From Oribacterium sinus (GTDB lineage Bacteria > Bacillota > Clostridia > Lachnospirales > Lachnospiraceae): a stretch of 64,000 nt of DNA. How positions within the stretch are numbered: position 1 is the first letter of the stretch; each line of letters starts with the position of its first letter. The notes below the pieces were generated by a model. It worked only from the letters and a program-made list of their open reading frames with translations, was not told the origin of the DNA and did not search any database. The stretch is taken from contig NZ_CAUTEG010000003.1 in the NCBI RefSeq assembly GCF_963537195.1, forward strand, positions 1,890-65,889, written 5' to 3'. Below are positions 1 through 64,000 of this stretch, piece after piece. Made by a program: the position numbers and the translations under genes.

Positions 1-73
1 TCCCTCTCTTTTATGCTATGATAGTCTTCGTTTATCAGGGAAGCATTTTCCCTCCCAAAAGAAAGGAGCAGTC

Positions 74-250
74 ATGGATATCCCCAAGGATCCTTTTATC
101 TTGCTTAGTTTCATCAATCTGAAATTAAGGGATGAATACAATAGTTTAGAAGATTTGTGCTTGGATTTACAGCTGAATAAAGATGAGCTTTGCCAAAAAT
201 TACAGGCGGCAGGCTTTGAATATCAAGAAAGCCAAAAGCAATTTCGTTAA
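74..250 (+). CDS. small DUF4250-like protein (58 aa)
   Basis: ORF is below the track cutoff. ATG at 74, TAA at 248-250, GAAAGGAG RBS at 61-68. Translation MDIPKDPFILLSFINLKLRDEYNSLEDLC... resembles the DUF4250 small-protein family. Confidence 0.55.
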   Translation: MDIPKDPFILLSFINLKLRDEYNSLEDLCLDLQLNKDELCQKLQAAGFEYQESQKQFR

Positions 251-269
251 GATAGCCTAAGGAGGTTTT

Positions 270-716
270 ATGCGTTGTTTAGTACAAAGAGTGAAAGAAG
301 CCAGTGTTTCCGTTTCGGGAAATGTCATCGGAGCCATTGAGAAGGGCTATCTGATTCTTCTTGGGGTAAGCCAGACCGATACGGAGGAAGTGGCGGATAA
401 GATGCTGAAAAAGGTTTTGGATGCCCGTCTTTTTGAGGATGAAAATGGAAAAACCAATCTTTCCATTCGGGATGTTTCCGGATCCCTTTTGGTGGTGAGC
501 CAGTTTACCCTCTATGCGGATACCCGTCGGGGAAACCGTCCAAGCTTTATCAATGCGGGAGCACCTGACCATGCCAATGCCTTATATGAGTATTTTTGTA
601 AAAAGGCGGAGGAACAGGGAATGCCTCTTGCCCATGGGCAGTTCGGTGCGGATATGCAGGTTGCTTTAATCAATGATGGTCCCTTTACCATTATGTATGA
701 TAGTGAGGCGCAATAG
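270..716 (+). CDS. dtd: D-aminoacyl-tRNA deacylase
   Basis: 148 aa. MRCLVQRV...[17 protein letters not shown]...PFTI is typical of Dtd. Confidence 0.95.
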
Positions 717-733
717 CCGAAAAGGAGTTCCTT

Positions 734-946
734 ATGAATACTTTGCAAAAAGAGGATAATTGGGACTTCTCCAAAGAAATTCTTGACGACTTGCTTCGAC
801 AAGGTTTCACGGGAGAAGAGCTTGAGAAGCAATTTTATGCCATAAAAAATGAAATTCCAAATGGCATAAAAGCTATGCTTCATGAAGCACAGCTGGTGGC
901 TGAAGGTAAAGCGGAATTTCAAAGCTATGAGGATATATTTGAATAA
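734..946 (+). CDS. hypothetical small acidic protein
   Basis: 70-aa ORF 18 nt after dtd, with an AAAGGAG RBS and a terminator hairpin downstream. No family recognised. Confidence 0.5.
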   Translation: MNTLQKEDNWDFSKEILDDLLRQGFTGEELEKQFYAIKNEIPNGIKAMLHEAQLVAEGKAEFQSYEDIFE

Positions 947-953
947 GCCAAAA

Positions 954-998
954 GCAGCCGGAGAGAATTCTGCTTCCCTCCGGCTGCCTTTTTCATTT
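954..998. terminator. bidirectional intrinsic terminator
   Basis: GCAGCCGGAG (954-963) pairs with CTCCGGCTGC (978-987). T-runs follow on both strands, and the site lies between convergent genes. Confidence 0.7.
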
Positions 999-1080
999 TC
1001 ATGTCTAAATTTTATTTTTCTTTCTCTTTTTCGACCGGGCTTTAAACATTTTTAAAACCCTTTCACCAAAGCCCCAATCC

Positions 1081-1935
1081 TTACTCTGCCGCCTTGATTC
1101 CCTCTGCTACAGAAACTCTGGCGCGAAGAGAGGTGCTGTAGGTCACCACTACAGGCTTCCCAACATTTTCCGTAGCGGTCTTATTCACCTCCGCGTTACC
1201 GTCTGTGGTGAAACGGAAGCTGTGGCTGTCATCGCACTTTAAGGTAACGATGTTCCCGTCTACCTTCTCGATGGTTCCCTTAATCTGAAGGTTGTTGGCC
1301 TCTTCCTCTTCCAGCGCATCCTCGGTAATGGTATAGAAAGCCAACGGATTGTTCTTCACATCTCCCAGGTAGTAAATGCTGATTTCCTTGCCAACGCCCA
1401 AGCCTTCCTTTGTAAGATCCAGCTCAAATGCCGGTCTTTGGAAAACGAAGGTGTCGCCGTACTTCTTGCCTTCTGTATCCTCTCCCTGGGTAGCCGCCTC
1501 ACGGAAGTCGGGAATTTCCTTTACGGTAATGCTCTTGTCGTCCACTGCGGTGATTTCGCCGTAAAGATTGGACTCGTCATTGAAATCCTCTGTAGTAAAC
1601 TCGTAAGGAACGGATACGCTTACCGTTTTAATCGTCATGCCGTCCTGAGGCTCTGTGCCCTCATAGCCGATCTCCACCTCGTCTCCTGCCATAAGATCCC
1701 AGGTAGGATCCAGCTTAGCGCCCTTGCTGTCAAAGGTGTAAACCTTTCCTTCTCCGGTTTCTACCGTTAACTTTCCTTCTTCAATCTTCTGTATCTTGGC
1801 ACTAAGACTATTCTCCGATAATGCTTCAGAGCTGGGCTCCTCTGCTGCCGCCTTTGATTCCTGGCTTGCCTTCTTTCCACAGCCTGCTGCAAAAATCATA
1901 AGTCCTGCCATGGTAATCAAAATCGCTTTTTTCAT
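1081..1935 (-). CDS. hypothetical lipoprotein
   Basis: Start refined to MKKAILITMAGLMIFAAGC (lipobox), preceded by AGGAGGA. The track ORF extends to 1974. Confidence 0.75.
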   Translation of the reverse strand: MKKAILITMAGLMIFAAGCGKKASQESKAAAEEPSSEALSENSLSAKIQKIEEGKLTVETGEGKVYTFDSKGAKLDPTWDLMAGDEVEIGYEGTEPQDGMTIKTVSVSVPYEFTTEDFNDESNLYGEITAVDDKSITVKEIPDFREAATQGEDTEGKKYGDTFVFQRPAFELDLTKEGLGVGKEISIYYLGDVKNNPLAFYTITEDALEEEEANNLQIKGTIEKVDGNIVTLKCDDSHSFRFTTDGNAEVNKTATENVGKPVVVTYSTSLRARVSVAEGIKAAE

Positions 1936-2269
1936 AGTTGTCCTCCTACTGTATTTCCGCTTCTTTACGGTCAAATGCAGAAATGTCTACTGTTCCGCCT
2001 TTGGGAACATTTTCATACTAACAGATAGATGGGAATATAGTATTGCCTTTTTCTGTCTTATTTCTTAAAGAATACGAAGAAAATGCAGGGAATTCCACAT
2101 CTTTTTCATGATTTTTTCTAAAGCTTATCTCTTCCTGACGTGCAGAGCTATCCCTCTTTGGTGACGATGGTTTTAGAAACCGTGCAATTCTCTTCCTGAA
2201 ATGCAGGGATATCCCGCTTCTCCTTGACGGAGGAAGACGTTTATCGGATTTTCTTCCCTACGCATAAGA

Positions 2270-3535
2270 CTATTCTTCTCTCTCGTAGAAAATCATGTCC
2301 TTAATTTCACTGGGCAAATACTGCTGTTCCACATAGTGTCCCGGATAGTCGTGGGGATATTTATAGCCTATGCCCCGTCCCAGCTGCTCGTGCCCTGCGT
2401 AGTGGGCATCTTTTAAATAAGAAGGAATGGGCAAATTCCCTTTTTCCCGAACCACTTCGTTAGCGGACATAATGGCCTTTACACAGGCATTGGACTTTTT
2501 GGCAGAAGCCACATAGGTACAGGCTTGGGACAAAATGATTTGGGCCTCCGGCATGCCGATTCTCTCCACCGCAAGGCTGGCGCTGGTAGCCAAAACCAAG
2601 GCTTGGGGATCCGCATTTCCCACATCTTCCGATGCGCAAATCATGATTCGTCTGGCAATAAAGCGGATATCCTCTCCGGATTGCAACATTTTCGAAAGAT
2701 AATATACCGCCGCCTGAGGGTCCGAGCCTCGCATGGATTTGATAAAGGCGGAAATGGTGTCATAATGCTCCGACTCCCCGTCATAGCGAAGAAGCTTCTC
2801 CTGCATACATTCCGCCACCACCTCCTTAGTGATGCGGATTTCCCCGGTTGCAGAAGGATTGGTACTAAGAATCGCAAGCTCCAAAGCATTTAAGGCAACT
2901 CTGGCATCTCCGAAGGCATGCTCTGCCAAAAAGGTACAAGCCTCTTCCTCCAGCACCGCATTATAATTTCCCATTCCCCGAGTCTTATCCTGTGTCGCCG
3001 TTTGCAATAGCTTTACAATATCTTCCTTCTTTAAAGAATGCAATTCGAAAAGCTGGGAGCGGGAAAGCAGGGCGGTATTCACCTCAAAGTAGGGATTCTC
3101 CGTGGTTGCCCCGATCAAAATGATGGTGCCCTCCTCCACATGAGGCAGGAGATAATCCTGCTGCGCCTTGTTAAAGCGATGAATCTCGTCTACGAACAAG
3201 ATAGTTTTTCTGCCGTAGCCTCCCATGTTTTCCTTGGCTCTTGCCACCGCCTCTTCCATGTCCTTCTTTCCGGCGGTAGTGGCATTGATGGGGATAAAAT
3301 CCGCCTTGCTACTGTTGGCAATTACCTTGGCAAGAGAGGTTTTCCCCGTTCCCGGGGGTCCGAAAAAAAGAAGAGAATGCAGCTGGTCTGAGCGAATCAG
3401 ACGGGATAAAAGCTTATCCTTTCCTAAAATATGCTCCTGCCCCACCACTTCCTCCAAGCTTCTTGGCCGCATTCTGGCGGCTAAGGGCGCCATCTTCTCT
3501 TTATTTTTCTCTGCCTGGTAGCTAAAGATATCCAT
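2270..3535 (-). CDS. rarA: replication-associated recombination protein A (AAA ATPase)
   Basis: Walker A GPPGTGKTS, Walker B VDEIHRF, and a MgsA C-terminal region. Start refined to MDIFSYQ. Confidence 0.92.
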   Translation of the reverse strand: MDIFSYQAEKNKEKMAPLAARMRPRSLEEVVGQEHILGKDKLLSRLIRSDQLHSLLFFGPPGTGKTSLAKVIANSSKADFIPINATTAGKKDMEEAVARAKENMGGYGRKTILFVDEIHRFNKAQQDYLLPHVEEGTIILIGATTENPYFEVNTALLSRSQLFELHSLKKEDIVKLLQTATQDKTRGMGNYNAVLEEEACTFLAEHAFGDARVALNALELAILSTNPSATGEIRITKEVVAECMQEKLLRYDGESEHYDTISAFIKSMRGSDPQAAVYYLSKMLQSGEDIRFIARRIMICASEDVGNADPQALVLATSASLAVERIGMPEAQIILSQACTYVASAKKSNACVKAIMSANEVVREKGNLPIPSYLKDAHYAGHEQLGRGIGYKYPHDYPGHYVEQQYLPSEIKDMIFYEREE

Positions 3536-3780
3536 GCTTATCCTTTCTTTTTGAGATGCAATACTGTTGAAATAAACTGCTTTGCAAAGCAAAGTGATTG
3601 ATTAATATACTGCTATAATTTGTACTTCTAGGCTTTATTGTAGCTTGCTCCCCTTGCTTCCACAAGCTTATCTTCCTAAGCTGATTTGTTGCTGGTTGAG
3701 TGTCCTTGTGTAGTTAATCTCCTCCTTAATCTGAAGCTTCGTCTATAGAATCACCCCAAAGCTCCTACTTTTGATTTGAC

Positions 3781-3908
3781 ATCAACATTTGGGAAGGATA
3801 AAATGTTGATGTATCAACATTTTAGAAAGAAAAAATATCCATTCATCAACATTTTAGAAGGTAAAAATATCCGTTTATCAACATTTTAGAATAAAAAACA
3901 TCAAGTCG
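3781..3908. repeat. palindrome plus three 32-bp tandem repeats (ATCAACATTTTAGAA core)
   Basis: ATCAACATTT (3781-3790) and AAATGTTGAT (3801-3810) form an inverted repeat. Direct units start at 3813, 3845 and 3877. Confidence 0.8.
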
Positions 3909-4012
3909 ACAATATTGGGGGAAGATTTCAAGCTTTTTATAGAACAGCCATAGATTTCCCTCACGAAATTTCATTCCAAAATGTGGCTATATTTGCAAAA
4001 GAGGAGCAAAGA

Positions 4013-5314
4013 ATGTTAAAGAGAAAAGTGATGAGTCAATTGTGGAATTGGAAAAAACAGGAAAAGAAAAAATCTTTATTGGTTCTTGGGGCAAGGCAGG
4101 TGGGAAAGACCTATGCCGTTCAAGCATTTGGGAAATCCGCGTATAAAGAGATGCTGTATATTAATTTCAAAGAAAGCAACTCCGATCGCTCTATTTTCAC
4201 CGGAGATTTAACTGTTGCTTCCATGATTACCGCCATGCGCTTTCGCTATCCCAACTTACAATTTATCCCGGGAGAAATCCTCATTTTCTTAGACGAAATT
4301 CAGGAGTGTCCGGAAGCTATCACTTCTTTAAAATTCTGGACCTTGGATGGGCAGTTCGATATTATCGCCTCCGGTTCCCTCCTTGGCATAGATTACCAAA
4401 GAGCCTCTTCCTATCCGGTAGGATATGTAGAGTATTTGCGAATGTTCGGCTTAGACTTTGAAGAGTTTTTATGGGCAAAGGGTATTCAGGAAGATCTGAT
4501 TTCTGATTTAAAAACTCTCTTTATAAGGAAGACACCGGTAGCCGAAGCTATTCATAATACCATGATGTCCTATTTACGAGAATATCTCGCCCTGGGAGGA
4601 ATGCCCGAAGTCTTGGCAAACTTTATGGAACATCAGGATTTTCGAATCGCAGATCAAATACAAAAAGAGCTTTTGATGGGCTTTCGTTATGATATTGCCC
4701 ACTACGCTCGGTCTGATGAAAAAGTCAAAGCGGAAAAATGCTTTTTATCTTTAGGAAGGCAAGTTCTGGACAAAGAAAATCATAAATTTCAATACAAGGA
4801 AGTGGAAAAAGGAGGAAGGGCACAGAAATTTTATTCCAGCATTGACTGGCTCTTTTCGGCAGATATGGTCTCCCTTTCTAAATTAGTGACAGACGTGCAG
4901 TACGATCTCTCCGACTATGCCAGAGAGGATTTTTTTAGAGCCTACACTACAGATTTATCTTTACTGATTGCCATGAAAGATTTCGGTTTGAAACAGCATA
5001 TTATCGAAAATACCCTCCTGGCCAATACAAAAGGAGGCTTATATGAATGCCTAATAGCGGATATGCTCATCAAAAAAGAACTCCCCCTTTATTTTTACAA
5101 AAACGAAAGTAGTAAAAAAGAAATTGACTTTTTAACACAAAAAGATGGAGAAATTTGGGCTATCGAGGTCAAAAGCGGACAGAGTAGAGCAAATTCTTTA
5201 AACCGGCTGATAAATCAGAAGCATGTTTCCAGAGCTTATAAATTTCATGACGGAAACATTGGCGAAGAAGGAGGCGTTCTATCTATGCCCCTCTATATGG
5301 CGATATTTTTATAA
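4013..5314 (+). CDS. AAA-family ATPase with DUF4143-type C-terminal domain
   Basis: Walker A GARQVGKT and Walker B FLDEIQ, in a COG1373-like architecture. Start refined to the ATG at 4013 after GAGGAG. Confidence 0.85.
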   Translation: MLKRKVMSQLWNWKKQEKKKSLLVLGARQVGKTYAVQAFGKSAYKEMLYINFKESNSDRSIFTGDLTVASMITAMRFRYPNLQFIPGEILIFLDEIQECPEAITSLKFWTLDGQFDIIASGSLLGIDYQRASSYPVGYVEYLRMFGLDFEEFLWAKGIQEDLISDLKTLFIRKTPVAEAIHNTMMSYLREYLALGGMPEVLANFMEHQDFRIADQIQKELLMGFRYDIAHYARSDEKVKAEKCFLSLGRQVLDKENHKFQYKEVEKGGRAQKFYSSIDWLFSADMVSLSKLVTDVQYDLSDYAREDFFRAYTTDLSLLIAMKDFGLKQHIIENTLLANTKGGLYECLIADMLIKKELPLYFYKNESSKKEIDFLTQKDGEIWAIEVKSGQSRANSLNRLINQKHVSRAYKFHDGNIGEEGGVLSMPLYMAIFL

Positions 5315-5331
5315 GAAGGGAAGGAAAATGT

Positions 5332-6513
5332 ATGTGGTGGGAAGAATGCAAAAGTATAGAAGCAAAGATTATTGCCATGCGAAGGGACTTGCATAAAATA
5401 CCGGAGCTTGGCTTTCATTTGCCAAAAACACGAGAGTATGTTACTCATCAATTAGATGAAATCGGCATTCCCTATCGGCTTTCTGAAAAGGACAGCAGTA
5501 TTATCGCTACTTTAAAGGGAAAGCATCCCGGAAAAGTCTTGGCTCTACGGGCGGATATGGATGCCCTGCCCATAACAGAAGATACTGAGCTCCCCTTTTG
5601 TTCCGAGCATAAGGGTTGTATGCACGCCTGCGGTCATGATGCCCACACGGCTATGCTGTTGGGCGCTATACGAGTTCTCTATCCCCATCGAGAGGAGCTG
5701 AGCGGAGAAATTCGTTTTCTCTTTCAAACCGCTGAAGAGCAGGCAAAGGGGGCTACTGTTTTGCTGGAAAAAGGCGCTTTAGAAGGGGTAGATGCCATTT
5801 TCGGCATGCATATCGGAAGCATCTTAGGCAAGGATATTCCCAGTGGTACTATAGTCTGTGTCCCCGGCCCGGTAATGGCGTCCTATGATCGTTTTATCCT
5901 GGAGGTGCAGGGTGTGGGGTGTCACGCCTCCACTCCGGAGAAAGGCATTGACCCCATCAACATTGCCGCCCATATTGTATTGGCTTTGCAGGCGATTCCC
6001 TCCAGAGAAATTGCCGGAACGGAGCCTGCCATTCTCACCATCGGCCTGATTCATGGCGGGGAACTCTATAACGCCATCCCTTCCGGCGTACGGATTGAAG
6101 GCACCACCCGGGCATTTCAGGAAGATGTGCGGCAAAGACTGGCCAAGCGTATCAAGGAAGTTTCAGAAAATACTGCCAAGGCCTTTGGAGGAAGCGTAAG
6201 CCTCACCATGGACTTCGGTGCACCGCCTGTTACCAATGATTCGGATTTGACTGCATTGGCGCAGGGCTGCCTCAAAGAAGTTTTTCAGGATAAGCTCCTG
6301 ACCCACATAGACAAGCCCAGTATGATCGGAGAAGACTTTGCCCTATACCAGCAGAGCGTTCCGGGATGCTTTTTGTTTTTAAGCTCCTCCAATCCGGAAA
6401 AGGGAACCGATTACCCCCACCACCATGCCAAGTTTACCGTGGATGAGGATGTTCTTTGGAAGGGAAGCGCTGCTTTCGTGGCTCTGGCGGAAGTTTTTCT
6501 AAAAGGACAATAA
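5332..6513 (+). CDS. M20-family amidohydrolase (N-acyl-amino acid amidohydrolase-like)
   Basis: 393 aa with HACGHDAH and GEDF motifs typical of M20D enzymes. Confidence 0.9.
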   Translation: MWWEECKSIEAKIIAMRRDLHKIPELGFHLPKTREYVTHQLDEIGIPYRLSEKDSSIIATLKGKHPGKVLALRADMDALPITEDTELPFCSEHKGCMHACGHDAHTAMLLGAIRVLYPHREELSGEIRFLFQTAEEQAKGATVLLEKGALEGVDAIFGMHIGSILGKDIPSGTIVCVPGPVMASYDRFILEVQGVGCHASTPEKGIDPINIAAHIVLALQAIPSREIAGTEPAILTIGLIHGGELYNAIPSGVRIEGTTRAFQEDVRQRLAKRIKEVSENTAKAFGGSVSLTMDFGAPPVTNDSDLTALAQGCLKEVFQDKLLTHIDKPSMIGEDFALYQQSVPGCFLFLSSSNPEKGTDYPHHHAKFTVDEDVLWKGSAAFVALAEVFLKGQ

Positions 6514-6618
6514 TCACCTTAAATCTTTGATTTTATAAATTTTAGCTCTGTTACCACATAACGTAAAACTCATAAACGAGATACCGCACACTACGCGAGC
6601 GATACTCGTTAAAAATGC

Positions 6619-6668
6619 AAAAAGCGACTTCCTTGGGAAAATCCCTTAGAAGTCGCTTTCTTTATTCT
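6619..6668. terminator. bidirectional intrinsic terminator
   Basis: AAAGCGACTTC (6621-6631) pairs with GAAGTCGCTTT (6649-6659), with T-rich tails on both strands. Confidence 0.7.
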
Positions 6669-6672
6669 TACC

Positions 6673-7059
6673 TTATCGCCAAGTAATAGGCTTGGTTCTA
6701 TCCGGAATTATCTCAATCCAGTATCCATCCGGATCTTCGATAAAATAAATTCCCATGCCGTGATTCTCAAAACAAATGCATCCCATCTTTTCATGCCGGT
6801 CATGGGCCGCACCGATATCCACAGTCCTAAGAGCCAAATGGAACTCCTGCTCTCCCAAGTCATAGGCTTCTGTTCTATTCTTTAGATAGGTTAACTCCAA
6901 ACGAAAATCCGTAGAATCATCTCCCAGATACACGATGATAAAATCATCCTGCTCATTTCTGCTTAATTCATGTAAGTCCAGAGCTTCCTCATAAAAGCGC
7001 AAACTTCTCTGCAGATCCAGTACATTAAAATTAAAATGATTAAATGAAAAATCGCTCAT
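6673..7059 (-). CDS. VOC-family protein (glyoxalase I-like)
   Basis: FNHFNFNVLDLQRSLRFYEEAL...ELTY...YFIEDPDGYWIEI. Start refined to MSDFSF. Confidence 0.85.
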   Translation of the reverse strand: MSDFSFNHFNFNVLDLQRSLRFYEEALDLHELSRNEQDDFIIVYLGDDSTDFRLELTYLKNRTEAYDLGEQEFHLALRTVDIGAAHDRHEKMGCICFENHGMGIYFIEDPDGYWIEIIPDRTKPITWR

Positions 7060-7227
7060 TGCTTCCCCTTTTCCGTTGTCCTTCAACTAATCTGTCTGTC
7101 CATCTCCGCAAGTGTTTCCTTAGGATAACAGAGAAAAACTTCAATGACAAGGAATTCTCCAAAGAATAAAGAGAATTTTAGAAACAAATAGGAGAAACTA
7201 ACGGGGCTATCAAAGGGACTTTCTATA

Positions 7228-8142
7228 TTAAGCCTTCTTTAGGAAGATATGCTCCAAAAATCTCAGGCAGGCATAGATGGTAAAGCCTGCGGCAATGATG
7301 GTTTCCAGTAAAACCACCGGCTGCATGAAGGCAAGGCTCATTCCCATTTTCCCTAAAACCATCACGCTTTGCTTTGTAGCAATAGCGGAAATAACGAAGG
7401 GGAAGGTGAAGGCTGCATAGCTTGGGTAGAAGGGGAGCTTCAGGAAGGAAATGCTCTTTACCAGGGCAAAAAGGTAAATCACTGAGGTTGCTGCCAGTAA
7501 GAAGAGTACAAATCCCTGATTCTTCTCCGCAAATGCCTGATTATAGCCGGCAGTGCAAAGAGCCATAGGTGCTGCATAGATCATCATTAAAGGCTTTGCA
7601 GGTTCCGGTACCGGCATTTTCAGATAACGTTTCGAAACCACCACCAAAAGAATCAGCAGGGCGATAAAGCCGAAGTAAAAGATTCCCTGTCCCAAAGCCT
7701 GCATTTTATAAGCAGGAGAAGTAAGGGATGCCACTACGATTCCCACATAAACGATGTACCATACTGTATGGACATTTTTCTCCTCAAAGTGTAAAACGTA
7801 GGTCTTGGTGAAATAGAGAAGTAAAAGAATCTGTAGCAGGATGGCTACACACCATAAGGGAAAGGCAATGCCCGGAACAAAGGGCTTTGCATACACGGAA
7901 AACAGCATTAAAGCCATGGGGAAAGTGGCGGTAACACCGGCGCCAATGGGATTGCTGAATTCTTCTTTGAGTACTTGCGGAAAGAAAATCGCCTTACACA
8001 GAAGAAGAAGGAGCAGTACAAAGGCTACTCCTCCAAAAATCAGGCGAATCCCCTCACCGTAGGACTGTAATAAATTTCCCAAAGCCGCCATTCCCAAAAT
8101 CACACCGGAAATAGCCAAGGGCACTCTTTTGATTTTTTCCAT
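7228..8142 (-). CDS. TDT-family (TehA/Mae1/SLAC1-like) transporter
   Basis: 304-aa polytopic membrane protein with an N-terminal PLAISGVILGMAALGNLL signature. Confidence 0.8.
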   Translation of the reverse strand: MEKIKRVPLAISGVILGMAALGNLLQSYGEGIRLIFGGVAFVLLLLLLCKAIFFPQVLKEEFSNPIGAGVTATFPMALMLFSVYAKPFVPGIAFPLWCVAILLQILLLLYFTKTYVLHFEEKNVHTVWYIVYVGIVVASLTSPAYKMQALGQGIFYFGFIALLILLVVVSKRYLKMPVPEPAKPLMMIYAAPMALCTAGYNQAFAEKNQGFVLFLLAATSVIYLFALVKSISFLKLPFYPSYAAFTFPFVISAIATKQSVMVLGKMGMSLAFMQPVVLLETIIAAGFTIYACLRFLEHIFLKKA

Positions 8143-8151
8143 ACTTCCTCC

Positions 8152-8703
8152 TTATACCACTTCTTTTACAGGTGGAAGGTAAGGTGCTTCCAGACCCTTA
8201 ATAGGCTCGGAATCAACATTTTCAACTCCTAACTCTCTGCAAAGAATCTCTGCAACCTTTCCGGCGCAAAGTCCTGTGAAAGCAATACACTGCTTCTTAT
8301 GCTCTCCACCTGCCATATCAAAGCCTCTGGTAAGAACACGGCAGCAAGCGGCATGCTTAGCGTTGGAGTCTCTGAACCAATCGTGTAATTCCTTGGACAA
8401 TGCCATTAAAGCATTTACCTTTGGATCCTTAGGTCCGTCCGGTGTTGTTCTACCGAAGAACATACCAAGGGCAAGGATTCCGCCGTTTAAAGCTCCGCAC
8501 ATACAGCCGGAACGACCTGCTCCGATAGACATACCGGAAGACATGGCAATAACGGACTCCGGAACATCAGCCTGGAAAGCGTCACGGATTACGGACATTA
8601 CCGCCTCACAGCAGAAATATCCGCCGGCATACTGCTCCTCTGCCTTTCTCTGTACTTCCTGAGGGCTTACCTTCGTTGCATGATAAGTAACAATAGACTC
8701 CAT
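8152..8703 (-). CDS. C_GCAxxG_C_C family protein
   Basis: CCEAVM...GRSGCMCGALNGG...CC pattern. Start refined to MESIVTY after AAGGAGA. Confidence 0.85.
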   Translation of the reverse strand: MESIVTYHATKVSPQEVQRKAEEQYAGGYFCCEAVMSVIRDAFQADVPESVIAMSSGMSIGAGRSGCMCGALNGGILALGMFFGRTTPDGPKDPKVNALMALSKELHDWFRDSNAKHAACCRVLTRGFDMAGGEHKKQCIAFTGLCAGKVAEILCRELGVENVDSEPIKGLEAPYLPPVKEVV

Positions 8704-8788
8704 GTTTTTTCTCCTTTTATGACGTCTTTCCAACATTGAATTCAGTAAACAGAATCTCCCTGAAGAAATTTCTTTCGCTTATCGGGAT

Positions 8789-8836
8789 AAAAAAAATTTC
8801 CCTTCTGATAGGCTCTTTCCGGTCTATGAAAGGAAA
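8789..8836 (-). terminator. leader terminator/attenuator upstream of the C_GCAxxG-TDT operon
   Basis: On the minus strand, the imperfect hairpin TTTCCTTTCATAG...CTATCAGAAGGGAAA is followed by T8, about 85 nt upstream of the start codon. Confidence 0.4.
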
Positions 8837-9099
8837 ATGTTTTACGCTCACTTCTGTTTCTCGGAAAAGTGATTTTGAGGAAAGACAATGATGAGTATTC
8901 TTCTCCGACCGCATCTATTTTATCTAAGGGAATGGTTAAAGTCTAATTTTGAATTCTTATAAAACTCTCTGTTCTATGCGTTTTTACTATAATTAAGCTT
9001 TAAGATATATTGTATAAACTTTCTTTTCTTATGCATAAGACCTTTTTCTTTTCTTTCTGACTCCTTTTGGGAAAATCCTTATATTTCCCCATAGACAGC

Positions 9100-9125
9100 A
9101 AAAAACCCGGCGTTTCCGTCGGGTT
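9100..9125 (-). terminator. intrinsic terminator
   Basis: Minus strand reads ACCCGACGGAAACGCCGGGT followed by TTTTTT. Confidence 0.8.
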
Positions 9126-9200
9126 CTCTGCTGTATAGAGTAGTAAGGGTCGATTAAACCTGTTCGCCAATTTTTAGGTCGAATCCTTATCAATTCGAGT
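9100..9200 (-). ncRNA. candidate ~100-nt sRNA or cis-regulatory leader
   Basis: Bounded by a consensus sigma-A promoter (9207-9235) and a strong terminator (9100-9125). No ORF and no recognised RNA family. Confidence 0.45.
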
Positions 9201-9206
9201 AAGGCA

Positions 9207-9235
9207 ATTCTACCCTATTTCTCCTGGCTTGTCAA
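9207..9235 (-). promoter_or_regulatory. sigma-A type promoter
   Basis: Minus strand has TTGACA (9235-9230), a 17-nt spacer, then TAGAAT (9212-9207). Confidence 0.7.
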
Positions 9236-9476
9236 TTCTTTTTCAATCCTATTTGGGCATTTTATCCTGTTTTCTTCATTAAAATAATTATCAATTTGAG
9301 CTTTTTGCATAAATCCATTTTATGCATAGATATAAATGAAGTATACCGTACTTTTTCTGCTTTAAAACAGTATATTTTTTCGTTGCTTGCCGGCTTATTT
9401 CAGAAGTCGGTTTAACCGGTTTTTCATCTGCCTTTAGGCATTTTCAGAAGGAGAATTAGCCAACTTTTATCTGCTT

Positions 9477-10835
9477 TTAGGCATTTTCAGAGGAAAGCTT
9501 TCCGTTTTCCTTCTTCTTATACCAATCCTTTCCCAGCATGATTCTACTGATCAGCATGGAAGCTACCGTATCGCCGCAGGAGTTCAACAGGGTACATCCG
9601 GCGTCAAAGAGCTGAGTCAGCATCAGCATCATAGGCAAGGCCTGTGGAGGAAAACCGAAGGCGGCAAGAATCATGGTTTCCATAGCCGCTCCACCGCCGG
9701 GGACGGAGGAAACCGCCACACTGGCCACTACGGACACCACTATCGCATAGAGGTAATCTCCTATGCCGTGGAAGGAATGGCCGAAAAGAGCGGAAACCAA
9801 TAAAATCTCATACACTGTCGCAAGACATGCGCCATCCATGTGGCAGGTGGCTCCGGTGGGGATAACTACAGAGGAAATTTCTCTGGGTACTCCCAAGTCA
9901 TCGCAGGATTCCAACTGCAAAGGAATGGCTGCTGCAGAGCTTCTGGTTCCCAATGCGGTTAATGCCGGAAGGAAAATTACACGGAAGAAATTTTTCACTC
10001 CCCAGGGGCCTGCTGCCAAAAACGCATAGAAGCCAAGGAAAAGGAAGAAATATACGATAACCGTGGGGTAAAAGGTAAGTAAGGCTCTTCCATAGGTTTT
10101 GATCAAGTCAATGCCGTAGGTTCCGGTTAAATCCGCAAAATAGGCTCCGATTCCAATGGGGGCCAGCTTCATTAAAAGAGAAACCATCTTATAAAAGACC
10201 TTGGACCATTGGTTCAGAAAATTGGCTACATACTCTCCCTCTTTTCCCATTAGGGATACTGCCATTCCGGTAAAGATGGAAAAGATAATCAAAGGCAGGA
10301 TATGGGCACGGCTGATGACCAGGGGAAAATCGGAAACCGTAAACATATCTACAATCTGGCTGGCCATATCCGTTTTCTTTACTTCCTCTACGGCTTCCGA
10401 CACTAAGTTCAACCGGGTATCCAGCCCCACGAAATGCACCACGGTAAACATCAAAACCGCCGCTATCGCAGCCGTACTGACAAAAATAAGAATCAGGTAA
10501 AAAAGCAATTTTCCTACCTTATTGGTATCCGATACATTGGCAATGGAACCGGAAATGGAAAAGAAAATCAAGGGCACCAGCAGGGTAAATAAAAGGTTTA
10601 AAAAAATCTGTCCCACCGGCTTTAAAAAGGCTACCTTTTCCCGAAATACCAATCCCAAAATAGCGCCTATTGTTACAAAAAGCAGGAGAAGCAACGGTTC
10701 CTGATAGGCTCCAAACCCTCCCTTTTTTTGCGGACTCTGTTTCGAGCCGTCTTCTCTCCCTTCTTCTCTCCCTAAGTCTGCTCTACTCTGCGGCATAGTC
10801 CCGCTGCTCTCTACTGTCTCTTTGCTCTCTCCCAT
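9477..10835 (-). CDS. dicarboxylate/amino acid:cation symporter (DAACS family)
   Basis: 452 aa with SSAAAIPL and HMDGA motifs. A charged N-terminal extension precedes the first TM segment. Confidence 0.88.
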   Translation of the reverse strand: MGESKETVESSGTMPQSRADLGREEGREDGSKQSPQKKGGFGAYQEPLLLLLFVTIGAILGLVFREKVAFLKPVGQIFLNLLFTLLVPLIFFSISGSIANVSDTNKVGKLLFYLILIFVSTAAIAAVLMFTVVHFVGLDTRLNLVSEAVEEVKKTDMASQIVDMFTVSDFPLVISRAHILPLIIFSIFTGMAVSLMGKEGEYVANFLNQWSKVFYKMVSLLMKLAPIGIGAYFADLTGTYGIDLIKTYGRALLTFYPTVIVYFFLFLGFYAFLAAGPWGVKNFFRVIFLPALTALGTRSSAAAIPLQLESCDDLGVPREISSVVIPTGATCHMDGACLATVYEILLVSALFGHSFHGIGDYLYAIVVSVVASVAVSSVPGGGAAMETMILAAFGFPPQALPMMLMLTQLFDAGCTLLNSCGDTVASMLISRIMLGKDWYKKKENGKLSSENA

Positions 10836-11078
10836 AGACTCTCCCTTCTTTCAACCAATCACCCTTACACTCCACTTTTACGACATTTCCGCCAAAGAAA
10901 GACCGTATTTTACTGATATGATTAGTGAAATTATTACATTTTTATACTACTTTTAATATTTTATTCAAAATACTTTTTTTTGCAAGAAAAAATTTGCGGA
11001 AGCTTTTTCAAACATTTTCCTGCTCTTCTGCTCACAGTTCTTCTCACTCTATTTCTTTTTCAAAAAATGGAGTAAGAT

Positions 11079-11243
11079 ATGTATCGTAGTGTAAGAAAGC
11101 TAAGCACCGGCAGTAATAAAAGTAATGACGGTAATGAAAGTAATGGCTGTAATGCTATAATAACGGTAATAAAAGTAATGACGGTAATGAAAGTAATGGC
11201 TGTAATGGCTGTAATGACTGTAATGAAATACAAAAAGCGTTGA
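11079..11243 (+). CDS. candidate 54-aa repeat-encoded small protein
   Basis: ATG at 11079 after GGAG. Translation is MYRSVRKLSTGSNKSNDGNESNGCNAIITVIKVMTVMKVMAVMAVMTVMKYKKR. The TGA overlaps the RBS of the DJ-1 gene. Below the track cutoff. Confidence 0.3.
   Translation: MYRSVRKLSTGSNKSNDGNESNGCNAIITVIKVMTVMKVMAVMAVMTVMKYKKR
11112..11228. repeat. 13 tandem copies of a 9-bp unit (GTAATGNNN), organised as two ~54-bp blocks
   Basis: Read directly from the sequence. Block 11112-11154 is repeated at 11166-11208. Confidence 0.9.
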
Positions 11244-11254
11244 AAGGAGTTTCT

Positions 11255-11830
11255 ATGAAAAAGGTACTGGCATTTTTTGCGGAAGGCACGGAAGAAATTG
11301 AATGTTTAATGGTGGTGGATATTTTACGAAGAGCAGGTGTTTCGGTGGAGCTTATTGCAGTTGCTCCGGATAAGCTCGTAAAGGGCTCCCACCAGATTAC
11401 CATCCTCTGTGATAAGAATATTTCCGAGCTTACGGAAAATGATTTTTCCGCCGCAGATTTACTTTTCTTACCCGGTGGAATCCCGGGCGTTCCCCACTTA
11501 GAGGAAAATAAAAGCCTGCTGGAAGCTTTGCAAAAGCAGTTCCAAGCAGGAAAGGATCTGGCCGCAATCTGTGCCGCTCCCGGCATTTTCGGACGTCTGG
11601 GATTTTTGAAAGGGCAACACTTCACCTGCTATCCGGGCTTTGAAGAAGGCATCTCCGACGTAGACGGCGCAAAATGGAGCGGAAAAGCCGTGGAAGTGGG
11701 AAAACAGATCATCACCGGAAGAGGCATGGGTGTTGCACTGGACTTTGCTCTGGCTTTAGTAGAAAGACTGGAGGGTGCAGAAAAAGCAGCTCAGCTAAAG
11801 ACAGGGGTACAACACCCGGAATGCATTTAA
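11255..11830 (+). CDS. DJ-1/PfpI family protein
   Basis: MKKVLAFFAEGTEEIE...AAICAAPG nucleophile-elbow motif. AAAGGAG RBS at 11243-11249. Confidence 0.88.
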   Translation: MKKVLAFFAEGTEEIECLMVVDILRRAGVSVELIAVAPDKLVKGSHQITILCDKNISELTENDFSAADLLFLPGGIPGVPHLEENKSLLEALQKQFQAGKDLAAICAAPGIFGRLGFLKGQHFTCYPGFEEGISDVDGAKWSGKAVEVGKQIITGRGMGVALDFALALVERLEGAEKAAQLKTGVQHPECI

Positions 11831-11880
11831 ACCTATGTTGTTTCAATTATCATTAAGAGGTGAAGCAATAAATTCAGCCA

Positions 11881-12217
11881 GGTTTTCTAAAGGATAGGGA
11901 TGAAATGAGTGGTAATCTAAGCCCGATACTTGCAAAATCTGATGAAGTGAAGAACTGTAAAAATCAATATGTGAAGCGAATAATGCAGTATGGGTCTATA
12001 ATAGGGGCAATCTGAGCCCGTCAGTACTTACTGAAAGCGAGCAAAGCGAAGCTTGAAGTTAGTACTGCTACGAAGGCGAAGTTAGCGGGAGCGTGCCACG
12101 ATTATAGACCCATACTGCATTTGAGCGCATCCTTATGATAAGTACAGTCCTTCAATACATTGGATTAGGCTAGCGAAAGCGTGCCACGAATTTCATCCCT
12201 ATCCTAATTAGAAAACC
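11881..12217. repeat. composite (nested) rod-like hairpin repeat, units A and B
   Basis: Outer arms 11881-11906 and 12190-12217 are complementary. Inner unit 11982-12121 has perfect 21-bp arms. Core boxes GGGGCAATCTGAGCCCG and GTTAGCGGGAGCGTGCC are present. Confidence 0.85.
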
Positions 12218-12223
12218 GTAAAT

Positions 12224-13399
12224 TTATGAATTCGCCTTCTTTGCTTCCCCTCTTTCTATCATCCGATCCACCTGTAACTTAATCAAACCGGCGATGGGGG
12301 CTGCCAGGAAGATTCCCAAAACTCCCCCCACTGCGCCGCCGATAATTAAAGAGATCATTACCAGTAGAGGATGGATATCGATACTGTTGGAAAGCAGTCT
12401 GGGGTTAATCACATTTCCATCAACGGTCTGAATCGCAAACAGGGCTAAGACAGCCGGTAATAATTTAGAAAAATCCCCGTAAAGAGTACACACTAAAATG
12501 GTTGTTCCATAGGCCACAAAGGGACCCACATAGGGTATTAGATTTCCGATTCCGGTAAGAATTCCTATGGCTACGGCATAGCGTACCCCTATAAGACTTA
12601 GGCTAAAACTAACCAAAATAGCCATAATGATGCCGTCAATCATCTGTCCACGGATATAACCGGAAAAGGCTCTATCCGCATCCTTTAGAAATCCGCGAAA
12701 GGCTAAAACTCTCTTTTCCCCCAAGATCAGGCGAAAAATTCTTTCCCAATATAGCGCAATCTTTACCCCATCTGCCAGAAAATAAATAGAAAAAATAATA
12801 CCAAAGAGCAGAGTGCCTATCAGGCTTCCCATATTTCCCACGGAGGATATGAAATTACTGCCCAGGTTTTGTACAAAGCTTAAAAGCTTTGCTAAAAAAG
12901 TTCGTATTCCCTCCTGCAAATCATTTCCCGCAATAGGAATCTCTGAAACTCTTTGGTTCAAATCCTCATAAAAACTTTTTAAAAGAAGCAGTAGGCTCTC
13001 CAATCCCTTGGCAAAATCTTCTCCCTGAATCAGCTGAATATTTTTGGTCAGGACGGATACAAAAAGAGAGGCAAGCAGTACCAGGGAAAGTAAAATCAAG
13101 AGATAGCAAAGCAGAATGCCCAGGTTTCTCCGAAGCTTCTCTTTCTTCTGAAAAAGAGGAATTTTCCCCAATACTCTCTCCAGCAAAGAACAGAGAGGAC
13201 TGAACAAATACGCCAAAGCAAATCCCAAGAGCAAAGGAGAAGTCACTTGGGACAGCCAGGAAAAGTGCCTTGTCCATAATGAGGGAATCCCTTCCAGATG
13301 ATCCACCAAACGGCTTCCCAGATGATACAGGAGGGCCGTCAGCAATACATATACCGAAATCATCAGGTATTTTTTATTCCATAAATCTTTCCAATTCAT
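12224..13399 (-). CDS. AI-2E family transporter (UPF0118/PerM)
   Basis: 391-aa polytopic protein with family-typical topology and a C-terminal GLIKL segment. Confidence 0.85.
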   Translation of the reverse strand: MNWKDLWNKKYLMISVYVLLTALLYHLGSRLVDHLEGIPSLWTRHFSWLSQVTSPLLLGFALAYLFSPLCSLLERVLGKIPLFQKKEKLRRNLGILLCYLLILLSLVLLASLFVSVLTKNIQLIQGEDFAKGLESLLLLLKSFYEDLNQRVSEIPIAGNDLQEGIRTFLAKLLSFVQNLGSNFISSVGNMGSLIGTLLFGIIFSIYFLADGVKIALYWERIFRLILGEKRVLAFRGFLKDADRAFSGYIRGQMIDGIIMAILVSFSLSLIGVRYAVAIGILTGIGNLIPYVGPFVAYGTTILVCTLYGDFSKLLPAVLALFAIQTVDGNVINPRLLSNSIDIHPLLVMISLIIGGAVGGVLGIFLAAPIAGLIKLQVDRMIERGEAKKANS

Positions 13400-13501
13400 T
13401 TCTTTACTTCCCTACTCTTCTACTATCTTTGCTTTAACCGCAGTTATTGCCCTGACCGGTTGTTTTACTTTCATCGTTGTCTTTATACTCGCTACTCTTC
13501 C

Positions 13502-14428
13502 TTATCTTGTCCGAACAAAGATTCTGCCGTTTGCCTTTGGCACATGTCCTGCTCCTACAAAGAATACTAAGGTCAGAATGGTTACCACATAGGGAATCAT
13601 GGAAAGCAAGTGAGGAGATACCATATTTCCGGATCCAAGCAATGCACGAAGACCGTTACACAGTCCGAAAATCAGGCAGCCCAGGAAGGTTCCCTGGGGA
13701 GTGAATTTTCCGAAAATCACCGCCGCAATGGCGATAAATCCCTGTCCCACAATAACGGAGGGGCGGAACTGGGATACGGTAGCCAAGGTCACAAAGGCTC
13801 CTCCCAGGCCGGACAAAAAGCCGGAAAGAATCACCGCAATGTAGCGAACCTTATAGACATTGATTCCCAAGGTTTCACAGGCCCAGGGGTGTTCTCCTGC
13901 TGCCCGGAGCCGCATACCGTAACGGGTTTTAAAGAAAATAAACCAAAGCAAAAGCACCAAAAGAAAGCTAAGATAAGCCACGGAATAGGTGCTTACCACA
14001 TTGTACAGGAAGGAACCTGAAGCAAACTTCCCTTCAAACATCTTCGGAAGCTTTGCGGATAAATCCAAAGCCGGTGTGTCCGAAGAATTGTCAAAAATCG
14101 CCTTGCAAAGGAAAACTGCAAAGCCCGGTCCGACAAAGTTAATGGCCGTTCCCGCAATGGTTTGATCCGCATGAAGGGACACACAAACCACCGCATGAAT
14201 CAAACCAAGAAGGGCTCCGGCACATCCTCCCGCAAAAAATCCCAGCCATCCGTTTCCGGTAAAATAGGCCACACAGGCTCCTACAAAGGCGCCCAGAGTC
14301 ATCATTCCTTCGATTCCGATATTTACCACACCGGAACGCTCGGAGCAACAAGAACCAAGCCCTGCCAAGAGGAGGGGTGGCGTAGAAATCAAAACCGCAT
14401 TTAACAGTAATCCCAGATCATTCAGCAT
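13502..14428 (-). CDS. ABC transporter permease (BMP/nucleoside-type system)
   Basis: 308 aa with an ERSGVVNIGIEGMM motif. Overlaps the upstream permease. Confidence 0.9.
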   Translation of the reverse strand: MLNDLGLLLNAVLISTPPLLLAGLGSCCSERSGVVNIGIEGMMTLGAFVGACVAYFTGNGWLGFFAGGCAGALLGLIHAVVCVSLHADQTIAGTAINFVGPGFAVFLCKAIFDNSSDTPALDLSAKLPKMFEGKFASGSFLYNVVSTYSVAYLSFLLVLLLWFIFFKTRYGMRLRAAGEHPWACETLGINVYKVRYIAVILSGFLSGLGGAFVTLATVSQFRPSVIVGQGFIAIAAVIFGKFTPQGTFLGCLIFGLCNGLRALLGSGNMVSPHLLSMIPYVVTILTLVFFVGAGHVPKANGRIFVRTR

Positions 14429-15491
14429 GGCTCTCTCCCTTCTTTTGGAATCCTCTCTGTACCAGATTTTTAATCACCGGCGTGATGGCGATGAAAATGA
14501 TGATGGTTCCCATGATAATGCTTACCACTTCCGCAGGAACATCCACCGTTGTTAATTTGTTTCCGCCATACTTCATGGCACCATAGAAAAGACCAGAGAA
14601 AATGCAGCCTAGGGGATGGGTTCCTCCAATCAGCGCCACCGTAATGCCCTGGAAGCCATAGCCCTCCTGAGCGGCAAACATGGAGACACGCTCAGACATA
14701 CCCAGGATTTGCACTGCTCCACCAAGACCTGCCAGAATACCGGATAAGGACATAGACAAAAGGAAAACTCTCTTGGAATTGATTCCCCCATATTCCGCAG
14801 CACTGCGGGAATAGCCCACCGCCCGAAGCTGATAGCCAAAAGTGGTTTTGCTCAGAATGAACCAGATCAGAAAGGCAAAAAGCAAAGCCAAGGGTACGCC
14901 GGCATGAAGCTCCGCTCCCCCCGCAAAGGGGATCAAAGCCTGGGGAATCTTCATGGAGGCGGTCGCTAAAATATTCTTACTGGCCTCTGCTCCCTGGTCG
15001 GTATGAATCGTCTTTAAATTCACCACATAGTTGGAAAAATAGAAAGCAATCCAGTTAAACATAATATAGGAAAGCACCTCATTGATACCCTTTTTCACCT
15101 TGAGAAGGCCTACCAAAAAACCCCAAAAAGCGCCGGCAAGAGCCGCTACCACAAGGCAGAGAAGCACATGGAGGGGCGCAGGCAAAGGAAATAAAATCCC
15201 CACCACAACAGCTGCCAAACTGCCCATCACAAACTGACCCTCTGCGCCAATATTAAAAATTCCGGTACGGAAGGAGAAAGCAACGGACAGACCTGTGAAA
15301 ATCAGGGGTGCTCCGTAAATGATGCTGTAAAACATAAACTTAGGCTTACCAAAAACACCCTGATACAATTTTCCGTAGGCCTTCACCGGGGAAACCCCGA
15401 TGGCCTGCAATAAAACAGCCCCTACCAAAAAGCCGATGGCGATGGAAAGAAGGGTGTAAAGCAAGGAACTTTTTAATATTTTCTCTTTCAT
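14418..15491 (-). CDS. ABC transporter permease (BMP/nucleoside-type system)
   Basis: 357 aa with FNIGAEGQ and a typical partner-permease layout. Confidence 0.9.
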   Translation of the reverse strand: MKEKILKSSLLYTLLSIAIGFLVGAVLLQAIGVSPVKAYGKLYQGVFGKPKFMFYSIIYGAPLIFTGLSVAFSFRTGIFNIGAEGQFVMGSLAAVVVGILFPLPAPLHVLLCLVVAALAGAFWGFLVGLLKVKKGINEVLSYIMFNWIAFYFSNYVVNLKTIHTDQGAEASKNILATASMKIPQALIPFAGGAELHAGVPLALLFAFLIWFILSKTTFGYQLRAVGYSRSAAEYGGINSKRVFLLSMSLSGILAGLGGAVQILGMSERVSMFAAQEGYGFQGITVALIGGTHPLGCIFSGLFYGAMKYGGNKLTTVDVPAEVVSIIMGTIIIFIAITPVIKNLVQRGFQKKGESHAE

Positions 15492-15493
15492 AC

Positions 15494-17146
15494 TTACTCC
15501 TTTCCTCCTGCCATATATAGTCCCAAGGTATACTCATCCGCCTCATTTCCGGCGAAGCTCTTCTGAATATTTCCGGAGAAAATAACGCCGATTCTATCAG
15601 ACAAGCCCATAACCTCTTCCAACTCAAAGGAAATCAAGAGAATTCCCCTGCCCTTATTTCTTTGTTCCACCAGATATTTATGCACAAACTCAATGGCTCC
15701 CACATCCAAACCTCTGGTGGGGTTAAAGGCAATGAGGAGCGACTTGTCATTTTCCACCTCTCTGGCAATAATCACCTTCTGCTGATTTCCGCCGGAAAGC
15801 TGTCCTGCTGCACGGCTTTCGCAGCCCTTCGGACGAATGTCAAATTTCTCAATCATCCTGGAGGCATGCTCTTCAATAGCCTTCTTCTGTAAAATTCCTC
15901 CCTTAGAGTAGGGCGCTTCCCCATAATTTTGTAAAATCAGGTTCTCCGCTACGGAGAAGTCCAGTACCAGTCCATGCTTCTGCCGATCCTCCGGAATACT
16001 GGAAAGGCCTGCATCAAAGATTTCTCTGGGGCTTTTATGGAAAATGTCCTTTCCTAAAAGCTGAATTTCTCCCTCTGTGGCCTGAGCCAGTCCGGTTAAG
16101 ATTTCCACAAGCTCAGACTGCCCGTTTCCGTCAATGCCGGCAAGTCCCAGAATTTCTCCGGCTCTTACCTCCAGATTTAGCCCCTTTAGGATTTCCACCC
16201 CTCTATAGTCCTTGGCATGGAGATTTTTCACGGAAAGCACCACTTCTCCCGGCTCCTGAGTCTTCTTTTCCACTACTCGATTCACTTTTCTTCCCACCAT
16301 CATGGCTGCCAAATCGTCCTCCGAGCAGGAACATACATCCACGGTATCAATGTACTTTCCCTGTCGGATAATCATACATTTATGGGCAATGCATTTGATT
16401 TCCTTTAATTTGTGGGTAATAATCAGGATGGACTTTCCGGCCTTGGTCAAATGGGAAATAATTTCCATTAACTCATCAATTTCCTGGGGAGTAAGGGAGG
16501 CGGTAGGCTCGTCTAAAATCAAAATGTCCGCACCACGGTACAAAACCTTCAGAATCTCCACTCTTTGCTGCATGCCTACGCTGATGTCTTCCACCTTGGC
16601 ATCCACATCCACCATCAAATGGTACTGTTCGGAAAGCTCCCGAATCCTTTTCTTCGCTCCGTTTAAGTCCACAGTAAGCCCCTGCATGGGCTCCGCCCCC
16701 AGAATAATATTTTCCGCAACGGTAAAGGGAGGGATCAGCATAAAGTGCTGATGCACCATACCGATTCCCAAGGAAATAGCCTTTTCCGGGCTGTCCATCT
16801 CTACCTTTTGTCCACGAACCAGAATTTCTCCGGAGCTTGGGCGAAGCATGCCGTAGAGAATATTCATAAGAGTAGACTTTCCCGCTCCGTTTTCCCCTAA
16901 AATCGCAAGAACTTCTCCCTTATGAAGCTTTAATTGCACATGGTCATTGGCCACGAAATCTCCAAAGCGCTTCACAATGTCCCGCATTTCAATAACCGGT
17001 TCCTGCTCCCCGATTCTCAAAGAGCTTTCGGCTTTTTCGGAATCCTTCGCTTCTCCGGCATTTTCAAAATTTCCGGAATCCTGCCCCTCTCCTGTTACCG
17101 CATCCGGAGTCCCTTCCCATGCCTTTGTCTCTTCATCTCTTCCCAT
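15494..17146 (-). CDS. ABC transporter ATP-binding protein (two fused ABC domains)
   Basis: GENGAGKST Walker A, an LSVGMQQR signature, and a second domain with LSGGNQQK. Has an acidic N-terminal extension. Confidence 0.92.
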   Translation of the reverse strand: MGRDEETKAWEGTPDAVTGEGQDSGNFENAGEAKDSEKAESSLRIGEQEPVIEMRDIVKRFGDFVANDHVQLKLHKGEVLAILGENGAGKSTLMNILYGMLRPSSGEILVRGQKVEMDSPEKAISLGIGMVHQHFMLIPPFTVAENIILGAEPMQGLTVDLNGAKKRIRELSEQYHLMVDVDAKVEDISVGMQQRVEILKVLYRGADILILDEPTASLTPQEIDELMEIISHLTKAGKSILIITHKLKEIKCIAHKCMIIRQGKYIDTVDVCSCSEDDLAAMMVGRKVNRVVEKKTQEPGEVVLSVKNLHAKDYRGVEILKGLNLEVRAGEILGLAGIDGNGQSELVEILTGLAQATEGEIQLLGKDIFHKSPREIFDAGLSSIPEDRQKHGLVLDFSVAENLILQNYGEAPYSKGGILQKKAIEEHASRMIEKFDIRPKGCESRAAGQLSGGNQQKVIIAREVENDKSLLIAFNPTRGLDVGAIEFVHKYLVEQRNKGRGILLISFELEEVMGLSDRIGVIFSGNIQKSFAGNEADEYTLGLYMAGGKE

Positions 17147-17188
17147 CTTCCAAATGCTCTCCTTCCTCGATTTCCCTTAAGTTCCTAA

Positions 17189-18115
17189 TTAAATCAAGAG
17201 TATGTCCTGCATCCCTTCCTGTTCGGCCAGCTCCTTCAAAGCCTTCAGTTCTTCCTCACCGGGACTCTCAAACTGCCTATATTGCTCCCGTACCCCAAAC
17301 TCCCGGTAGGCAATGATTTTGTAGCGGATTTTCTGTCCCTTCCTTACATAAGAAGACAACTCCCTGGATACCTTCTCCACCGTATCCTTTCCGGAAAAAA
17401 GTCCCGGCACCACTACCGTCCTTACCTCAAAGAGTTTATCATATTCTGCTAAAATTCGCATATTTTTTAGAATTTCCTCATTGGAAAACCCGGTAACCCT
17501 TTTATGCTCTTCCCCATTATAAGCTTTAATATCCAACATCACCCCGTCAATGTAGGGCAATAAATCTTTTTCGTCCTTGGAAAAATCATAATAGCCGTTG
17601 GAATCCAGTAAAAATCCTATGCCCCTCTTTTTACAGAGCATCCCCAATTCTCGTAAGAATTCCGGATAAAGGGTACACTCTCCCCCGGACACGGTGATTC
17701 CCCGGATAAAGGGAAGGTTCTTGGAAGCCTCCTGAAACACTTCCTTCGCACTCATCCGGCGGATTCTGGGGCTGGCATTGTGTGTGCAAGCATGAATACA
17801 TTGGTCACAGCCGATACATTTTTCCGGAGAAAAGGCTACCCTTCCTTCTTCCCAATAAATGGCCTTGGTGGGACAGCCCGGAATGCAGTCTCCGCAGTGA
17901 ATACACAGGGCTCTGGTTTCCGGATTATGGCAGTATTTACAGTCCAGATTGCAGGCCTGTAAAAATATTGCAGTTCGATTTCCCGGACCGTCCACAGAGC
18001 TGAAGGGGATAATCTTGTTTACCGGGACTTTTATTTCTGCCTGTCCCCCCTCGACTCTACTTTCCGGCTTTTCTCTATCTTCTTGCTGCTCTTTCTTTAC
18101 TGCTAATTCTTGCAT
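17189..18115 (-). CDS. yjjW: YjjW-family glycyl-radical enzyme activase (radical SAM)
   Basis: CNLDCKYC radical-SAM cluster plus two ferredoxin-like CxxCxxCxxxC motifs. Confidence 0.87.
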   Translation of the reverse strand: MQELAVKKEQQEDREKPESRVEGGQAEIKVPVNKIIPFSSVDGPGNRTAIFLQACNLDCKYCHNPETRALCIHCGDCIPGCPTKAIYWEEGRVAFSPEKCIGCDQCIHACTHNASPRIRRMSAKEVFQEASKNLPFIRGITVSGGECTLYPEFLRELGMLCKKRGIGFLLDSNGYYDFSKDEKDLLPYIDGVMLDIKAYNGEEHKRVTGFSNEEILKNMRILAEYDKLFEVRTVVVPGLFSGKDTVEKVSRELSSYVRKGQKIRYKIIAYREFGVREQYRQFESPGEEELKALKELAEQEGMQDILLI

Positions 18116-18146
18116 GGTACGAAATTCCTCTCTTCTCCCAGTATAA

Positions 18147-18183
18147 CGAAAAAGAGGAAGCTTGAATACGCCTCCTCTTTCGT
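18147..18183 (-). terminator. internal hairpin/partial terminator between the GRE and its activase
   Basis: Minus strand reads AGAGGAGGC-GTATTCAA-GCTTCCTCT followed by TTTTCGTT. Confidence 0.45.
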
Positions 18184-18209
18184 AAAAACATAATACAATC
18201 CATGAATGT

Positions 18210-19757
18210 TTAGCGAACCTTACGCTCCAAAATCTTTCCGTTTTCGGCTGCGCCCAAACCTAAAGCCACGGTGTCCTGCAAAACACTCTTTCCTTGCTTC
18301 AGCTTGTCCATCTCGGATTTCTTCACCAGATATCCGGTAATACGAATCACGTCGGAATCGTTGGAATAGAAGGAAAGGTAGCGAAGATTCTTTTGGAAAG
18401 CCCCCTTCATAATATCCAAAACATACTCCGGATTTTGGTGAATGGTTCTGTCAATGGGGAAAAGGTCTCCTGTTCCGGAGGGGAAGTAATGGTGGAAATG
18501 AGACAGAACTTCCATTTGGTCTGCCAGATTCTCCGGTTCCTCTCCGATGGGGATTCTGGTTCCCGGGCTGATTTCCACATCTGTGGAGATACCTACCTGG
18601 GCATGGAGGAGGAAATGTCCGTTGCTGACCTCACAATAAGGATTCTTGTGGGCTTCGTTAAAGGCAGAAATGCAATCCATAATCTCTACCCCAAGCTCCG
18701 TTGCCTCCTTGCTGTGGCCAAAGCGACAATCACCCTTTCCTTCCTTTTCCAGAAGAATATTGACCGCCTCGGCAAGTCCCACCAAGCCGAACATAGCGGA
18801 AAAACGGTCTCTATGGATAAAGCCTTCTTTCGCCAGGAAGTTATTCTCGAAAAAGCCGGACTCTTCCACGATAAAACGAATTCGCTCATCCATATAGCGC
18901 ACACAAAGGTCCATGATATAGGGAAGCTCTTTCTCCAGAAAATCCTTTCTGTCCTTGGCTCTCTTGGCAATATTACTTAAGATCAGGCGAACAAGGGTAT
19001 AGGCTCCCCCTCCGTATGCCAAGCCGTTGTAGCAAGAAGCAATCACATAATTTCCGGAAAAATCCTTGGAATACATCCGGTGGTTGCAAAAGCTTGGCTT
19101 GGCACTGGCCATAGCACAACGAATGGCTTCAATGGCAAAGTCATCCTCGGTAAGCTCCTCATCATATTTCAAGGTAAGATTGGGGACTGCATCCTTGGTT
19201 TCCGCCATAGCCCGAAGCAAAAGTCTTCCGGCCTTGGTAGCCTTGGGGCCAATGTTGGCATGGGCGAAGGAGTCCAGAATCGTTCTGTCCATCTGGATAC
19301 AGAAAAGCTTAATCATTTTAAAGGCAAGCTCTTCGTCCATATCCTGCACAAAGGGATCCAGCAGGGTGTCCAGCTGTCCCACATAAACCGGATAATTGGT
19401 TACGGATGGAACATGCTTATAAAAGATTTGCAGAGCGTTAATGGCTTCATACAAATCCTTGGGAGGCTCTACCTGCAAGAAAGCGGAGCCCTCCCGAAAG
19501 AATTTCTCATAATCCGGGATGATATAGCGGGGACGCATAGGAGCATTTCCTTCGAAAAGGTCGCAAATGCACTGCTTCTCCGGCTCACAACGTAAAACTT
19601 CCAAAAGTCCTTCGGGAAGGTTCAGAACAGAGAGAAGGGAGTCCGCATGATTGGCCATTGTGGCTACCTTCTGCTCGTGGGTCAAGCTCTTTGACTTTAC
19701 TGTTTCCAGCATAGCCTGCCGAGCCGCTTCAACTTTTTCCATGGATATTTCTTTCAT
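18210..19757 (-). CDS. yjjI: YjjI-family glycine radical enzyme (DUF3029)
   Basis: 515 aa. The C-terminal RITGY matches the R-[VI]-x-G-[FY] glycyl-radical motif. Paired with a YjjW-type activase. Confidence 0.82.
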   Translation of the reverse strand: MKEISMEKVEAARQAMLETVKSKSLTHEQKVATMANHADSLLSVLNLPEGLLEVLRCEPEKQCICDLFEGNAPMRPRYIIPDYEKFFREGSAFLQVEPPKDLYEAINALQIFYKHVPSVTNYPVYVGQLDTLLDPFVQDMDEELAFKMIKLFCIQMDRTILDSFAHANIGPKATKAGRLLLRAMAETKDAVPNLTLKYDEELTEDDFAIEAIRCAMASAKPSFCNHRMYSKDFSGNYVIASCYNGLAYGGGAYTLVRLILSNIAKRAKDRKDFLEKELPYIMDLCVRYMDERIRFIVEESGFFENNFLAKEGFIHRDRFSAMFGLVGLAEAVNILLEKEGKGDCRFGHSKEATELGVEIMDCISAFNEAHKNPYCEVSNGHFLLHAQVGISTDVEISPGTRIPIGEEPENLADQMEVLSHFHHYFPSGTGDLFPIDRTIHQNPEYVLDIMKGAFQKNLRYLSFYSNDSDVIRITGYLVKKSEMDKLKQGKSVLQDTVALGLGAAENGKILERKVR

Positions 19758-19827
19758 TTTCTGTCCTTTCTATTTCCCTGTCTTACTCTTTCAGAAAATT
19801 CACATCCCTGTAGTATTTTCTCTGTAC

Positions 19828-20958
19828 TTAGTTGTCTAACTCGTAAACATCTCCGTACTTTGCTTCAAAGTCTGCCTTGTTGTTTGGCACCTTCAGCTCG
19901 CCGGAAACAATCTTCTTCTTTATTTCTTCTACTTCTTTAACCACTGCAGGATCAATGTTCTCCGTACCGGGAGCAAGGTCTACACCTTCATCAGCCAAAG
20001 TATAGGTCTTTACACCGCCCTTGATGTTGCCTTCCACCAATTCCTTGCTTACATCAAATACCGCATTGTCTACTCTCTTCATAGCAGAGGTCAAAATGGT
20101 CTCAGGAGCGATAGAGCTCTGATCACTGTCTACACCGATAGCCCAGATTTTAGCTTCCTTACAAGCATCGATTACGCCCAGTCCGGTTCCGCCGGCTACC
20201 TGGAAAATAACATCAGCTCCATTGGTTACCATGTTGTTTGCTGCAGTCTTTCCTGCTGCAGTATCTGCAAAGGAGTTGGCATTGGCCTGTAAAACCTTAG
20301 CACTTGCATTGGCATCCAAAACACCTGCTGTATAGCCGTATCCGAACTGGTTCATCATGTCGGTTGCCATTCCCAAAACGATACCTACGGTATTCTTCTT
20401 AGTGGTCTTTCCTGCAACATATCCTGCAAGGTAAGAAACCTGTGCCTGCTCGAACATCAGGGAAGTAACATTGGAAACATCCGCTAAGGAAGCATCATCC
20501 ACGATGGCAAACTTTACATCCGGGTTGGAAGCGGACTCTGCCTTTAAAGCATCTGCCAAAGCATAACCGATACAAATAATTAAATCATAGTCCTCATCCA
20601 CAAAGGTCTCGATATTGGGCTTATAGTCCGCATCGGTCTTAGACTCCAGATACTTTGCCTCAATACCAAGCTCCTTCTGTGCTCTCTGTAATCCTTCCCA
20701 AGCAGACTGGTTGAAGGAACCGTCATTTACTCCTCCTACGTCGGTAACAATACCAACCTTCAGACCCTTGCCGGAAGAAGCATCCTTCTTTTCCGACTTG
20801 CTCTCCTCCACCTTCTCGGAACCGGCCTCTGTACCCTTCTCGGAACCCTGCTCGGTAGCCTTTGCACTTTCTTTCTTCTCTCCGCCGGAAGCACCGCAAG
20901 CCGCTAAGCTGAACGCCATGGTCAAAGCCAGGAATGCCGCAAAGATTCTTTTCTTCAT
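19828..20958 (-). CDS. BMP-family ABC transporter substrate-binding lipoprotein
   Basis: Lipobox LAACG. DVGGVNDGSFNQSAWEG is typical of the Med/PnrA/TmpC family. Confidence 0.92.
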   Translation of the reverse strand: MKKRIFAAFLALTMAFSLAACGASGGEKKESAKATEQGSEKGTEAGSEKVEESKSEKKDASSGKGLKVGIVTDVGGVNDGSFNQSAWEGLQRAQKELGIEAKYLESKTDADYKPNIETFVDEDYDLIICIGYALADALKAESASNPDVKFAIVDDASLADVSNVTSLMFEQAQVSYLAGYVAGKTTKKNTVGIVLGMATDMMNQFGYGYTAGVLDANASAKVLQANANSFADTAAGKTAANNMVTNGADVIFQVAGGTGLGVIDACKEAKIWAIGVDSDQSSIAPETILTSAMKRVDNAVFDVSKELVEGNIKGGVKTYTLADEGVDLAPGTENIDPAVVKEVEEIKKKIVSGELKVPNNKADFEAKYGDVYELDN

Positions 20959-21028
20959 TTCTCGTCCTCCTTAGATGAAGTCTTTTCTATTCGCCGTTTC
21001 CCTCCGAAGCCCTCGGCAAATAATAAAA

Positions 21029-21082
21029 GACTTGTCACATGTACTCTCCCATTATAGGGAAGAAAGAATACGGTGACAAGTC
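21029..21082 (-). promoter_or_regulatory. sigma-A promoter bracketed by a perfect 10-bp inverted repeat (candidate operator)
   Basis: Minus strand has TTGTCA (21079-21074), a 17-nt spacer, then TATAAT (21056-21051). The inverted repeat is GACTTGTCAC (21029-21038) with GTGACAAGTC (21073-21082). Confidence 0.7.
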
Positions 21083-21203
21083 AGTTCCTTGCTTTATTTC
21101 ATCTTCCTGTACGCAAAAGATTCCTGCCGAAATTCACACTTAAAAATAATGAATTTAATAACAAAAAATCAAGCTCTTTCTCCTGCAAAAGAAATATCGG
21201 ATT

Positions 21204-22421
21204 TTATTCCGGAAAATGAGAAAGCAAAAACTCTAAAAATCCTTTCAGGTTCAGATTTCCTTCCCATAAACGTCCCAGAATATAATTTAGCAGACTAAAG
21301 CCCACGAAGCAGAATCCGAAAAACAGGAATAAGCTTAGGGCGAAAACGCTGTATAAAAAGCAGATTTTCAGCACCTTTCCGCTTTGGCCGTACTCTATTT
21401 TCAGGGCTGTATAATCCAACACAATGCCCAAGGGTATGCCCAAAAGAAACAGAAACAAAGAAAATAGGGGAAAGCCCAAAAGCAGGGAAAAGAAGGATAG
21501 ACTTGCTAAAAGGTAGAGCGCCAATCTTCCCCTGGTAAAGAGATAAAACAAGGAGGAAAAGCTTCTTCCCTCTGAAAAAAACAGAACCAGGAAGAAGGGT
21601 AAGAGCAAAAAGCTTAAGGCATAGAGCAGGGAAAATTGAAGAGAAGCTGCCGGATTTCCGTTGGAAAGGTATAAGCCGATGAAAAACATCAGAAGCAAGC
21701 TGATAGTAAAAAGCAGAGAGGTACTTTTATGTCCTGTCTTTTCCTTCTCCTTCAGCATGGCCTCTTCCGGATCCGCCAAATACTCCCGGATTTCTCCCCG
21801 TAAAAGCTTCGGTGCCTGCAAAAATTCCTTGATTGCTCCGGAGGAAGGAAGAGCCGGAGAAAAGAAGGAGGAGCGAGCCTCCACAAAGACCGGAATCTCT
21901 CTTCTTTCGGAAGCTTCTTCGATAACAACGGTCTCCGATTCTTCTTCTAAATGAATCGATTTTTCCTCTTCCGAATCCCTCAAATTCTCCTGTTCTAAAG
22001 CTTCCTCTTCCGAATCCCTCTGTTTCTCTTGTTCTACAGCGTCCTGCTCTTGTTCCCCATACTCTTCCGAAGCTTCTAAAGGCGTCTTATCTTCTTTTAC
22101 GCTCTGTTCCTCTAAGTTCGGTTCTCTTTTTCTCTCCTGCTCTTCCTGTAAAGCCTTTTCCAAAGCCGCAATCCTTGCCTCCAGAGCCTGCTCTCTTTCC
22201 TGCCTTTGCCGCTTTTTCTCCGCCTTCTTTTCCGCTTTTTTAGCTAAGCTTTTTTCATGCTTAGCTAAAACTGTTTTTCCTTCCTGCTTTTCTCCTTTTT
22301 TCTTCCCCATTACACTGAAAATCCCTTCTTCCGCTCTTTTCCTAATTTCTTCTGCCCCATATTGTAGCCTAGTTCTTTTGTCTTGGAAAGAGCTTCCTCC
22401 GCCTAATCCCGAATTCCCCAT
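21204..22421 (-). CDS. hypothetical protein: E/K-rich N-terminal region plus polytopic membrane C-terminal domain
   Basis: 405-aa ORF with no family recognised. The start codon is uncertain. Confidence 0.6.
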   Translation of the reverse strand: MGNSGLGGGSSFQDKRTRLQYGAEEIRKRAEEGIFSVMGKKKGEKQEGKTVLAKHEKSLAKKAEKKAEKKRQRQEREQALEARIAALEKALQEEQERKREPNLEEQSVKEDKTPLEASEEYGEQEQDAVEQEKQRDSEEEALEQENLRDSEEEKSIHLEEESETVVIEEASERREIPVFVEARSSFFSPALPSSGAIKEFLQAPKLLRGEIREYLADPEEAMLKEKEKTGHKSTSLLFTISLLLMFFIGLYLSNGNPAASLQFSLLYALSFLLLPFFLVLFFSEGRSFSSLFYLFTRGRLALYLLASLSFFSLLLGFPLFSLFLFLLGIPLGIVLDYTALKIEYGQSGKVLKICFLYSVFALSLFLFFGFCFVGFSLLNYILGRLWEGNLNLKGFLEFLLSHFPE

Positions 22422-22531
22422 TCTTCTCTTGACTCAATTTTTCCGCTCAAAGGAATAGGGAATAGAAGATTAAGAAGCAAGTTTTCATTCCTTTCGCTTT
22501 CCAAACAGCAATTCATCCATTTCAACAAAAA

Positions 22532-22590
22532 TGTGGATAAGTCCTTTGTACATTTTCCCAAAAATGGGATTTTAAGAGGACTTATCCACA
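22532..22590. promoter_or_regulatory. inverted pair of perfect DnaA boxes
   Basis: TGTGGATAA at 22532-22540 and TTATCCACA at 22582-22590. Both sit inside the 14-bp inverted repeat TGTGGATAAGTCCT / AGGACTTATCCACA. Confidence 0.7.
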
Positions 22591-22716
22591 AAAATTACAC
22601 TTTTACACATTGCCAAGCTCTTTTTCTGCCTTTTTGCTTTCGATAAATTCAAAAAATCCGAAAAAAAAGTTACGATATTCTTACTTTCCCCATTCTATTT
22701 CTTTTAAGAGCGACTC

Positions 22717-23481
22717 TTAAGAAAGAAGATTCTGATAATTTCCCAGAAAGCTTTTCATTCTTTCCTGCTCTGAAGAAAAGACCTCCTCCGGACTTCCCTC
22801 GCAGATTACTTCTCCATCCGCCATAAAAAGGATGCGGTCGGAAATATCTCTGGCAAAGGTCATTTCATGGGTAACAATCACCATGGCCATCTTCTGTCCC
22901 TTTAGGGAGCGAATCACGGAAAGCACTTCTCCCGTAAGCTCCGGATCCAGTGCAGAGGTTGGCTCATCAAAAAATAAAATCTTCGGCTCTAAGGCCAGGG
23001 CTCTGGCAATGGCCACCCTTTGCTTTTGTCCACCGGAGAGGGAATAAGGATACTGCTCCGCCTTTTCCAAAAGCCCCATTTGAGAAAGCACTGCTTTCGC
23101 TTTCTCTTCCGCTTCTTCCTTTGTTTTTTTCTGCACGTGAATCAGGGGATCCATCACATTTTTCACAACCGTCCAATGGGGAAAAAGATTGAAGTTCTGA
23201 AACACCAGGCCGAAAAGCTTCTTGGCCTCTTCCTTTTCTTCCTTCGTTGCCTGTTTTTTCTGCCCTTCCGTCAACGAAAAAATCGCCTTTCCGTCGTAGA
23301 AAAGCTCTCCTCCCTCCGCCTTTTCCAGGAGGGTGGCAATGCGAAGCAATGTGGACTTTCCGGAGCCGGAGGGTCCGATGATGCTGAGCACCTCTCCCTC
23401 CTTACAGGACAGAGAAATTCCTTTCAGAATTTCCTCTCCTGAAAATGCCTTTCGGATATTTTTCATTTCTAAAATCGCCAT
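22717..23481 (-). CDS. amino acid ABC transporter ATP-binding protein
   Basis: GPSGSGKST, LSGGQKQR and FDEPTSALD motifs. Confidence 0.93.
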   Translation of the reverse strand: MAILEMKNIRKAFSGEEILKGISLSCKEGEVLSIIGPSGSGKSTLLRIATLLEKAEGGELFYDGKAIFSLTEGQKKQATKEEKEEAKKLFGLVFQNFNLFPHWTVVKNVMDPLIHVQKKTKEEAEEKAKAVLSQMGLLEKAEQYPYSLSGGQKQRVAIARALALEPKILFFDEPTSALDPELTGEVLSVIRSLKGQKMAMVIVTHEMTFARDISDRILFMADGEVICEGSPEEVFSSEQERMKSFLGNYQNLLS

Positions 23482-23539
23482 TCCGCTCTCCTATTGATTC
23501 CTCAGATGGACACTCCCACATCTTCTTTTCCATCCAATT

Positions 23540-24190
23540 CTATTGATAATACGCCATCTTCTTTTCCATCTGTTCCATAATAAAAGCTACCACAAAATTG
23601 AAAATGTAGTAAAGCACTCCTGCCATAATCAAGGGGAACATGGAACTCTGGGAGGAAGACAGGGCCTTGGCCTGGGTAAACATTTCCATCACGGAAATGG
23701 AAAAGGCTAAAGAAGTATCCTTTACCAAAGAAATCACCTCATTGGTAATGGAAGGAAGAATCTTCTTCCAAACCTGGGGAAGGATAATACGGAAGAAACA
23801 CTGCATTTTGCTGTAACCGAGGATTTCCGCCGCCTCATACTGCCCCGGGTCCATGGATTGAATTCCGGAACGATAGATTTCCGCAAAATATGCCGCATAA
23901 TTCAGAATAAATCCGATATATACCGCTGTCATGCGGTAACCCGGATGGAGACTTACTTTGAAAATGTAATAGGGGCCGTAATACACCATAAAAAGCTGTA
24001 GCATTAAGGGTGTTCCCCGCATAAAGGAAATGTAGATTTTTATAATTCCCGATATCAAGGGGTTTTTATGCATTCTCCCAAAGGCCACCAAAAGACCTAA
24101 GGGCAAAGAAAAAAGGAGGGTTATGGCGAAGATTCCCAAACTCACAAGCAATCCTTCTCCCAGCTTCCACAGCACCACAGTCCACTCCAT
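23540..24190 (-). CDS. amino acid ABC transporter permease
   Basis: 216 aa with His/Glu/Gln/Arg-type permease signatures (RGTPLMLQL). Confidence 0.92.
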   Translation of the reverse strand: MEWTVVLWKLGEGLLVSLGIFAITLLFSLPLGLLVAFGRMHKNPLISGIIKIYISFMRGTPLMLQLFMVYYGPYYIFKVSLHPGYRMTAVYIGFILNYAAYFAEIYRSGIQSMDPGQYEAAEILGYSKMQCFFRIILPQVWKKILPSITNEVISLVKDTSLAFSISVMEMFTQAKALSSSQSSMFPLIMAGVLYYIFNFVVAFIMEQMEKKMAYYQ

Positions 24191-24229
24191 TTTTTCTCCC
24201 CTTTTCGTCTTTCTTTTTTCTCTACTACT

Positions 24230-24305
24230 CTATTGATTTAGTCTTATTCTACTGATTTAGTCTTATTCTACTGATTTAGTCTTTTTCTACTGATTTAGTC
24301 TTACT
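24230..24305. repeat. four tandem 19-bp repeats (CTACTGATTTAGTCTTATT)
   Basis: Units start at 24230, 24249, 24268 and 24287, between the SBP and permease genes. Confidence 0.9.
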
Positions 24306-24310
24306 CACTT

Positions 24311-24344
24311 GGAAAATTCACTCTATTGCATTAGTGAATTTTCC
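24311..24344 (-). promoter_or_regulatory. intra-operon stem-loop
   Basis: Perfect 12-bp stem GGAAAATTCACT / AGTGAATTTTCC with a 10-nt loop. No U-tract follows. Confidence 0.6.
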
Positions 24345-24396
24345 TTACTATTTTCTTCAAGACGCACTTTTTTGCCGTCTTAAAAATTTGTCTTTC

Positions 24397-25293
24397 CTAT
24401 TGTAAAATAAAACCTTCCGTTGTGCCAAACCATTTTTCATTGATTTTATCAATCACGCCTTCTTCCTTCATTTCCAAAAGAGTTTTCTTCACTTTATCTG
24501 CAAGTTCGGTGTTCCCCTTCTTGAAGCCGATGCCGTACTGCTCCTCCGTCAGACTTTCGGAAAGAACCTTAGCCTTCTTTTTAAAAGTCTTAATCTGATA
24601 TTCCGCCACTACGGAATCCATACAAATGGCGTCACAGGCACCGGATTCCAAATCCATCATGGCATTCTGGTAGTCTCCCACCTCGGTGAGGCTGCCGAAG
24701 CTATCCTTTAAGCTCTTATTTTCCTCTCGATTTAATGCGGTAAGTCCGGTGGAATCCTTCTGCACCTCTACCGCCTTCCCCTTTAAATCGGATAGACTGC
24801 TGATATCGCTGTCCTCTCTTACCACAAAAACCTGCTTATTGGCTAAGTAAGGTCCCACAAAGGTATAGCTGTCCTCACGGCCTTCCATACCGAAGCCGTT
24901 CCAGATGCAATCAATGTTTCCGGAATTTAATTCTAAATCCTTGGCATCCCAGTTAATGGGCTTGGGCACAAAGGTCAAATCCAATCTCTTTGCCACTTCC
25001 TCCGCCAGTTCCAGGTCATAGCCGGTGTAGTTTCCATCCTCGCCTACAAAGCCCATGGGAGGGAATTCCTGGTCAAAGCCCACGGTGAAGCTTCCGTTGC
25101 TTCCCTCCACCTTGGCTTCTGCCTTTTCTCCTGCCTTCTCGGTACCGGCCTTCTCGCTGCCTGCCTGAGTACTGCCCTCTTCCTTGCTTCCGGAGCTACT
25201 TCCGGTAGTACTCTTTCCTCCGCAAGCCACCATTCCCAGTGCCAAAACTCCTGCAGTTGCCATCCATAAAAGATTTCTTCCAAACTTTTTCAT
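24397..25293 (-). CDS. amino acid ABC transporter substrate-binding lipoprotein
   Basis: Lipobox VACGG. Family-3 SBP fold motifs (FTVGFDQEFPPMGF, DCIWNGF). Confidence 0.92.
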   Translation of the reverse strand: MKKFGRNLLWMATAGVLALGMVACGGKSTTGSSSGSKEEGSTQAGSEKAGTEKAGEKAEAKVEGSNGSFTVGFDQEFPPMGFVGEDGNYTGYDLELAEEVAKRLDLTFVPKPINWDAKDLELNSGNIDCIWNGFGMEGREDSYTFVGPYLANKQVFVVREDSDISSLSDLKGKAVEVQKDSTGLTALNREENKSLKDSFGSLTEVGDYQNAMMDLESGACDAICMDSVVAEYQIKTFKKKAKVLSESLTEEQYGIGFKKGNTELADKVKKTLLEMKEEGVIDKINEKWFGTTEGFILQ

Positions 25294-25465
25294 ACTCTTC
25301 TCCCTTTCCTTCTCTGTTTTTGCTTTGATTTGCTATCATGCTAATACGTTACTATGCTAAAGTATTTTTGTCAAGATTTCTTTAGAAGATATTACAGAGT
25401 TTCCGGCCATACGTCCTGGGCAAACGAGATATCCCACACTGGGAAAGTGGTACTCATTACGCATG

Positions 25466-25509
25466 AAAAAGGCCTGAAATCGGGAAACTTCCCTTTTTCA
25501 GACCTTTTT
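25466..25509. terminator. bidirectional intrinsic terminator
   Basis: AAAAAGGCCTGAAAT...TTTCAGACCTTTTT with inner GGGAA/TTCCC pairing. Confidence 0.7.
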
Positions 25510-25542
25510 CCATAAAGCGAAATAAATTTCCGCTGCTGTCTA

Positions 25543-26898
25543 TTACTCTTTTGCCTTGGTTTCGATGGTAGTCATTACAGAGCTTTCCTCTGTAGAAGCG
25601 ATGGTCTCTTCCTTCTTCTTGGAATCCTCCTTAGCCTTGGAGGATTCTTTGCTTGCAGAAGACTCCTGCTCCTTTGCAGCCTCTGTCTCGGCTTCGCTTG
25701 CCTTGCTCTCCTTGCCCTTATCGCTGTCCTGCTCCATGATTACGGAAGGCTCTTCATTCTTTACGGTAACCTGAGACTCAACATATTCCATCACTTTATT
25801 ACGGATAGCCGCTTCTTCTACCAGCTCCTTACCGTACTGCTCAATCAGCTTCACACGGTTAGTCTTTTCTCCGGTTAAGGAAGACTCCGCCTCAGCCAGC
25901 TCATCCAATAAAGCATCGGTTACCTTAATACCCTGATCGTCCGCCAGCTTTCGCATTAAGAAGAGCTGCTTTGCATAATCCTCCGCTTTGGCATAGGCAT
26001 CCTCTTTATACTCTTTCACGGTCTTTCCGGACATGTTGATGATATCCGCAACGGACAAGCCGTAGCTCTTCATCTGTTTAAGAGTTGCATCTAAAAGGTA
26101 AGCCTTTGCATATTCCATAAGCTTCTCGGAGGGCTTAACGGTAGCTTTTTCACTAATCGCCTGAATTGCCTGATCCTGAATGTTGGAGTGGTAGTTAAAA
26201 TCTTTTCTGGCCTGAAGCTGCTCACGAACCTGATCGCGATAGCTTTCTACGGTTTCCGCAGTAGTACCGTCATAGTTCTTTACCCATTCATCCGTTAAGG
26301 TAGCAGGACGCTTTACTTCATGAATCTTTACCGCAAATTCCGCAGCCTTACCGGCAAGCTCTTCATTGCCATAGCTCTCCGGGAAAGTAACCTTTACGGT
26401 AACATCCTCTCCGGCCTTCTTGCCAATCAGCTGATCCTCAAATCCGGGGATGAACTGTCCGGAGCCAAGCTTCAGATCCTGCTTCTCCGCTGTACCGCCG
26501 TCAAACTTCTTTCCGTCAATGGATCCGCTGTAGTCGATATTTACGGTATCTCCTTCCTTGGCTGCATCGTCTACCACGGTAGGATTCTGATCCAGGGTCT
26601 GCTGGATGGCATTGTCCACTTCTTCCTGGGTAACATTCTCCAAAGGTGCTACCGTAACGGTGATGCTCTTTAAATCCGGGAGAGTAATGCTTCCCATCTC
26701 GGAAAGCTTAGGCTCAGCAGGAACCTTCAGAGCTTCCAGCTCTTTAATCTCAGGACTGTCCTCGGTTAAGGTGGAGGAACTTACTTCACTTCCGGAAGCC
26801 TTCTCGGACTCCTTAGTCTCTGTCTTCTTGCCACAAGCTGCTGCCATAATCGCCATAGCCAGAATGGCTGCTGATGCAAATAATTTTCTTTTTCTCAT
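25543..26898 (-). CDS. lipoprotein with trigger-factor-like FKBP PPIase and C-terminal chaperone domains
   Basis: Lipobox AAACG. GDTVNIDYSGSIDGKKFDGG...GSGQFIPGFEDQLIG is a trigger-factor PPIase signature. Confidence 0.8.
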   Translation of the reverse strand: MRKRKLFASAAILAMAIMAAACGKKTETKESEKASGSEVSSSTLTEDSPEIKELEALKVPAEPKLSEMGSITLPDLKSITVTVAPLENVTQEEVDNAIQQTLDQNPTVVDDAAKEGDTVNIDYSGSIDGKKFDGGTAEKQDLKLGSGQFIPGFEDQLIGKKAGEDVTVKVTFPESYGNEELAGKAAEFAVKIHEVKRPATLTDEWVKNYDGTTAETVESYRDQVREQLQARKDFNYHSNIQDQAIQAISEKATVKPSEKLMEYAKAYLLDATLKQMKSYGLSVADIINMSGKTVKEYKEDAYAKAEDYAKQLFLMRKLADDQGIKVTDALLDELAEAESSLTGEKTNRVKLIEQYGKELVEEAAIRNKVMEYVESQVTVKNEEPSVIMEQDSDKGKESKASEAETEAAKEQESSASKESSKAKEDSKKKEETIASTEESSVMTTIETKAKE

Positions 26899-26961
26899 AA
26901 TACTCCTTAGTTTCTTGGAAAAATTCTTTCCCTGTTTTCGATATTTTAGCTTCCAATGAGT

Positions 26962-28356
26962 TTACTCTCTATTGAAAGCTAAAAATGCCTTGTAAGTATA
27001 ATAAACATCCAGCTTTGCTGTCAATTCAAATGGCGCATGCATGGAAAGAACTGCTACTCCTAGGTCTACGGTATCCACATTCATATTACCCATATACATG
27101 GCAATGGTTCCTCCGCCGCCTTCGTCTACCTTACCAAGCTCTCCCACCTGCCAGCAAACCTTGGCATCTTCCATGTATCCGATAACCTTCTGCATAGTCT
27201 CTGCGGAAGCATCATTGGAATAGCCCTTTCCTCTGGAGCCTGTGTACTTGGTGAGAACCGGACCATGGTTAAAGAAACAGGAGTTCTGCTTCTCATATAC
27301 ATCCGCCCAGGTTGGGTCGTATGCTGCATTTACATCGGAAGAAAGACAAATGGAGTTTCTCAGGATATCCCGTACTCTCTCTCCCTCACACTCCGCCAAA
27401 TCCTCTACAAAGTGGAGAAGAGCATCGGACTGCATTCCGGTATTTCCGGTAGAGCCGATTTCTTCCTTATCCACCAATGCGGTAAGAGAAGTAAATTCCG
27501 GAGTCTTACACTCCAGCTCCGCCATCAAAGCGGTATAAGCACAAACCTTATCATCCTGTCCGTAAGCACCTACCATGGAACGATCCAGTCCCACATCGCA
27601 AGCCTTCTGTGCAGGAACTAAGGTAAGCTCAGCCCGCATAAAGTCCTGCTCTACCATGCCGTACTGCTCATGAAGAATGGAAAGAATCTTCAGCTTAAAG
27701 GCTTCCTTTACTTCCTTGTCATCAACGGGGGTAGAGCCCAAAAGAATATTTAACTCCTCTCCCCGGATACCGTCGCTAAGCTTACGGTCGTCCTGCTTCT
27801 TGGAAAGGTGGGGAAGCAGGTCGGTAATCACCAGAATGGGATCTCCTTCCTTCTCTCCAAGGTCAAAATCCACATGCTTGCCATCCCGGAACATTACTCT
27901 TCCGTGAAGAGCCAGAGGAATGGTACTCCACTGGTACTTCTTGATTCCCCCATAATAGTGAGTCTTGAAATAAGAAAGCTCTTCCTGCTCATAAAGCGGA
28001 TTGGGCTTTAAGTCGATTCTGGGAGAATCAATGTGGGCAATATTAAAATGAATTCCCTGATCCAAGGGCTTCTTTCCCATGGTTACCAGGAAAATGTTCT
28101 TGCCTCTGTTGATAAAGTACAGCTTATCTCCGGTCTTGTACTTCACCCCTCTTGCAAATTCCTTGTAGCCCGCCTTCTTCGCCAGCTCCTCGCTATACTT
28201 TACGCATTCTCTTTCAATCTTGGAATGGTCTAAGAAGGTCTTGTAGCCCTCCGCAAAGTCCATAGCCTTCTGCAAATCCTCCGGTCTTTCCTTCGCGATA
28301 TGCTGAGGCTTAAAACACAACTTCTCTTCTAACTTCTGTCCCTCTGTCTTTCCCAT
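26962..28356 (-). CDS. M18-family aminopeptidase
   Basis: 464 aa with HIDSPR, DKEEIGS and SMHAPFE motifs. Confidence 0.9.
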   Translation of the reverse strand: MGKTEGQKLEEKLCFKPQHIAKERPEDLQKAMDFAEGYKTFLDHSKIERECVKYSEELAKKAGYKEFARGVKYKTGDKLYFINRGKNIFLVTMGKKPLDQGIHFNIAHIDSPRIDLKPNPLYEQEELSYFKTHYYGGIKKYQWSTIPLALHGRVMFRDGKHVDFDLGEKEGDPILVITDLLPHLSKKQDDRKLSDGIRGEELNILLGSTPVDDKEVKEAFKLKILSILHEQYGMVEQDFMRAELTLVPAQKACDVGLDRSMVGAYGQDDKVCAYTALMAELECKTPEFTSLTALVDKEEIGSTGNTGMQSDALLHFVEDLAECEGERVRDILRNSICLSSDVNAAYDPTWADVYEKQNSCFFNHGPVLTKYTGSRGKGYSNDASAETMQKVIGYMEDAKVCWQVGELGKVDEGGGGTIAMYMGNMNVDTVDLGVAVLSMHAPFELTAKLDVYYTYKAFLAFNRE

Positions 28357-28416
28357 AAAGACACCTCCTTCAATGCGTTTTTTAAGATTCTACTGTGTTC
28401 CTGTGTTGAAAATGTG

Positions 28417-28446
28417 AAAAAAAGCGGAGTTTCACCGCTTTTTTAC
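28417..28446 (-). terminator. intrinsic terminator after the signal peptidase gene
   Basis: AAAAAAGCGG..CCGCTTTTTT hairpin. Confidence 0.65.
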
Positions 28447-28464
28447 TCTACTGTCTGTTTCGAC

Positions 28465-29187
28465 TTAATGAATGAATCCTGCGCGGTTTAAAGGCCAATA
28501 GCAAATGTATACCTTAGCCAACATTTTCTCCCGCTTCACAAACTGGTTTTCTCCCCAGAAACGGGCATCCGCAGAATTGTTTCGGTTGTCTCCCATCATA
28601 AAATAGCAGCCCTCCGGAACGGTCACATCTACCTCCGGGAATTGATTGCCATCCACAATCATGGGCTCCGGTAAATAACTTTCCGTAATGGCTTTTCCAT
28701 TGATGTATACGGTACCCACCGGCACTTTTCCGGAAGAAGACTGTACTGCCAGCTTCTTAATCATGTCGGCATCCACCTCTCCGGTCTTCTTTACTTCCAC
28801 ATGGTCTCCCGGCATACCGATGACTCTCTTTACATAGTAAATAACCTGGTTTCTCTTATCCTCCCGGCCGTCATAGGGGCAGACTCCCTTATCGTTTTCC
28901 CGGTAAATCTGATGGTCGTTTCGGCATTGATAGCCATACAAAAAAATGGCCACATCCCCTCTTTCCACTTGGCCGAAACGGTAATGAAGCCGGGAACCGA
29001 AAACGCGGCTCCCCGCCATAATGGTGTTTTCCATAGATCCGGTGGGAATGGTGGAATTGGCAATCACATAATTGTTCAGTAAAAATGCGGCAATTCCCGC
29101 CACCAAAAGAATCTTCACCCACTCAAAAAGCTCTCCCAAAAAGCTTTGGGGCTTCTTCCGACTGCTCTTTTTTTGCTCTTCCTGCAT
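28465..29187 (-). CDS. lepB: signal peptidase I
   Basis: IPTGSMENT and MGDNRNNSADARFWG boxes. Confidence 0.9.
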   Translation of the reverse strand: MQEEQKKSSRKKPQSFLGELFEWVKILLVAGIAAFLLNNYVIANSTIPTGSMENTIMAGSRVFGSRLHYRFGQVERGDVAIFLYGYQCRNDHQIYRENDKGVCPYDGREDKRNQVIYYVKRVIGMPGDHVEVKKTGEVDADMIKKLAVQSSSGKVPVGTVYINGKAITESYLPEPMIVDGNQFPEVDVTVPEGCYFMMGDNRNNSADARFWGENQFVKREKMLAKVYICYWPLNRAGFIH

Positions 29188-29222
29188 AGCTTCTCCCTTT
29201 TTCTTATTAAAAAATCGTTCTC

Positions 29223-29570
29223 TTAAGAAGACTTTTCCTCGTTCTGCTGCTCTTGTCTTCTTGCGGTCATATACCGGTGCTCTTCCTCCAGCTCCTTATA
29301 CAGCTGCAAAAGACTCCAATCCCTATTATGCTCCGTTTCCATACATTTTAAATCCACCCGGATTCCCAGCTTCTTTAAATCCGTCAAAAAGTCTCCCACC
29401 TCCTTGGGGGAAAATCCGATGAATTTCAAAAGCTCCGCATCCTCCGGCAGACTCAGTATTTCCTCTTCCGGTGCAGACAGCAGCCGAATCTTTCGGATGA
29501 TGGCCACACCCCGGACCTTATTTACTTTATCGACATCTTTTCGATGGATATAGAGTATCTTTTTCTCCAT
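29223..29570 (-). CDS. hypothetical protein (possibly DUF3783-like)
   Basis: 115-aa ORF with an RBS. The family call is from memory only. Confidence 0.5.
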   Translation of the reverse strand: MEKKILYIHRKDVDKVNKVRGVAIIRKIRLLSAPEEEILSLPEDAELLKFIGFSPKEVGDFLTDLKKLGIRVDLKCMETEHNRDWSLLQLYKELEEEHRYMTARRQEQQNEEKSS

Positions 29571-29633
29571 TTCCTCTCCTTCCCGGTATTTTCATTCGCT
29601 TTATTTTAATTAGTAAAAATCTTGTCTTCTATC

Positions 29634-30611
29634 CTAGTTACGTTCTTGTCTTACCTCTTCCATAAACGCCGTAATTTCCTGTAAAAGAATCGGGCGTGCC
29701 TCTTCATTCAAGACTTCATGCCGTAATTTGGGGAAAATATGAAGTTTAAGCTTGGGATTTCCCAGTTGCTTTAGCATAGCATAAAGACTTGCCGGACCCT
29801 TGCCGTATTCTCCCACCGGATCCGCACCACCGGAAAAAATAAAGCAGGGAATATCCTTCAGCTTTTTGATTTCCGCATATTCATTAACCCTTACCAAAGC
29901 AGCCAAGAGGTCGGCATAGGCTCCCAGGGTAAAGCCCACTGCCAAAGGATCCCGACCATTTGCCTGACTCACCTCTTCCTTAGTGCAAATCCAAGCTGAT
30001 AGGCTCTTGGGATTCGGAATATGTCTGTTGAAATACTTCGCTAGTAGAATGCTTTCCTTTAGCGCATCATCCTTAGCTCCTCGAAGCTTCTTTTGAACAG
30101 CAATGTAGCCCTGCACCGGAAGCAGTATGGGGCTTCCCCCTGCCGTTCCGGAAAGCAGTAAGCCCTTTAAGTCCGCTCCATAGCTTGCCGCATAATCTCT
30201 TGCCAGGAAGGACCCCATGGAATGGCCAAAGAGAAATACAGGCAGATTCGGAAACCATTTCTTGATCTGCAAGAGGCTTCTGTGAATGTCATGAATCATA
30301 CTTTCCCAGCCGGAGCTGTCCCCAAAGTAGCCGGGGATATTGGCACTTTTTCCATGCCCCTGCATATCCATACCGCAAACCACATAGCCCTGCTTCGCCA
30401 TATACTCAAAAAGGTAACGATATTTTCCGATATGCCCCTGCATCCCGTGGAGCACAAAAAGAATCCCTTTCTTTTCAAGACTTTCCTCCTGCCACAGAAC
30501 ATTATAAATTTTCCCAAGCCCGTTGCTGGCTTCCCTTTTCCACTCTCTTCTTTCCATCCTTCTCCTTTTGCTTTCTATCGGCCTTCCCAAAAGCTTCATA
30601 TCGACCTTCAC
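29634..30611 (-). CDS. alpha/beta hydrolase (lysophospholipase/monoacylglycerol lipase-like)
   Basis: GHSMGS nucleophile elbow. GTG start preceded by GGAGG. Confidence 0.85.
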   Translation of the reverse strand: MKVDMKLLGRPIESKRRRMERREWKREASNGLGKIYNVLWQEESLEKKGILFVLHGMQGHIGKYRYLFEYMAKQGYVVCGMDMQGHGKSANIPGYFGDSSGWESMIHDIHRSLLQIKKWFPNLPVFLFGHSMGSFLARDYAASYGADLKGLLLSGTAGGSPILLPVQGYIAVQKKLRGAKDDALKESILLAKYFNRHIPNPKSLSAWICTKEEVSQANGRDPLAVGFTLGAYADLLAALVRVNEYAEIKKLKDIPCFIFSGGADPVGEYGKGPASLYAMLKQLGNPKLKLHIFPKLRHEVLNEEARPILLQEITAFMEEVRQERN

Positions 30612-30720
30612 GAAAACCTCCTATCAGGATTTTCAATATTCCCCATAATATCATGCTTTCCGCAGGAGATACAAGAAAAGAGCATCTTATCTCTTTACAA
30701 ATTTTATAATTTTTTCTAAG

Positions 30721-30940
30721 GAAGAAAGGGGCTGTAATAAAATGGAAAAGGATAAATAAGTTTTGGAGGCATAGGTCTAGTTGGGGGCACGCTCTCGCTA
30801 ACCTCGCCTCCTAGCAGTACTAACTTCAAGCATCGCCTTGCTCGCTTTCAGTAAGTACTGAGGGGCTCAGATTACCCCCTTTTAGACCTATGCCACCAAA
30901 ACTTGCACCAAAATCCGATTTTATTACAGCCCCTTTCTTC
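30721..30940. repeat. rod-like hairpin repeat, unit C (~220-bp near-perfect palindrome)
   Basis: Outer arms 30721-30743 / 30918-30940 are perfect (23 bp). Second arms 30758-30779 / 30883-30904 have 1 mismatch. Core boxes are in reverse orientation. Confidence 0.9.
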
Positions 30941-31034
30941 CTTTTCCTCTTCTCCCTGTTCTTTTTTCTTCCTTTATGATATATTTAAAAGGTTGCATTT
31001 GTTATATTTTTTAAGACTAATGAAAGGAGGGTTC

Positions 31035-31367
31035 ATGCTGATTTGTCCGATATGTGATTCTACCTTAGTGAATCGCTTTTGCCCGGTTTGCAAAAAGATC
31101 GTGAAAAATCCCTGGGTTTTGGATGACCGGGTGTTTATCAATCGTTCCCATTCTCTTCCGGACGATTTCTGTGAATATCATGGAAATGGGCGAAAAATCA
31201 CCTTGCTGAATAAAGTGGATCACAAAGGTTCCTCGGTGATTTCTGCAAAGCAAAATCCCTTAAAGCAAAAGCACGATCCCAGTCAATCTCAAATGGTGGA
31301 TACGGTTATGAAGAAAACAAATGATCCGCCGAAACCAACATTTTCCTATAATAAAAAGAAAGGATAA
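31035..31367 (+). CDS. zinc-ribbon small protein
   Basis: MLICPICDSTLVNRFCPVCKK (CxxC-x9-CxxC), after an AGGAGGG RBS. The track ORF start at 30903 overlaps the hairpin repeat and is rejected. Confidence 0.55.
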   Translation: MLICPICDSTLVNRFCPVCKKIVKNPWVLDDRVFINRSHSLPDDFCEYHGNGRKITLLNKVDHKGSSVISAKQNPLKQKHDPSQSQMVDTVMKKTNDPPKPTFSYNKKKG

Positions 31368-31372
31368 AGAAT

Positions 31373-32392
31373 ATGCCATTTATTGTTTTTTTGGTTGTTG
31401 TAATTGTGCTGATCAGCACCACCATTCGTATCGTATCGGAGGCCTGTGCCATGGTTGTAGAGCGTCTTGGACGCTTTCATACCGTATGGCGTCCGGGTAT
31501 TCACTTCCTGATTCCCTTTGCGGATCGTATCGCCAAGAGAATTAACTTAAAGGAGCAGGTAGCGGACTTCCCGCCCCAGCCGGTTATTACCAAAGATAAT
31601 GTTACCATGCGAATCGACTCCGTTGTCTTCTTCGTCATCACCGATCCTAAGCTTTATGCCTACGGTGTGGAGAATCCCATCGCAGCCATTGAAAACTTAA
31701 CCGCAACTACCCTTCGTAACATCATCGGTTCCATGGACTTGGATACCACTTTAACTTCCCGTGATGAAATCAACACCCAGATGCGTTCTCTTTTGGATGT
31801 GGCTACCGATCCTTGGGGTATCAAGGTGAACCGTGTAGAGTTAAAGAACATTCTTCCTCCTGAGGCTATCCGCGAGGCCATGGAGAAGCAGATGAAGGCG
31901 GAGCGTGAGAAGAGAGAGGCTATTACTCTAGCAGAGGGTAAAAAAGAAGCCGCAATTCAAACTGCACAGGGTAACAAGGAGGCTGCAATCCTGAATGCAG
32001 AAGCGGACAAGAAGAAGACCATCCTTGCCGCAGAAGCCCAGAAGGAAAAAGAAATTCAAGAGGCTGAAGGTCGTGCCCAGGCGATTTTGAATGTGCAAAG
32101 AGCGGAGGCGGAAGGTATTCGCCTTTTGAAGGAAGCCGGTGCAGATGATGCGGTACTTCGCATTCGTAGCTTAGAAGCCTTTGTCAAGGTATCCGAAGGA
32201 AAGGCTACCAAGATTATTATTCCTTCCGACATCCAGAATATGGCCGGCTTGTTAAGCAGTTTGAAGGAAACCCTCGTTTCTCCCTCCACTCCGGTGACTG
32301 ACTCCGATTCGGGGAACAGCTCTACTCCGGCAGCTGAAAGTAGCTCTACCTCTGATGCTCCTAAAGAGGTAAATGGAAATGAGGAAGCATGA
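31373..32392 (+). CDS. SPFH/Band 7 (stomatin-like) protein
   Basis: N-terminal TM segment, an SPFH core (VVERLGRFH...TKDNV), and an A/E/K-rich coiled coil. Confidence 0.92.
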   Translation: MPFIVFLVVVIVLISTTIRIVSEACAMVVERLGRFHTVWRPGIHFLIPFADRIAKRINLKEQVADFPPQPVITKDNVTMRIDSVVFFVITDPKLYAYGVENPIAAIENLTATTLRNIIGSMDLDTTLTSRDEINTQMRSLLDVATDPWGIKVNRVELKNILPPEAIREAMEKQMKAEREKREAITLAEGKKEAAIQTAQGNKEAAILNAEADKKKTILAAEAQKEKEIQEAEGRAQAILNVQRAEAEGIRLLKEAGADDAVLRIRSLEAFVKVSEGKATKIIIPSDIQNMAGLLSSLKETLVSPSTPVTDSDSGNSSTPAAESSSTSDAPKEVNGNEEA

Positions 32393-33303
32393 TAAAAATC
32401 ATCTTCTTTGATATCGACGGCACTCTTCGTCCCTTTGAAACCGGAATCATTCCGGAGGATAGCAAGGCTGCCGTCAGAAGAGTGCAGGAGGCAGGAGTGC
32501 TTTGTGCCATTGCCACCGGAAGGCACTGGGTGGAAATCTATAATGAAGGCTTGGTGGAGGATATGTATTTCGATGCCTTTGTCACTTTAGACGGAGGCTA
32601 TGACTACATCCTGCATCCGGAAAAGGCAAGACCTGTTTTTCAAAAGCAGGGAGCCAAAAAACCGAAGGATTACCACTTTCTGATTGATGAGGCAGGGCTT
32701 CCCCTGCCTTACTTTGACCCCAAAAACGGAGAGGTACTTTTACAAGAAGCCATCCACGGAGAAATGGTGGAAAATGTCCTTGCTATGGCGGAAGAAGAAA
32801 GCTTCCCTATTCTGTTTTTGGAAGAGAGACGGCTCTACGCCAACTTTGTAAATGACGCCTTGCTGCATTGTCTTTCGGAAATCAAATCCGGAATTCCTCC
32901 CATCCTTCCTTTGTCAGAAGCCAGGAAAAATCCTCTTTTTATGCTGATTCCGGTGCTTAATGAAACACAAGTGAAAGAGCTGGAAAGAAGAATTCCGGAC
33001 TGCCATTTGGTTCGCTGGTCCGACGGTCTATCCTTTGACGTGACCAAAAGAAATATTTCCAAGGTTTCAGGCATAGAAGCTATTTGTAAGGCTTTAGGCA
33101 TTCAAAGAGAAGAATGTGCCGCCATCGGAGACGGCTGGAATGATGTGGAAATGCTCTCCCATGTGGGAATGGGTATCGCCATGGGCAACGCCAAAGAAGA
33201 ATGTAAGGCTGTAGCAAACTACATCACCACCCCAATCCTGGAAGGCGGCCTACCCCAGGCAGTGGACTACATCCTTGAATATAACGAAACGCAGAAGAAG
33301 TGA
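32389..33303 (+). CDS. Cof-type HAD-IIB family hydrolase
   Basis: FFDIDGTL motif I, and GDGWNDVEML motif IV. Confidence 0.88.
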   Translation: MIKIIFFDIDGTLRPFETGIIPEDSKAAVRRVQEAGVLCAIATGRHWVEIYNEGLVEDMYFDAFVTLDGGYDYILHPEKARPVFQKQGAKKPKDYHFLIDEAGLPLPYFDPKNGEVLLQEAIHGEMVENVLAMAEEESFPILFLEERRLYANFVNDALLHCLSEIKSGIPPILPLSEARKNPLFMLIPVLNETQVKELERRIPDCHLVRWSDGLSFDVTKRNISKVSGIEAICKALGIQREECAAIGDGWNDVEMLSHVGMGIAMGNAKEECKAVANYITTPILEGGLPQAVDYILEYNETQKK

Positions 33304-33409
33304 TCTTTTCAAAGCGAATATCCATCAGCTTTCGCGCAGTATAGCTTGTATTAAGGGAGACACACTTGCCTCCCCACCTACACGCTAAGCATAAATTTTA
33401 AAAGAAATA

Positions 33410-33623
33410 CAGAAGAAGTGATCTTAGCAAGGCGAGTATCCATCAGCTTTCGAGCAGTATAGCTTGTAATAAGGGGCAATCTGAGCCCGCGGGTTCTTGG
33501 CTTTTGTTTTTTAAAAGCTTAGAACCCCTGCGAGGCGAGGTTAGCGGGAGCGTGCCCCTGTTACAAGCTATACTGCGCGAAAGCGATTTCGGATAATGCT
33601 TACCATTCATCACTTCCTCTGCG
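33410..33623. repeat. rod-like hairpin repeat, unit D
   Basis: Arms 33446-33469 / 33561-33584 (24 bp, 1 mismatch). Outer CAGAAGAAGTGAT / ATCACTTCCTCTG. Forward-orientation core boxes. Confidence 0.85.
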
Positions 33624-35248
33624 TTTCTTTTTTTTTTGCTTTGCTCTGCCTTAGCCTTTTCAGCCACCTCCTTCTTTTTCTTCTCCTCTTTTTCCTTTTT
33701 CTTTTCTTCTTTTTTGATAAAAGCGGATTCTTTATCAATCTTTCCCAGAGAAATCATAAAGTCGGAACGTTTTTCCAGTTCTTTTTTTACATGCTTTAAT
33801 CCGTATTCTTCTATAAGGGTTGGGGTTGTGGAAAATAAATTTCTGCCCAGTCCCAGCTTATCTCCCGGAATTTCTACCCCCATGGCTGCCAAAGTGGTGG
33901 GGAAGTCGTCAAAGGTACTGTATTCCCGATATTTCTTTTCTTCCACGGTGGGAACGGCATTGAGATAGGTGGTGAAAACCTTTCTTTGATAGCTTTTTTC
34001 CACACCATTACAGAAATCGTGATCCATGGTGGGGTGATCCCCGGAAATGACTATGGTTGTATTTTCATAAAAAGGCTGCTGCTGTACCCAGTGAACAAAG
34101 TTGGATACCTGCCGGGATGTACATTGGTACACATCCGCATACTGATTTTTCGGGTGCTTTCTTTCGCAAAGTCTGCACACATAACCATCCGGAAAATGAG
34201 TATCCACTGTAAGCAAGGTCAGATTAAAGGGTTGTTCCGCCTTCCCCATATTTTCCAATTCTTCCTTCGCGTACAGAAAAAGCTTCTCATCCTCAAAGCC
34301 CCAGTTCACCCAATAGTTTCTGGGAAATTTGCCTTTTCTCTTCCAATAGGAAAAATCCTCCACGGCTACGTTTCCATGATCCTCCATGAAAAGCTCTCTT
34401 CCGCCAAAATAGCCTACAGAGCCTAAGAGGAATTTTTGATTGTAGCCTTCCTCTTCCAGAATATCGCCCAGGGCGGTTACAGAAGGGAAAAAATGCTTTT
34501 GGCTATCCATGGAATTTTGCTCAATGGAGATTTTCAAAGGAAGACCGGTGCTCTCTCCGAAAATCGCTCCCATGGTCCAGGTGGCTCCGGGAAGGGCAAT
34601 GCCCCCATTCCTTTTTTCTCCCTCTCCGGCAAAGTCCTCTCCCTCTTCGCCCAAAGCCATCAATTCGGGCAGAAGATTTTCCGGAAAATCTCCGCCGTGC
34701 TCCTTGTCCATAAAGGTAAGCTCCGTGGATTCCATGTAAATATAGATAAGATTTCTTTTCTTCTCCGGAAATTTCAAGTCCACATTTTTTGGATCCACAT
34801 AATGCTCTTCAATAAACTTGGAGGATTGAAATTGGGAGCTTAAAAAGGAACCAAGAGATATCCCGTCCCAAGCTTCTGCAATGGTCACTGCCACAAAGAA
34901 AATGCTGAAAAAACCGCATAGAGGCAGGAAGGCCTTCTTGATTTTGGGAAGGAAAATTCGTATCTTTTGCTTTTGGTAGAAAAAATAATAAAATACAGAG
35001 AGGGATAGCCATAAAAGAATGGCCGGGGCCAAGGCTGTGGTAATAAAAAGCTGTACCAGATGTCCGTTGGCTCCACCCATAGGAGCGAAAACATGAAAGA
35101 GAATCTCATCTACCGTAAGCTCTTCCCAGTTGCTGACCAAAAAAAGATAGGACAAGCGAAACAGGCAGCATAATCCCAGCAGAAATAATAAAAGATAGGG
35201 AAGGAGCACTTTCCCTATTGATTTTTTGTTGTCCTTATTTTGTTCCAT
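33443..35248 (-). CDS. LTA synthase family protein (sulfatase domain)
   Basis: N-terminal TM bundle plus a sulfatase domain (ESTELTF, GDHP). The last ~60 codons run through repeat unit D. Confidence 0.85.
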   Translation of the reverse strand: MEQNKDNKKSIGKVLLPYLLLFLLGLCCLFRLSYLFLVSNWEELTVDEILFHVFAPMGGANGHLVQLFITTALAPAILLWLSLSVFYYFFYQKQKIRIFLPKIKKAFLPLCGFFSIFFVAVTIAEAWDGISLGSFLSSQFQSSKFIEEHYVDPKNVDLKFPEKKRNLIYIYMESTELTFMDKEHGGDFPENLLPELMALGEEGEDFAGEGEKRNGGIALPGATWTMGAIFGESTGLPLKISIEQNSMDSQKHFFPSVTALGDILEEEGYNQKFLLGSVGYFGGRELFMEDHGNVAVEDFSYWKRKGKFPRNYWVNWGFEDEKLFLYAKEELENMGKAEQPFNLTLLTVDTHFPDGYVCRLCERKHPKNQYADVYQCTSRQVSNFVHWVQQQPFYENTTIVISGDHPTMDHDFCNGVEKSYQRKVFTTYLNAVPTVEEKKYREYSTFDDFPTTLAAMGVEIPGDKLGLGRNLFSTTPTLIEEYGLKHVKKELEKRSDFMISLGKIDKESAFIKKEEKKKEKEEKKKKEVAEKAKAEQSKKKRNAEEVMNGKHYPKSLSRSIACNRGTLPLTSPRRGSKLLKNKSQEPAGSDCPLLQAILLES

Positions 35249-35496
35249 GAAATATTCACCTTCTCACGCAGGAAGCAAATAATCTTCTTGCTGTATAGTA
35301 TTCTTTTGCCGATAGAATTGTTATCCGACAATATAATATTTCTCTATGCGTATAAAAGCTTTTGTCCAGAAATAAAAATACAACTTTTCCCTATTTAGCA
35401 CAAGGGTATAGCATAAAGCCGCGAATCAAAAAGAGAGTCATCGGGAAAAATTTGAATATGGGCTATAAAAAAGTCGAAAATATGGATCCATTAGAG

Positions 35497-35538
35497 AAAA
35501 TAAAAAAATAGAACGACCTCGAAAACCGAAAGTCGCTC
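35497..35538 (-). terminator. intrinsic terminator after the HD-domain gene
   Basis: Minus strand reads AGCGACTTTCG..CGAGGTCGTT followed by TATTTTTTTATTTT. Confidence 0.55.
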
Positions 35539-35573
35539 CATTTTTATAGTAAGAGAAAAATCTCCGAAAAATT

Positions 35574-36119
35574 TTATTCTTCATCTTCTCTATTCCGTAC
35601 ATAAACCGGTGCCTTCTTGGGAGAAAGATGCAAGATCTCTCTGAATCTGGCAAAGGCATCCACCGCATTTTGCCAAGACTCCTGCAGGGCTACGGTCTTG
35701 TCGGATAAAGTCAATAAATAGGCTATCTTGCTGTTGGGAATACGGGTAGAAAGAGGGAACATATGGGTTAAAATCGCTCTCTTCTCTGTCTCCGTTAAAG
35801 CAAAATTCTGTGCTTCGGAGTTCTCCACCGCATCCTCCGGATGATAAAAGCAGTACCAACGTCCGTTATGGGTGGTACCGTCATCCTTATGATAGTCAAT
35901 CATACAAAAATCATGAAGGAAACCGATTCTGGCAGCGCTGTCTGCATCCATGCCCCAGCTTTTTGCCAAATGATACGCCATATAAGCTACTCGAACACTA
36001 TGGTCGAAGGTATTTGTACTTCCATGCCGAGGCACCGCCTTTAACTTACAATATTCCTTATTTTCCGTAATTTCTTTAAACTGCTGAATAAATTCAAGCT
36101 GTTCTTTCTTTAAATCCAT
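35574..36119 (-). CDS. HD domain-containing phosphohydrolase
   Basis: H...HD...D pattern (FDHSVRVAYMAYH, FLHDF). Confidence 0.8.
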   Translation of the reverse strand: MDLKKEQLEFIQQFKEITENKEYCKLKAVPRHGSTNTFDHSVRVAYMAYHLAKSWGMDADSAARIGFLHDFCMIDYHKDDGTTHNGRWYCFYHPEDAVENSEAQNFALTETEKRAILTHMFPLSTRIPNSKIAYLLTLSDKTVALQESWQNAVDAFARFREILHLSPKKAPVYVRNREDEE

Positions 36120-36541
36120 CTGTTCCCTTTCTATCTATTTAAAATTAAGAAACGTTATTACTATACTCTTTCCCCCATGCTACTGCAATACTCTTTCGAG
36201 AATTTTAAAAAAAGAGTAGGAAATCTACACCCCATATTTCGGCGCGGAAGCGGAGATGCATAAGGCTTCTCTTCTTACTCCCTTCTCTGCAAATATCATA
36301 AATGACTTTCCCTCTTTGCACCGCTTTCCACAAAAAGAATATCATTCTTCTCTTCGTCTCTCCGTTTTCTACAAATATCCATCAGGACTTTCTACAATGA
36401 AAAATAGAGAAATACAAAGTTCTCTTAGAGCTTTTCCCGTACTTATGATAAAATAGCTTTGGTCTATTTAGAAAAACTCTCCTATTTTTATAGGAAGAGT
36501 CTGGAAAAAATCACTGATTCAGGAGAAAGAGAGGGTACATT

Positions 36542-37411
36542 ATGAAGTGGAGAGAGCTCATTAAAGAACGGAGTTCCATCCGTAGCTATAAGGATAAGAA
36601 GGTAGATGAAAAGTTGCTGGAGCAGGTACGGCAGTATATGAAGGAGCTGTCTCCCCTTATTCCGGAGCAGAAGACTGAGATTCTTTTACTGGGAAAGGAA
36701 GCCGGTCCTCGTTTGGAAGGCATCGTAGGCTATATGGGAAATGCTTTTTTTGCCCCTAACTATATCTTACTTTTAGGAGAGGACAGCGAAGAAGGCTACA
36801 TCCATGTAGGCTATCTGGCTGCACAGTTGGAGTTGAAGCTTACAGAACTGAAGTTAAATACCTGCTTTTTATCGATTAACGAAGCAAAGGCGGTAAAAAC
36901 CGCTTTAAATATTAGTTCTCCCCTTACGGTTACCACCTGCATTAGCTTTGGACACGGTAATCCGGAGAAGGACAGCAATCGTATCGATATTAAGTCCAGA
37001 TCCGATGTACGCATGGAGAAAATCAAAGGACATATTGCACCTAAGATAGCCATGGTTGAACTGGTTTCCCAGTCTGTTTTCGGACAGAGCTGTGATTTTG
37101 CCGAGGATGCCATGGATCCGAACTGGGAAAAGGCCTTTTATGCCTCAAGTCTTGCACCGGCTGCATTGAATCGCCAGACCTATCGTTTCTTAATAGAGGA
37201 CAATATGCTCTATCTTCTGGATCGGGAGGTTAAGCATATCACCAGGGAAGATCGGTATTTAAATGACGGTATCGTTATGTTTTACTTCCATACCGTTCTT
37301 ACCGCCCACTTCCATAAGCCGGATAGCTGGACCGTAGGCACCGTAGAGAAGAAGCCTGAGTGGAAGGTTCCGGAGGAATATTTCGTAGTGGGAACATACC
37401 GCTTGTTCTAA
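36542..37411 (+). CDS. nitroreductase family protein
   Basis: RSSIRSYKDKKVDEKLL N-terminal signature. 289 aa. Confidence 0.72.
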   Translation: MKWRELIKERSSIRSYKDKKVDEKLLEQVRQYMKELSPLIPEQKTEILLLGKEAGPRLEGIVGYMGNAFFAPNYILLLGEDSEEGYIHVGYLAAQLELKLTELKLNTCFLSINEAKAVKTALNISSPLTVTTCISFGHGNPEKDSNRIDIKSRSDVRMEKIKGHIAPKIAMVELVSQSVFGQSCDFAEDAMDPNWEKAFYASSLAPAALNRQTYRFLIEDNMLYLLDREVKHITREDRYLNDGIVMFYFHTVLTAHFHKPDSWTVGTVEKKPEWKVPEEYFVVGTYRLF

Positions 37412-37440
37412 ATCGCTCAGACTTGAAAGCGCTGCACTTC

Positions 37441-37615
37441 GCTTGCGCTGGAGTTACGAATCGCAACTCAACTTTGCTTGCACTGGAGTTATAAGTCACA
37501 ACTTAATTTTGCTTGCACTGGAGTTATAAGTCACAACTTAATTTTGCTTGCACTGAAGTTATAAGTCACAACTTAACTTTGCTTGCACTAATTATGAGTC
37601 GCGGCTTAACTTCTC
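37441..37615. repeat. five tandem 35-bp repeats (GCTTGCACTGGAGTTATAAGTCACAACTTAATTTT)
   Basis: Units start at 37441, 37476, 37511, 37546 and 37581. The first and last units are diverged. Confidence 0.9.
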
Positions 37616-37694
37616 TTTTTCTATAGTCCTTTCTCTAAAAAGCTTTTATAATAGAGCTATCTGTATATATGTCTTTAATAGAAAGGAAGCTCCT

Positions 37695-38414
37695 ATGGAA
37701 AAAGAGATTCAGATTGTTCGGGAAAATATTCGTAAGGCATGTGAAAGGTCCGGAAGAAAGCCGGAGGAGGTACTGCTCATAGGGGTTTCCAAAACAAAAC
37801 CCTACGCTGCTGTGCAGGAAGCCTATAGCTATGGTATTCGGGACTTTGGAGAGAACAAGGTACAGGAAATTCGGGATAAGTTTGCTCTCTTGCAGGAGGA
37901 CGCCCTTTTACAAAAGGAAGCTCCTTCTTTTCATATGATTGGTTCTCTCCAAAAGAACAAGGTAAAATATCTTCCCGGGAAGGTAAAGATGATTCATTCT
38001 ATTGACTCCCTTCCTTTGGCTTTAGAGGTGGAAAAGGAATACGCCAAGAAAGAGGAAATTGCCTCCGTTTTATTGGAAGTCAATGTGGCCAGGGAGGAAA
38101 GTAAGTCCGGCTTCTTTTTAGAAGAGGTGGAGCAGGCTTTGGAGGAATGTAAATCCCTCCCCCATGTCAAGCTCTGCGGTTTGATGACCGTTGCTCCCTT
38201 TACGGCGAATCCGGAGGAGAACCGGGTTCATTTTCGGGCATTAAAAAATCTCTTAACAAATATGCAAAAAAAATTCCCCGCCCTTCCCCTTAAGGAACTT
38301 TCCATGGGGATGAGCGGAGATTATGAAGTAGCCGTCGAAGAAGGGGCTACCATGGTTCGTGTCGGCTCCTTTATTTTTGGGGCACGGGACTATGGAAACG
38401 CCCATAAGTCCTAA
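37695..38414 (+). CDS. yggS: YggS-family pyridoxal phosphate homeostasis protein
   Basis: VSKTKP (PLP lysine), GENKVQE, and HMIGSLQKNKVKY. Confidence 0.92.
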   Translation: MEKEIQIVRENIRKACERSGRKPEEVLLIGVSKTKPYAAVQEAYSYGIRDFGENKVQEIRDKFALLQEDALLQKEAPSFHMIGSLQKNKVKYLPGKVKMIHSIDSLPLALEVEKEYAKKEEIASVLLEVNVAREESKSGFFLEEVEQALEECKSLPHVKLCGLMTVAPFTANPEENRVHFRALKNLLTNMQKKFPALPLKELSMGMSGDYEVAVEEGATMVRVGSFIFGARDYGNAHKS

Positions 38415-39882
38415 GCAAGTCCGAAATCACAGCCTTCTTTTCTTCGTTAAAAGCATTTTCCGGAAGACGCCACTGCCAGTTTCCTTCCGCAGTTCCCGGC
38501 GCATTGATTCTTCCCTCTGCTCCGCATTCCAGATAATCTCCTGCAGGAATTATGCATAAATAGGAAATGCTGGAAAGGGCAGTCTTAATCAAAAGCTCTG
38601 TCATTGCATTCCAGTCATTTTGGGAGCGGGAAAGGTAATGGTATACATTGCTCCTCTCCCAATCTGACAGGGTTTCAAACCAGTTTCTCAAGGTATCGTT
38701 ATCATGAGTTCCGGTATAATACACGGAATTACTATCCTTTAACATATGGGGCAGGTAGACATTTTCAAAGTCGGAAAATGCAAACTGCAAAATCTTCATG
38801 CCGGGAAAACCGGTTTTTGCAATCAGCTCTTCCACTTCCTTGGTGATTACTCCCAGGTCTTCTGCAATAATCGGCAGTTCTTCCTTCTGAAAATGCTTCT
38901 GAATCGCCTGAAAAAGACCAAAGCCCGGTCCTTCTCTCCACTCTCCCACCATGGCGGTTTCCGCACCATACTCTACCGCATAATAGGACTCGAAGCCACG
39001 GAAATGATCTACTCGCAGCAGGTCAAATTGATTCAAGCAATATTCCATCCGCTTACACCACCAGGCGTAGCCTTCCGCCTTGTGCTTCTCCCAGTCGTAC
39101 AAAGGATTTCCCCAGAGCTGTCCGGTCTCGGAAAAGGCATCGGGTGGAACACCTGCCACGGAAGAGGGGTATCCGGTTTCATCAAACTGGAACAAAGCTC
39201 GATTTCCCCAGGCATCCGCACTGTCCATGGCGCAGTAAATGGGAATATCTCCAAAAATCAAGACATCCTTCTCATGGGCATAGGCTAAAAGAGCCTGCCA
39301 CTGCCTGTCATACTGCATTTGCAAAAAGGCATAATAGCCTACCTCCTGCTTATGCTCCTCCAAAAACTTCTCTATAGTGGCCTGATCCTTATCCCGATAG
39401 GGCTTTTCAAAGGAAAGCCAGGGGATACCGTTGAAAAAGTCCTTTAAGGCCATAAAAAGGCAGTAATCAAAATTTTCCTTAGTTCTTCCCGCCAAAAGCT
39501 CAGAAAGATTTCCCCCCTTGGAAAGCCAGTTTTCATAGGCCTTTCGGAGGATTTTGTGCTTTAGCTCATATAATAATCCATAGGAAATCTTCTCTTTGGA
39601 TTCCTTAAAGCGTTCCTTTTCCAGATCCGCCTCTTCCAACAGACCTTCCTCTTTCAGCATTTCCAAATCAATAAAGTACGGATTTCCCGCAAAGGCGGAA
39701 AAGGACTGGTAGGGGGAGTCCCCGTAACCTGTAGGCCCCATGGGAAGAATCTGCCAAACCCGGTTTCCCGTCTCCGCCAAAAAGTCTACAAATGCTCTGG
39801 CTTCCTTTCCCATGGTTCCGATTCCCTCTTCTCCCGATAAGGAAAATAAGGGAAGTAATACCCCTGCTTCTCTGTTTTTCAT
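38371..39882 (-). CDS. malQ: 4-alpha-glucanotransferase
   Basis: GH77 signatures (GDSPYQS, RVDHFRGF, IAEDLG, GTHDN). Confidence 0.93.
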   Translation of the reverse strand: MKNREAGVLLPLFSLSGEEGIGTMGKEARAFVDFLAETGNRVWQILPMGPTGYGDSPYQSFSAFAGNPYFIDLEMLKEEGLLEEADLEKERFKESKEKISYGLLYELKHKILRKAYENWLSKGGNLSELLAGRTKENFDYCLFMALKDFFNGIPWLSFEKPYRDKDQATIEKFLEEHKQEVGYYAFLQMQYDRQWQALLAYAHEKDVLIFGDIPIYCAMDSADAWGNRALFQFDETGYPSSVAGVPPDAFSETGQLWGNPLYDWEKHKAEGYAWWCKRMEYCLNQFDLLRVDHFRGFESYYAVEYGAETAMVGEWREGPGFGLFQAIQKHFQKEELPIIAEDLGVITKEVEELIAKTGFPGMKILQFAFSDFENVYLPHMLKDSNSVYYTGTHDNDTLRNWFETLSDWERSNVYHYLSRSQNDWNAMTELLIKTALSSISYLCIIPAGDYLECGAEGRINAPGTAEGNWQWRLPENAFNEEKKAVISDLLRTYGRFHSPVPQK

Positions 39883-40226
39883 TTATTTTTTCTCCTTTCA
39901 AAGGACTTAATGCTTTGCAGTAATAAATGCTCTATTTTATTTCGGCGTTATTATACAGTATATATCTAAAAAAGCTGAGTTTGTTTTCTCTGCTAGTTTC
40001 CCCTGTAACAAAACAAAATTGCATTTAAATTTTTTTCACTTTACATGGAACTATGGAATCTGTCAAATAAAATGAGATTGATAGGCTTTTCTTTTTCGCC
40101 GATATACCTTTACAAGACTGCATAGGGGATTTTAAAAAGTATAAAACGGAAAAAGCTTCTCAAATCAATTTTGAGGACATAAATTTAAATGAAATCCCTC
40201 TAAAACAAAGGAGTAACACAGACAGC

Positions 40227-41150
40227 ATGGACTTAAAGAAATTAGAACATATCCTAAGAATTGCAGAGGAAAAAAATATCAGCAGGGCGGCAGAACGACT
40301 TTTTATCTCCCAGCCGGCTTTGAATTTACAGCTTTTAAATCTGGAGCGGGAGCTGGGCACAAAGCTCTTTGTCCGTAAGGGAAATGAATGTAGTGTCACG
40401 GAGGCGGGCAGAATCTATGTGGAAACCGCCCGGAAAATGATGAATATGAAGAAGGACTGCTATGCCAAGATTGCAGAGCTAAGCCAGCTTCATAACGAAG
40501 AAATCGCCATCGGAGCCTCAGGACTTCAGGGAGACTATATGATGTGCTACATTTTCCAGAAATTCCATGAATACCATCCCAATGTAAAATTACAATTTAC
40601 CTCTATGAAGGGCTTAAAAGCACAGGAATTGGTGAAAAACGGCACCATTGATTTAGGCATTGTCCTCATGGGAGACAAGCAAAGCTATCGTATGGAATAT
40701 AAGCTGTTGGGAAAAGTCGAACTGCTTTTAGCCATTGCCAAAAATCATCCTTTGTTAGAGGTTTTGGAAGAAGAGGGCGAAATTACTGAAATTGATTTGG
40801 CTAAGCTTTCCGAGCTTCCCTTTGTGCTGGCACCCAAGGATTCTACAGAACGATCCGTTGCGGAAATGGCCTTCGAAGATGCAGGCATTGACCCCTATGT
40901 GCCTATGGATGTGGAAGGAATCCATTACCAGATGGCTCTGGTGGAATCTTCGGATTACTGCTCCTTTATCAGCAGTAATAACCGCGCCCATGTGCCGGAC
41001 AGTATCCGCCTGATTCCCTGTAAGACACATCCGAAAATGAATGCGGTGGCAGTATATCGGAAAGATAAGCCCTTGACGAAGGCCCTGGTGGAGCTGATTT
41101 CCCTAGCGGAGGAATATTGGGCTTCCTTCTCCGAGGAAGAGTCATTCTAA
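40227..41150 (+). CDS. LysR family transcriptional regulator
   Basis: N-terminal HTH (NISRAAERLFISQPALNLQLLNLE) plus a substrate-binding domain. Confidence 0.92.
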   Translation: MDLKKLEHILRIAEEKNISRAAERLFISQPALNLQLLNLERELGTKLFVRKGNECSVTEAGRIYVETARKMMNMKKDCYAKIAELSQLHNEEIAIGASGLQGDYMMCYIFQKFHEYHPNVKLQFTSMKGLKAQELVKNGTIDLGIVLMGDKQSYRMEYKLLGKVELLLAIAKNHPLLEVLEEEGEITEIDLAKLSELPFVLAPKDSTERSVAEMAFEDAGIDPYVPMDVEGIHYQMALVESSDYCSFISSNNRAHVPDSIRLIPCKTHPKMNAVAVYRKDKPLTKALVELISLAEEYWASFSEEESF

Positions 41151-41876
41151 CTATCGCTCTACCCTTCCTGCTATGGAAAGAATATGCACTTCCTCCGCTC
41201 CGGCTTCTAGGAGCTTTCTGCTACAGGCCTCCATGGTGGCTCCTGTGGTAAAGATATCGTCCACCAAAAGCACCCGTTTTAGGTCGAAGGGTAATGCTTC
41301 ACAGTGAATGGCTTCCAAGAGATTTAATAAACGTTCCTCCGGGCTACAGTCCTTTAAGGCTTTGGTTTTCTTTACTCTCTGCAAATACTCTGAAGCCAGA
41401 GGGATGCCGCAGACCTTTGCCAGACTTTCTCCAATGACCTCTGCCTGGTTATAGCCTCTTTCCCTTCTTCTGTTGGGATGAACCGGCACAGGAATAATAG
41501 CCTGAATTCCCAATTCTTTTATCTTTGCCCCAAAAACCTCTCCTGCCTTTTTGCCAAAAAAGATGCCCTTATCCCTTCTGCCCTTATACTTTAGAAGCAC
41601 TAAAGCATCCTCCACTTCCTCCGTCAGCTCATACAGCATCATACCGGTAGAAAAGGAAAAGCCGTGTCTTTTACAGTTTCCGCAGTACTCCTCCGTTTCC
41701 AATAAAATTCCCCTGCCACATTTTTTACAGATTGGCTCCTCCATGATTTTCTCGTAAGCCTTGCAGGCAGGGCAGATTTCTTCTTTTCCGCTTTCCGTAA
41801 GCTCATCACAAAGGATGCAGCGAGGAGGAAAGAGGGCATTGATGATGGCTTCTTTCCAGTCTTCCTTTTTTCTCAT
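41151..41876 (-). CDS. comFC: ComF family protein (PRTase domain, zinc-finger N-terminus)
   Basis: CxxC pairs at the N-terminus. VLLVDDIFTTGAT is a PRPP-binding loop. Confidence 0.85.
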   Translation of the reverse strand: MRKKEDWKEAIINALFPPRCILCDELTESGKEEICPACKAYEKIMEEPICKKCGRGILLETEEYCGNCKRHGFSFSTGMMLYELTEEVEDALVLLKYKGRRDKGIFFGKKAGEVFGAKIKELGIQAIIPVPVHPNRRRERGYNQAEVIGESLAKVCGIPLASEYLQRVKKTKALKDCSPEERLLNLLEAIHCEALPFDLKRVLLVDDIFTTGATMEACSRKLLEAGAEEVHILSIAGRVER

Positions 41877-41982
41877 ATTTCCTCCTATCCTCTATCTTCT
41901 GAACTAATAACAATCCTCTCTGACTTATTCCTATACTTTCGGACTGATGCCAATACATTCATCTTAAATACATGCAAATTGC

Positions 41983-42885
41983 TTATTTTTTATAAAATTC
42001 ATAAGAGAAAAGATAGATATACTCATTATCGGAGAAGGCATCGGTTTTTCCTAAGAGCAATTCATGAAGATTCTGAATCTTTATCTCATCCTTATCATAT
42101 ACCCATGCCAGCAATACGTCTTCCATATCATAAAGGATTTCCGGTTTTCCCTCTATTCGAATTTGTGATCTGATATAGTATTCTCTTCCCTCTACTCCTT
42201 CCATAAGAGGCAAGTTTATAGAGGCCTTAGCTTCCGCATCTGTCCAAACCACAAGCTTTATTACTGCATGGTCATAATCCGGAACGATGATAATGCCTCC
42301 ATTTTTCGGGGAATCCATACCCTCAAAGCCAATCTCTACAGGTTCTTTCCTTAACAGTTTTCCCTTATGATATTCTGAATAATAAATCTTGATTCCGGCA
42401 TACCGATCCGTTGTCGTAAATTTAAAAGCATCTGCCCCGTCCGGCCCGGCAATCAGATTCACCGTCTGCATTTCTACACTATTCTCGGCCATCGGTGTAA
42501 TAAAGTTCATCGGTCTGTAGCCACGATATAGGGAAGTAGCAATTACCGCAGTCGTAACGATGGAAAGAATCAGCAATGCACAAATGATATACTTCAAGCT
42601 TTTTTGTTTGCGCTTACTGTCTGTAACAACACTGATGATATTTTCTTCCGACTTCTTTTCGATATTCTCATGGACAATATCTTCGCCGGCTAAAAACTCG
42701 TTAATACTAATGCCTAAAAGGGAACAAAGGTCAAAATAAAGCGATACATCCGGAAGGCAAATGCCTCGCTCCCACTTGGAAACAGACTTATCGCTCATGC
42801 CTATTTTCTCGGCAAGCTGCTTTTGGGTCAGCCCCAAATTCTTTCTTTTTCCCGCAATATACTTTCCGATTTTAACAAGATCCAT
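41983..42885 (-). CDS. membrane-anchored XRE-family HTH protein
   Basis: HTH_3 (LTQKQLAEKIGMSDKSVSKWERG), one TM segment, and an extracytoplasmic domain. Start refined to MDLVKIG. Confidence 0.8.
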   Translation of the reverse strand: MDLVKIGKYIAGKRKNLGLTQKQLAEKIGMSDKSVSKWERGICLPDVSLYFDLCSLLGISINEFLAGEDIVHENIEKKSEENIISVVTDSKRKQKSLKYIICALLILSIVTTAVIATSLYRGYRPMNFITPMAENSVEMQTVNLIAGPDGADAFKFTTTDRYAGIKIYYSEYHKGKLLRKEPVEIGFEGMDSPKNGGIIIVPDYDHAVIKLVVWTDAEAKASINLPLMEGVEGREYYIRSQIRIEGKPEILYDMEDVLLAWVYDKDEIKIQNLHELLLGKTDAFSDNEYIYLFSYEFYKK

Positions 42886-42961
42886 ACAGTCCCCCTTTCC
42901 TATGATGTGATAGTATCCCATAGGTAAGAGAAATCACAGCTCTTAAAAGTAGAATTTCCTC

Positions 42962-45244
42962 CTATTCCTCTGAAAATGGATTTCCTCCCTCCATAGAAAA
43001 AGCGGCGGAAAAGCTTTCTCCGATATCCTGTAATTGTTTCGCCAAACCGGAGTAGCGTTTCAGTTCCTGCTCGTTATGAAGCATTTCCAGAAAGACCTTG
43101 GGATGCCCCAAAAGGCAGACACAGGACTTAGCTCTGGTAATGGCGGTGTAAAGAATATTTCTGGTCATCAGCATTTTCGGTCCCGGGTACATGGGAAGCA
43201 GTACCGCCGGATATTCCGAGCCCTGGGATTTATGAATGGTAATGGCATAGGCCAGCTCCAGATTTTCCAAATCCTGAAAGTTATAGACCACCTTTCTCTC
43301 CTCAAAGAACACCGTTACCGTCTTTTGGTAGGCATTGATTTCCGTTATCTTTCCGATATCCCCGTTAAAAACACCCTCTCCACTTTCTATAGGCAGGTTA
43401 AAGTTTCCGGGAATTTCCCAAGCCAGCTGGTAGTCATTTTTAATCTGCATGACCTTGTCTCCCAGTCGGAAAATGTTGCCGCTTCCCTCATATTCCGGCT
43501 TGTTCTTTCCGGGAGGGTTCAAGCGTTCCTGTAAAAAACGATTCAGATTTTCCACTCCCAAAAGTCCCTTTTTCTGAGGGGACATTACCTGAATGGAAAG
43601 AGGCTCGGTAGAAAGATATTTGGGCAGCTTCTCCTTCATCAAAATGGCGATATTTTCCAGAATCTGCTTCGGCTCCTGCCCCCGAATAAAGAAAAAGTCC
43701 CTGGATTTCTTTCCCAGATCCGGTTCAATGCCCTGGTTGATTTTATGGGCATTGACTACAATATCCGACTCCATGGCCTGCCGGAAAATCTTCTTCAGGG
43801 AAATGGTTTTCATGCATTGAGAGGCAATAATATCCTTCAACACATTTCCCGCGCCCACGGAGGGAAGCTGTTCACTGTCCCCCACCAAAATCAAACGACA
43901 GCCCACGGGAACGGCACGAAGCAGGGCATCCATTAAATACAGATCCACCATACTCATTTCATCCACAATCAGCACATCATATTCCAGAGGGTTTTCTTCG
44001 TTTCTTTGGAACAGGGAAAAATCCCGATCCTCCTGCTCCTGATCCTCCCGGCCCATGTATTCCAAAAGCCGGTGCAGGGTTTTTGCCGGATAGTCCGTGG
44101 CTTCTCCCATTCGTTTCGCCGCTCTTCCGGTGGGGGCAGCCAAAGCAATGCTCTTTCCCTGTCCGGTAAAGATCTGTAAGATGGTTTTGATAGTAGTGGT
44201 CTTTCCCGTTCCCGGCCCTCCGGTAATCACCAAGACACCGGAGGAGGCCGCAAGGCTTACCGCCTTTCTTTGGAGAGGATCCAGGGTGATTTTTTCCCTG
44301 TCCAAAAGCTTATCTATGGCCTTTTCCCAGGAATCCACATGGGCCTCTTCCTCTTCCACATTTAACTGTAAAAGCCGGGAGGCCACCCGCATTTCCCGAT
44401 AATAGGTACTGGCCCGGTAGACATTTTCCCCCTTGACCTTCACCTTTCCTTGCAGTTGCAGCTCCAGAAGCTGCTCTTCCAAGTCCTCCAGAGGCATCTC
44501 CAAAATTCGCTCCGCCTCTCTTTTTAAAATCGAAAAAGGAAGGTAGCAATGTCCATGCCACTCTCCCTGTAAGAGGGTATAGTTGATGCCGGCTCGCATA
44601 CGGAAGGGTGATTCTTTCTCCACTCCCACCTTTTTCGCCAGCTCATCACATTTCTTAAAGCCTACTCCCTCCAGCTCCTCCGCAATACGGTAGGGATTTT
44701 CCTGTAAAACCTGCAGGGTTTCCCCTTGAAAATGCTGATAAATCTTATAGGAGAGATTTAGGCTGATGCCATAGCCCTGTAAAAGGAGGAAAATGTCCTG
44801 CTGCTCCCGCTGGCCGGAAAGGTTCGTAGCAATATCCATGGCCTTTTGCATGGAAATGCCGTGAATTTCCGCAAGGCGCTCCGGCTCCTCCTCCATAATC
44901 CGTAGGCTGTCTTCCTTAAATTTTTTTACAATTCGGGCGGCAATGGCCTTCCCGATTCCCTTAATGGCTCCCGAAGCCAAATATTGTTCAATGCCAAAAA
45001 GACTGTCCGGAACCTCCAGCTGATACTCCTCCACGCTGAACTGCTTTCCGTATACCGGATGTTCCTTCCAGCGTCCCTTGGCCTTAATCTTTTCGGACAC
45101 AGAAATATGGGAGAAGCTTCCCACCAAAGTGAACTCTTCTCCCTTATCCGTAATGCTACACACGGTGTATCCCGTTTCCTCGCTGCGAAAAACGATATGG
45201 GATACATTTCCTTCTATTTCTTCCAGACTAGAAGTCATCATCAT
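42962..45244 (-). CDS. recD2: ATP-dependent RecD-like DNA helicase
   Basis: SF1 motifs (GGPGTGKTT, VDEMSMVD, GDSEQLPSVGAG, TIHKSQGSE). Confidence 0.92.
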   Translation of the reverse strand: MMMTSSLEEIEGNVSHIVFRSEETGYTVCSITDKGEEFTLVGSFSHISVSEKIKAKGRWKEHPVYGKQFSVEEYQLEVPDSLFGIEQYLASGAIKGIGKAIAARIVKKFKEDSLRIMEEEPERLAEIHGISMQKAMDIATNLSGQREQQDIFLLLQGYGISLNLSYKIYQHFQGETLQVLQENPYRIAEELEGVGFKKCDELAKKVGVEKESPFRMRAGINYTLLQGEWHGHCYLPFSILKREAERILEMPLEDLEEQLLELQLQGKVKVKGENVYRASTYYREMRVASRLLQLNVEEEEAHVDSWEKAIDKLLDREKITLDPLQRKAVSLAASSGVLVITGGPGTGKTTTIKTILQIFTGQGKSIALAAPTGRAAKRMGEATDYPAKTLHRLLEYMGREDQEQEDRDFSLFQRNEENPLEYDVLIVDEMSMVDLYLMDALLRAVPVGCRLILVGDSEQLPSVGAGNVLKDIIASQCMKTISLKKIFRQAMESDIVVNAHKINQGIEPDLGKKSRDFFFIRGQEPKQILENIAILMKEKLPKYLSTEPLSIQVMSPQKKGLLGVENLNRFLQERLNPPGKNKPEYEGSGNIFRLGDKVMQIKNDYQLAWEIPGNFNLPIESGEGVFNGDIGKITEINAYQKTVTVFFEERKVVYNFQDLENLELAYAITIHKSQGSEYPAVLLPMYPGPKMLMTRNILYTAITRAKSCVCLLGHPKVFLEMLHNEQELKRYSGLAKQLQDIGESFSAAFSMEGGNPFSEE

Positions 45245-46229
45245 CGTTGCTTAAATCAATGGACTTTCCTGTTCCGATTGCCACCGCTGTAAGAGGATCC
45301 TCTGCCAGCATGGTGGTGATTCCGGTCTTTTCCTGCATCAGCTTATCTAAACCGTAAAGAAGGGCTCCCCCTCCGGTCATTACGATTCCGCGCTCATAGA
45401 TATCCGCCGCAAGCTCCGGCGGTGTTCTTTCCAGTACATGATGTACCGCATTGACAATCATGGTAGCCGGCTCCAGGAGGGCATCCAAAAGCTCATCAGA
45501 GCTTACTACTACCGTCTTTGGCAGAGCCGTAACCAGATTTCGTCCACGAACCTCCATGGTCACATTTTCCGGTCTCTTGCTGGCACAGCCGATATTGACC
45601 TTCATTTCCTCGGCAGTTCTTTCTCCAATAAGAAGGTTATGTTTCTTTCTCATATAGCGGAGAATGGCCTCATCAAAATCATCTCCGGCCACCTTAATGG
45701 ACTCGGAAACCACAGGGCCGCCTAGCGCAATCACCGCAATGTCGGAGGTTCCTCCGCCGATATCGATAATCATATTTCCCTGGGGCTTGTATATGTCGAT
45801 CCCTGCACCGATTGCTGCTGCCACCGGCTCCTCGATAATGCTTACCTCTCTGGCTCCTGCATGGCTGGCTGCATCCTGTACTGCCTTCTTCTCCACCTCT
45901 GTTGCTCCGCTGGGAATGCAAACGCAGATTCTGGGCTTTCTCAGGGTTCTTCTTCCTACAGCCTTATTGATAAAGTACTTCAGCATCTGCTCGGTTCTGG
46001 TGTAATTGGAAATCACGCCCTGACGAAGAGGACGGACAGCGGAAATATTGTCCGGAGTTCTTCCCAGCATAAGACGGGCATCCTCGCCAAAGGCTACCAC
46101 TTCATCATTTTCTTTATTTACCGCAATAACAGAGGGCTCTTTCAGCACGACACCTCTACCCTTTATATAAATCAGAATACTGGATGTTCCCAAGTCGATT
46201 CCGATATCATTTGAAATCAAGGAAAACAT
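45228..46229 (-). CDS. mreB: rod shape-determining protein MreB/Mbl
   Basis: Actin-fold motifs (DLGTS, DIGGGTSD, GGGALL). Start refined after GGAGGA. Confidence 0.93.
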   Translation of the reverse strand: MFSLISNDIGIDLGTSSILIYIKGRGVVLKEPSVIAVNKENDEVVAFGEDARLMLGRTPDNISAVRPLRQGVISNYTRTEQMLKYFINKAVGRRTLRKPRICVCIPSGATEVEKKAVQDAASHAGAREVSIIEEPVAAAIGAGIDIYKPQGNMIIDIGGGTSDIAVIALGGPVVSESIKVAGDDFDEAILRYMRKKHNLLIGERTAEEMKVNIGCASKRPENVTMEVRGRNLVTALPKTVVVSSDELLDALLEPATMIVNAVHHVLERTPPELAADIYERGIVMTGGGALLYGLDKLMQEKTGITTMLAEDPLTAVAIGTGKSIDLSNDDDDF

Positions 46230-46401
46230 AAATTCCTCCATAAATAGCCACAATATATCTTTTATAGTATAACGGATTGAAAAAGAAAGGGAAAGTAGTC
46301 TTAGACAGATATTTTTTTAATATTTTTGAAGTTTCTATTCCACTATTTTTCTTTTTATAGGACTAACAAAACTATACTTTTTCCCATTTCTTCTCTATAC
46401 A

Positions 46402-46806
46402 CTAAAATTCTTTTACAAATTCTGCTGCCGTCATAATCTTAGGATTTAAAATCCCGGATTCCAGAAAATCTTTATCACCTGTCAATAATATATCCACTCC
46501 TGCATGAATAGCCGCTCTAAGTATTGGTCGGTCATTCACATCTCGTATCTGGGATTCCAGCTCATTTTCCTTAATAGGAATTGATACAACCTCCAACGTT
46601 AATAATGCTAGAGATAGGAAACCCTCTAACGCCTGGATTTTATGAGGAAATTTTCTATTAAAAATACGACGCATTTCGTCAATGTTTTGTTCACAAAGTA
46701 GTCCATGATTAGGATAACTAACTGCTTTTACAAATGCTTGATAGGGAACTCCCTTGCTACTTAACGCAGCAGATATCAATATATTTGTATCAATAAGAAT
46801 TTTCAT
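46402..46806 (-). CDS. PIN-domain toxin (type II TA)
   Basis: MKILIDTNILISA plus conserved acidic residues. Overlaps the antitoxin stop. Confidence 0.85.
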   Translation of the reverse strand: MKILIDTNILISAALSSKGVPYQAFVKAVSYPNHGLLCEQNIDEMRRIFNRKFPHKIQALEGFLSLALLTLEVVSIPIKENELESQIRDVNDRPILRAAIHAGVDILLTGDKDFLESGILNPKIMTAAEFVKEF

Positions 46807-47078
46807 TATTCTACACTTTCTGCACGAACATCTTTTACAAGATCCATAATAGCCTCATCTGTAGATAAATCAGTATTTTCAGCTTCTCCTTCCATTTGAG
46901 CCTGGAGTATCTGCATAGCATAAACTGCAGAATTAATAAGTCTTACGCTTCCATTTTCCACAACAAATGTAATTCTATCACCGCAAGAAACCCCTAAAAT
47001 TTCTCTAATATCCTTTGGAATTGTTACTTGTCCTTTTGCCATAACCTTTGCATTATCAATAAAAGTTTGATTCATCAT
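46806..47078 (-). CDS. AbrB/MazE/SpoVT-family antitoxin
   Basis: KGQVTIPKDIREILGV looped-hinge helix motif. Start refined to MMNQ after GGGGGTG. Confidence 0.78.
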   Translation of the reverse strand: MMNQTFIDNAKVMAKGQVTIPKDIREILGVSCGDRITFVVENGSVRLINSAVYAMQILQAQMEGEAENTDLSTDEAIMDLVKDVRAESVE

Positions 47079-47149
47079 CAAAAGCACCCCCATTATTTCA
47101 TAAATATAGTTCTAAATCTAAATATACTTTTTTATACTTAATTCCTTCT

Positions 47150-47197
47150 TTCAATATAATAGAAAGTAGGGAAATCCCTACTTTCTATTATATTGAA
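47150..47197. promoter_or_regulatory. perfect 22-bp-arm palindrome (operator or terminator)
   Basis: TTCAATATAATAGAAAGTAGGG-AAAT-CCCTACTTTCTATTATATTGAA, between the NUDIX stop and the AbrB-PIN start. Confidence 0.7.
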
Positions 47198-47235
47198 TAT
47201 TTTCTATTTGGCAAATGTTTTGTAATTTTAAATAG

Positions 47236-47769
47236 CTAATGTATTGAAAGCATTTTCTTGACCTCTTTCAAAACCGGAACTTCCCTTTGGGCAATCAGCC
47301 TTCCCAGCTTTGTATTACTGCATTTTTCATATTCCTTTATGGCTTCTTCATAGCTTAGCTTCAAGGTTTCCATGTGAAAGTCTCGGATTTCATAGGGCAT
47401 CAAATTCTTTTCCCCAAAGGCACGGACTTTACACAAAAAATAATGGTTAATGTTGTGCCGATGAACATGGTTGTAATAATCACTGACTATCCCAATTTCT
47501 TGGAGGATTTCCACCTCGGCACCCAGCTCTTCCTTTAGCTCTCTTTTGATAGCCGTCTCTAAGCTTTCTCCCTTTTCCACTCCGCCACCGGAAGTTTCAA
47601 TCAAGGTGGCTTTTCCGAAAGAATCATCCCTATGAATTCTCACAAAATAGAAATTCTTCTCTTCATCAAAAACAATGCCCCGGGCAATCTCTCTGTCATG
47701 GTCAATATATTCAAAGGGAAATTCCCTATCCTGTAGCCTTAGGTTCAATTTACTTTCCTTAGATATCAT
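47236..47769 (-). CDS. NUDIX hydrolase
   Basis: Nudix box GGGVEKGESLETAIKRELKEELGA. The ATG overlaps the RelE stop. Confidence 0.88.
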   Translation of the reverse strand: MISKESKLNLRLQDREFPFEYIDHDREIARGIVFDEEKNFYFVRIHRDDSFGKATLIETSGGGVEKGESLETAIKRELKEELGAEVEILQEIGIVSDYYNHVHRHNINHYFLCKVRAFGEKNLMPYEIRDFHMETLKLSYEEAIKEYEKCSNTKLGRLIAQREVPVLKEVKKMLSIH

Positions 47770-48034
47770 TTTGATAAATATCCCTCCTATGCCCTATCCC
47801 CAATACCAGAACAATTACTTTATCCTCCTGAATTTCCGCAATGATTCTATAATCCCCTACTCTATATCTCCATTGTCCGCTTCTATTAGCTGTTAAGCCC
47901 TTTCCATGTTTCCTGGGATCTTCACAGCCTTCTAAGTTCTTTCTAAGCCAAGCAACAATAAGAGAAGCTGTGTACTTATCCAGCTTTTTCATCTGCTTTA
48001 ATGCCTTATCGGAAAACACAACCCTAAAACTCAT
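47759..48034 (-). CDS. relE: RelE/ParE-family type II toxin
   Basis: 91 aa, ...WRYRVGDYRIIAEIQEDKVIVLVLGIGHRRDIY. Confidence 0.88.
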   Translation of the reverse strand: MSFRVVFSDKALKQMKKLDKYTASLIVAWLRKNLEGCEDPRKHGKGLTANRSGQWRYRVGDYRIIAEIQEDKVIVLVLGIGHRRDIYQNDI

Positions 48035-48252
48035 CCTAAGCCCAGCTCTTTCTCCACCTCATCAAGAGTATAGGTAATAGGATTTTCCCTATATTCTGCT
48101 ATGGCCTCTTTATAGGCCTGTAAATCATATTCCTCTTCAATATGTTCAAGAACTGAGCGTCTAAGCAATTCCGAAACACTAATTCCATTCATTTCCGCAT
48201 ATTTTTTGAAAAGCATAGAGTCTGCTTCATTTAACCTTAAAGAAATCGTCAT
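48031..48252 (-). CDS. ribbon-helix-helix antitoxin (RelB/DUF6290-like)
   Basis: 73 aa with an ISLRLNEAD beta-strand start. ATGA overlap with relE. Confidence 0.75.
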   Translation of the reverse strand: MTISLRLNEADSMLFKKYAEMNGISVSELLRRSVLEHIEEEYDLQAYKEAIAEYRENPITYTLDEVEKELGLG

Positions 48253-48273
48253 CCCATCTCTCCTTTCATGTGT

Positions 48274-48286
48274 AATACATTGTATT
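48274..48286. promoter_or_regulatory. 13-bp palindrome AATACATTGTATT (candidate TA operator)
   Basis: Lies about 20 bp upstream of the antitoxin start codon. Confidence 0.35.
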
Positions 48287-48375
48287 ATATATTGGATAAT
48301 ACGTCAATTTCCACTTCTTGCTTTCCAAGAGAAAATATGGCAAGATTTTACATAGAAAAATTAGGGGGTATAAAG

Positions 48376-49275
48376 ATGGCAAAGCTTGTAGATTCCAAAG
48401 AGACCATTGCGGTATTGCAAAGGACGAACTTCCAGTTCAAGAAGCAATTCGGTCAGAATTTTTTAATTGATGCATCCGTATTGGATCATATTATTTCTCA
48501 TGCCAAGATTCAGAAAGAGGATTTGGTGATTGAGATCGGTCCCGGAATCGGAACCTTAACGGAATCCCTTTGTGAGCATGCAGGACAGGTGATTGCCATT
48601 GAAATTGATGATAAGCTGATTCCTATTTTAGAGGAGAATCTTGCCGGCAAGGAGAATTTCCGCCTCCTACATCAGGATGTTTTGAAGGTGGACTTTACGG
48701 AGCTACTAAAGGAGTATCCAAGCTTTTCCTCCGTTAAGGTTGTGGCGAATCTTCCCTATTATATTACCACCCCCATTTTACTCTCCTTGCTGGAAAAGAA
48801 ACTTCCCCTAAGCTCCATCACCGTCATGGTACAAAAGGAGGTGGCGGAGAGAATGCAGGCTGGTCCCGGTACCAAGGACTACGGCGCTTTATCTCTTGCG
48901 GTGCAGTACTATAGTAAGCCGGAGATTGTGCAGGAGGTTCCCCCTCACTGCTTTATTCCTCGTCCAAAGGTAAGCTCTATGGTGATTCACCTCTCCATTT
49001 ACAAGGAATCCCCTGTCGAATGTGAAAATCCGGAGTATCTCTTTAAGACCATTAAGGCTTCCTTTATGCAAAGACGGAAGACTTTGGTGAACGCCCTGTC
49101 CGCCGGTCTTTCCCTGGATAAGGAAGTAATTAAAAGCGTACTCTCCGCCCTTTCCTATCCGGAAAATGTAAGAGGAGAGACTCTTAGCTTGGATGAGTTT
49201 GCGGAAATCAGTGATAACCTGGACCCGGAGTGGAGGGAAAAACAAAAGTCCGTATTTTGCAGGTTTTGCGAGTAA
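48376..49275 (+). CDS. rsmA: 16S rRNA (adenine1518/1519-N6)-dimethyltransferase
   Basis: KKQFGQNFL, EIGPGIGTLT and NLPYYITTPIL motifs. Start refined to MAKLVDSK. Confidence 0.93.
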   Translation: MAKLVDSKETIAVLQRTNFQFKKQFGQNFLIDASVLDHIISHAKIQKEDLVIEIGPGIGTLTESLCEHAGQVIAIEIDDKLIPILEENLAGKENFRLLHQDVLKVDFTELLKEYPSFSSVKVVANLPYYITTPILLSLLEKKLPLSSITVMVQKEVAERMQAGPGTKDYGALSLAVQYYSKPEIVQEVPPHCFIPRPKVSSMVIHLSIYKESPVECENPEYLFKTIKASFMQRRKTLVNALSAGLSLDKEVIKSVLSALSYPENVRGETLSLDEFAEISDNLDPEWREKQKSVFCRFCE

Positions 49276-49280
49276 GTAAG

Positions 49281-49661
49281 AAGGAGCTATAAAATCAAAA
49301 AAATTTTCTAAGCAATATAGGTCTGAATTGGGGCATGCTCTCGCTAGCCTCGCCTTCGCAGTACAGGACTGTAGAATGATAAAAGGCTACGCTTCGAAGC
49401 TGTATGGATATGAAATCGGGCACGCTCCCGCTAACCTCGCCACGTAGCGGATACTAAGCGAAAAACACAGTACCTGTGTTTTCGCAAGTACCGACGGGCT
49501 CAGATTGCCCTTATTATAGCCCCACACTGTATCATTCGATTCAATTATTGATTTTACAGTCCTTCACTTCGCCGGCCTTTCGCAAGTATCAGGCTCAGAC
49601 TACCCCATATTCAGACCTATATTGCCGAAAATTCTTTACTATTTTGATTTTACAGCTCCTT
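49281..49661. repeat. composite (nested) rod-like hairpin repeat, units E and F
   Basis: Outer arms 49281-49300 / 49642-49661 (1 mismatch). Second arms 49312-49328 / 49609-49625 are perfect. The inner core with its flanks spans 49401-49533. Confidence 0.85.
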
Positions 49662-49704
49662 TTTTCATCCTACCCATTCAAAATAGTTTTTCGCAAAGAG
49701 ATAT

Positions 49705-49915
49705 AAAAGGGGTTGTAAAACAAAAGAACAGCGTATATGCATAATAGGTCTGAAAGCGGGGTAATCTGAGCCCGCGGGTACTTGCGAAAAACAAATGTAA
49801 TGCTGTTTTTCGCTTAGTACCCCTGCGATGGCGAAGTTAGCGAGAGCGTGCTCCGGTTTTAGACCTATTAATGCATATACGAAAGCTTGACTATTTTGAT
49901 TTTCACAGCCCTTTT
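49705..49915. repeat. rod-like hairpin repeat, unit H
   Basis: Arms 49732-49751 / 49861-49881. Outer imperfect arms 49705-49725 / 49894-49915. Forward-orientation core boxes. Confidence 0.85.
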
Positions 49916-49919
49916 AGAT

Positions 49920-52412
49920 CTACTTCTTCAAATATCCGTAAAAAGCATTATGCACCTTCTCATATCTGGCGATAGCTTCTTCTCTACTGATGTTTCTGGG
50001 TATGCTGCTTCCTCCTAGGGTATATACCGTAATAAAGCTATTGTTGTAGCCGCTGATTAACTCCCATTGATCCTCCATACGAATCATCAGAGGATAGCCC
50101 TTGCCCACATAGTAGAGGGCAGCGTGCAGATCCATACCATAAAGATTTAGAAGCACGCCGTTATCATAGTCCATAGCTCTTCGAAGCTCCGGGATTTGGG
50201 AAACAAAATTGCTGATTGCCTCTTCCTGAATCTTCAGGTTAGCGGTATTGGGACGGTCTGTTCTATTCCAAACAATCCGCTCCTTCTGATCCACCACATA
50301 ACCGAACTGGTCATAAATCTTCTTATAGGCCGCCTCCATGGTGGAGAACTCTCCCTGATAATGCCCCAGGCTATAGGCGGAGAAAAGTATATTCTCTTCC
50401 TTGGTTTCTCCCGGAAGCTCAATAGAGCCTGCCTTTTCAATAGAGAACTTTTCCGGGTAATGCAGACTAAACTGGCTAACCGCCTTACCTACCATGGGAA
50501 GGTACTGCAGTTTTCCGATATTTCCCAGAACCTTGGATTCCAAGGCAATCTTTCTTTCATCTTTGATTTCTTTGTTGGAAAGCAAACTGTCCTTCCCCAC
50601 ATACTGATATTCCCCGTCCTGCAGCTGGTATTCATCAAATCGAAGCTGATTTCCTTCCAGACTGAAATTTGCAAAATACAGGCCATCCTTTTTGTAGGAA
50701 AGCTTGGTTTTCATGTCTTCCCCAACTATGCGAATCTCCGATACCGGCACTTCTCCCTGAGGATTCCAAATCTGATCCTTATCACTATCCTGTAAGCCGT
50801 AGAGGAAATCCTCCCCCAGAAAGCCGATTACCTTCAGTCGTTTTCCATCTTCGGAAATGCTCAAATTCTTATCTCCGTGGAGATTTCTAAAGGCAATTTC
50901 TCTGTGCAATTCTCCGTCATTGTTCTTTTCTCCGTAAGCAATAAATTGCTTACTGCTACTGGAGGCAAAATCATTTTCCGAAAGTCCGGTAGCCAGCGTA
51001 ATGACCTCGAAGCTGTTGGTGTCCACCCCATAGATACTGCCGGCAAAGAAAATGTAGAACATCCTATTGTCCGCATAGTAGGAAAGATTTTGAATATTTT
51101 CCTCCAGCTTTTCCTTACTGGCCTTTAGAGGCAGGAAGAAATTCTCCACCACCGTATTTTCCGAATTGTCATAGGTATAAAAGACAATGCCGGTATAGCC
51201 CTCGTGTCGACCTCTTCGAATATAGCCGTATACCAGAAAATCCACATCCCCGTTGGTGTCCACACTCAAAATATGAATGCCGTGGGTAAAGCTCTCCTTC
51301 TCCACCGACTTCTCCCCCTCGTAATAGGAGAAAATCCGGTTCATATTGCCCTTTCCCTCCCCGTCGGCACGGTAAAGGGTATTCTTATCGGTAAAGGCAT
51401 AGAAATTTTTAGTAGCGGATTGCAGGGCCTCAATATCGCTCTTTTCCCCCACACCCAGTAAAATCTTTTTATCCTTGTAACGATAATTCTGTCCGTCAAA
51501 AAGCTCCTTGGTTCTTCGGTCAAAGTCCATCAGGAAAATTCTTTGGGGATCATATCGCATCACATAGTTATCTTCATTAAAGAAACGGTGCACATTACCG
51601 TCCTGATCCGTGGCTCTGGAGGCATACTGGATTTGCACTAATGCCATGGTACCGTCCAGCTCCTTCAAACGAATCTCCGGCTCCCCGTCCATTTCCATGC
51701 CGCTGTCTCCCCAGGTTATCTGCTGGAAGGAGGAATGCAGATTCACATGGGCAAGAGAACTGTTATCCATGGTATCATCACTTTCCAGATAAGTGCTAAG
51801 GCTCTTGGCCTCCGATTTGGAAAAGCTCTTTCTGGTAAAATCCTCCGCAAGACTCAGAACTTCCTGTCCCATATCCTCCTTCCCCAGTAAAACGCGGGTA
51901 TAGTAATAGACGCTGCTTTCTCCCAGGTCCAGTCGTAGACGAAGAAGGTACTCCTTTCCTTCCTTCATCAAGTTTTGGATAGGAAGGATAATGTGTACCC
52001 TTCCCCCTTCCTCCTGTAAGCTTCCTTCCTGGTCCTTTTCCAAAAGCTCCGTCCCATCCAGGGAACGAATATCATAATGCACAGACTTAGGGGCGGACTT
52101 TCCCTCCTCCAAAATCAACTCACACTGCCGGTTTTCCGGAAGTAAGGTCAGGCTGTCCCGCACAAAGACATCATCCATTTCCTGCAAATAGCCGTAGAGA
52201 GGATTGATTTCTTTTCCGGAGGAAAGCACATGAAGCACCGGTAATTTGCTTTTTCCCATGTTGGCATAAATTCTATTGTTTTGATCCATGGAACGATAAG
52301 AATGGAAGAAATAAAAAAGCAGAGCGACAAAAAAAATGCCGCCCAATACCAAAGCTCTGCTTCTTCTTTTATTCCAAAACTTCTGTTTACTTTCGCCTAG
52401 TCGTTTTAACAA
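49920..52412 (-). CDS. large membrane-anchored hypothetical protein (830 aa)
   Basis: One N-terminal TM segment and a long extracytoplasmic region. No family recognised. Confidence 0.7.
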   Translation of the reverse strand: MLKRLGESKQKFWNKRRSRALVLGGIFFVALLFYFFHSYRSMDQNNRIYANMGKSKLPVLHVLSSGKEINPLYGYLQEMDDVFVRDSLTLLPENRQCELILEEGKSAPKSVHYDIRSLDGTELLEKDQEGSLQEEGGRVHIILPIQNLMKEGKEYLLRLRLDLGESSVYYYTRVLLGKEDMGQEVLSLAEDFTRKSFSKSEAKSLSTYLESDDTMDNSSLAHVNLHSSFQQITWGDSGMEMDGEPEIRLKELDGTMALVQIQYASRATDQDGNVHRFFNEDNYVMRYDPQRIFLMDFDRRTKELFDGQNYRYKDKKILLGVGEKSDIEALQSATKNFYAFTDKNTLYRADGEGKGNMNRIFSYYEGEKSVEKESFTHGIHILSVDTNGDVDFLVYGYIRRGRHEGYTGIVFYTYDNSENTVVENFFLPLKASKEKLEENIQNLSYYADNRMFYIFFAGSIYGVDTNSFEVITLATGLSENDFASSSSKQFIAYGEKNNDGELHREIAFRNLHGDKNLSISEDGKRLKVIGFLGEDFLYGLQDSDKDQIWNPQGEVPVSEIRIVGEDMKTKLSYKKDGLYFANFSLEGNQLRFDEYQLQDGEYQYVGKDSLLSNKEIKDERKIALESKVLGNIGKLQYLPMVGKAVSQFSLHYPEKFSIEKAGSIELPGETKEENILFSAYSLGHYQGEFSTMEAAYKKIYDQFGYVVDQKERIVWNRTDRPNTANLKIQEEAISNFVSQIPELRRAMDYDNGVLLNLYGMDLHAALYYVGKGYPLMIRMEDQWELISGYNNSFITVYTLGGSSIPRNISREEAIARYEKVHNAFYGYLKK

Positions 52413-52438
52413 AGTTTAACCCTTCTTCCTAATCCGGT

Positions 52439-52584
52439 CTTCCTATGCCCTAAGGCTTTTTTCTATCTCTGAATCTTTCCTAAGTCCGGGGCTTTTTCCT
52501 ATCTCTGAATCTTTTCTAAGTCTGGGGCTTTTTCCTACCTCTGAATCTTTCCTAAGTCTGGGGCTTCTTCCTATAGCCTAAGGC
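52439..52584. repeat. 36-bp tandem repeat (three full units plus partial flanks)
   Basis: Units at 52454-52489, 52490-52525 and 52526-52561. Each repeats the last codons and the TAG stop of the DUF4446 gene. Confidence 0.9.
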
Positions 52585-53058
52585 CTCTTCCAGAGCCAGC
52601 TTTTCCTCCGCTCCAAGCTCCACGGAAGTGCTGCCTTCCTCCACCTCTTTAATATAGAGGAAGCCCCCTTCTTTGGCATGAACAGAATTAAAGATAAAGC
52701 CGCTGTTATCATAATTCAAAATCGCTAGGGCAAAGGAGAGATTTCCTCCCATACCGCCATAAGCATTATAGCGAACGATACCCCATTTTTGGAAGGAACG
52801 TCTGATATTCTTATGCAAAATCTTAAGCATTTCCCGCTGTTCTTCTTCCAGGTCCTCCAGCTTTTCCACATGTCTCTGCAGCTCGATAAAATAATCCTCC
52901 AGAGTTTCCGCATCCTTCCCCCGCATAAAATAATCATACTGGCGATAAAGCTTTTTATACTTGGCCTCTGCCTTCAGAGCGAAAAAGAGAGAAATGAGCG
53001 AAATTAATGTGGAAACCAGTACGAAAACCAATTTACCATGTTGTAGCAATACTTCCAT
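52552..53058 (-). CDS. DUF4446 family protein
   Basis: N-terminal TM segment and a VRYNAYGGMGGNLSFALAILN core. Sits in the conserved position downstream of parB. Confidence 0.75.
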   Translation of the reverse strand: MEVLLQHGKLVFVLVSTLISLISLFFALKAEAKYKKLYRQYDYFMRGKDAETLEDYFIELQRHVEKLEDLEEEQREMLKILHKNIRRSFQKWGIVRYNAYGGMGGNLSFALAILNYDNSGFIFNSVHAKEGGFLYIKEVEEGSTSVELGAEEKLALEEALGYRKKPQT

Positions 53059-53931
53059 TTATTCTTCTCCCCTTCCTTCTAAAATCCGGGTGATCCTATC
53101 CAAATCCTCCTTGGAGTAATATTCGATTTCCACCTTACCCTTATCCTCGTTCTTGGCGGTAATTGTCACCTTTGTCCCCAAATGCTCCTTCATCTTCTCT
53201 TCCAAGCCGTGAACAATGGTTTTCCACTGAGAGCTTAATTTCTTGGGCTTGTCTTGCTTTTCCATCGGAGCTTTTTCTTCCTTGGCCCGTCTTTCCATTT
53301 CCCGGACACTCCATTTTTTCTCTACACATTCCTTGGCAAGAGAAAGTCTTTTCTCTGTATTTTCCACGGAAAGCAGTGCTCTGGCATGTCCCTCGGACAA
53401 AAGATTCTGACGAAGATATTCTAAAATCTCTTCCTCAAGCTTTAAAAGTCGAAGGCTGTTGGCAATGGTAGAACGCTTCTTCGCCACCCTTTCCGCCAGC
53501 TCCTCCTGACTCAAATGATATTCCGTCAGCAGGCTTTGGTAAGCCATGGCTTCCTCCACCGCATTTAAGTCTTCTCTTTGGATATTTTCAATGATGGCTA
53601 CTTCCTTACTGAGCTTTTCATCATAGTCCCGAATCAATACGGGAATTTCCGTAAGACCGGCCATCTTTGCCGCCCGAAATCTTCTTTCTCCGGCAATAAT
53701 TTCATAGAGAGGGCCTTCCTTTTTTACCAGTAAGGGTTGTAAAACACCGAATTGCTTAATGCTCTGAGAAAGTTCCTCCAGCTCTTCCTGGGAAAATTGT
53801 TTTCTGGGCTGCTTTGGATTGGCTTGAATCAAAGAAAGCTTCACCATTGCCTGCTCCTCTTTCTTCTCCCGTCCATCCTTCTTTCCGGCAAAAAGGGTAT
53901 CCACCCCTCTTCCCAAACCATGCTTTGCCAT
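53059..53931 (-). CDS. parB: chromosome partitioning protein ParB/Spo0J
   Basis: NPKQPRK, IIAGERRFRAA and an HTH region. Confidence 0.93.
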   Translation of the reverse strand: MAKHGLGRGVDTLFAGKKDGREKKEEQAMVKLSLIQANPKQPRKQFSQEELEELSQSIKQFGVLQPLLVKKEGPLYEIIAGERRFRAAKMAGLTEIPVLIRDYDEKLSKEVAIIENIQREDLNAVEEAMAYQSLLTEYHLSQEELAERVAKKRSTIANSLRLLKLEEEILEYLRQNLLSEGHARALLSVENTEKRLSLAKECVEKKWSVREMERRAKEEKAPMEKQDKPKKLSSQWKTIVHGLEEKMKEHLGTKVTITAKNEDKGKVEIEYYSKEDLDRITRILEGRGEE

Positions 53932-54096
53932 GTTCTTCCCTTCCTTTCTCTATCCGGCTGAAATTTATGTTTAAGCTTATGTTCTTTCCTGCTTTTCCGA
54001 TTTTTCTAAATTTTAGTAAATGATATTCTTTGCGAAAATCTCAACTATAAGCTTTTAGTCAGCTACATCCTTTTCCAAAATCCCCGCAGCATGCTT

Positions 54097-54861
54097 TTAA
54101 TACGCTATGTCCTTTTCCAGAATCTCCGCTGCAAGCTTTCTGTAGGCCTCCGCCCCTGTAGAGCTGTTGTCGTAAAGGGAGATAGGAAGACCGTGGCTGG
54201 GAGCCTCCGCCAGACGAACATTTCTGGGAATAATCGTCTTAAAAATAGGATCCGAAAAATGCTCCTGCACCGCTTTTACCACCTCCTGAGACAGAAGATT
54301 TCTGCTGTCATACATAGTAAATAAAATTCCCTCGATTGTTAAATCCGGATTCAAGGCGTCCTTTACCATGGAAATGGTATCCGTCATTTGGCTAAGTCCT
54401 TCCAATGCATAGTATTCGCACTGAATGGGAATCAGGACGGAGTGAGAAGCCGTTAAAGCATTTACCGTAAGGGTACCAAGGCTGGGAGGACAATCAATAA
54501 AGATATAATCATAGTCCTTTTGGATATTCTCCAGAGCTTCCTTTAATAAGAAGTTTTTATTTTCCTCCTCTGCAAGCTCTGCATCCATGGCGGAAAGATT
54601 CCTGTCTGCGGCAATAAAATCCAGATTTTCCAAAGCCTCCCGAACAATGCCCTTTTCTATGGGAAACTCTCCGCTAAGAATTCGGTAAATGCTGATTTCT
54701 TCCTCCCGAATACCGATTCCGCTTCCCGCATTTCCCTGGGGATCAAAGTCCAAAAGCAAAACTTTCTGTTTTGCTTCCGCTAAGGAAGCCGCCAAATTGA
54801 CAGCGGTGGTGGTTTTTCCCACACCCCCCTTTTGGTTTGCAATTGTAATAATCTTCGCCAT
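54097..54861 (-). CDS. parA: chromosome partitioning ATPase ParA/Soj
   Basis: Deviant Walker A KGGVGKTT. IDCPPSLG. Confidence 0.95.
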   Translation of the reverse strand: MAKIITIANQKGGVGKTTTAVNLAASLAEAKQKVLLLDFDPQGNAGSGIGIREEEISIYRILSGEFPIEKGIVREALENLDFIAADRNLSAMDAELAEEENKNFLLKEALENIQKDYDYIFIDCPPSLGTLTVNALTASHSVLIPIQCEYYALEGLSQMTDTISMVKDALNPDLTIEGILFTMYDSRNLLSQEVVKAVQEHFSDPIFKTIIPRNVRLAEAPSHGLPISLYDNSSTGAEAYRKLAAEILEKDIAY

Positions 54862-54912
54862 AAGACCCCTTAGCCTTTCTTTTTCTGCCTTAATCTATTC
54901 CATAACAAGCTA

Positions 54913-54985
54913 TTTGTATAAGATATTTGTATAAGATATTCGTATAAGATTTCGTATAGGATATTCGTATAGAATATTTATATCC
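54913..54985. repeat. five to six tandem 12-13-bp repeats (TTYGTATARGATA)
   Basis: Units start at 54913, 54926, 54939, 54951, 54964 and 54977 (the last partial), between parS and the parA start. Confidence 0.85.
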
Positions 54986-55019
54986 TTGCTTGCTATGAAT
55001 TGTATTCCATTTCCGCTTT

Positions 55020-55035
55020 TGTTTCACGTGAAACA
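55020..55035. promoter_or_regulatory. parS site
   Basis: TGTTTCACGTGAAACA, a perfect match to the Firmicute parS palindrome. Confidence 0.85.
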
Positions 55036-55156
55036 TTTTAGCCCAGCTCTATATTACTGTCAATTTATCTTCCTGCTACTTTTTTCTATCTATTTCATTG
55101 CTAAGCTATCTCTTTTAGCAGCTATTCTGTTGCTATCCTTCTTCTATAAAAAAATT

Positions 55157-56113
55157 CTAGCTTCTTTTCTTCTGTTTTTCCGGAAGCTGGGCATAGACCA
55201 CCGCAATGGTCATAATGATACAGCCGAATATTTCCCGAATTCCCAAAGACTCTCCCAAAAACAGCCATCCCCAAATCGCCGCATAAATGGCAGTGGTAGA
55301 CATAAGAAGAGAAGCAAGAGTATCCTCCAGTCTCTTTTGCGCATAGCTTTGCATGGTGAAGGCCACTGCCCCGGACATAATACCGGCATAAGCAATGGGA
55401 AGGAAGGCTGCCTTCAAACTCATGAAGGAGAACTTTTCAAAGAAAATAAAGCCCAGTAATCCCACCAAAGAGCCTGCTAAAAACTGTATGGACATATACC
55501 AGCTGATATTGACCTTCTTCACATAATGCCCCACCTGCATAATCTGTATGGCATAGAGCACCGAGCAAAGAATGATGTACATATCTCCCCTACCAATGGT
55601 GAATTTCGTCCCTGCCTTAATCGCGATAAAATAAACCCCGACCAAAGCCAGAATTGCACAAAACCAGATTTTCTTTTCCGGCTTTTTTCCGATAACTAAA
55701 CCGAAAATCGGAATCAGGATAATATACAGTACCGTTAAAAAAGCTGCCTTTCCCACGGTGGTTTCCTTTACGCCAAACTGCTGAATCACACTGGCCAAGC
55801 CCAGCACAATGCCGGTAAGGGATCCTCCCTTAATTCCTGCTCTTTTTTCCTCTGAAGAACAAGGCTTTAAAAAAGCAAAGGGGAGTAAACATAGACCGGA
55901 TAAAAGATGACGATAAAACACAAAGGCGCAGGGACCGATTTGATCCATTGCGGTACTTTGGGCAATAAAGGCCAAACTCCAAATCACAGTCGTAATCAAA
56001 AGAGCAATAATTCCCTTATTTCTCTCCCTATAGGGATGCTTTTTTTCGGTCAAAAGCTTTTCCTCTCCTTTTGGGAAAATGCTTTCTTTCTCTATTTCAT
56101 TTAACTTTTCCAC
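55157..56113 (-). CDS. DMT-superfamily (EamA) transporter
   Basis: 318 aa, 10-TM pattern with two EamA-like halves. Confidence 0.86.
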   Translation of the reverse strand: MEKLNEIEKESIFPKGEEKLLTEKKHPYRERNKGIIALLITTVIWSLAFIAQSTAMDQIGPCAFVFYRHLLSGLCLLPFAFLKPCSSEEKRAGIKGGSLTGIVLGLASVIQQFGVKETTVGKAAFLTVLYIILIPIFGLVIGKKPEKKIWFCAILALVGVYFIAIKAGTKFTIGRGDMYIILCSVLYAIQIMQVGHYVKKVNISWYMSIQFLAGSLVGLLGFIFFEKFSFMSLKAAFLPIAYAGIMSGAVAFTMQSYAQKRLEDTLASLLMSTTAIYAAIWGWLFLGESLGIREIFGCIIMTIAVVYAQLPEKQKKRS

Positions 56114-56127
56114 TTGATAATACTTCT

Positions 56128-56874
56128 CTAACTAAGAGGCGACTTAGCCGGAGTTCCCGCCTTTCTAGGATATTTTTTTCCGCTAGGCTCTACTTTTTGA
56201 ATCAAAAGCATAGCCCTTCCCATATCGGTTTCCGGCAGGGTATAGATTTTCTTCTCCACACATTTTCCTCCTAAAAGGAAAATGGCTTTCTTTCCCTGCT
56301 CCAATTCTTCTTCCACTTCTCTGCCCTTTAAGGCCAGAAAATAGCCTCCCGGCTTCACAAAGGGAAGGTCATACTCACTGAGGGTGGCAAGATTTGCCAC
56401 TGCCCTGGAAACTACCAAATCGTACTGTTCCCGCAAGCTCTTATCATGTCCCAGGTCCTCAGCCCGACCGTGATAAAATCTCACCCCTTCCAAACCAAGG
56501 CTTTCCACCAGCTCTTCCAAAAAACGAATCCGCTTTTGCAAAGAGTCACTCAAAGAAAGCTGAATACTTGGAAAGGCAATTTTTAGAACAAGTCCGGGAA
56601 ATCCTGCTCCTGTTCCCACATCCATTACCGACTTTCCCTCTATCCATTCTGAAAATGTTTCACGTGAAACATTCATTTGACAAATAGCCAGACAATCCAC
56701 AAAGTGCTTAACAATGACCTCTTCCTCTTCCGTAATGGCGGTAAGATTCATCACCTTATTTTTTTCCACCAGAATCTGATAATATTGATAAAACTGTAAA
56801 AGCTGTTGTTCTGTTAAAGAAAGTCCTAAGCTCTCTGTTAAATGGGAAAGCTTCTCTCGAAAAAATTCGGTCAT
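56128..56874 (-). CDS. rsmG: 16S rRNA (guanine527-N7)-methyltransferase
   Basis: DVGTGAGFPG SAM motif and NVSRET. Confidence 0.93.
   Translation of the reverse strand: MTEFFREKLSHLTESLGLSLTEQQLLQFYQYYQILVEKNKVMNLTAITEEEEVIVKHFVDCLAICQMNVSRETFSEWIEGKSVMDVGTGAGFPGLVLKIAFPSIQLSLSDSLQKRIRFLEELVESLGLEGVRFYHGRAEDLGHDKSLREQYDLVVSRAVANLATLSEYDLPFVKPGGYFLALKGREVEEELEQGKKAIFLLGGKCVEKKIYTLPETDMGRAMLLIQKVEPSGKKYPRKAGTPAKSPLS
56656..56671. promoter_or_regulatory. parS site inside rsmG
   Basis: TGTTTCACGTGAAACA, encoding the MNVSRETF segment. Confidence 0.85.
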
Positions 56875-58772
56875 TTCTCTTCCTTTCTTCTTTCCTTTTC
56901 CTTCTCCAGATAAATCAAAAGCACCGATAAATCCGCAGGGCTGACACCGCTGATGCGGGAGGCCATACCCATATTTTCCGGACGAATCAAATCCAGCTTC
57001 TGTCTGGCTTCCAGACGGAGGTTGTGAATATCATGATAGCAGATATCCTTTGGCAGCTTTTTCCGCTCCATTTTCTTAAAGGCTTCCACCTGTTGAATCT
57101 GTCTCTTGATATAGCCCTCATATTTAATTTCGATTTCCACTTCTTCCTGTATGAAGGGAGAAAGGGAAGGTCTTTCCGGATCCAAGGGAGCAATGTTTTG
57201 ATAATTACACTCCGGTCTCTTACAAAGCTCTCTCAAAGAAATACCGGACTGGATAGGAGAAGAGGAAATGCTTTCCAAAATCCTGTTATTCTCCGCATTT
57301 GCCCCGATATAGGTAGTTTCCATACGGCGAAGCTCTTTTTGGATGGCTTCCTGCTTTTCCCTGGTAGCCTTGATTTCCTCCTCTGAAACCATCCCCAGAG
57401 CATAGCCCTTTTCCCGAAGACGAAGGTCCGCATTGTCCTGTCTAAGCAGAAGACGATACTCCGCCCTGCTGGTCATCATTCTATAAGGCTCTTTGTTTTC
57501 CTTGGTCACCAGGTCATCAATCAAAACCCCGATATAGGCCTCGGAACGATCTAATACAAAGGGCTCTTTTCCTTCAATTTTTTGTACCGCATTTATTCCC
57601 GCCATAAAGCCCTGTACCGCCGCCTCCTCATAGCCGGAGGAACCGTTCATTTGTCCTGCAAAATACAGGCCGGAAATTTTCTTTGTTTCCAAGGTATTTT
57701 CCAGTTCCAAAGAATTTAAGCAGTCGTATTCAATGGCATAGCCGGTTCTCACCATTTCCGCCTGTTCAAAGCCCGCCATAGTACGAAGAATTCTCATCTG
57801 CACGTCTTCAGGAAGAGAAGAGGAAAGACCGGAAAGATACATTTCGTTGGTGTATCTTCCCTCCGGCTCCACAAAAATCTGATGCCGATTTTTCTCCGGG
57901 AACTTCATGACCTTATCTTCGATGGAAGGACAGTATCTGGGGCCGGTTCCCTGGATCACCCCGTTATACATGGGGGAACGGTCAATATTTTCCCGAATAA
58001 TCTCATGACCTTCTTCACAGGTATAGGTCAGATAGCAATCCTCTTGGGGAATCTGCACCGTATCAGGATCCGTAGAAAAGGAGAAGGGCACCACAGGCAC
58101 ATCTCCCTTCTGGACTTCCATCTTGCTAAAATCCAGAGACCTTCTATCCACTCTGGCAGGGGTTCCGGTTTTAAAACGCTGTAGCCTGAAGCCTAAATCC
58201 AAAAGAGCCTGACTCAGCTTTGTAGCTCTGCGAAGGCCGTTTGGCCCGGTTTCTTCAGAAACCTCCCCGTAAATGCAGCGGGCATTCAAGTACACACCGG
58301 TGCAGATCAGCACTGCCTTGGCATAGTATCTGGCTCCGGTACTGCTCACAACCCCGCGAATTTCCGTCTTTTCCTCATTGCACAGCAGAGAGACGATTTC
58401 TCCCTGCCGAATATGAAGATTCTCCTGATTTTCCACAATATGCCGCATATTTTGAGAATAAACCTGCTTATCCGCCTGGGCTCTTAAGGAATGAACCGCC
58501 GGACCCTTGGATTGATTTAACATCCTGGACTGGAGAAAGGATTGGTCGCAGACCTTTCCCATCATTCCCCCCAGGGCATCCAATTCTCTGACCAGATGCC
58601 CCTTGGAGCTTCCCCCGATATTGGGGTTACAGGCCATCATGGAAATGCTGTCCGGGCTCAGGGTAAAAAGAAGAGTTTTATGTCCCCGCCTAGCGGAAAC
58701 CAGGGCCGCTTCCACTCCTGCATGCCCTGCTCCCACCACTACAATATCCACCTGTTCTTCTAAAAATGCCAT
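56871..58772 (-). CDS. mnmG: tRNA uridine 5-carboxymethylaminomethyl modification enzyme
   Basis: VVGAGHAG FAD motif. Full-length GidA similarity. Confidence 0.96.
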   Translation of the reverse strand: MAFLEEQVDIVVVGAGHAGVEAALVSARRGHKTLLFTLSPDSISMMACNPNIGGSSKGHLVRELDALGGMMGKVCDQSFLQSRMLNQSKGPAVHSLRAQADKQVYSQNMRHIVENQENLHIRQGEIVSLLCNEEKTEIRGVVSSTGARYYAKAVLICTGVYLNARCIYGEVSEETGPNGLRRATKLSQALLDLGFRLQRFKTGTPARVDRRSLDFSKMEVQKGDVPVVPFSFSTDPDTVQIPQEDCYLTYTCEEGHEIIRENIDRSPMYNGVIQGTGPRYCPSIEDKVMKFPEKNRHQIFVEPEGRYTNEMYLSGLSSSLPEDVQMRILRTMAGFEQAEMVRTGYAIEYDCLNSLELENTLETKKISGLYFAGQMNGSSGYEEAAVQGFMAGINAVQKIEGKEPFVLDRSEAYIGVLIDDLVTKENKEPYRMMTSRAEYRLLLRQDNADLRLREKGYALGMVSEEEIKATREKQEAIQKELRRMETTYIGANAENNRILESISSSPIQSGISLRELCKRPECNYQNIAPLDPERPSLSPFIQEEVEIEIKYEGYIKRQIQQVEAFKKMERKKLPKDICYHDIHNLRLEARQKLDLIRPENMGMASRISGVSPADLSVLLIYLEKEKERRKEEK

Positions 58773-58784
58773 ATTCCCTCTTTA

Positions 58785-60155
58785 CTATTTTCCCATGCAA
58801 AACTTTGCAAAAATCTCATTAATCAAATCCTCGGAAACATCCTCTCCCAGAATTCTTCCTAAGGCACTGTATGCCCCCATTAAATCTATGCTTAAGAAAT
58901 CCTCGGACAATTCCAGACGGATTCCCTCCAAGACCAATTCCAAAGCGGACTTTGCCTCTTCCAATGCTGCAATCTGTCGTTCACTATGAATATAAGTTTC
59001 CGTGGAAAAAGAAAGACTTCCGGTGTAGAAAAGCTCTTCCAGCTTCTGGCCAAGCTCCTCAATACCCCTTCCCTCTTTGGCAGAAATAGGAATCACAGGA
59101 AAACCGGTAGCCTTTTCCAGCTCTTCTTTTTGTAAAATGCTTTCCTTATCCATTTTATTTAGAAGCACCAGGACCTTTTTTCCCTCTAAAAGGGATAAAA
59201 TCTTTCGGTCCTCCTCCTCTAAAGGAAGGCTTCCGTCCAAAACCAAAAGAACGCAGTCCGCCTTTTCAATCCCTTCCTTTGCCCGATTCACACCGATTTC
59301 TTCCACAATATCCTCTGTTTCCCGGATTCCTGCGGTATCCATCAAATGAAGAGAAAGGGAGCCGATACGAATATCCTCCTCCACCGTATCTCTGGTGGTT
59401 CCCGGAATATTGCTTACAATAGCCTTATCCGCCTTAACCAGACAATTTAAAAGAGAAGACTTTCCCGCATTGGGCTTTCCCACAATAACGGTTTGAATTC
59501 CCTCCTTTAAGAGTTTTCCTTCCCTTTGGTGCTTCAAAAGCTCTGAAATTTCAGAGAGAATCCCTTCCACATGGGCTTGACACTGCTCGGAAAAGCCCTC
59601 CAAAGAAATATGCTCCGGATCATCCAAAGCCGCTTCAATAAAGGCGGTATCCTCCAGAATTCTGCTCCGCATTCCCTTGATTTTCTCCTTCAGTGAACCC
59701 TGTAGGAGGGAAAGGGAGGAGCGAATGCTGTCCTCGCTTTTAGCAGAAATTAAATCCGCCACTGCCTCCGCCTGAGAAAGATCGATACGCCCATTTAAAA
59801 AGGCTCGTTTACTGAACTCTCCCGGCTCCGCCGGTCTTGCTCCGGCCTTGAGAGTGGCCTGAAAAACCTTTTGCATCAAAAGGATTCCGCCGTGACAGTT
59901 GATTTCCACAGTATCTTCTCCGGTAAAGGATTTGGGTGCTAAAAAAGTGGAAACCAAAACCTCATCAATTTCCTTTTCCCCGTCAAAAACAAAGCCATAG
60001 CGAATCCGGTGGCTTTCCCTGATATCTAAGGGTTTTCCCCCCTTAGTTCTTAAAATTTTTCCGGCAATTTCCACAGCCTGATTTCCGCTAATCCGGATAA
60101 TGCCGATTCCGCTTTCTACTAATGCGGTGGCAATTCCGCTAATGGTATTTTCCAA
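58785..60155 (-). CDS. mnmE: tRNA modification GTPase
   Basis: GKPNAGKSS G1 motif, DTAG, NKMD, and the C-terminal CMGK. Confidence 0.96.
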   Translation of the reverse strand: MENTISGIATALVESGIGIIRISGNQAVEIAGKILRTKGGKPLDIRESHRIRYGFVFDGEKEIDEVLVSTFLAPKSFTGEDTVEINCHGGILLMQKVFQATLKAGARPAEPGEFSKRAFLNGRIDLSQAEAVADLISAKSEDSIRSSLSLLQGSLKEKIKGMRSRILEDTAFIEAALDDPEHISLEGFSEQCQAHVEGILSEISELLKHQREGKLLKEGIQTVIVGKPNAGKSSLLNCLVKADKAIVSNIPGTTRDTVEEDIRIGSLSLHLMDTAGIRETEDIVEEIGVNRAKEGIEKADCVLLVLDGSLPLEEEDRKILSLLEGKKVLVLLNKMDKESILQKEELEKATGFPVIPISAKEGRGIEELGQKLEELFYTGSLSFSTETYIHSERQIAALEEAKSALELVLEGIRLELSEDFLSIDLMGAYSALGRILGEDVSEDLINEIFAKFCMGK

Positions 60156-60262
60156 ATCCTCACCTCCTCAGCAATTCTGTATTTTACTAAGATTTGTCCT
60201 ACAATGCAATGAAAAGCCTAGGATGGAAATTATAAATAAGCCTAAATAGCTTGTATACAAAT

Positions 60263-60324
60263 AAGCAATAGAGGTCTGAAATCAGGGTAGAACTAACTCT
60301 CCCTATTTCAGACCTCTATTGCTT
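60263..60324. repeat. miniature hairpin related to the rod-like repeat arms
   Basis: Perfect 20-bp arms AAGCAATAGAGGTCTGAAAT / ATTTCAGACCTCTATTGCTT around a 22-nt centre. Confidence 0.8.
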
Positions 60325-60466
60325 AAATATCACACAATTCTTTAACTTACGTTTTATGACTTCTTTTGATGACTTCTTTTGACAACTTCTTCTTACTGAA
60401 TATGTTCCCCTTACCGAATGAATTTACTTAATTCTTCTTATTTCTTCCATGGGGTGCAAGAAAGTC

Positions 60467-61567
60467 TTATTCTTCGCTCTTTTCTTCTCTCTTTTCTTCT
60501 TTCCTGTCCTCTCTTCTCATCCTGTTTCCCTTGTGGCGGAAATCCTTTTGGAACTTTCCTCCATTTTTACAGAAAATCACTACGTGGCGGAAAGGATCCT
60601 CTCCCTCGGATTTTGTGGAAATCTGACTGTCACTTTGCAGTGCGGCATGGATGATTCTTCTCTCATAAGGATTCATTGGCTCCAAATGAACAGATTTCCG
60701 GTTCTTCTTTACCTTGTAGGCAATATTTTTAGCAAGACTTCTTAAAGTCTGCTCTCTTCTCTTACGGTAATCTTCCGTATCCAGCTTTACCCGAAGATAC
60801 TCGTCTCCGTGGTTTTTATTCACCACTAAAGAACAAAGATACTGTAAGGAATCCAGGGTTTGTCCTCTTTTTCCGATAAGGATGCCCATATCCGGTCCTA
60901 TAAGGTTTATGTAAAGCTCATTGCTGCTGTTTCTAAATTCTGTCTGAAGCTCCACTTCCATTTCCATACCCTGAAATACAGAGTTTAAGAAATCTAAAGC
61001 AGCCTTAGTTACCGCTGCAATCTCCTCTTCGGAAAGGGGCGTAAGTTCTCTCTTCTCGGAACTTCTTCCTTCAAAGGACTTTTCCTCTCTCTTTACGGGA
61101 GCGGAAGACATAGGCGCAGGGATAGGATCGTAGCCTCCTCTGCTAAAGCCCTTAAAGCCTTCCTTCTTTTCAAACTTCCTCTCTCTTTTTTCGTCCTTCT
61201 TTTCCAAAGAAGCATTATGGGAAAATGATTTATCCTCCCCGGAAGCCTTTCTTTCTTCCCTTTTCTCAAAACTCTGAGACTTTTCCTCTACAGAAGAGCT
61301 TTCCCTTTTTCCTTCCGCTTCCTTCTTTTCAAATGCCGCTTTCTCTACTGCCGCGGGCTTTTCCGCTGCAACCTTTTCTTTTGCGATTTCCGCTTCATCC
61401 TTTTCCCAGGCTTCGATAATCCAGGGCTTTGCTCCGATACCGAATAAACCGTTGCTTCCCTGTACAATCACATTGTAGGAAATTCTGTCTGAGGTACAAC
61501 CTAAAGAGATGGTTGCCTTTGTAATCGCTTCTTCTACCGTCTTTGCAGAAACTCTAAACTTGTCCAT
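60467..61567 (-). CDS. jag: Jag/KhpB RNA-binding protein (Jag_N, KH, R3H)
   Basis: Jag_N start, KH-like region, and R3H (RRIIHAALQ). Has a long K/E-rich insert and tail. Confidence 0.88.
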   Translation of the reverse strand: MDKFRVSAKTVEEAITKATISLGCTSDRISYNVIVQGSNGLFGIGAKPWIIEAWEKDEAEIAKEKVAAEKPAAVEKAAFEKKEAEGKRESSSVEEKSQSFEKREERKASGEDKSFSHNASLEKKDEKRERKFEKKEGFKGFSRGGYDPIPAPMSSAPVKREEKSFEGRSSEKRELTPLSEEEIAAVTKAALDFLNSVFQGMEMEVELQTEFRNSSNELYINLIGPDMGILIGKRGQTLDSLQYLCSLVVNKNHGDEYLRVKLDTEDYRKRREQTLRSLAKNIAYKVKKNRKSVHLEPMNPYERRIIHAALQSDSQISTKSEGEDPFRHVVIFCKNGGKFQKDFRHKGNRMRREDRKEEKREEKSEE

Positions 61568-61587
61568 AGCTTTTCTCCCTAAGCTTT

Positions 61588-62916
61588 TTACTTTTTCTCT
61601 TTTTTCTCATGCTTTTCATTGTAAAGCTGTACCATGTTTGCCTTGCTGGCTAATGAGCCCTCTTTCGCATTTTGATTGTAATAGTCTGTAGATTCTTTTG
61701 TCTTCAGATTTTGCTTTGCAATCTTTTCCATACGGTTCTTCTCTTCAGAATCTTCCTTAGCCTGCATAAGCTTTAATCTGTTTTCCACGGTCTTTTCATC
61801 AATGGGAGGTAAGCCTTTTTTAGCTCTTTTTTCGTTAGCCTTTGCCATAGCATCCTGTAAAAGCTCTTCATTGGTCTTCTTTCCGAAGTACCAGTTTAAA
61901 ATCAACTGCTGTAAGAGCATAAATACGGAAGAAGCAATCCAGTATAAACCGATTCCGGAAGCAAAGCTGAAGCAGAACCACACAGACATCAAAGGCATCA
62001 TAACGTTCATGCTCTTCATCATCTGCTGGGACTGATCCCCCTCCTCAGTTGCGGTAGGCATGGTCTGCTTCTGCATCAGCAGGGTGGAAGCCCACTGGCT
62101 TAAGCCTGCCAAAATAGGAATTAACCAGTAAATATTTGGGGTAAATCCATAGGCAGAGGGAGCAGTGGAAAGGTTTAAGCCTAAAAAGCTGTTAATCTCT
62201 GTAGACTTTGCCGCAGCCTGCTGAATTACCTGGGTAGCAGAAGGGAAAATCTCCGGAAGCTTTGCCCACTGCGTAGGATTTAACTTATACAAAAAGTCAA
62301 TGACAAAATTATGAACCGCGTCTGCATTATACTTAGCGGGGTCATCCAGACCTAAGTTGTGTAAGGTCTTTAAAATAGATTCCATACCGTTGGCTTTTCC
62401 GAAGTCCAGAAGACTTTGAGCCGCAGAGGAACCTCCGATAGCGGTAGAAACACTTTCATAAACCGCCTTTACGGAAGGAACATAGGCAGGAATGTTCATA
62501 ATAATACGATACAGGGCGAAAATAATCGGCATTTGTAAAAACAAAGGCAAACACCCTGCAGTCATAGAAGTGCCGTACTTTTCATAAATGGCTTTCATTT
62601 CGGTTTGCTGCGCCATCATGGAAGCATTGTCCGTTTTGTTCTTATACTTTTCCTGTACAGCACGAATTTCCGGTTGCATAATCTGCATCATTCTGGAGGA
62701 TTTTTGCTGTTTTAAAGAGGTCGGGAACAGCAAAATACGAGTTACCAAGGTAAACAGAATGATGGCCAATCCAATGTTTGGAATACCGATTCCGTCCAAG
62801 AAAAGGTAAATCCAGTTCATAATCCAGCCCAAAGCATTTACGATAAGGTTCCAGATTGGTCCGAATAAAGGCATATTGGATGTGTTTTTGGTTAAAATAA
62901 TCAGATTTTGAATCAA
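61588..62916 (-). CDS. yidC: YidC/Oxa1 family membrane protein insertase
   Basis: Conserved PLFLQMPIFFALY-like core. TTG start after AGGGAGA. Confidence 0.9.
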   Translation of the reverse strand: MIQNLIILTKNTSNMPLFGPIWNLIVNALGWIMNWIYLFLDGIGIPNIGLAIILFTLVTRILLFPTSLKQQKSSRMMQIMQPEIRAVQEKYKNKTDNASMMAQQTEMKAIYEKYGTSMTAGCLPLFLQMPIIFALYRIIMNIPAYVPSVKAVYESVSTAIGGSSAAQSLLDFGKANGMESILKTLHNLGLDDPAKYNADAVHNFVIDFLYKLNPTQWAKLPEIFPSATQVIQQAAAKSTEINSFLGLNLSTAPSAYGFTPNIYWLIPILAGLSQWASTLLMQKQTMPTATEEGDQSQQMMKSMNVMMPLMSVWFCFSFASGIGLYWIASSVFMLLQQLILNWYFGKKTNEELLQDAMAKANEKRAKKGLPPIDEKTVENRLKLMQAKEDSEEKNRMEKIAKQNLKTKESTDYYNQNAKEGSLASKANMVQLYNEKHEKKEKK

Positions 62917-62934
62917 GTTTTTCTCCCTTCATCT

Positions 62935-63150
62935 CTAGGGAACAGGATCATATCCGCCTTTAGCAAAGGGATTACAACGCAGTAATCGCCAGATTGCCAA
63001 CAATAGTCCTTTCACACACCCGTGCTTTTGTATGGCCTCATAGGCGTATTGAGAACATGTGGGTGTGTATTTACAATGAGAATGTCCCTTCATAGGAGAT
63101 AAAAATTTTTGATAAAAACGAATCATTTTTAACATCAGTTTTTTCATCAA
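62935..63150 (-). CDS. yidD: membrane protein insertion efficiency factor
   Basis: [15 protein letters not shown]...[14 protein letters not shown]. Confidence 0.9.
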
Positions 63151-63276
63151 AGCTCTCCTTCGGAATAAGCTTTTTCACAATTTTGAAAAGCTTATATCCT
63201 TATAAAACGTATTTTTTGTCCGAGTTTCTTCCTATTATAATAGGGATTTTATTTCCCTTTGGAAAAAATCAGAATT

Positions 63277-63624
63277 TCAGAACTTCTCTCCATTACTAAG
63301 TATATGATGCCTGCTACATAAATCGAGATAAGCAATCTCCAATTCCGAATAGCTTGCAAAAGCTACCTTCTGTCTTACGACTAAAACGATGTCTAACCCC
63401 TCTTTGATTTCTTTGTGTAATCGAAATATCTCTCGAAGCTTTCTGCTGATTCCATGACGAACTACAGAATTTCCCACCTTCTTGGAACAGGATATTCCCA
63501 GTCGGGAATAGTCTAAGCCGTTTTCCACTATCAACATCACAAAATAAGCATTGGCATAGGATTTTCCTTTTTTATAACAATGCTGAAACTCTTCATTTGA
63601 CTTCATGGAAGGAAAACGTTTCAT
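63277..63624 (-). CDS. rnpA: ribonuclease P protein component
   Basis: 115 aa, GISCSKKVGNSVVRHGISRKLRE (RNR-like motif). Confidence 0.92.
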   Translation of the reverse strand: MKRFPSMKSNEEFQHCYKKGKSYANAYFVMLIVENGLDYSRLGISCSKKVGNSVVRHGISRKLREIFRLHKEIKEGLDIVLVVRQKVAFASYSELEIAYLDLCSRHHILSNGEKF

Positions 63625-63640
63625 AAAATATCTCCAAGGT

Positions 63641-63668
63641 TGAAGAAAGACCGCTTTCCAGCGGCCTC
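63641..63668 (-). terminator. hairpin/attenuator between rpmH and rnpA
   Basis: Minus strand reads GGCCGCT-GGAA-AGCGGTC followed by TTTCTTC. Confidence 0.5.
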
Positions 63669-63736
63669 ATTTCTGTATTCTACAGGGGAAATACTCCCCT
63701 TAAGCTTTTCAAGAAAGCTTCCTTTATGTTTCTGCA

Positions 63737-63880
63737 TTATGCAGATAATCTTGCTCTACCTTTAGCTCTTCTAGCAGACAAAACCTTTCTACCGTTGGCT
63801 GTGGACATTCTCTTTCTAAATCCATGCACCTTTGCTCTCTGTCTTGTCTTTGGCTGATAAGTCATTTTTCCCTTATGCAT
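63737..63880 (-). CDS. rpmH: 50S ribosomal protein L34
   Basis: Below the track cutoff. [47 protein letters not shown], with an AGGGAGGTG RBS. Confidence 0.9.
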
Positions 63881-64000
63881 ACGGACACCTCCCTTTTTTT
63901 AGTGTATGGCCTGAAGCCACCGATCGTTTCTCCGGGAATTATTCGTCCTTATCCGAAAGGTCCCGAATAAACTCCTAATTTTGGGTAAACATCGCAGATT

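Follow-up and report, generated by a model that had tools for sequence, protein, structure and literature searches.

Positions 11881–12217 of the window (by which we mean the whole stretch of 64,000 nucleotides of Oribacterium sinus DNA that was analyzed) are occupied by a hairpin nested in a hairpin. The earlier note, made from the letters of this DNA, had described such an arrangement here, and the description is borne out: the locus, which we denote composite A, is a coherent two-level nest in which all of the named sequence features are present. Its parts are as follows.

11881–11943, + strand: outer 5′ side (left arm 11881–11908, locus-specific; box A; linker x)
11909–11925, + strand: outer box A, degenerate, GTGGTAATCTAAGCCCG
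11926–11943, + strand: linker x, ATACTTGCAAAATCTGAT, fitting the junction consensus of 34 composites
11944–12158, + strand: inner unit, complete (termini, loop, arms, boxes, apex)
11944–11968, + strand: inner left terminus, GAAGTGAAGAACTGTAAAAATCAAT, followed by the AAGCGA internal loop
11982–12002 and 12101–12121, + strand: inner arms, perfect over 21 bp and extending to 28 nt at 93%
12004–12020, + strand: inner box A (perfect match 12005–12020)
12021–12074, + strand: type-1 apical hairpin
12075–12097, + strand: inner box B (perfect match 12081–12097), GGCGAAGTTAGCGGGAGCGTGCC
12143–12158, + strand: inner right terminus, TACAGTCCTTCAATAC, after the right arm
12159–12217, + strand: outer 3′ side (linker y; box B; right arm 12186–12217)
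12169–12185, + strand: outer box B, degenerate, GCTAGCGAAAGCGTGCC

The outer arms (11881–11906 and 12190–12217) pair with each other, a repeat finder matching 11891–11912 with 12184–12205 (22 nt, 91%), and the predicted fold of composite A has an energy of −150 kcal/mol (z = −13.1). We compared the window with relatives represented by 8-kb pieces from about a dozen genomes (786 kb around the repeats; L numbers denote these loci). The shell of composite A is unique and its inner arms are unrelated to its outer arms; the interior is 85–91% identical to the interiors of four unrelated loci (L044, L080, L055, and L020), reaching 0.91 with L044, for which the outer arms of the pair are at background. 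Interiors that are nearly identical are found within unrelated outer shells. At the ortholog of composite A in another species (L026), two copies of box A precede the end of the contig.

Composite A belongs to a non-coding, palindromic, high-copy interspersed family in Oribacterium that is apparently undescribed. In the consensus of 126 aligned copies, the unit is a long hairpin whose arms vary among loci yet remain complementary, and which surround a conserved asymmetric core. The core consists, in order, of box A (GGGGCAATCTGAGCCCG), an apical hairpin (GTACTT...TTAGTAC) that comes in three types, and box B (GGCGAGGTTAGC-GNRA-GCGTGCCCC). Written in RNA letters, it reads GGGGCA-AUCUGA-GCC, then the apical GUACUU...UUAGUAC, then GGC-GAGGUUA-GC(GNRA)GC-G-UGCCCC, and it is predicted to fold into a three-way junction. 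Complete units begin with AAGGnnCTGTAAAAATC... and end with ...GATTTTTACAGnnCCTT; from the outside inward they present the termini (AAGGnnCTGTAAAAATCAA... and ...TTGATTTTTACAGnnCCTT), a conserved AAGCGA/GAGCG internal loop, the arm helix (consensus GCAGTATAGGTCTG), which varies from copy to copy with its pairing kept, and the core. About 25 copies share the AAGGnnCTGTAAAAATC termini and many others have locus-specific outer arms; farther than ~25 nt from the boxes, the arms of many copies are seen at a single locus only and yet are complementary over 45–130 nt. Units measure 150–230 bp and composites 330–900 bp, and neither contains an ORF of its own. Neighboring ORFs now and then run into units.

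The paired positions covary strongly. Standard pairs occupy 93.4% of paired cells, compared with 80.2% in shuffles and 28–41% in slid-partner controls, compensatory cells number 441 against 126 in shuffles, and double changes occur in all 18 of the 18 arm pairs. Pairs of orthologs likewise differ by 13 compensatory double substitutions where about one would be expected. The loop of the box B mini-hairpin is always a GNRA (GAGA, GGGA, or GAAA), and, on the strand that reads from box A to box B, two core positions change solely through G-U pairs (in 30 and 27 sequences). Arm mismatches are near balance between G-T (201) and A-C (154).

An exact scan for box A and box B, covering one genome per bacterial species, matched at least 106 loci, and the matches listed are all Oribacterium (about a dozen species, with one record labeled only Lachnospiraceae bacterium). 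Because copies were recruited through their boxes, box conservation looks inflated; an arm-based search, which partly offsets this bias, still found an exact box match in 33 of 38 core-bearing units. No family in Rfam 15 matched the window at gathering thresholds over its whole length, and permissive E-values returned weak generic-hairpin matches far under threshold. The family was not found in phage and plasmid collections, and a unit is present on one viral contig. A literature search, which included the sequence of box A itself, found no description of the family.

Three known motifs were considered for the boxes and rejected. A hammerhead or k-turn built from CUGA...GAA does not fit the core positions, with which the Rfam result concurs. 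An integron attC site is at odds with GTTAGCG in box B, which breaks the GTTRRRY consensus (C at a purine position), and with units scattered singly among housekeeping genes. A Chi-like AGCGG in box B that would direct repair of apex breaks has the wrong orientation for such breaks.

Within the window, a profile of the family matched five intergenic sites and nothing elsewhere (11866–12220, 30663–30943, 33276–33619, 49209–49942, and a weak remnant at 60251–60334). Box A has nine matches in the window where 1.2 are expected, and box B has seven where 0.06 are expected. The window has 93–99% identity to loci of O. sinus DSM 17245 and of an uncultured Oribacterium. Besides composite A, the window holds the following.

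7210–7220, no strand assigned: solo terminus, TCAAAGGGACT, the unit having been deleted between GACT direct repeats
30718–30943, − strand: simple unit (box A 30862–30877; box B 30786–30802; 26-bp perfect outermost inverted repeat)
33284–33635, + strand: simple unit with an extra module (unit 33410–33635; box A 33474–33489; box B 33540–33556; short type-3 apex)
41148–41153, no strand assigned: unoccupied site, at which two convergent genes meet stop codon to stop codon
49271–49671, − strand: composite B, with a canonical shell (termini AAAAGGAGCTGTAAAATC... and ...GATTTTATAGCTCCTT)
49332–49348 (+ strand positions): outer box B of composite B
49419–49435 (+ strand positions): inner box B of composite B
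49436–49494 (+ strand positions): type-2 apical hairpin of composite B
49495–49510 (+ strand positions): inner box A of composite B
49590–49605 (+ strand positions): outer box A of composite B
49685–49915, + strand: simple unit, head-to-head with composite B (box A 49759–49774; box B 49836–49852; type-2 apex)
60262–60325, no strand assigned: coreless shell, with 21-bp perfect canonical-type arms (TAAGCAATAGAGGTCTGAAAT) and a 22-nt loop, without boxes

The unit at 30718–30943 has been retained at its orthologous position in L003 and L089. An extra tandem left-arm module (33284–33409) precedes the unit at 33410–33635, and in orthologs this module is present twice or at least three times; the orthologous sites of the unit at 49685–49915 in L064 and L023 have a different arrangement. 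A second coreless shell was found in L033, and both shells are possibly deletion remnants; a further type of deletion remnant is a solo box-B half.

Two sites of the window that lack a unit were compared with filled counterparts in relatives, a type of comparison that the earlier note had recommended. Around 41151, where two other Oribacterium species carry nests in opposite orientations, the unoccupied site of the window compared with the filled ones revealed no target-site duplication. The site near 7220 records a deletion: L026 and L105 each have a simple unit there, and the 11 nt that are left belong to the terminus of the element itself. On the same grounds, an insertion in which the flank was copied in inverted form, which the site had at first seemed to indicate, was rejected.

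The earlier note had also claimed that the same nest recurs, reversed, at 49281–49661. On the minus strand, composite B has the expected box order (A, A, B, B), and its predicted fold is stable (−169 kcal/mol, z = −11.5), but its inner arms are mismatched and chimeric: the arm next to inner box A (49511–49545) does not pair with the arm next to inner box B (49385–49418). The nest at L023, which lies in the same intergenic region in the opposite orientation and is ~95% identical to composite B throughout, also contains a 99-nt box-A module, absent from composite B, that is flanked by direct repeats (box A plus TCGGTAC.TG). Because this module supplies the matching arm, we infer that composite B is a decayed deeper nest; its inner unit is, as judged from the alignment with L023, a chimera that would have been left by the loss of one 99-nt module. 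Composites A and B are not duplicates of a single composite: the outer arms of the two have an identity of 0.63–0.67, compared with 0.61 when shuffled, and their apex types differ.

Nesting is frequent and regular. A census of 130 innermost units among the box-found copies comprised 77 simple and 53 nested ones (41%), the commonest nest having two copies of box A and two of box B (21 cases) and the deepest having five of box A and three of box B; nests reach up to five levels. Successive copies are spaced at 95–99 nt for box A and 86–89 nt for box B, and the numbers of the two boxes are unequal in about half of the nested units. The deepest nest takes the form of two tandem arrays that face each other. 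At L069, opposing tandem arrays place 5.1 copies of 95 nt on one arm facing 2.9 copies of 89 nt on the other.

One junction architecture is common to all 34 of the 34 composites examined. On the A side, the host box A is followed by ~15 nt of the start of the apical stem (GTACTT-NNNN-AAAG) and then by CC.GCGAAGT, which leads into the inner left terminus (GAAGGACTGTA); on the B side, TACAGTCCTTCACTTCGCAGG abuts the host box B directly. As the earlier note had supposed, homology links the internal segments to the ends of free units (GAAGGACTGTAgAAATCAAT in nests and AAAGGAGCTGTAAAAATCAAAAT at chromosomal sites). Its proposal of self-nesting at the hairpin apex holds insofar as central nesting is recurrent (53 of 130 units), but not for an intact loop: 32 of the 34 composites lack the 3′ half of the host apical stem, so the inner unit replaces the apex and is not a plain insertion into the loop. 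As read from the aligned junctions, composites are shown to arise through a swap of the host's box A–box B interval for a linker plus a complete unit.

Boxes decay outward. The mean number of box mismatches is 0.2–0.3 at the innermost level (where it is at most 2 by construction), 1.6–1.7 at level 2, and, at level 3, 2.5 for box A and 1.7 for box B. Because decay is greater in the outer boxes than in the inner boxes, new material appears to enter at the center, which suggests that nests grow from the center outward and that outer levels are the older ones.

Whole composites disperse as well. The canonical shell of composite B occurs at about 25 unrelated loci (3 simple, about 13 two-level, and 3 three-level), and since one two-level shell type is found at about 13 unrelated loci, the alternative in the earlier note, that the composite is itself the mobilized unit, is also partly borne out.

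Interiors are also replaced at orthologous sites. L080 and L093 have flanks that are 97–99% identical and equal arms and boxes, and differ from box A to the TAGCG of box B, one having a simple short apex and the other a linker plus a complete unit. L020 and L066 have a common shell with different interiors, 8 of the 23 pairs that match in their outer arms diverge in the interior, and the identity of interiors is weakly correlated with that of outer arms across the 34 composites (r = 0.23). These comparisons show interiors to be exchanged between copies as cassettes, with apparent breakpoints in the conserved boxes.

Changes in single arms involve modules of 95–99 nt on the A side and 86–89 nt on the B side, and L021 differs from L081 by a 104-nt indel. 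L021 has inner and outer levels with nearly identical arms, and modules in L069 and L057 are 88–93% identical; such near-identical levels indicate local duplication in some nests. Over all nests, mean module identity is 0.77 within and 0.70 between nests. We also observed in-register shortening of both arms (L016 vs. L101), flips of whole nests or apices relative to the flanks, and complex reshuffling where flanks are 94–99% identical. The family is reshuffled quickly among close relatives.

Units lie mostly at the 3′ ends of genes: among 88 scorable placements, 34 were between convergent, 49 between tandem, and 5 between divergent genes. Orientation relative to genes shows no preference (21 sense and 28 antisense), which the flips explain. 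No consistent direct repeat was found in the flanks of about 20 canonical-shell copies, no fixed flanking tetranucleotide was evident at canonical termini, and chromosomal insertion sites have no common target resembling the boxes. No transposase lies between neighboring units, the genes there encoding ThiI, PrmA, HflX, CysK, and a glycosyltransferase-like protein, and the ten genes adjoining units in the window are all housekeeping genes, none of them a transposase.

The reading that we favor, and regard as an even call, is that the family consists of selfish repeats resembling MITEs, REPINs, and BOX elements, with nests that would grow from the center and be remodeled mainly by homology-driven recombination. 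Remodeling could proceed through ectopic gene conversion, unequal recombination, slippage, or template switching. Out-of-register pairing of recipient boxes with the outer boxes of a donor would add a level, a shift on one side only would leave unequal box counts, and templated correction from arm to arm would keep the arms complementary. Chromosomal palindromes in E. coli form hairpins that SbcCD cuts, and they give rise to recombination and rearrangement, with RecA-dependent repair resolving the cut hairpins (PMC4245961, PMC3315005); breakage at the apex of the hairpin is for this reason a plausible trigger here, and the repeated boxes would serve as anchors. These anchors are short, however (each box spans about 17 nt, a marginal length for RecA-type recombination), the breakpoints rest on sequence comparison only, and the uniform junction and centre-outward growth would equally be expected of a site-specific enzyme. 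Recombination furthermore leaves the origin of the first composite junction, the strong conservation of the boxes, and the colonization of new sites unexplained, and through these three points a junction-specific enzyme stays a serious rival. It could be an HUH/Y1 single-strand transposase or a recombinase that recognizes the folded box A/box B junction, inserts or exchanges units there, and also moves units to new sites. The invariant, asymmetric core with its conserved junction strands, the identical junction in all 34 composites, growth that is always central, cassette breakpoints exactly at the boxes, and the existence of shells without a core are all in keeping with this; so is the lack of target duplication, which HUH or site-specific enzymes predict, and REPINs have been proposed to depend for their mobilization on a single-copy RAYT gene at another genomic location (PMC3116915). 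Yet a candidate gene lies beside none of the units examined in the 8-kb pieces from about a dozen genomes, chromosomal insertion sites offer no box-like target, the two boxes are unequal in number in about half of the nests, and one-arm indels between direct repeats need recombination or slippage anyway, so that we consider such an enzyme a tentative possibility. A bolder version, in which a novel form of mobile DNA would operate from the three-way junction of box A and box B, this junction being either recognized by a hairpin-junction-specific enzyme or itself reactive as single-stranded DNA or RNA, and in which the element would home recursively into the cores of its own family and so build hairpins within hairpins, seems to us unlikely.

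Two other explanations bear on the same observations. The units might be a functional structured RNA (a ribozyme, a protein platform, a terminator, or a stabilizer) with multi-module rods as selected architectures. The constant GNRA loop of the box B mini-hairpin, the conserved AAGCGA/GAGCG internal loops, the strong covariation with two core positions varying through G-U only, and A-run/T-run unit ends that resemble bidirectional terminators and lie mainly at gene 3′ ends would all suit such a function. A strand-specific RNA function is nevertheless disfavored by the lack of preference in gene orientation, by orientation flips between relatives, and by the decay of outer boxes after nesting; the nearly balanced G-T and A-C arm mismatches, the differences in depth and content among close relatives, and the absence of an Rfam match point the same way, and we consider a functional RNA improbable. 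Duplication of a unit in place on both arms, with no exchange between loci, was the outcome that the earlier note had set against insertion, and it accounts for some levels: the arms of L021, the similar modules of L069 and L057, and the tandem arrays on both arms of L069 all speak for it. As a general origin it is very improbable. For composite A it is already contradicted, as far as sequence comparison can tell, by inner arms unrelated to the outer ones and by an interior that matches those of four unrelated loci; the small excess of within-nest over between-nest identity and the replacement of whole interiors at orthologous sites also stand against it.

How small interspersed bacterial repeats multiply is mostly unsolved. 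The Oribacterium family logs its own history in layers, older outside and newer inside, its boxes provide a conserved landmark at every breakpoint, and change is seen where flanks are 95–99% identical; with these three properties it is a practical system for distinguishing a dedicated enzyme from the cell's own handling of palindromes. Five sites per 64 kb would extrapolate to hundreds of palindromes of 200–900 bp, which raises the question of how a chromosome tolerates them. The repeats also change the predicted 3′ ends of adjoining genes, and several contigs of metagenome-assembled Oribacterium genomes terminate within a nest.

Long inverted arms made of tandem sub-repeats, unequal in number between the arms, are characteristic of the foldback (FB) elements of Drosophila. 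The resemblance to the arrays of L069 (5.1 vs. 2.9 copies) is architectural only, FB elements being eukaryotic, unrelated in sequence, and much larger. Twintrons, which are introns nested in introns, are self-splicing RNAs with known catalytic cores; they share with the Oribacterium repeats recursive nesting at a defined position in their own kind, but the latter show no sign of splicing or of an RNA intermediate. Elements derived from IS200/IS605 have two different subterminal hairpins at their ends and insert 3′ of a fixed short target; the Oribacterium element is one continuous palindrome.

Among bacterial repeats, the REPINs of proteobacteria and their relatives REP and BIME (Bertels and Rainey 2011, PMC3116915) are likewise non-coding, extragenic, high-copy, hairpin-forming, and confined to narrow lineages, and neither they nor the Oribacterium repeats produce a target duplication (PMC3116915). 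REPINs are doublets of short REP palindromes, about 100 nt in length and tied to RAYT, whereas the Oribacterium units are 150–230 nt long with an asymmetric core; these units are not doublets of inverted short palindromes, since their arms are plain complementary strands and neither box is an inverted copy of the other. Higher-order arrangements, among them one REPIN placed into or beside another, are also formed by REPINs but only occasionally (PMC3116915), whereas nesting in Oribacterium is regular: it involves 41% of units, goes up to five levels, and always has the one fixed junction. The BOX elements of the pneumococcus (boxA-boxB(n)-boxC; Croucher et al. 2011, PMC3049150) are modular interspersed repeats, also of a Gram-positive oral/nasopharyngeal bacterium, with outer modules that fold, an internal module number that varies among strains, and, as here, an uncertain mobilizing enzyme; changes in their module number have been attributed to slippage or unequal crossover (PMC3049150). 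The Oribacterium repeats are set apart by their architecture, as the boxB array in the middle of BOX is a one-directional tandem and their own modules are added symmetrically to the two arms, giving a hairpin of hairpins in which each level is a complete unit with termini of its own. Classical MITEs such as Correia and ERIC (PMC3049150) are small, non-coding, hairpin-forming, intergenic, and often near gene 3′ ends, and one Oribacterium subfamily resembles them further in its conserved termini; the Oribacterium repeats differ in lacking target-site duplications, in having no parent insertion sequence in the 786 kb compared, and in outer arms that are often locus-specific. The family is distinct from REPINs, BOX elements, and MITEs in its recursive nesting at a fixed junction, its central growth, and its three-way-junction core set in locus-specific arms.

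At a single orthologous site compared between two Oribacterium database loci (L018 and L048), the apical hairpin is reversed in orientation with respect to box B; the site also has an entire additional unit, in inverted form. This arrangement, as read from the two sequences, suggests a flip-flop inversion within the palindrome. Opposite orientations were also observed at window 41148-41153, where the stop codons of two convergent genes directly adjoin: two other Oribacterium species carry nests at exactly this point (L091, 2714-3109; L045, 1-348), and the inner units of the two nests are ~93% identical and oppositely oriented.

The 117-nt period at the simple unit 33410-33635 is a tandem repetition of its left-arm module (window 33284-33409). 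The module is present in two copies in the window and in locus L006, and in at least three copies in the O. sinus loci L029 and L003. Two convergent ORFs run into this region, one of them spanning the whole repeat unit:

33443..35248, minus strand: sulfatase-family ORF, overlapping the repeat region at window 33443-33640

Because this ORF traverses the full unit, its final ~60 codons are repeat-encoded; the 3′ end of the convergent HAD-hydrolase ORF lies within the duplicated arm module (window 33284-33303).

Canonical-shell arms were also found around loops of 22-30 nt (GGAG...CTCC), with no core between them, in the window and in locus L033:

Window 60262-60325: coreless hairpin with canonical-shell arms
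L033, about 7770-7830: coreless hairpin with canonical-shell arms

Each would be either a shell that is empty or the result of a deletion of the core.

Other inverted repeats were noted in the window. A perfect 23-bp palindrome (TTCAATATAATAGAAAGTAGGGA / TCCCTACTTTCTATTATATTGAA) at 47150-47197, in AT-rich surroundings (GC 0.36 at 46-48 kb), is unrelated to the Oribacterium repeat family. Three copies of an inverted repeat of the type TAAAATGTTGAT..ATCAACATTTT lie at 3799-3888, upstream of the ORF 3983..5314, and may be operator sites. The adjacency of mnmE and jag (window 58785-61567), together with a GC skew that is negative over the entire window, suggests a chromosomal position near the replication origin region.

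Among metagenome-assembled genomes, several contigs end within a nest (L026, L045, L053, L062, and L068), and nest repeats may interrupt short-read assemblies of Oribacterium. Two further loci place family units beside a small ORF and on a contig classed as viral:

L069, 3680-3922, minus strand: small ORF, HicB-antitoxin-like by eye, adjoining a nest
L107 (IMG/VR contig IMGVR_UViG_3300008514_000024), 1298-1383: one unit with exact boxes

The small ORF is missing at the orthologous site in locus L011, and the contig classed as viral is possibly an Oribacterium prophage.

Follow-up and report, generated by a model that had tools for sequence, protein, structure and literature searches.

Our analysis suggests, with a probability that we put at roughly 60%, that a conserved operon of anaerobic Clostridia couples a nucleoside ABC importer of the BMP/PnrA type to an oxygen-sensitive glycyl-radical enzyme (GRE) of the YjjI family and its YjjW activase. 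Dozens of Clostridia species from gut and rumen share the arrangement, and since the gene order recurs so widely it is not due to chance. From the conserved linkage we infer that the enzyme acts on nucleosides or on their sugar part, which gives a testable clue to its substrate. The preliminary description of this DNA had already tied the GRE to nucleoside transport or catabolism, and this reading is supported by recurrent gene neighbourhoods, by the context of the E. coli homologs, and by guanosine-like density in the closest solved binding protein.

To our knowledge, YjjI may be the last E. coli glycyl-radical enzyme without a known reaction. The literature that was searched contained no paper giving YjjI a function, a 2026 review of the GRE superfamily does not mention it, and YjjI was still described as an uncharacterised putative GRE in 2026.

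Organization of the operon

Six open reading frames were confirmed on the minus strand of the window (the whole 64-kb stretch of DNA that was analysed), with the gene order and positions given in the preliminary description. The first encodes a BMP/PnrA-family substrate-binding lipoprotein (19828..20958; 376 aa; PF02608, E 3e-75) with a lipobox LAAC at Cys21, and is followed by the YjjI-family GRE (18210..19757; 515 aa; TIGR04040, PF11230) and the YjjW-family radical-SAM activase (17189..18115; 308 aa; TIGR04041), which carries Radical_SAM and Fer4_7 domains. Downstream lie a double-domain ABC ATPase with two ABC_tran domains (15494..17146) and two ABC permeases of the BPD_transp_2 type, of 357 aa (14418..15491; PF02653, E 2e-45) and 308 aa (13502..14428; PF02653, E 1e-41). 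The spacing between genes is short, as had been claimed, with gaps of 70, 94, 42 and 2 nt in gene order followed by an 11-nt overlap of the two permease genes. No terminator-like structure was found 3' of the last permease gene, and no deo genes lie within the window. In the ATPase the first 50 or so residues form a low-complexity extension, homology beginning at residue 50, and Met54 at 16985-16987 is an alternative start; strains differ in this gene by an in-frame 72 nt at 17005-17100.

The glycyl-radical enzyme and its activase

The GRE scored above the cut-offs of both family models, TIGR04040 YjjI (690.3 bits against 498.3) and PF11230 (725.7 bits against 23). The length of 515 aa and the RITGY motif reported before were both correct, the glycyl-radical loop R472-I-T-G475-Y476 being encoded at 18330..18344 on the minus strand with the Gly475 codon at 18333-18335. 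A second loop, S241-C242-Y243-N244 (19026..19037, minus strand), carries the putative thiyl-radical cysteine. Among 27 diverse YjjI members R472 and G475 are invariant and C242 is the only invariant cysteine; altogether 31 invariant residues are common to all 27, which implies that one reaction is catalyzed across all genomic contexts. In the AlphaFold model of YjjI (pLDDT 92.3) C242 is placed at the tip of a beta-hairpin (237-247), and the glycyl loop at the tip of another (470-479). A radical probe labelled Gly465 of E. coli YjjI, the equivalent of Gly475, in vivo, which is indirect evidence that a glycyl radical forms in the family.

When the model was compared with the PDB by Foldseek, the top 16 matches were all class III ribonucleotide reductases (RNR, NrdD), with E values down to 2.7e-16, and the predicted structure contains the ten-stranded barrel with Cys and Gly finger loops that marks the class III RNR fold. 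As in these reductases, a glycyl radical in the C-terminal region and a finger loop with one catalytic cysteine are predicted for YjjI, and TM-scores were 0.6-0.74 (query-normalised) with an identity of only 12-15%. In sequence the likeness to NrdD is weak, with an hhalign probability of 59%; Pfam NRDD gave a partial match to residues 191-370 (E 1.6e-8), and the NrdD NCBIfam models gave no match to the GRE. The ATP-cone, the C-terminal zinc ribbon and the second conserved cysteine are absent from YjjI, which has no Cys after residue 375, and the assignment to class III RNR was rejected on these features together with the family model and the lack of an NrdG-type activase.

Two further assignments were rejected. 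A pyruvate formate-lyase type does not fit a loop that reads S-C-Y-N and not Cys-Cys, and the PFL-like Pfam match was marginal (25.3 bits). The GRE 1,2-eliminases (glycerol, propanediol and hydroxyproline dehydratases, and CutC) have a G-C-x-E motif that is absent here, residue 244 of YjjI being an invariant Asn where the eliminases have a general-base Glu. YjjI is also about 250-300 residues shorter than PflB-type and other GREs. PflD and YbiW, which act on 1,5-anhydrohexitol 6-phosphates, offer a precedent for a once-orphan E. coli GRE with a sugar-phosphate substrate; their structures (PDB 8id0, 8id7, 8yjo) were among the fold matches of YjjI, ranked below the class III RNRs, and at about 770-810 aa they form a separate family.

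The activase scored 350.9 bits against TIGR04041 YjjW (cut-off 250.2), and 78 bits against NrdG2, below the cut-off of 131. Its CX3CX2C motif is CNLDCKYC, with Cys55, Cys59 and Cys62 (17930-17953), and two ferredoxin-like groups of four cysteines (71/74/77/81 and 100/103/106/110) follow, in agreement with the motif and the two clusters noted earlier. The protein is of the PflA/PflC-like type with a ferredoxin insert, and not of the NrdG type.

The transporter and its ligand

The transporter has the parts of a BMP/PnrA importer: its lipoprotein is of the Bmp family, its ATPase is a fused double one, and its two permeases are of the BPD_transp_2 type. The PnrA/BMP importers of Treponema pallidum, pneumococcus and Borrelia burgdorferi share this binding-protein family, the double ATPase and the two BPD_transp_2 permeases, and nucleosides are bound by T. 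pallidum PnrA, pneumococcal PnrA, and B. burgdorferi BmpD and BmpA. The present operon differs in its radical enzyme pair, which has not been described within the operons of these characterised importers. The lipoprotein of the window keeps the motif stretches shared with nucleoside-binding pneumococcal PnrA, and its best local PDB match (452 bits, residues 46-376) was 7x0r, the Lbp protein of Acetivibrio thermocellus. Lbp was crystallised with guanosine-like density, into which laminaribiose and cellobiose did not fit. The expectation that a BMP protein would handle nucleosides is in line with this nearest solved relative, which comes from an orthologous operon.

In NCBIfam, each of the four transporter parts finds its best model in a putative B6 ABC transporter set (NF047927-NF047930). 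This assignment was rejected, the scores falling below the cut-offs in every case (113 vs 400, 458 vs 670, 155 vs 400 and 180 vs 465).

Genomic neighbourhoods of YjjI

The YjjI family, which comprises at least 3540 protein clusters and at least 590 loci among species-representative genomes, is abundant in Clostridia of the gut, the rumen and the mouth. BMP/ABC genes were present at 63 of 80 species-level YjjI loci; BMP lay directly upstream of YjjI in 52, YjjW directly downstream in 73, and an ABC ATPase within 1.8 kb in 58. The reverse search, starting from BMP orthologues, found YjjI in 21 of the 21 loci with enough flank to judge. The survey proposed in the preliminary description, of how often YjjI occurs with BMP/ABC or deo genes, gave a recurrent link in both directions for the transporter, and a recurrent link to nucleoside catabolism as well. 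About 40 of the 63 transporter-linked loci carry at least one nucleoside-catabolic gene (udp, deoD, cdd, add, deoC or deoB). Neighbours that scored above NCBIfam cut-offs were uridine phosphorylase, DeoD, PunA, cytidine and adenosine deaminases, DeoC and DeoB, as well as uridine kinase (udk) and pyrimidine-nucleoside phosphorylase (pdp). The order of the linked genes varies, and includes BMP-udp-YjjI, BMP-ABC-YjjI-YjjW-deoD, and loci in which YjjI is parted from YjjW by udp and deoB.

A few related families, chiefly Lachnospiraceae and Oscillospiraceae with their relatives, supply most of these linked loci, so that common descent inflates the counts. In addition, the co-location with deo genes may partly reflect the transporter and not the GRE, since BMP-type importers adjoin deo genes even where no GRE is present. 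The transporter was absent at 17 of the 80 close loci (about a fifth), where the neighbours were variable, and among the sampled distant relatives roughly one in two had no transporter or nucleoside genes nearby. Among the distant loci, L084 carries a cluster of IU-nucleoside hydrolase, PfkB, PNP_UDP_1 and Bmp, L089 has adenosine deaminase and PfkB, L090 has a BPD_transp_2 permease directly upstream of YjjI, and in L136 a BMP-type ABC set lies at a distance of only some 6 kb; L082, L083, L087 and L137 showed no clear nucleoside link and L086 was ambiguous.

Relation to the E. coli and A. thermocellus loci

E. coli yjjI-yjjW (b4380-b4379) belong to the same families, and their products share 41% and 38% identity with the window proteins (tblastn); E. 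coli YjjI has the same invariant Cys and Gly loops as the window GRE. The pair lies next to deoCABD, as the preliminary description had stated, and is divergent to it, with no BMP/ABC transporter nearby. Matches to the DeoR operator bracket the start of yjjI, one inside the gene and one in the gap.

The closest described counterpart is transporter L of A. thermocellus (Clostridium thermocellum), where the order lbp, hp, rsam, nbd, msd, msd is the same as in the window (Yan et al. 2022, PMC9601137), with 55-68% identity between the proteins (tblastn). The gene named 'hp' encodes a YjjI-like protein and 'rsam' a YjjW-type activase. The six genes were reported as one co-regulated operon; the A. 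thermocellus papers treated the locus as a sugar transporter and did not identify the GRE. The A. thermocellus locus comprises PNP_UDP_1, Bmp, YjjI, YjjW, ABC, cdd and DeoC, whereas the window is without the PNP/Udp-type phosphorylase, cytidine deaminase and DeoC genes that flank the A. thermocellus operon. The published 'laminaribiose transporter' locus can now be re-read as one for nucleoside import with a radical enzyme inside it.

Proposed function and alternative explanations

In the mechanism that we propose, the lipoprotein would capture a nucleoside, which the two permeases and the double ATPase would import. Under anoxia YjjW, as a radical-SAM enzyme with three Fe-S sites, would make a radical on Gly475 of YjjI, from where it would move to Cys242, and this residue would abstract hydrogen from the substrate. 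The substrate may be the imported nucleoside itself or a metabolite made from it, for example a pentose phosphate. The likeliest target would be the ribosyl part, either in the nucleoside or as ribose 1- or 5-phosphate supplied by neighbouring phosphorylases, DeoB and PfkB kinases; the substrates of class III RNRs also carry ribose. Our preferred guess, to which we give only a low probability, is that the ribose loses a hydroxyl in an RNR-like or dehydratase-like reaction. It is more speculative that YjjI represents a new class of GRE reaction on the ribosyl unit, such as one in which a ribonucleoside or ribose phosphate loses its 2'-hydroxyl to give a deoxyribose compound outside the RNRs, which DeoB and DeoC could then split to acetaldehyde and glyceraldehyde 3-phosphate. 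If so, this would be a previously unknown anaerobic fermentation route for nucleoside sugar, one that is widespread among Clostridia of the gut and that E. coli has too.

Several alternatives were weighed against a functional coupling of importer and enzyme. The linkage might be historical, the GRE pair having been inserted once into a nucleoside transporter operon of an ancestor of these Clostridia, with a substrate unrelated to nucleosides and only anaerobic or growth-phase regulation in common. The family bias of the linked loci fits this view, as do the many members that exist as a lone YjjI-YjjW pair among unrelated neighbours, the window itself, which is without other nucleoside genes, and a 2011 co-expression study in which E. 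coli yjjI fell into a group with nitrate and anaerobic genes. We nevertheless consider it unlikely, because the linkage survives at least four different gene orders and because a single frozen accident does not predict its return, in unrelated arrangements, in E. coli and in distant relatives. Alternatively, YjjI might be a stripped-down salvage reductase, a nucleoside-level counterpart of class III RNR that converts imported ribonucleosides or their phosphates to deoxy forms for DNA. NrdD enzymes are indeed its nearest folds, Pfam NRDD matches in part, the gene is linked to nucleoside import, and uridine kinase or PfkB kinases occur at some loci; yet YjjI is without the second conserved cysteine, zinc ribbon and ATP-cone, its activase has a ferredoxin insert and belongs to the PflA/PflC and not to the NrdG type, and the usual neighbours (phosphorylases, deaminases and the DeoC aldolase) are catabolic, which makes such a role quite improbable.

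The transporter could also import a sugar or another non-nucleoside compound, on which the GRE would then act; laminaribiose, a B6 vitamer or a pentose would be examples. An older study reported binding of laminaribiose by Lbp at 0.13 uM, the A. thermocellus operon rose on xylose, the four transporter parts find their best models in the B6 set, and the BMP family does include non-nucleoside binders, for example the atrazine-binding protein (PDB 6pi5). However, the density in Lbp was fitted by guanosine and by neither disaccharide, the A. thermocellus transporter L mutant still grew on laminaribiose, the scores for the B6 models fall far short of the cut-offs, the motif stretches of the nucleoside-binding pneumococcal protein are kept, and the flanking genes encode nucleoside enzymes. 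We regard a non-nucleoside ligand as very improbable. With a nucleoside importer as the preferred reading, its conserved association with YjjI, together with the independent deo, nucleoside hydrolase, deaminase and PfkB links, narrows the search for the substrate to nucleosides, their bases and pentose phosphates, a list that is directly testable with existing methods. Should the reaction of YjjI prove to be new, it would add an extra step to the anaerobic nucleoside metabolism of the gut.

Promoter, leader and internal hairpin

A sigma-70-type promoter-like site (TTGTCA, 17 nt, TATAAT) that matches 11 of 12 consensus positions lies at 21051..21079 on the minus strand. A scan of positions 12000-23000 gave 15 sites, against 12.2 expected, with this site (21079..21051) at the top and all others at 9-10 of 12, which agrees with the single strong promoter described before; in relatives a -35/-10 pair is found at the corresponding place 5' of the BMP genes. 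A long imperfect inverted repeat (20979..21032, minus strand), which separates the promoter-like site from the ribosome-binding site of the BMP gene, may form a leader stem-loop, with a predicted fold of -22.3 kcal/mol (z -1.9). It had no match in Rfam, and the hairpins found at the leader position in relatives differ from it and are not homologous.

In the 94-nt gap between the GRE and activase genes lies a terminator-like hairpin (18145..18178, minus strand), with a 9-bp stem (18178..18153) and an 8-nt loop, followed by UUUUCGUU. It was correctly noted as the only internal hairpin, since the remaining intergenic gaps of the operon have no stable structure, and taken alone it was not significant against shuffled sequences (z -1.3). 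The hairpin is not a feature of the family. Spacing between yjjI and yjjW is below 40 nt in 65 of 73 loci, and in A. thermocellus, in contrast to the window, a mere 2 nt separate the two genes and there is no hairpin. Analogous strong hairpins occur in several relatives that do have a gap (L003, L006, L007, L053, L041 and L077). In PflB-PflA and other GRE/activase pairs the enzyme gene likewise precedes the activase gene, and by likeness to pfl a hairpin after the enzyme gene could yield more enzyme than activase. In the window it would probably allow more GRE and binding protein to be made than activase and membrane parts.

Genes of the predicted yjjI operon

An ORF listing, combined with Pfam and NCBIfam profiles at their curated cut-offs, gave six genes on the minus strand, in exactly the order and at the coordinates given in the preliminary description. 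These code for a BMP/PnrA-family lipoprotein (20958..19828; Bmp PF02608, E 3e-75; lipobox LAAC), the glycyl-radical enzyme (GRE) YjjI (19757..18210, 515 aa), the radical-SAM activase YjjW (18115..17189, 308 aa), a two-domain ABC ATPase (17146..15494, 550 aa) and two BPD_transp_2 permeases (15491..14418 and 14428..13502), with intergenic gaps of 70, 94, 42 and 2 nt and an overlap of 11 nt between the permease genes. The identities proposed for the radical pair were borne out, with YjjI scoring 690 bits against TIGR04040 (curated cut-off 498) and YjjW 351 bits against TIGR04041 (cut-off 250). All the motifs that had been named were present in the ORF translations, namely the glycyl-radical motif RITGY (residues 472-476) in the GRE, and in the activase CNLDCKYC (Cys55, Cys59, Cys62) together with the two ferredoxin-like clusters, seen as two additional four-cysteine groups. 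The sequence is an ordinary member of known families, and its value is that of a functional lead, a strong and replicated genomic association of an orphan radical enzyme family with nucleoside uptake and catabolism.

Variation between strains was seen in the ATPase ORF, where related strains carry the segment 17005-17100 in a form 72 nt shorter (91 nt replaced by 19, or 94 by 22) with the frame kept. This stretch falls within the low-complexity first 50 codons, before homology to other ATPases begins; translation may in fact begin at Met54 (16985-16987), or else the extension may be a variable translated tail.

Conservation of the transporter linkage and nucleoside context

The preliminary description had suggested asking how often YjjI homologues occur beside BMP/ABC transporter or deo genes. 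With bacteria scanned at one genome per species, at least 590 YjjI loci were found. From these we kept the closest 80 (54-74% identity; Lachnospiraceae, Oscillospiraceae, Clostridium and relatives), and counted linkage by tblastn with the window proteins. The BMP gene lay directly upstream of YjjI on the same strand in 52 of the 80 loci, YjjW directly downstream in 73, and an ABC ATPase no more than 1.8 kb away in 58; YjjI was transporter-linked in 63, including two short contigs that end early. Rearranged linkage was found with udp between BMP and YjjI (loci L027 and L038), udp and deoB lay between yjjI and yjjW in L036 (8657-19026), and a complete BMP-ABC set stood ahead of YjjI in L035 and L040. 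When the BMP protein was instead the starting point, in metagenome contigs, YjjI was present at 21/21 BMP-orthologue loci with enough sequence to judge: embedded in 16, with udp between in one, and with YjjI-YjjW appended after the permeases in four. Six additional contigs start a BMP-ABC set, five of which end too early to show YjjI, and the sixth (L116) has a complete set followed by deoD, the contig ending just beyond. The linkage held from both directions, and the YjjI-importer arrangement is conserved and common in Clostridia. Among the individual loci, YjjI in L035 (5091-20746) is flanked by two BMP-ABC sets with YjjW in the second, and in L026, L034 and L037 no activase gene lies between the GRE and ATPase genes.

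Clustering of all ORFs in the 80 loci revealed recurrent same-strand neighbours with nucleoside-catabolic functions: Udp/DeoD-type phosphorylases (24 loci), cytidine deaminase (23), DeoC (17), adenosine deaminase (15), DeoB (14), PunA (5), uridine kinase (4) and pyrimidine-nucleoside phosphorylase (3), representative proteins exceeding curated NCBIfam cut-offs. Among the 63 loci with linked transporter genes, about 40 have at least one nucleoside-catabolic gene within 10 kb, so a recurrent link to deo and other nucleoside genes was likewise recovered; none was found in the window or in its nearest relatives (L002-L006, L013, L053). A Crp/Fnr-type regulator gene lay near the BMP-YjjI cluster on the same strand in 13/80 loci (e.g. 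L008 6636-7367) and is a candidate cluster regulator. Of the 80 loci, the 17 that lack a transporter had variable neighbours and no shared one. In one of these (L074, 8629-9960) a nucleoside/nucleobase-deaminase-type amidohydrolase gene lies directly upstream of YjjI, and in two others (L079, L080; L080 1453-3458) a pseudouridine-kinase-like gene is found about 1.5 kb upstream, beside a gene which by eye is PsuG-glycosidase-like and which matched no NCBIfam model.

The best local PDB match of the BMP protein was 7x0r, 'Lbp' (452 bits, residues 46-376), the Acetivibrio thermocellus protein whose structure was determined at 1.5 A (Yan et al. 2022, PMC9601137). In that work it was found that co-purified density in Lbp is matched by guanosine and not by laminaribiose or cellobiose, and that a mutant of the corresponding transporter L grew normally on laminaribiose (Yan et al. 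2022, PMC9601137). A figure legend of the same paper names 'hp' and 'rsam' genes (Yan et al. 2022, PMC9601137), and in a transcriptome study the six genes, CLO1313_RS11885-910, were handled as one operon, changing together. We located the Lbp locus in the genome and found the order PNP_UDP_1, Bmp (Lbp), a YjjI-like gene, a radical SAM gene with a ferredoxin insert, ABC ATPase, two permeases, cytidine deaminase and DeoC. Taken with the published gene list, this means that the architecture has already been drawn in the literature; the GRE identity was not recognised in open-access accounts of the locus. A vitamin B6 transporter reading was rejected, its scores being far below all cut-offs.

In E. 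coli, yjjW-yjjI lies directly next to deoCABD, as stated in the preliminary description, with the two units in divergent orientation. Two matches to the DeoR operator palindrome, 599 bp apart, were found in E. coli MG1655 (L001, 8665-8680 and 9264-9279), one a perfect match inside the yjjI coding region and the other a one-mismatch match in the yjjI-deoC gap, against a chance expectation of 0.02 matches. The yjjI start thus lies between them, and these flanking operator matches suggest that yjjI may be co-regulated through DeoR. No match to the FNR consensus with at most one mismatch was found in the E. coli yjjI-deoC region, and the published FNR-like motif was thus not recovered by this search. 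Among distant relatives, a 42% identical YjjI (L084) is surrounded by IU-nucleoside hydrolase, PfkB kinase, PNP_UDP_1 phosphorylase and MFS genes and a Bmp-ABC set, a 37% identical one (L089) is placed after adenosine deaminase and PfkB genes, and a third (L090) after a BPD_transp_2 permease. No clear nucleoside context was found around YjjI in L082, L083, L087/L088, L136 and L137, and L086 was ambiguous, so that the support from distant relatives is independent but incomplete.

Predicted YjjI structure and proposed function

The structure prediction proposed for the GRE produced a confident AlphaFold model (pLDDT 92.3, pTM 0.92) from an alignment of 27 sequences, the E. coli YjjI row being left out, in which Cys242 and Gly475 are predicted to lie at the tips of two beta-hairpins, like in other glycyl-radical enzymes. 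Querying the PDB by sequence gave no relative of YjjI and no YjjI structure, and fold comparison alone gave matches. In Foldseek the class III ribonucleotide reductases (RNRs) of P. copri, S. thermophilus, phage T4 and T. maritima ranked at the top (TM-scores 0.6-0.74, 12-15% identity), above dehydratases, PFL, benzylsuccinate synthase, PflD and YbiW. Such a fold could be read as YjjI being itself an NrdD, and hhalign gave a probability of 59% against E. coli NrdD, the alignment near the Cys loop being too weak for catalytic residues to be placed. This reading was rejected, as YjjI has no ATP-cone, no zinc ribbon (there is no cysteine past residue 375), one invariant cysteine and a PflA/PflC-type activase. 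Neither the Cys-Cys of PFL nor the G-C-x-E of GRE eliminases is present in YjjI.

Thirty-one invariant residues are common to 27/27 diverse YjjI members, which suggests that a single reaction is probably shared throughout the family, and the substrate should then be an ordinary metabolite, obtainable with or without this importer. The invariant set is rich in polar and basic residues (Arg77, His166, Asn193, Arg257, His385, Gln387 and Arg401; Lys220 is nearly invariant), which would be in keeping with a substrate that is anionic or polyhydroxy. We propose that the lipoprotein and ABC parts would import a nucleoside, that under anoxia YjjW would activate YjjI, and that YjjI may then act by a radical mechanism, either on the nucleoside itself or on a compound made by neighbouring enzymes. 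The contexts with phosphorylase and DeoB, with hydrolase and PfkB, and with a pseudouridine-kinase-like gene would all supply a ribosyl unit or pentose phosphate. On this basis and that of the RNR-like fold, our preferred guess for the reaction is that a ribose hydroxyl is lost, at roughly one chance in four. YjjI may instead carry out a different reaction at the base or the sugar.

YjjI is absent from a June 2026 review of the glycyl-radical superfamily, and a 2011 co-expression study guessed a nitrogen-metabolism role. In open-access papers and bioRxiv preprints, searches for DUF3029, or for glycyl-radical enzyme with nucleoside or deoxyribose, gave nothing relevant, and no report of a YjjI-nucleoside association was found.

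Putative expression signals and flanking sequence

The promoter-like site at 21079..21051 matched 11/12 positions and was the sole strong site in 11 kb, in agreement with the single strong promoter of the preliminary description; the total count of promoter-like sites in the same 11 kb was as in shuffles. Likewise, the only internal hairpin had been placed just 3' of the GRE gene, and we found there a stem of 9 bp that leads into a U-rich tract, the other intergenic gaps having no stable fold. This position would allow, as an idea, the binding protein and GRE to be made in excess over the activase and membrane parts. The yjjI-yjjW spacing was below 40 nt or overlapping in 65/73 loci, and strong terminator-like hairpins of unrelated sequence were found in six of the eight loci whose genes are at least 60 nt apart (L003, L006, L007, L053, L041, L077), which argues that the window hairpin is a lineage-level and not a family feature. 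One metagenome strain has a 65-nt insertion at 18130/18131, between this hairpin and the activase start, and near-identical metagenome loci show the same difference, with YjjI-YjjW spacings of 163 nt (L093, L095, L096) versus 98 nt (L094). The GRE-activase gap is plastic between strains.

The leader 5' of the BMP gene (20979-21032) holds a long imperfect inverted repeat (-22 kcal/mol, z -1.9), which could be a stabiliser, attenuator or operator, and relatives carry unrelated hairpins at this position, several with a T-run just ahead of the ribosome-binding site. The reading of the leader or a gap as a riboswitch or other known RNA was rejected: nothing in the window reached the Rfam gathering score, nothing in 17000-21400 matched Rfam even at E up to 5, and the leader hairpins of relatives are non-homologous. 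In public RNA data examined for co-transcription, one possible run was found, which has just two 151-nt contigs, both inside the BMP gene. No terminator was found by folding 3' of the last permease gene, and an AI-2E/YtvI-like transporter gene (13399..12224) follows on the same strand about 100 nt beyond, with no terminator-like structure between; this gene may or may not therefore be transcribed together with the six genes.

Directly upstream of the operon lies an ORF (21204-22421, 405 aa) with no Pfam or NCBIfam match, a charged, Glu/Lys-rich first half and a hydrophobic second half, and a homologue is found at the equal position in four of the related loci (L002, L004, L005, L053). Elsewhere in the window, an 830-aa ORF at 49920-52412 had no Pfam match. 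The genes mnmG (gidA) and mnmE (trmE), which are often near the replication origin in Firmicutes, adjoin at 56871-60155, and from one end of the window to the other the cumulative GC skew shows a steady fall.

Follow-up and report, generated by a model that had tools for sequence, protein, structure and literature searches.

How does a long hairpin repeat come to be read as coding sequence, and why does the end of the neighbouring gene stand twice beside it? These questions are raised by a locus in a window of 64,000 nucleotides of Oribacterium sinus DNA, taken from a 2.53-Mb genome assembly (G000; 165 contigs, 43% G+C, 98% completeness). Here the ORFs of a Cof-type HAD hydrolase and a sulfatase-family, LtaS-like membrane protein converge on the hairpin, which we refer to as unit D (Table 1). 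An earlier note on this DNA proposed that two successive insertion or duplication events had remodelled the ends of both genes. A scan found no tRNA or tmRNA in the window.

Table 1. Features of the convergent locus, in coordinates of the window
Feature	Position	Strand	Basis or remark
Cof-type HAD hydrolase gene	32389-33303	+	ORF; Pfam Hydrolase_3, E 2.6e-40
Last five codons and TGA stop of the HAD gene	33286-33303	+	Outermost portion of the left arm; orthologues in sister genomes end alike
Left arm, copy 1 (tandem unit 1)	33278-33357	+	Direct repeat and inverted pairs; begins within the HAD 3' end
Collapsed core remnant and short right stem	33358-33399	+	Closes unit 1; aligns with truncated-unit remnants in sisters
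Left arm of the complete hairpin (unit 2)	33400-33472	+	Outer, locus-specific part ~33400-33443; inner stem 33444-33472
Conserved family core	33473-33558	+	Family consensus, covariation, inverted pair; apical hairpin 33491-33527
GC-GNRA-GC small stem-loop	3' side of core, ~33543-33552	+	GNRA loop counts
Right arm	33559-33635	+	Inner stem 33559-33587; outer arm 33588-33635 locus-specific, within the LtaS-like coding sequence
Module common to family copies, 144 nt	33444-33587		BLAST against own genome; 79-88% identity
Ancestral TGA stop of the LtaS-like gene	33610-33612	-	Out of frame in G000; ORF end in all eight sisters
A10 run (T10 on + strand), frameshift site	33628-33637	-	12-nt A7-T-A4 tract in sisters
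Frameshift-derived tail	33443-33627	-	61 residues in place of the ancestral final 6; net +55
Sulfatase-family (LtaS-like) membrane protein ORF, 601 aa	33443-35248	-	ORF; Pfam Sulfatase

Unit D is a single hairpin of about 230 nt and a copy of an Oribacterium repeat family. The segment 33395-33640, which holds the hairpin at 33400-33635, folds into one long imperfect hairpin (-117 kcal/mol, z = -11.9). With an exact-seed repeat finder we detected a 75-nt direct repeat (33283-33357 and 33401-33475, 88% identical, at a spacing of 118 nt), and the right arm, at 33555-33635, was found as an inverted copy of both left arms. A 23-nt probe derived from the arm matches only the two left-arm sites and, inverted, 33562-33584, with no match in any of 100 shuffles. 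Once the first arm copy is included in the fold, the right arm is able to pair with either left copy. The direct repeat bears out the duplication of the HAD 3' end and the adjoining arm described in the earlier note, which recurs as an array in eight other assemblies, and the first copy does carry a degenerate core, consisting of the collapsed core alone. The HAD-end 15-mer said to recur inside the LtaS-like gene has its inverted match in that ORF, at 33290-33304 rather than 33289-33303. No Rfam family was matched at the gathering threshold over the whole window; in E-value mode, unit D and canonical copies of the family gave only miRNA-like hairpin matches far below threshold.

The LtaS-like ORF had been described as running through the entire repeat. 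The ORF of 601 residues on the minus strand, with its quoted tail, is as reported; it enters through the right arm and continues across the core and left inner stem, but meets a TGA at 33443-33445 and does not extend through the left outer arm. In a protein search of 31 related genomes, orthologues cover residues 1 to ~541 only, and residues ~541-601 match nothing but other copies of the repeat, most of which have stops in that frame; the tail is therefore derived from the element, as had been supposed. The LtaS-like protein normally has 541 residues, with its stop at a TGA in the right outer arm. Translations of the orthologues all end just past a K/E-rich linker, which agrees with the view that this linker marks the natural C-terminus, and in the three closest genomes the protein ends ...KKIKETQ[K/R]K, followed by the stop. 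The alignment of orthologues places the ancestral stop at 33610-33612, and none of the orthologues has the tail.

In eight of eight sister genomes, a 12-nt A7-T-A4 tract is followed by arm sequence and then by this TGA. G000 alone has an A10 run, two bases shorter than the sister tract, and the frame is therefore moved past the TGA, so that 61 residues replace the final 6. The remaining 5 residues of the difference between 601 and 541 come from a separate insertion in the linker. The read-through, which had been ascribed to insertion or duplication, is thus caused by the shortened A-tract. We envisage that two bases were lost from the tract near the LtaS-like stop in G000 alone, turning A7-T-A4 into A10, after which the ORF would miss its TGA and gain 55 codons from the right arm, core and left inner stem. 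An A-run that loses two bases, so that a gene reads ~55 codons into a hairpin repeat, is an explicable and fairly ordinary finding. The tail, if not an assembly error, is a recent accident and not a conserved domain; it has been tolerated where the dispensable K/E-rich linker ends.

The distribution of protein lengths was examined in the cluster at 90% identity, which has 1026 members. Most members listed have 541 residues, among them a protein of an O. sinus isolate recorded on 74 contigs, and those read end ...KETQ[RK]K; the 601-residue form is recorded on one contig only, that of the window. A member of 569 residues (P0010; two contigs; L169:2980-3210), from another metagenome assembly, has an independent 8-nt deletion in the purine-rich K/E linker; it reads the same right-arm frame and stops in its own core. 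This second, independent frameshift indicates that the linker is indel-prone and apparently dispensable, and that the arm frame happens to be open. Of the long ORFs in the genome, the LtaS-like ORF alone crosses a core; other ORFs overlapping cores are ~90-115 aa long and probably spurious. A different, in-frame insertion of 34-36 residues (~105 nt) is present after FYQK, near residue 95 in the N-terminal membrane region of the LtaS-like protein, in P0005, P0007, P0008 and L004 (G012); it has no match in G000 and does not belong to the hairpin family.

In many bacteria, A/T runs are selected against from ~9 nt upward (Baranov et al., 2005; PMC1088944). The G000 genome has five A/T runs of at least 10, two of them inside long ORFs. 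As in the slippage-compensated A/T-run frameshifts of the same study (PMC1088944), a coding A10 lies exactly where the frame changes, and slippage by one base would restore the ancestral LtaS-like end. Since an A10 run is prone to transcriptional slippage, some mRNAs may still encode the normal end. In contrast to those cases, however, the run is not conserved and is therefore not a programmed site; a programmed frameshift or slippage site was rejected on this ground, the run being unconserved in the eight sisters and the tail missing from orthologues. The locus also resembles the Rickettsia palindromic elements (RPEs), in that sequence derived from a repeat is translated within a host protein. 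RPEs are in-frame insertions kept across orthologues, whereas here the read-through follows from a lineage-specific frameshift and is absent from orthologues. An RPE-like coding insertion was rejected, as no in-frame element is retained across orthologues.

Comparison with the sister genomes replaces the two discrete insertion or duplication events of the earlier note with a tandem array of differing unit number. Each unit spans 104-118 bp and contains both parts of the left arm (outer arm and inner stem), then a collapsed core closed by a short right stem. There is one unit in G055, where the HAD end is the left outer arm of the full hairpin, two in G000, G012 and G015, three in G017, G057, G033 and G034, and at least four in G053. 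In G033 (a 30-contig assembly), TRF reports a period of 117 with 2.6 copies and 94% matches; run on the window, TRF does not call the 1.6-copy array, which the exact-seed repeat finder does call. Unit 1 of G000 is unlike the first unit of the two-unit sisters. Its arm is identical at 71 of 78 positions to the left arm of the full element in G015 (unit 2) and its remnant at 36 of 42 positions to that of G017 unit 2, and the unit adjoining HAD in G000 is of the type standing second in three-unit genomes.

We propose that the left arm and the collapsed core became a tandem unit, whose copy number would have changed between sister species from one to at least four, with the ~20-nt unit starts as the likely points of unequal recombination or of slippage during replication. 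The simplest reading of the sequences is that units were gained and lost by unequal exchange between these starts. We infer the order of events in the array from unit similarity only, and G000 may have lost a first unit or units may have been gained independently elsewhere. The G053 assembly breaks within the array (contigs C564 and C365; L131 and L138), and its last unit has lost most of the core by deletion between a 6-nt sequence in the left outer arm and a direct repeat of it inside the core. Other short tandem arrays are present in the window at 37438-37612 (35 nt), 52454-52574 (36 nt) and 24207-24320 (19 nt), and the repeat finder lists two more at 3780-3898 (period 32 nt) and 11095-11234 (period 9 nt).

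Both the duplication and the frameshift could in principle be products of assembly. That the 118-bp duplication is a collapse or mis-join of repeat copies is hardly credible: the region is rich in repeats and one sister assembly breaks within it, but an equal unit structure is present in eight other independent assemblies, with unit sequences that are orthologous yet diverged, and the duplicated segment is therefore no artefact. A sequencing or assembly error in the A10 run, in which case the gene would truly end at the right-arm TGA and no extended protein would exist, deserves more weight, although we still consider it unlikely. The 601-residue form stands on a single contig within its large cluster, the 12-nt tract is intact in all eight sisters, errors are common in homopolymers and in low-complexity purine tracts, and in a 165-contig assembly a 2-nt difference could be a consensus error. 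However, a T and an A have both been lost, which is not a simple homopolymer miscount, and the remainder of the LtaS-like gene is intact. A different linker frameshift is moreover recorded on two contigs of another sample, so that frameshift variants seem to occur in nature.

If the extended protein is real, its tail could be a selected functional extension, the element having been exapted as coding sequence or being reached by programmed frameshifting. The frame of the right arm and core is open over 61 codons, the same frame is read in a second assembly, and the A10 run could yield two products. We nevertheless judge this very improbable, as the tail is absent from all orthologues and the slippery run is not conserved, all eight sisters having A7-T-A4. 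The likeness of the tail to other copies tracks nucleotide similarity, with stops in frame in most copies, and no other long ORF in the genome crosses a core. Overall, we consider it likely that the locus consists of a family hairpin in a convergent spacer, a variable array and a frameshift confined to G000.

The repeat family itself is abundant. Two conserved core motifs give 139-152 matches in the 2.53-Mb genome, and 120 core-motif matches pair as left and right cores. Read inwards, the consensus begins with a purine-rich terminal motif, which a variable linker joins to the inner stem; the asymmetric core lies innermost. Canonical pairs make up ~90-95% of the inner stem, and several pair types occur at most positions, which indicates compensatory pairing. 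The side stem of the core is capped by GAGA, GGGA, GAAA or GGAA in 131 of 139 copies; in the arrangement GC-NNNN-GC these loops are found 77, 50, 3 and 1 times, respectively. That all side-stem loops are GNRA on one strand hints at a role at the RNA level, and with a single variable loop position this is weak evidence. About a quarter of the cores are nested, one element lying within the apical region of another. In two nested examples in the window (11900-12200 and 49289-49648) the junctions are alike, and in nested copies a full element with its terminal motif replaces ~10 nt of the apical stem of the host. Nested dimers may spread as units rather than through repeated insertion into the loop.

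The terminal motif also occurs by itself, with neither inner stem nor core, as at least 11 short hairpins (for example C1:17433-17493, C1:60380-60440, C46:6585-6624 and C138:101-140). They are either derivatives produced by internal deletion or a separate type of small hairpin or terminator that hosts the core module. In an exact-pattern scan of species-representative genomes, the core was almost confined to Oribacterium, where it occurs in O. sinus, O. parvum, O. asaccharolyticum and metagenome-assembled genomes. The family appears to be undescribed, as it has no Rfam match and a full-text literature search found no paper on repeats in Oribacterium.

Copies of the family are concentrated at gene ends. 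ORFs were called on both sides of 82 loci. In 42 of these the flanking ORFs are convergent, an arrangement found in 11% of all intergenic spacers, and in only 5 they are divergent. About one-fifth of all convergent intergenic spacers hold a copy. The distance from stop to core has a sharp peak at 50-70 nt, and many genes have their TAA stop right where the terminal motif lies. Copies in tandem-gene contexts show no orientation bias (17 with the direction of the genes, 22 opposite), so that the idea of a strictly strand-specific 3'-UTR RNA is unsupported.

In relatives without the element at the HAD/LtaS-like locus, the ~40 bp between the two stops comprise an A-tract, a GC-rich stem and a T-tract, a classic bidirectional terminator. 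In the window, unit D stands between an A-rich stretch on the left-arm side and the T10 run on the right-arm side. Across the element-bearing group, the lysines at the LtaS-like end are encoded by an A-tract that HAD transcripts would carry as a U-run, directly past the base of the hairpin. The long hairpin was not picked up by a simple consensus terminator scan, and intrinsic terminators do not typically have stems of 230 nt. Sitting where element-free relatives have their terminator, the hairpin probably fills the same bidirectional role. The preference for convergent ends, together with the position at this locus, suggests that the elements occupy terminator sites and may provide the function. 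In a distant Oribacterium of higher G+C content (G003; L007), a different large palindromic element is present in the HAD/LtaS-like spacer, with perfect outer inverted repeats of ~33 nt and an interior interrupted by a run of N, and this spacer seems to attract palindromic elements generally. In another genome (G001; L005) the LtaS-like gene converges on a different gene, and the stops are 2 nt apart with no hairpin between them.

The most unusual feature of the locus is that the two gene ends mirror each other. HAD ends with NETQKK and TGA, and the LtaS-like protein normally with KETQ[K/R]K and TGA. Both proteins end in ETQ[K/R]K because mirror-image stops are held in the two outer arms, the TGA of the LtaS-like gene in the right arm and that of HAD in the left. 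The two 21-nt gene ends are inverted copies of each other, identical at 19 of 21 positions, and make up the base of the hairpin. When the gene ends of 30 other convergent pairs around family copies were compared in register, no match exceeded 14 of 27. The idea that both convergent gene ends had been remodelled holds to this extent: both lie within the mirrored outer arms, and it is plausible that at least one of them, be it the HAD or the LtaS-like end, was remodelled.

Where did these outer arms come from? They form an inverted pair of ~45 nt each, with the module of 144 nt set between them. Compared with the closest copies, the outer arms of unit D are identical at 21-28 of 45 positions, and shuffles give 25.7 +/- 2.3. 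Among the other family copies matched in nine genomes bearing the locus, none reaches beyond ~33436-33589. By these comparisons the outer arms are locus-specific, and only the inner 144 nt is common to other copies. Similarity between family copies ends at one of two points, ~15-25 nt or ~55-65 nt past the core, from which we conclude that the family is modular and that unit D is without the usual outer module. Elsewhere in the same genome (C1:33299-33587, containing C1:33340-33535), purine-rich outer arms enter the ends of two convergent ORFs by ~17-20 nt; the reading frames of the two ORFs differ there, and so do the peptides. In species without the element, the HAD C-termini are similar in length and loosely similar in sequence (...LNRKEG, ...LNQK and ...RNAQE). 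This comparison favours a native HAD end, with the arm on the LtaS-like side as a derived inverted copy. In the closer outgroups G031, G032 and G041, the gene downstream of HAD differs.

Template switching between the arms of inverted repeats is documented to homogenise and extend hairpins (PMC8794818; PMC13100816; PMC8604942). Here too the arms stay complementary through paired changes, and the locus-specific outer arms resemble an inverted copy that was made on the spot and extends into the coding region, which makes the process a candidate mechanism. We tentatively suggest, as a possibility that we hold to be somewhat doubtful, that the outer arms were made locally by template switching, the end of one gene being inverted into the other, and that the family is a modular hairpin acting at the RNA level at terminator sites. 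The palindrome would then have been extended outwards, and the last five codons and stop so copied, probably those of HAD, would have become the C-terminus of the LtaS-like protein. Alternatively, the whole 230-nt hairpin with its outer arms could be one mobile element, whose terminal inverted repeats supplied the last codons and stops of both genes. In favour of this, the conserved purine-rich terminal motif is usually found in copies at ~55-65 nt from the core, the TAA stops of many genes fall right at this motif, and the outer arm of unit D is likewise purine-rich and in the same position. We regard such a wholesale arrival as improbable, however, as none of the other copies matched in the nine locus-bearing genomes has these outer arms, and HAD C-termini of similar length and loosely similar sequence are found in genomes without the element at the site. 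Should template switching have produced the arms, two unrelated proteins would share ETQ[K/R]K because the two arms of one structure encode them, and the hairpin encoding both ends would also replace the shared terminator of the two genes. The family would then combine co-varying stems with a fixed asymmetric core whose side stem is capped by a GNRA loop, and would colonise terminator positions.

With regard to mobility, the family is small, noncoding and high-copy, as are MITEs, and apart from the LtaS-like ORF only short spurious ORFs overlap its cores. The terminal motif lies 55-65 nt from the core in approximately half of the copies, and the outer arms of unit D are in no other copy. No autonomous IS with matching ends was found in the genome itself, where every pair of terminal motifs lying outside a core forms a short hairpin and not one of these pairs flanks an ORF. 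Some polymorphic sites have direct repeats of 7-11 nt on either side; these sites look like remnants of deletions. An insertion mechanism that produces an inverted copy of the flank was considered on the basis of sites that are 'empty' in G000 and filled in relatives; in G000 these sites still have one arm. All five sisters examined are filled at one of them; at another, a perfect 7-nt direct repeat borders the missing part on both sides, and G033 has a different partial deletion. The 'empty' sites look like deletion remnants and not virgin targets, and they therefore give neither the mechanism of insertion nor a reliable target-site duplication.

MITE-like palindromic repeats include the Correia elements of Neisseria, ERIC/IRU of enterobacteria, RUP of pneumococci and bcr1 of Bacillus cereus. 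They are noncoding, high-copy sequences of ~100-250 bp that fold end to end and lie mostly just downstream of genes, and they are sometimes overlapped by ORFs or change the ends of genes. The Oribacterium family is alike in being short, noncoding and high-copy, in folding end to end and in lying mostly just downstream of genes, and some of its copies are likewise overlapped by ORFs or alter gene ends. It differs in that it is without an IS with matching ends in its own genome or a clear target-site duplication, that its arms co-vary between copies while the asymmetric core is fixed, and that the outer arms of unit D are unshared. The REP/BIME sequences mobilised by RAYTs are likewise extragenic palindromes scattered through the genome, and favour the 3' ends of genes and convergent spacers. 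Their units of 20-40 nt are much shorter, however, than the 145-230 nt of the Oribacterium unit (module 144 nt), and no Y1 (IS200-like) transposase was detected here, PF01797 having no match in the family carriers G000, G012, G017, G053 and G057.

For annotation, these results mean that the 601-residue protein in the databases is a frameshift product, and that its final 61 residues should not be treated as a domain. At the locus, a hairpin repeat situated at a convergent gene pair holds both stops and spawns a tandem array of variable copy number, and through the open frame of the repeat a small indel in a low-complexity linker can add a long extension to the C-terminus. The locus is a well-explained example of known processes, and the repeat family is the better lead. 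It has ~150 copies and shows covariation; roles in termination or RNA processing in an oral commensal would be conceivable.

Follow-up and report, generated by a model that had tools for sequence, protein, structure and literature searches.

REP sequences, together with REPINs and BIMEs, are high-copy extragenic palindromes of proteobacteria, which are associated with RAYT proteins and concentrated between convergent genes. The REP unit is GC-rich, comprises 20-40 nt and carries a conserved head of the GTAG type; a REPIN is an inverted doublet. In REP elements the hairpin is kept by compensatory change, the units are mosaic, target duplications are missing, and the folded single strand is the presumed substrate. 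The BOX elements of Streptococcus pneumoniae are modular. SPRITE, another repeat of this species, has a length of about 105 bp and resembles a rho-independent terminator (PMC3184786). In the Bacillus cereus group, bcr1 (about 155 bp) is a non-coding interspersed repeat whose single-strand fold is kept by compensatory changes and whose positions vary by strain; it is flanked by direct repeats of 5 bp, and its transcription has been demonstrated (PMC3184786). The defining features of MITEs are target duplications and terminal inverted repeats that are conserved; MITEs of the Correia/nemis, ERIC and RUP families often lie at gene 3' ends, are co-transcribed and can affect mRNA stability (PMC3184786).

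Here we describe a repeat family which occurs in a 64-kb window of Oribacterium sinus (the whole stretch of DNA that was analysed). The family is new; its kind, the small palindromic interspersed repeats, is known, and no named family is joined. In our view it is fairly probable (about 0.6) that the family represents an old, non-autonomous palindromic interspersed repeat of Oribacterium, which now acts as a terminator-like spacer and whose single-strand fold is conserved. By analogy, its behaviour resembles that of MITEs and REPINs and most of all that of bcr1. The Oribacterium repeat and bcr1 are both non-coding Firmicutes repeats that are specific for a genus or group and show compensatory pairing; they differ in that the former has no detectable target duplication and that its core is modeled as a three-way junction inside a long rod, in nested layers. 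The two have no sequence similarity. With Correia/nemis, ERIC and RUP, the repeat shares a size of 100-230 bp, inverted termini, long stem-loops and the location at gene 3' ends. In contrast to a MITE, however, its termini are the most variable and its interior is the most conserved part, and duplications were not detected; a conserved RNA-like junction with free-running arms is the reverse of the MITE pattern. The unit is five times larger than a REP; unlike the halves of a REPIN, the two boxes of its core are unequal in length, have different sequences and do not represent inverted copies of one another, and only one side of the three-way junction bears the additional GNRA hairpin. SPRITE and BOX, too, are small and structured, follow genes and come from a Firmicute that inhabits the human upper airways, but there is no sequence relation, and the Oribacterium elements are long rods with a conserved junction rather than short terminator hairpins, with layers that are nested and not strung in a row.

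The window contains five intact cores, two split "shell" cores and one core-deleted miniature (Table 1). Each shell core encloses one intact unit (11881-12217 and 49281-49661). A sequence-only reading of the window had reported seven core-bearing units at four loci, and this inventory was borne out by two kinds of search. For the right box GGCGARGYTAGCGRGAGCRTGC, six matches were found, compared with 0 expected from 100 shuffles; for the left box GGGGYAATCTGAGCCCG, there were seven matches at up to 2 mismatches, compared with 0.23 expected. A core HMM run over the 64-kb window identified the five whole and the two split cores and no further one. The reported positions of the copies were correct as well, and the miniature proved to be real: it has kept the second arm and the ends of helix P1, whereas the core is missing. 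Every unit folds as a rod, as had been proposed; whole-unit folding energies range from -94 to -162 kcal/mol, and the value of -94 kcal/mol for unit 49705-49915 corresponds to z = -9.5. The five intact units of the window point +,-,+,-,+, in line with the claim that both orientations occur. The inner unit 49365-49564 is a recombinant, because its two arms come from different subfamilies.

Table 1. Units of the repeat family and their remnants in the window; core HMM gives the extent of the complete core or of the two halves of a split core.
Feature	Position	Strand	Core HMM	Components	Neighbourhood
Two-layer composite	11881..12217	+	11909-11951 with 12167-12187	shell left box GTGGTAATCTAAGCCCG 11909-11925; shell right box GGATTAGGCTAGCGAAAGCGTGCCAC 12163-12188; degenerate shell	adjoins AI-2E transporter gene stop at 12224
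Inner unit of 11881..12217	11950..12152	+	12003-12098	left box 12004-12020; apical hairpin type A; right box 12075-12100	
Simple unit	30718..30943	-	30784-30878	type A apical hairpin; right box 30784-30808; left box 30862-30878	between starts of two divergent genes
Tandem extra 5' half-unit	33283..33400	+		arm and degenerate mini-loop (GGGAGACACACTTGCCTCCCC)	
Simple unit	33401..33623	+	33472-33558	type C apical hairpin; left box 33473-33489; right box 33534-33558	arms encode last HAD hydrolase codons and 60-aa tail of sulfatase-like ORF
Two-layer composite	49281..49661	-	49329-49361 with 49562-49606	shell right box 49329-49354; shell left box 49590-49606; complete inner unit inside	3' end 6 nt past rsmA stop codon
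Inner unit of 49281..49661	49365..49564	-	49417-49512	ends AAGGACTGT.../...ACAGTCCT; right box 49417-49441; left box 49495-49511	
Simple unit	49705..49915	+	49758-49854	5' arm 49705-49757; left box 49758-49774; apical hairpin type B 49775-49829; right box 49830-49854; 3' arm to 49915	3' end 4 nt from stop of convergent 830-aa gene
Miniature	60263..60324	.		62-nt hairpin; second arm pair GCAATAGAGGTCTGAAAT; P1 ends AGGGTA...TCCCT; core deleted	between jag and mnmE
Remnant site	7217..7228	-		last 10 nt (AGTCCCTTTG) of a 193-nt unit left in window	

Copies exist at many loci of many Oribacterium genomes beyond the window. At least 13 Oribacterium genomes carry the boxes, distributed over more than 111 stretches, which is a lower bound from a scan with the exact right box and one genome per species. 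Among the matches listed, all belong to Oribacterium except one from an unclassified Lachnospiraceae MAG. The richest O. sinus-like genomes have at least about 17 stretches each, O. parvum ACB1 at least 3 and O. asaccharolyticum ACB7 at least 4. A phage or plasmid origin was rejected, as one contig only matched among viral sequences and there was no box match in plasmid and phage records. The earlier statement that the units match no known RNA or REP family holds for Rfam 15 and the searchable literature. At the gathering threshold of Rfam 15, neither the window nor any of seven long-form loci gave a match, and permissive searches gave chance matches to microRNA models or nothing; a full-text literature search (the genus combined with repeat terms, and the box sequences) found no description of the repeat. 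Known ribozymes and mobile-element RNAs, including HEARO and IS605-orfB RNAs, were discarded for lack of an Rfam match. Inspection of the junction by eye revealed neither the CUGANGA...GAAA core of a hammerhead nor a K-turn bulge. The msr of retron Ec86 shares AAUCUGAG and also UUAGCGAGAG with the repeat; however, the order of the motifs is opposite, their structural role is different and no reverse transcriptase is nearby. We judge these shared motifs to be a coincidence.

For the analysis of the fold, 108 distinct simple units were aligned, which gave a consensus of 39 pairs. In this alignment, 95.5% of the cells (39 consensus pairs in 108 copies) are paired, compared with 82% for shuffled partners and about 35% for slid partners, and double-sided changes occur in 28 of the 39 pairs. 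The complementarity of the arms within each copy, noticed in the units of the window, accordingly holds over all 108 copies, and the covariation of arms and core helices is far above both controls. The long arms closing the core are only about 55% identical among copies, yet about 91% paired. The unit consists of a conserved, strand-asymmetric core of about 100 nt and of arms that extend the junction into a rod of 200-230 nt.

On the strand carrying GGGGYAAUCUGAGCC, the core is predicted to fold as a compact three-way junction. Helix P1 is formed by GGGGYA and UGCCCC, with either C:G (72 copies) or U·G (34 copies) where Y meets G. Helix P2 comprises, in this order, an R:Y pair, a bulged U, a C:G pair, a U:R pair, tandem sheared G·A pairs and GCC:GGC; distal to the latter follow covarying pairs, then GUAC/GUAC and finally an apical hairpin, which is one of three types. 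The R:Y pair (alignment columns 42/121) is A:U in 97 and G:C in 11 copies with zero exceptions, for the U:R pair, 66 copies have U·G and 42 have U:A, and the tandem G·A/A·G is present in 107 of 108. In the apical hairpin of type A, short stems are stacked with G·A/G·A steps between them. The third arm is a two-pair mini-hairpin of the form GC-GNRA-GC with the loops GGGA (69 copies), GAGA (38) and GAAA (1). At this point the sequence-only reading has to be corrected: it had paired CCCG with CGGG of the right box. This pairing is wrong, because the loop variants GAGA and GAAA cannot pair with CCCG; CGGG belongs to the GC-GNRA-GC mini-hairpin, and GCC of the left box pairs with GGC of GGCGA.

The two strands of the core are not equivalent. 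On the complementary strand, its RNA-type features become C·A and U·C mismatches. With RNA parameters, each of the five window cores gains 5-11 kcal/mol in stability on the left-box strand relative to the complement; with DNA parameters this advantage falls to 1.4-4.4 kcal/mol in four of them, and in the remaining core the complement is ahead by 1 kcal/mol. The arms show a weak surplus of G·U over A·C on the left-box strand (about 1.6:1), which does not depend on how the neighbouring gene is oriented. Selection on the arms at the mRNA level was discarded on these grounds, and the strand asymmetry therefore resides in the core. In the preferred reading, the conserved feature is a single-stranded fold, probably one of RNA.

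The distribution of sequence conservation along the unit is uneven. Identity among copies is 53-57% in the arms, which agrees with the observation that arm sequences differ between copies, and 75-79% in P3. It amounts to 91% in the left box, a value inflated by locating left boxes with a pattern that allows up to 3 mismatches, and to 94% in the right box, which is inflated as well because the right box itself was the bait in the search for copies. A comparison of nine O. sinus strains at one orthologous site gave a nucleotide diversity of 0 for the left box, 0.019 for the apical hairpin and 0.044 for the right box, compared with 0.07-0.12 for the arms, 0.05 for adjacent intergenic DNA and 0.012-0.036 for coding sequence. 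In the interior, constraint is no weaker than in the surroundings. At this site and in these strains, the arms diverge about two times faster than their neutral neighbours, yet they remain paired. Complementary but divergent arms could be produced by palindrome correction or gene conversion as well as by selection. A conserved interior with variable termini would be the opposite of what is expected for a transposase that binds the termini.

With respect to genomic context, 107 clusters were evaluated: 47 lie between convergent genes, 54 between co-oriented (tandem) genes and 6 between divergent ones, and stop codons adjoin. Of the four core-bearing loci of the window, three are ends of convergent genes, in agreement with the sequence-only reading, which had placed most units there, and 30718-30943 lies at divergent gene starts. 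In 74% of the clusters, the 3' end of the unit is turned towards the end of an opposite-strand gene, i.e. the nearest gene reads the complementary strand. A favoured-fold strand opposite to the nearest gene is awkward for a simple role in 3'-UTRs. Head-to-head pairs of units occur in seven cases; tail-to-tail and tandem pairs are absent among the clusters. The outer ends consist of an A-run, a GC-rich stem and, at the other side, the stem and a T-run (AAAAGGRGCTG.../...CAGCYCCTTTT). At least five T in eight positions are found on each strand in 18 of 36 outermost elements and on both strands in 14 of 36; half of the outermost ends have no good T-run. A simple terminator scan does not call the rods; note that their "loop" of about 190 nt exceeds the limit of the scan. 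Position and end sequences suggest a terminator-like or insulator role.

The window has a negative GC skew throughout and an origin-proximal gene order (jag was identified; mnmE, mnmG, rsmG and parAB were assigned by the order and size of ORFs), from which one fork direction across the window follows. Under this single direction, the +,-,+,-,+ arrangement of the window units shows no bias for a replication strand; the strong orientation bias relative to the replication fork that characterizes palindromic elements derived from IS200/IS605, which are active on the lagging-strand template, is absent. The sequence-only reading had noticed neither a transposase nor any other ORF beside the copies, and none recurs in about 0.8 Mb of flanking DNA. 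For this search, all ORFs of at least 120 aa from 123 loci, taken from 8-kb stretches around the copies, were clustered. The clusters were orthologue sets only, so that no candidate for a partner gene was retained, and a RAYT gene was not among the ORFs beside the copies in these stretches. A Transposase_mut fragment in locus L134 was dismissed, its ends being unrelated to the repeat.

Strains differ at single sites in the number of layers, by inversion, by tandem half-units and by hairpin deletion. At the rsmA site of another Oribacterium species, which serves as outgroup, the convergent genes overlap by 12 nt and the unit is absent. In the L148 lineage, one unit constitutes the whole 206-nt spacer, at 2 nt behind one stop codon and 3 nt ahead of the opposite one. 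A head-to-head pair of simple units is found in other strains; extra layers are present in the window and in L116, in the left or right unit, respectively, and whole segments are inverted between inverted copies. At the site of the sulfatase-like ORF (site 3), other strains carry 0-3 tandem copies of the 118-nt 5' half-unit; in the window, the loss of a stop codon extends this ORF by 60 codons into the unit. The site beside the AI-2E transporter gene (site 1) is rebuilt with different units in other strains, and the C-terminus of the transporter is changed. At position 7217, at least nine other O. sinus strains carry a 193-nt unit that is diverse in sequence; the "empty" state of the window arose when 193 nt were lost between AGTC microhomologies located at the hairpin base. 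A fresh insertion with a clean empty site was not found among the strains compared; within O. sinus there are only deletions, inversions and layer changes. There was no recent burst of copies, because the best identity between paralogues of any one genome is 0.74-0.89. The dispersal of the family and the empty site of the outgroup suggest mobility in the past.

The sequence-only reading had described some units as nested. Nested units do exist, in the form of shells enclosing intact units; repeated self-targeted insertion, however, is not implied by them. Inner units have the orientation of their shell in every case, and the junction of inner units is homologous (...GCGAAGTG/AAGGACTGT ... ACAGTCCTT/CACTTCGC..., with slashes at the boundaries). 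Composites have up to five layers, the numbers of left and right layers are often unequal, and one two-layer composite recurs whole at two loci of one genome. Shells have no P3 helix, yet they persist. The homologous composite junctions weaken, without rejecting it, the idea that self-targeted insertion into apical loops is behind all nesting; the recurrent composite, the unequal left and right counts and the tandem expansion of half-units further count against self-targeting as the sole cause. A few founding events, followed by the spread of composites and slippage between layers, fit at least as well.

Several explanations other than an old palindromic repeat have to be weighed. The copies could be functional structured RNAs, either cis-acting 3'-end elements or small RNAs, with selection on the three-way junction, e.g. 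as a protein-binding or processing site, and with dispersal being secondary. Such a function would account for a GNRA loop in which only N and R vary, tandem G·A pairs, U·G wobbles and A:U/G:C covariation on one and the same strand, for an asymmetry of folding energies that is larger with RNA than with DNA parameters, and for a left box and apical hairpin that are less diverse than neighbouring intergenic DNA at the orthologous site; moreover, the copies of O. parvum and O. asaccharolyticum (at least 3-4 matches each) mostly have a longer multi-hairpin form. We hold this explanation for possible but doubtful, since the orientation relative to the adjacent gene is not fixed, shells persist without the P3 helix, and the diversity of the right box (0.044) is not below that of neutral DNA. 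A conserved promoter is missing, too: the scan for internal promoters gave only one weak consensus match, and a -10-like TATAAT precedes the core in some subfamilies only. Dozens to hundreds of copies would also be unusual for a trans-acting RNA.

A classical MITE, whose terminal inverted repeats (AAGGRNCTGTRAAA...) would be bound by the DDE transposase of a related full-length IS, is suggested by the semi-conserved inverted termini of the 36 outermost elements (AAGGRNCTGTRA and its complement, found also on inner units), by complete inner units bounded by AAGGACTGT/ACAGTCCTT, and by size, copy number and intergenic location, which match the description of MITEs in PMC3184786. We nevertheless consider it quite unlikely. 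The termini are least and the interior is most conserved, against the prediction for transposase binding, and about 0.8 Mb around the copies contained neither an insertion sequence sharing the unit ends nor a recurrent ORF. Flanking direct repeats are not in excess: the longest shared word has a mean length of 3.1, compared with 3.3 after permutation, and shared words of at least 5 nt occur in 9 of 36 elements with 5.7 expected (p about 0.09), in copies that are old and have fuzzy ends, where a duplication may have decayed. A further possibility is that the arms are foreign to the element, the core of about 100 nt having inserted into loops of existing hairpins or the flank having been copied in inverted form. 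Arms that differ among copies and pair within each would find an explanation here, as would the high diversity of outer arms, some of which are unlike the consensus, and the occurrence of units at terminator-type positions with A-run, GC stem and T-run. At 7217, the flank AGTCCCTTTG even seemed to pre-exist in an empty site when locus L033 was compared with the window. This "empty" site is, however, a derived deletion, as the filled state is diverse in at least nine strains. The motif GAAACGCAGAAGAAGTG of site 3, which overlaps a gene end, is element-borne, because it recurs in both arms at an unrelated locus. At the rsmA site (site 4), the outgroup state has overlapping genes and no hairpin, and an arm evolution about two times faster than that of adjacent intergenic DNA suffices to explain the divergence. 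The deletion at 7217 and the recurring site-3 motif largely refute an origin of the arms from the target or from pre-existing hairpins, which we regard as highly improbable.

Returning to the old, non-autonomous repeat, the suggestion of the sequence-only reading that a structure under selection, a palindromic mobile element or both are present is supported by spread, covariation, the missing partner gene and the lack of a known family. According to the preferred reading, the family would once have dispersed to sites immediately following stop codons, for the most part in convergent intergenic regions, where the A-run/GC-stem/T-run ends may let a unit serve as a two-way terminator-like spacer. 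The copies would now be old and change mainly via recombination, i.e. by addition or loss of layers, inversion between head-to-head copies, duplication of tandem half-units and hairpin-promoted deletion. Mobilisation may have occurred by recognition of the folded single strand, either as RNA or as ssDNA in the manner of HUH/RAYT-type enzymes. The conserved interior, the variable ends, the missing target duplication and the strand-specific fold favour this mode over cut-and-paste by a terminus-binding DDE enzyme; it is the pattern of conservation which points to recognition of a folded strand.

The family has consequences for annotation and genomics. The repeats form the entire spacer between many Oribacterium genes and reshape protein C-termini (sulfatase-like and AI-2E transporter genes); among strains of this common oral bacterium, they are hot spots of inversion, deletion and tandem expansion. 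Several of the loci stop within a copy, which makes it probable that the repeats disrupt metagenome assembly. With its core, the family also supplies a concrete candidate for inclusion in Rfam as a new structured RNA motif, and it offers a good test case for the long-standing question whether it is selection on a single-stranded fold or a mobilisation machinery of their own that maintains bacterial palindromic repeats.

A bolder proposal, which appears rather unlikely to us, is that the three-way junction is the working part of a new class of mobile elements that travel as a folded single strand. This could be an RNA copied back into DNA, comparable to a SINE or retrozyme, or ssDNA processed by a Firmicutes enzyme of HUH type that has so far escaped notice. 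The enzyme would use the junction as its recognition or catalytic module, and hairpin tips and gene ends would be the targets to which the element homes. A second module, which consists of four hairpins within about 110 nt and has no match in Rfam, might then be another such passenger. It lies between P3 and the right box in twelve copies, and O. parvum and O. asaccharolyticum, with seven copies in all, account for five of these twelve; its last hairpin shows compensatory changes, and at locus L036 the module stands alone.

Some of the palindromic hairpin repeats carry, as an insert between the P3 helix of the unit core on one side and the right box, the conserved core box on the 3' side, on the other, a module of about 110 nt which is distinct from the repeat core. 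It consists of four hairpins (GGACAGACTTTTC..GAAAAGTCGTCC, CAACTTCCGAAGGAAGTTG, CTTTGCGAAGCAAAG and TGAGCAGTGG..CCACTGCTCA) and gave no match in an Rfam search. Its occurrences among the loci retrieved for comparison (L-numbers) are listed in the table, together with short tandem repeats of the window.

Occurrences of the four-hairpin module and of short tandem repeats
Feature	Unit	Copies	Position	Context
Four-hairpin module			L012, L014, L015, L016, L031, L036, L050, L073, L087, L093, L103	within repeat units
Four-hairpin module		single	L036:2230-2390	stand-alone
32-nt repeat	CATCAACATTTTAGAAGG.AAAAATATCC	three	window 3780-3898	upstream of ORF 3983-5314
9-nt periodic repeats	run of GTAATGNNN		window 11095-11234	
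19-nt tandem array	TATTCTACTGATTTAGTCT	five to six	window 24207-24320	intergenic
35-nt repeat	TTTGCTTGCACTGGAGTTATAAGTCACAACTTAAT	five, head-to-tail	window 37438-37612	directly upstream of ORF 37695-38414
36-nt repeat		three	window 52454-52574	between ORFs 49920-52412 and 52552-53058

At two genes, the length of the encoded protein differs between strains. The sulfatase-like ORF comprises 601 residues in the window, whereas it has 541 in most O. sinus strains; since its TAA stop codon is missing, having been lost within a T-run, the 60 added residues are encoded by the repeat (window 33443-33623). The AI-2E transporter consists of 391, 393 or 403 residues, depending on the strain, and its C-terminal end varies where the neighbouring repeat cluster was rebuilt (window 12224-12260; L142-L146).

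The rsmA gene is adjoined by a ParE/DUF6290 toxin-antitoxin pair; a PIN/MazE pair is found at this adjoining locus only in some strains and species (window 47759-48252; L112-L123 for both).

The GC skew is negative across the entire window, and a run of minus-strand ORFs (52500-63000) agrees with the usual origin-proximal gene order; taken together, these features indicate that the window directly flanks the replication origin on one side. Among these ORFs jag was identified; the names mnmE, mnmG, rsmG and parAB were assigned solely according to ORF order and size.
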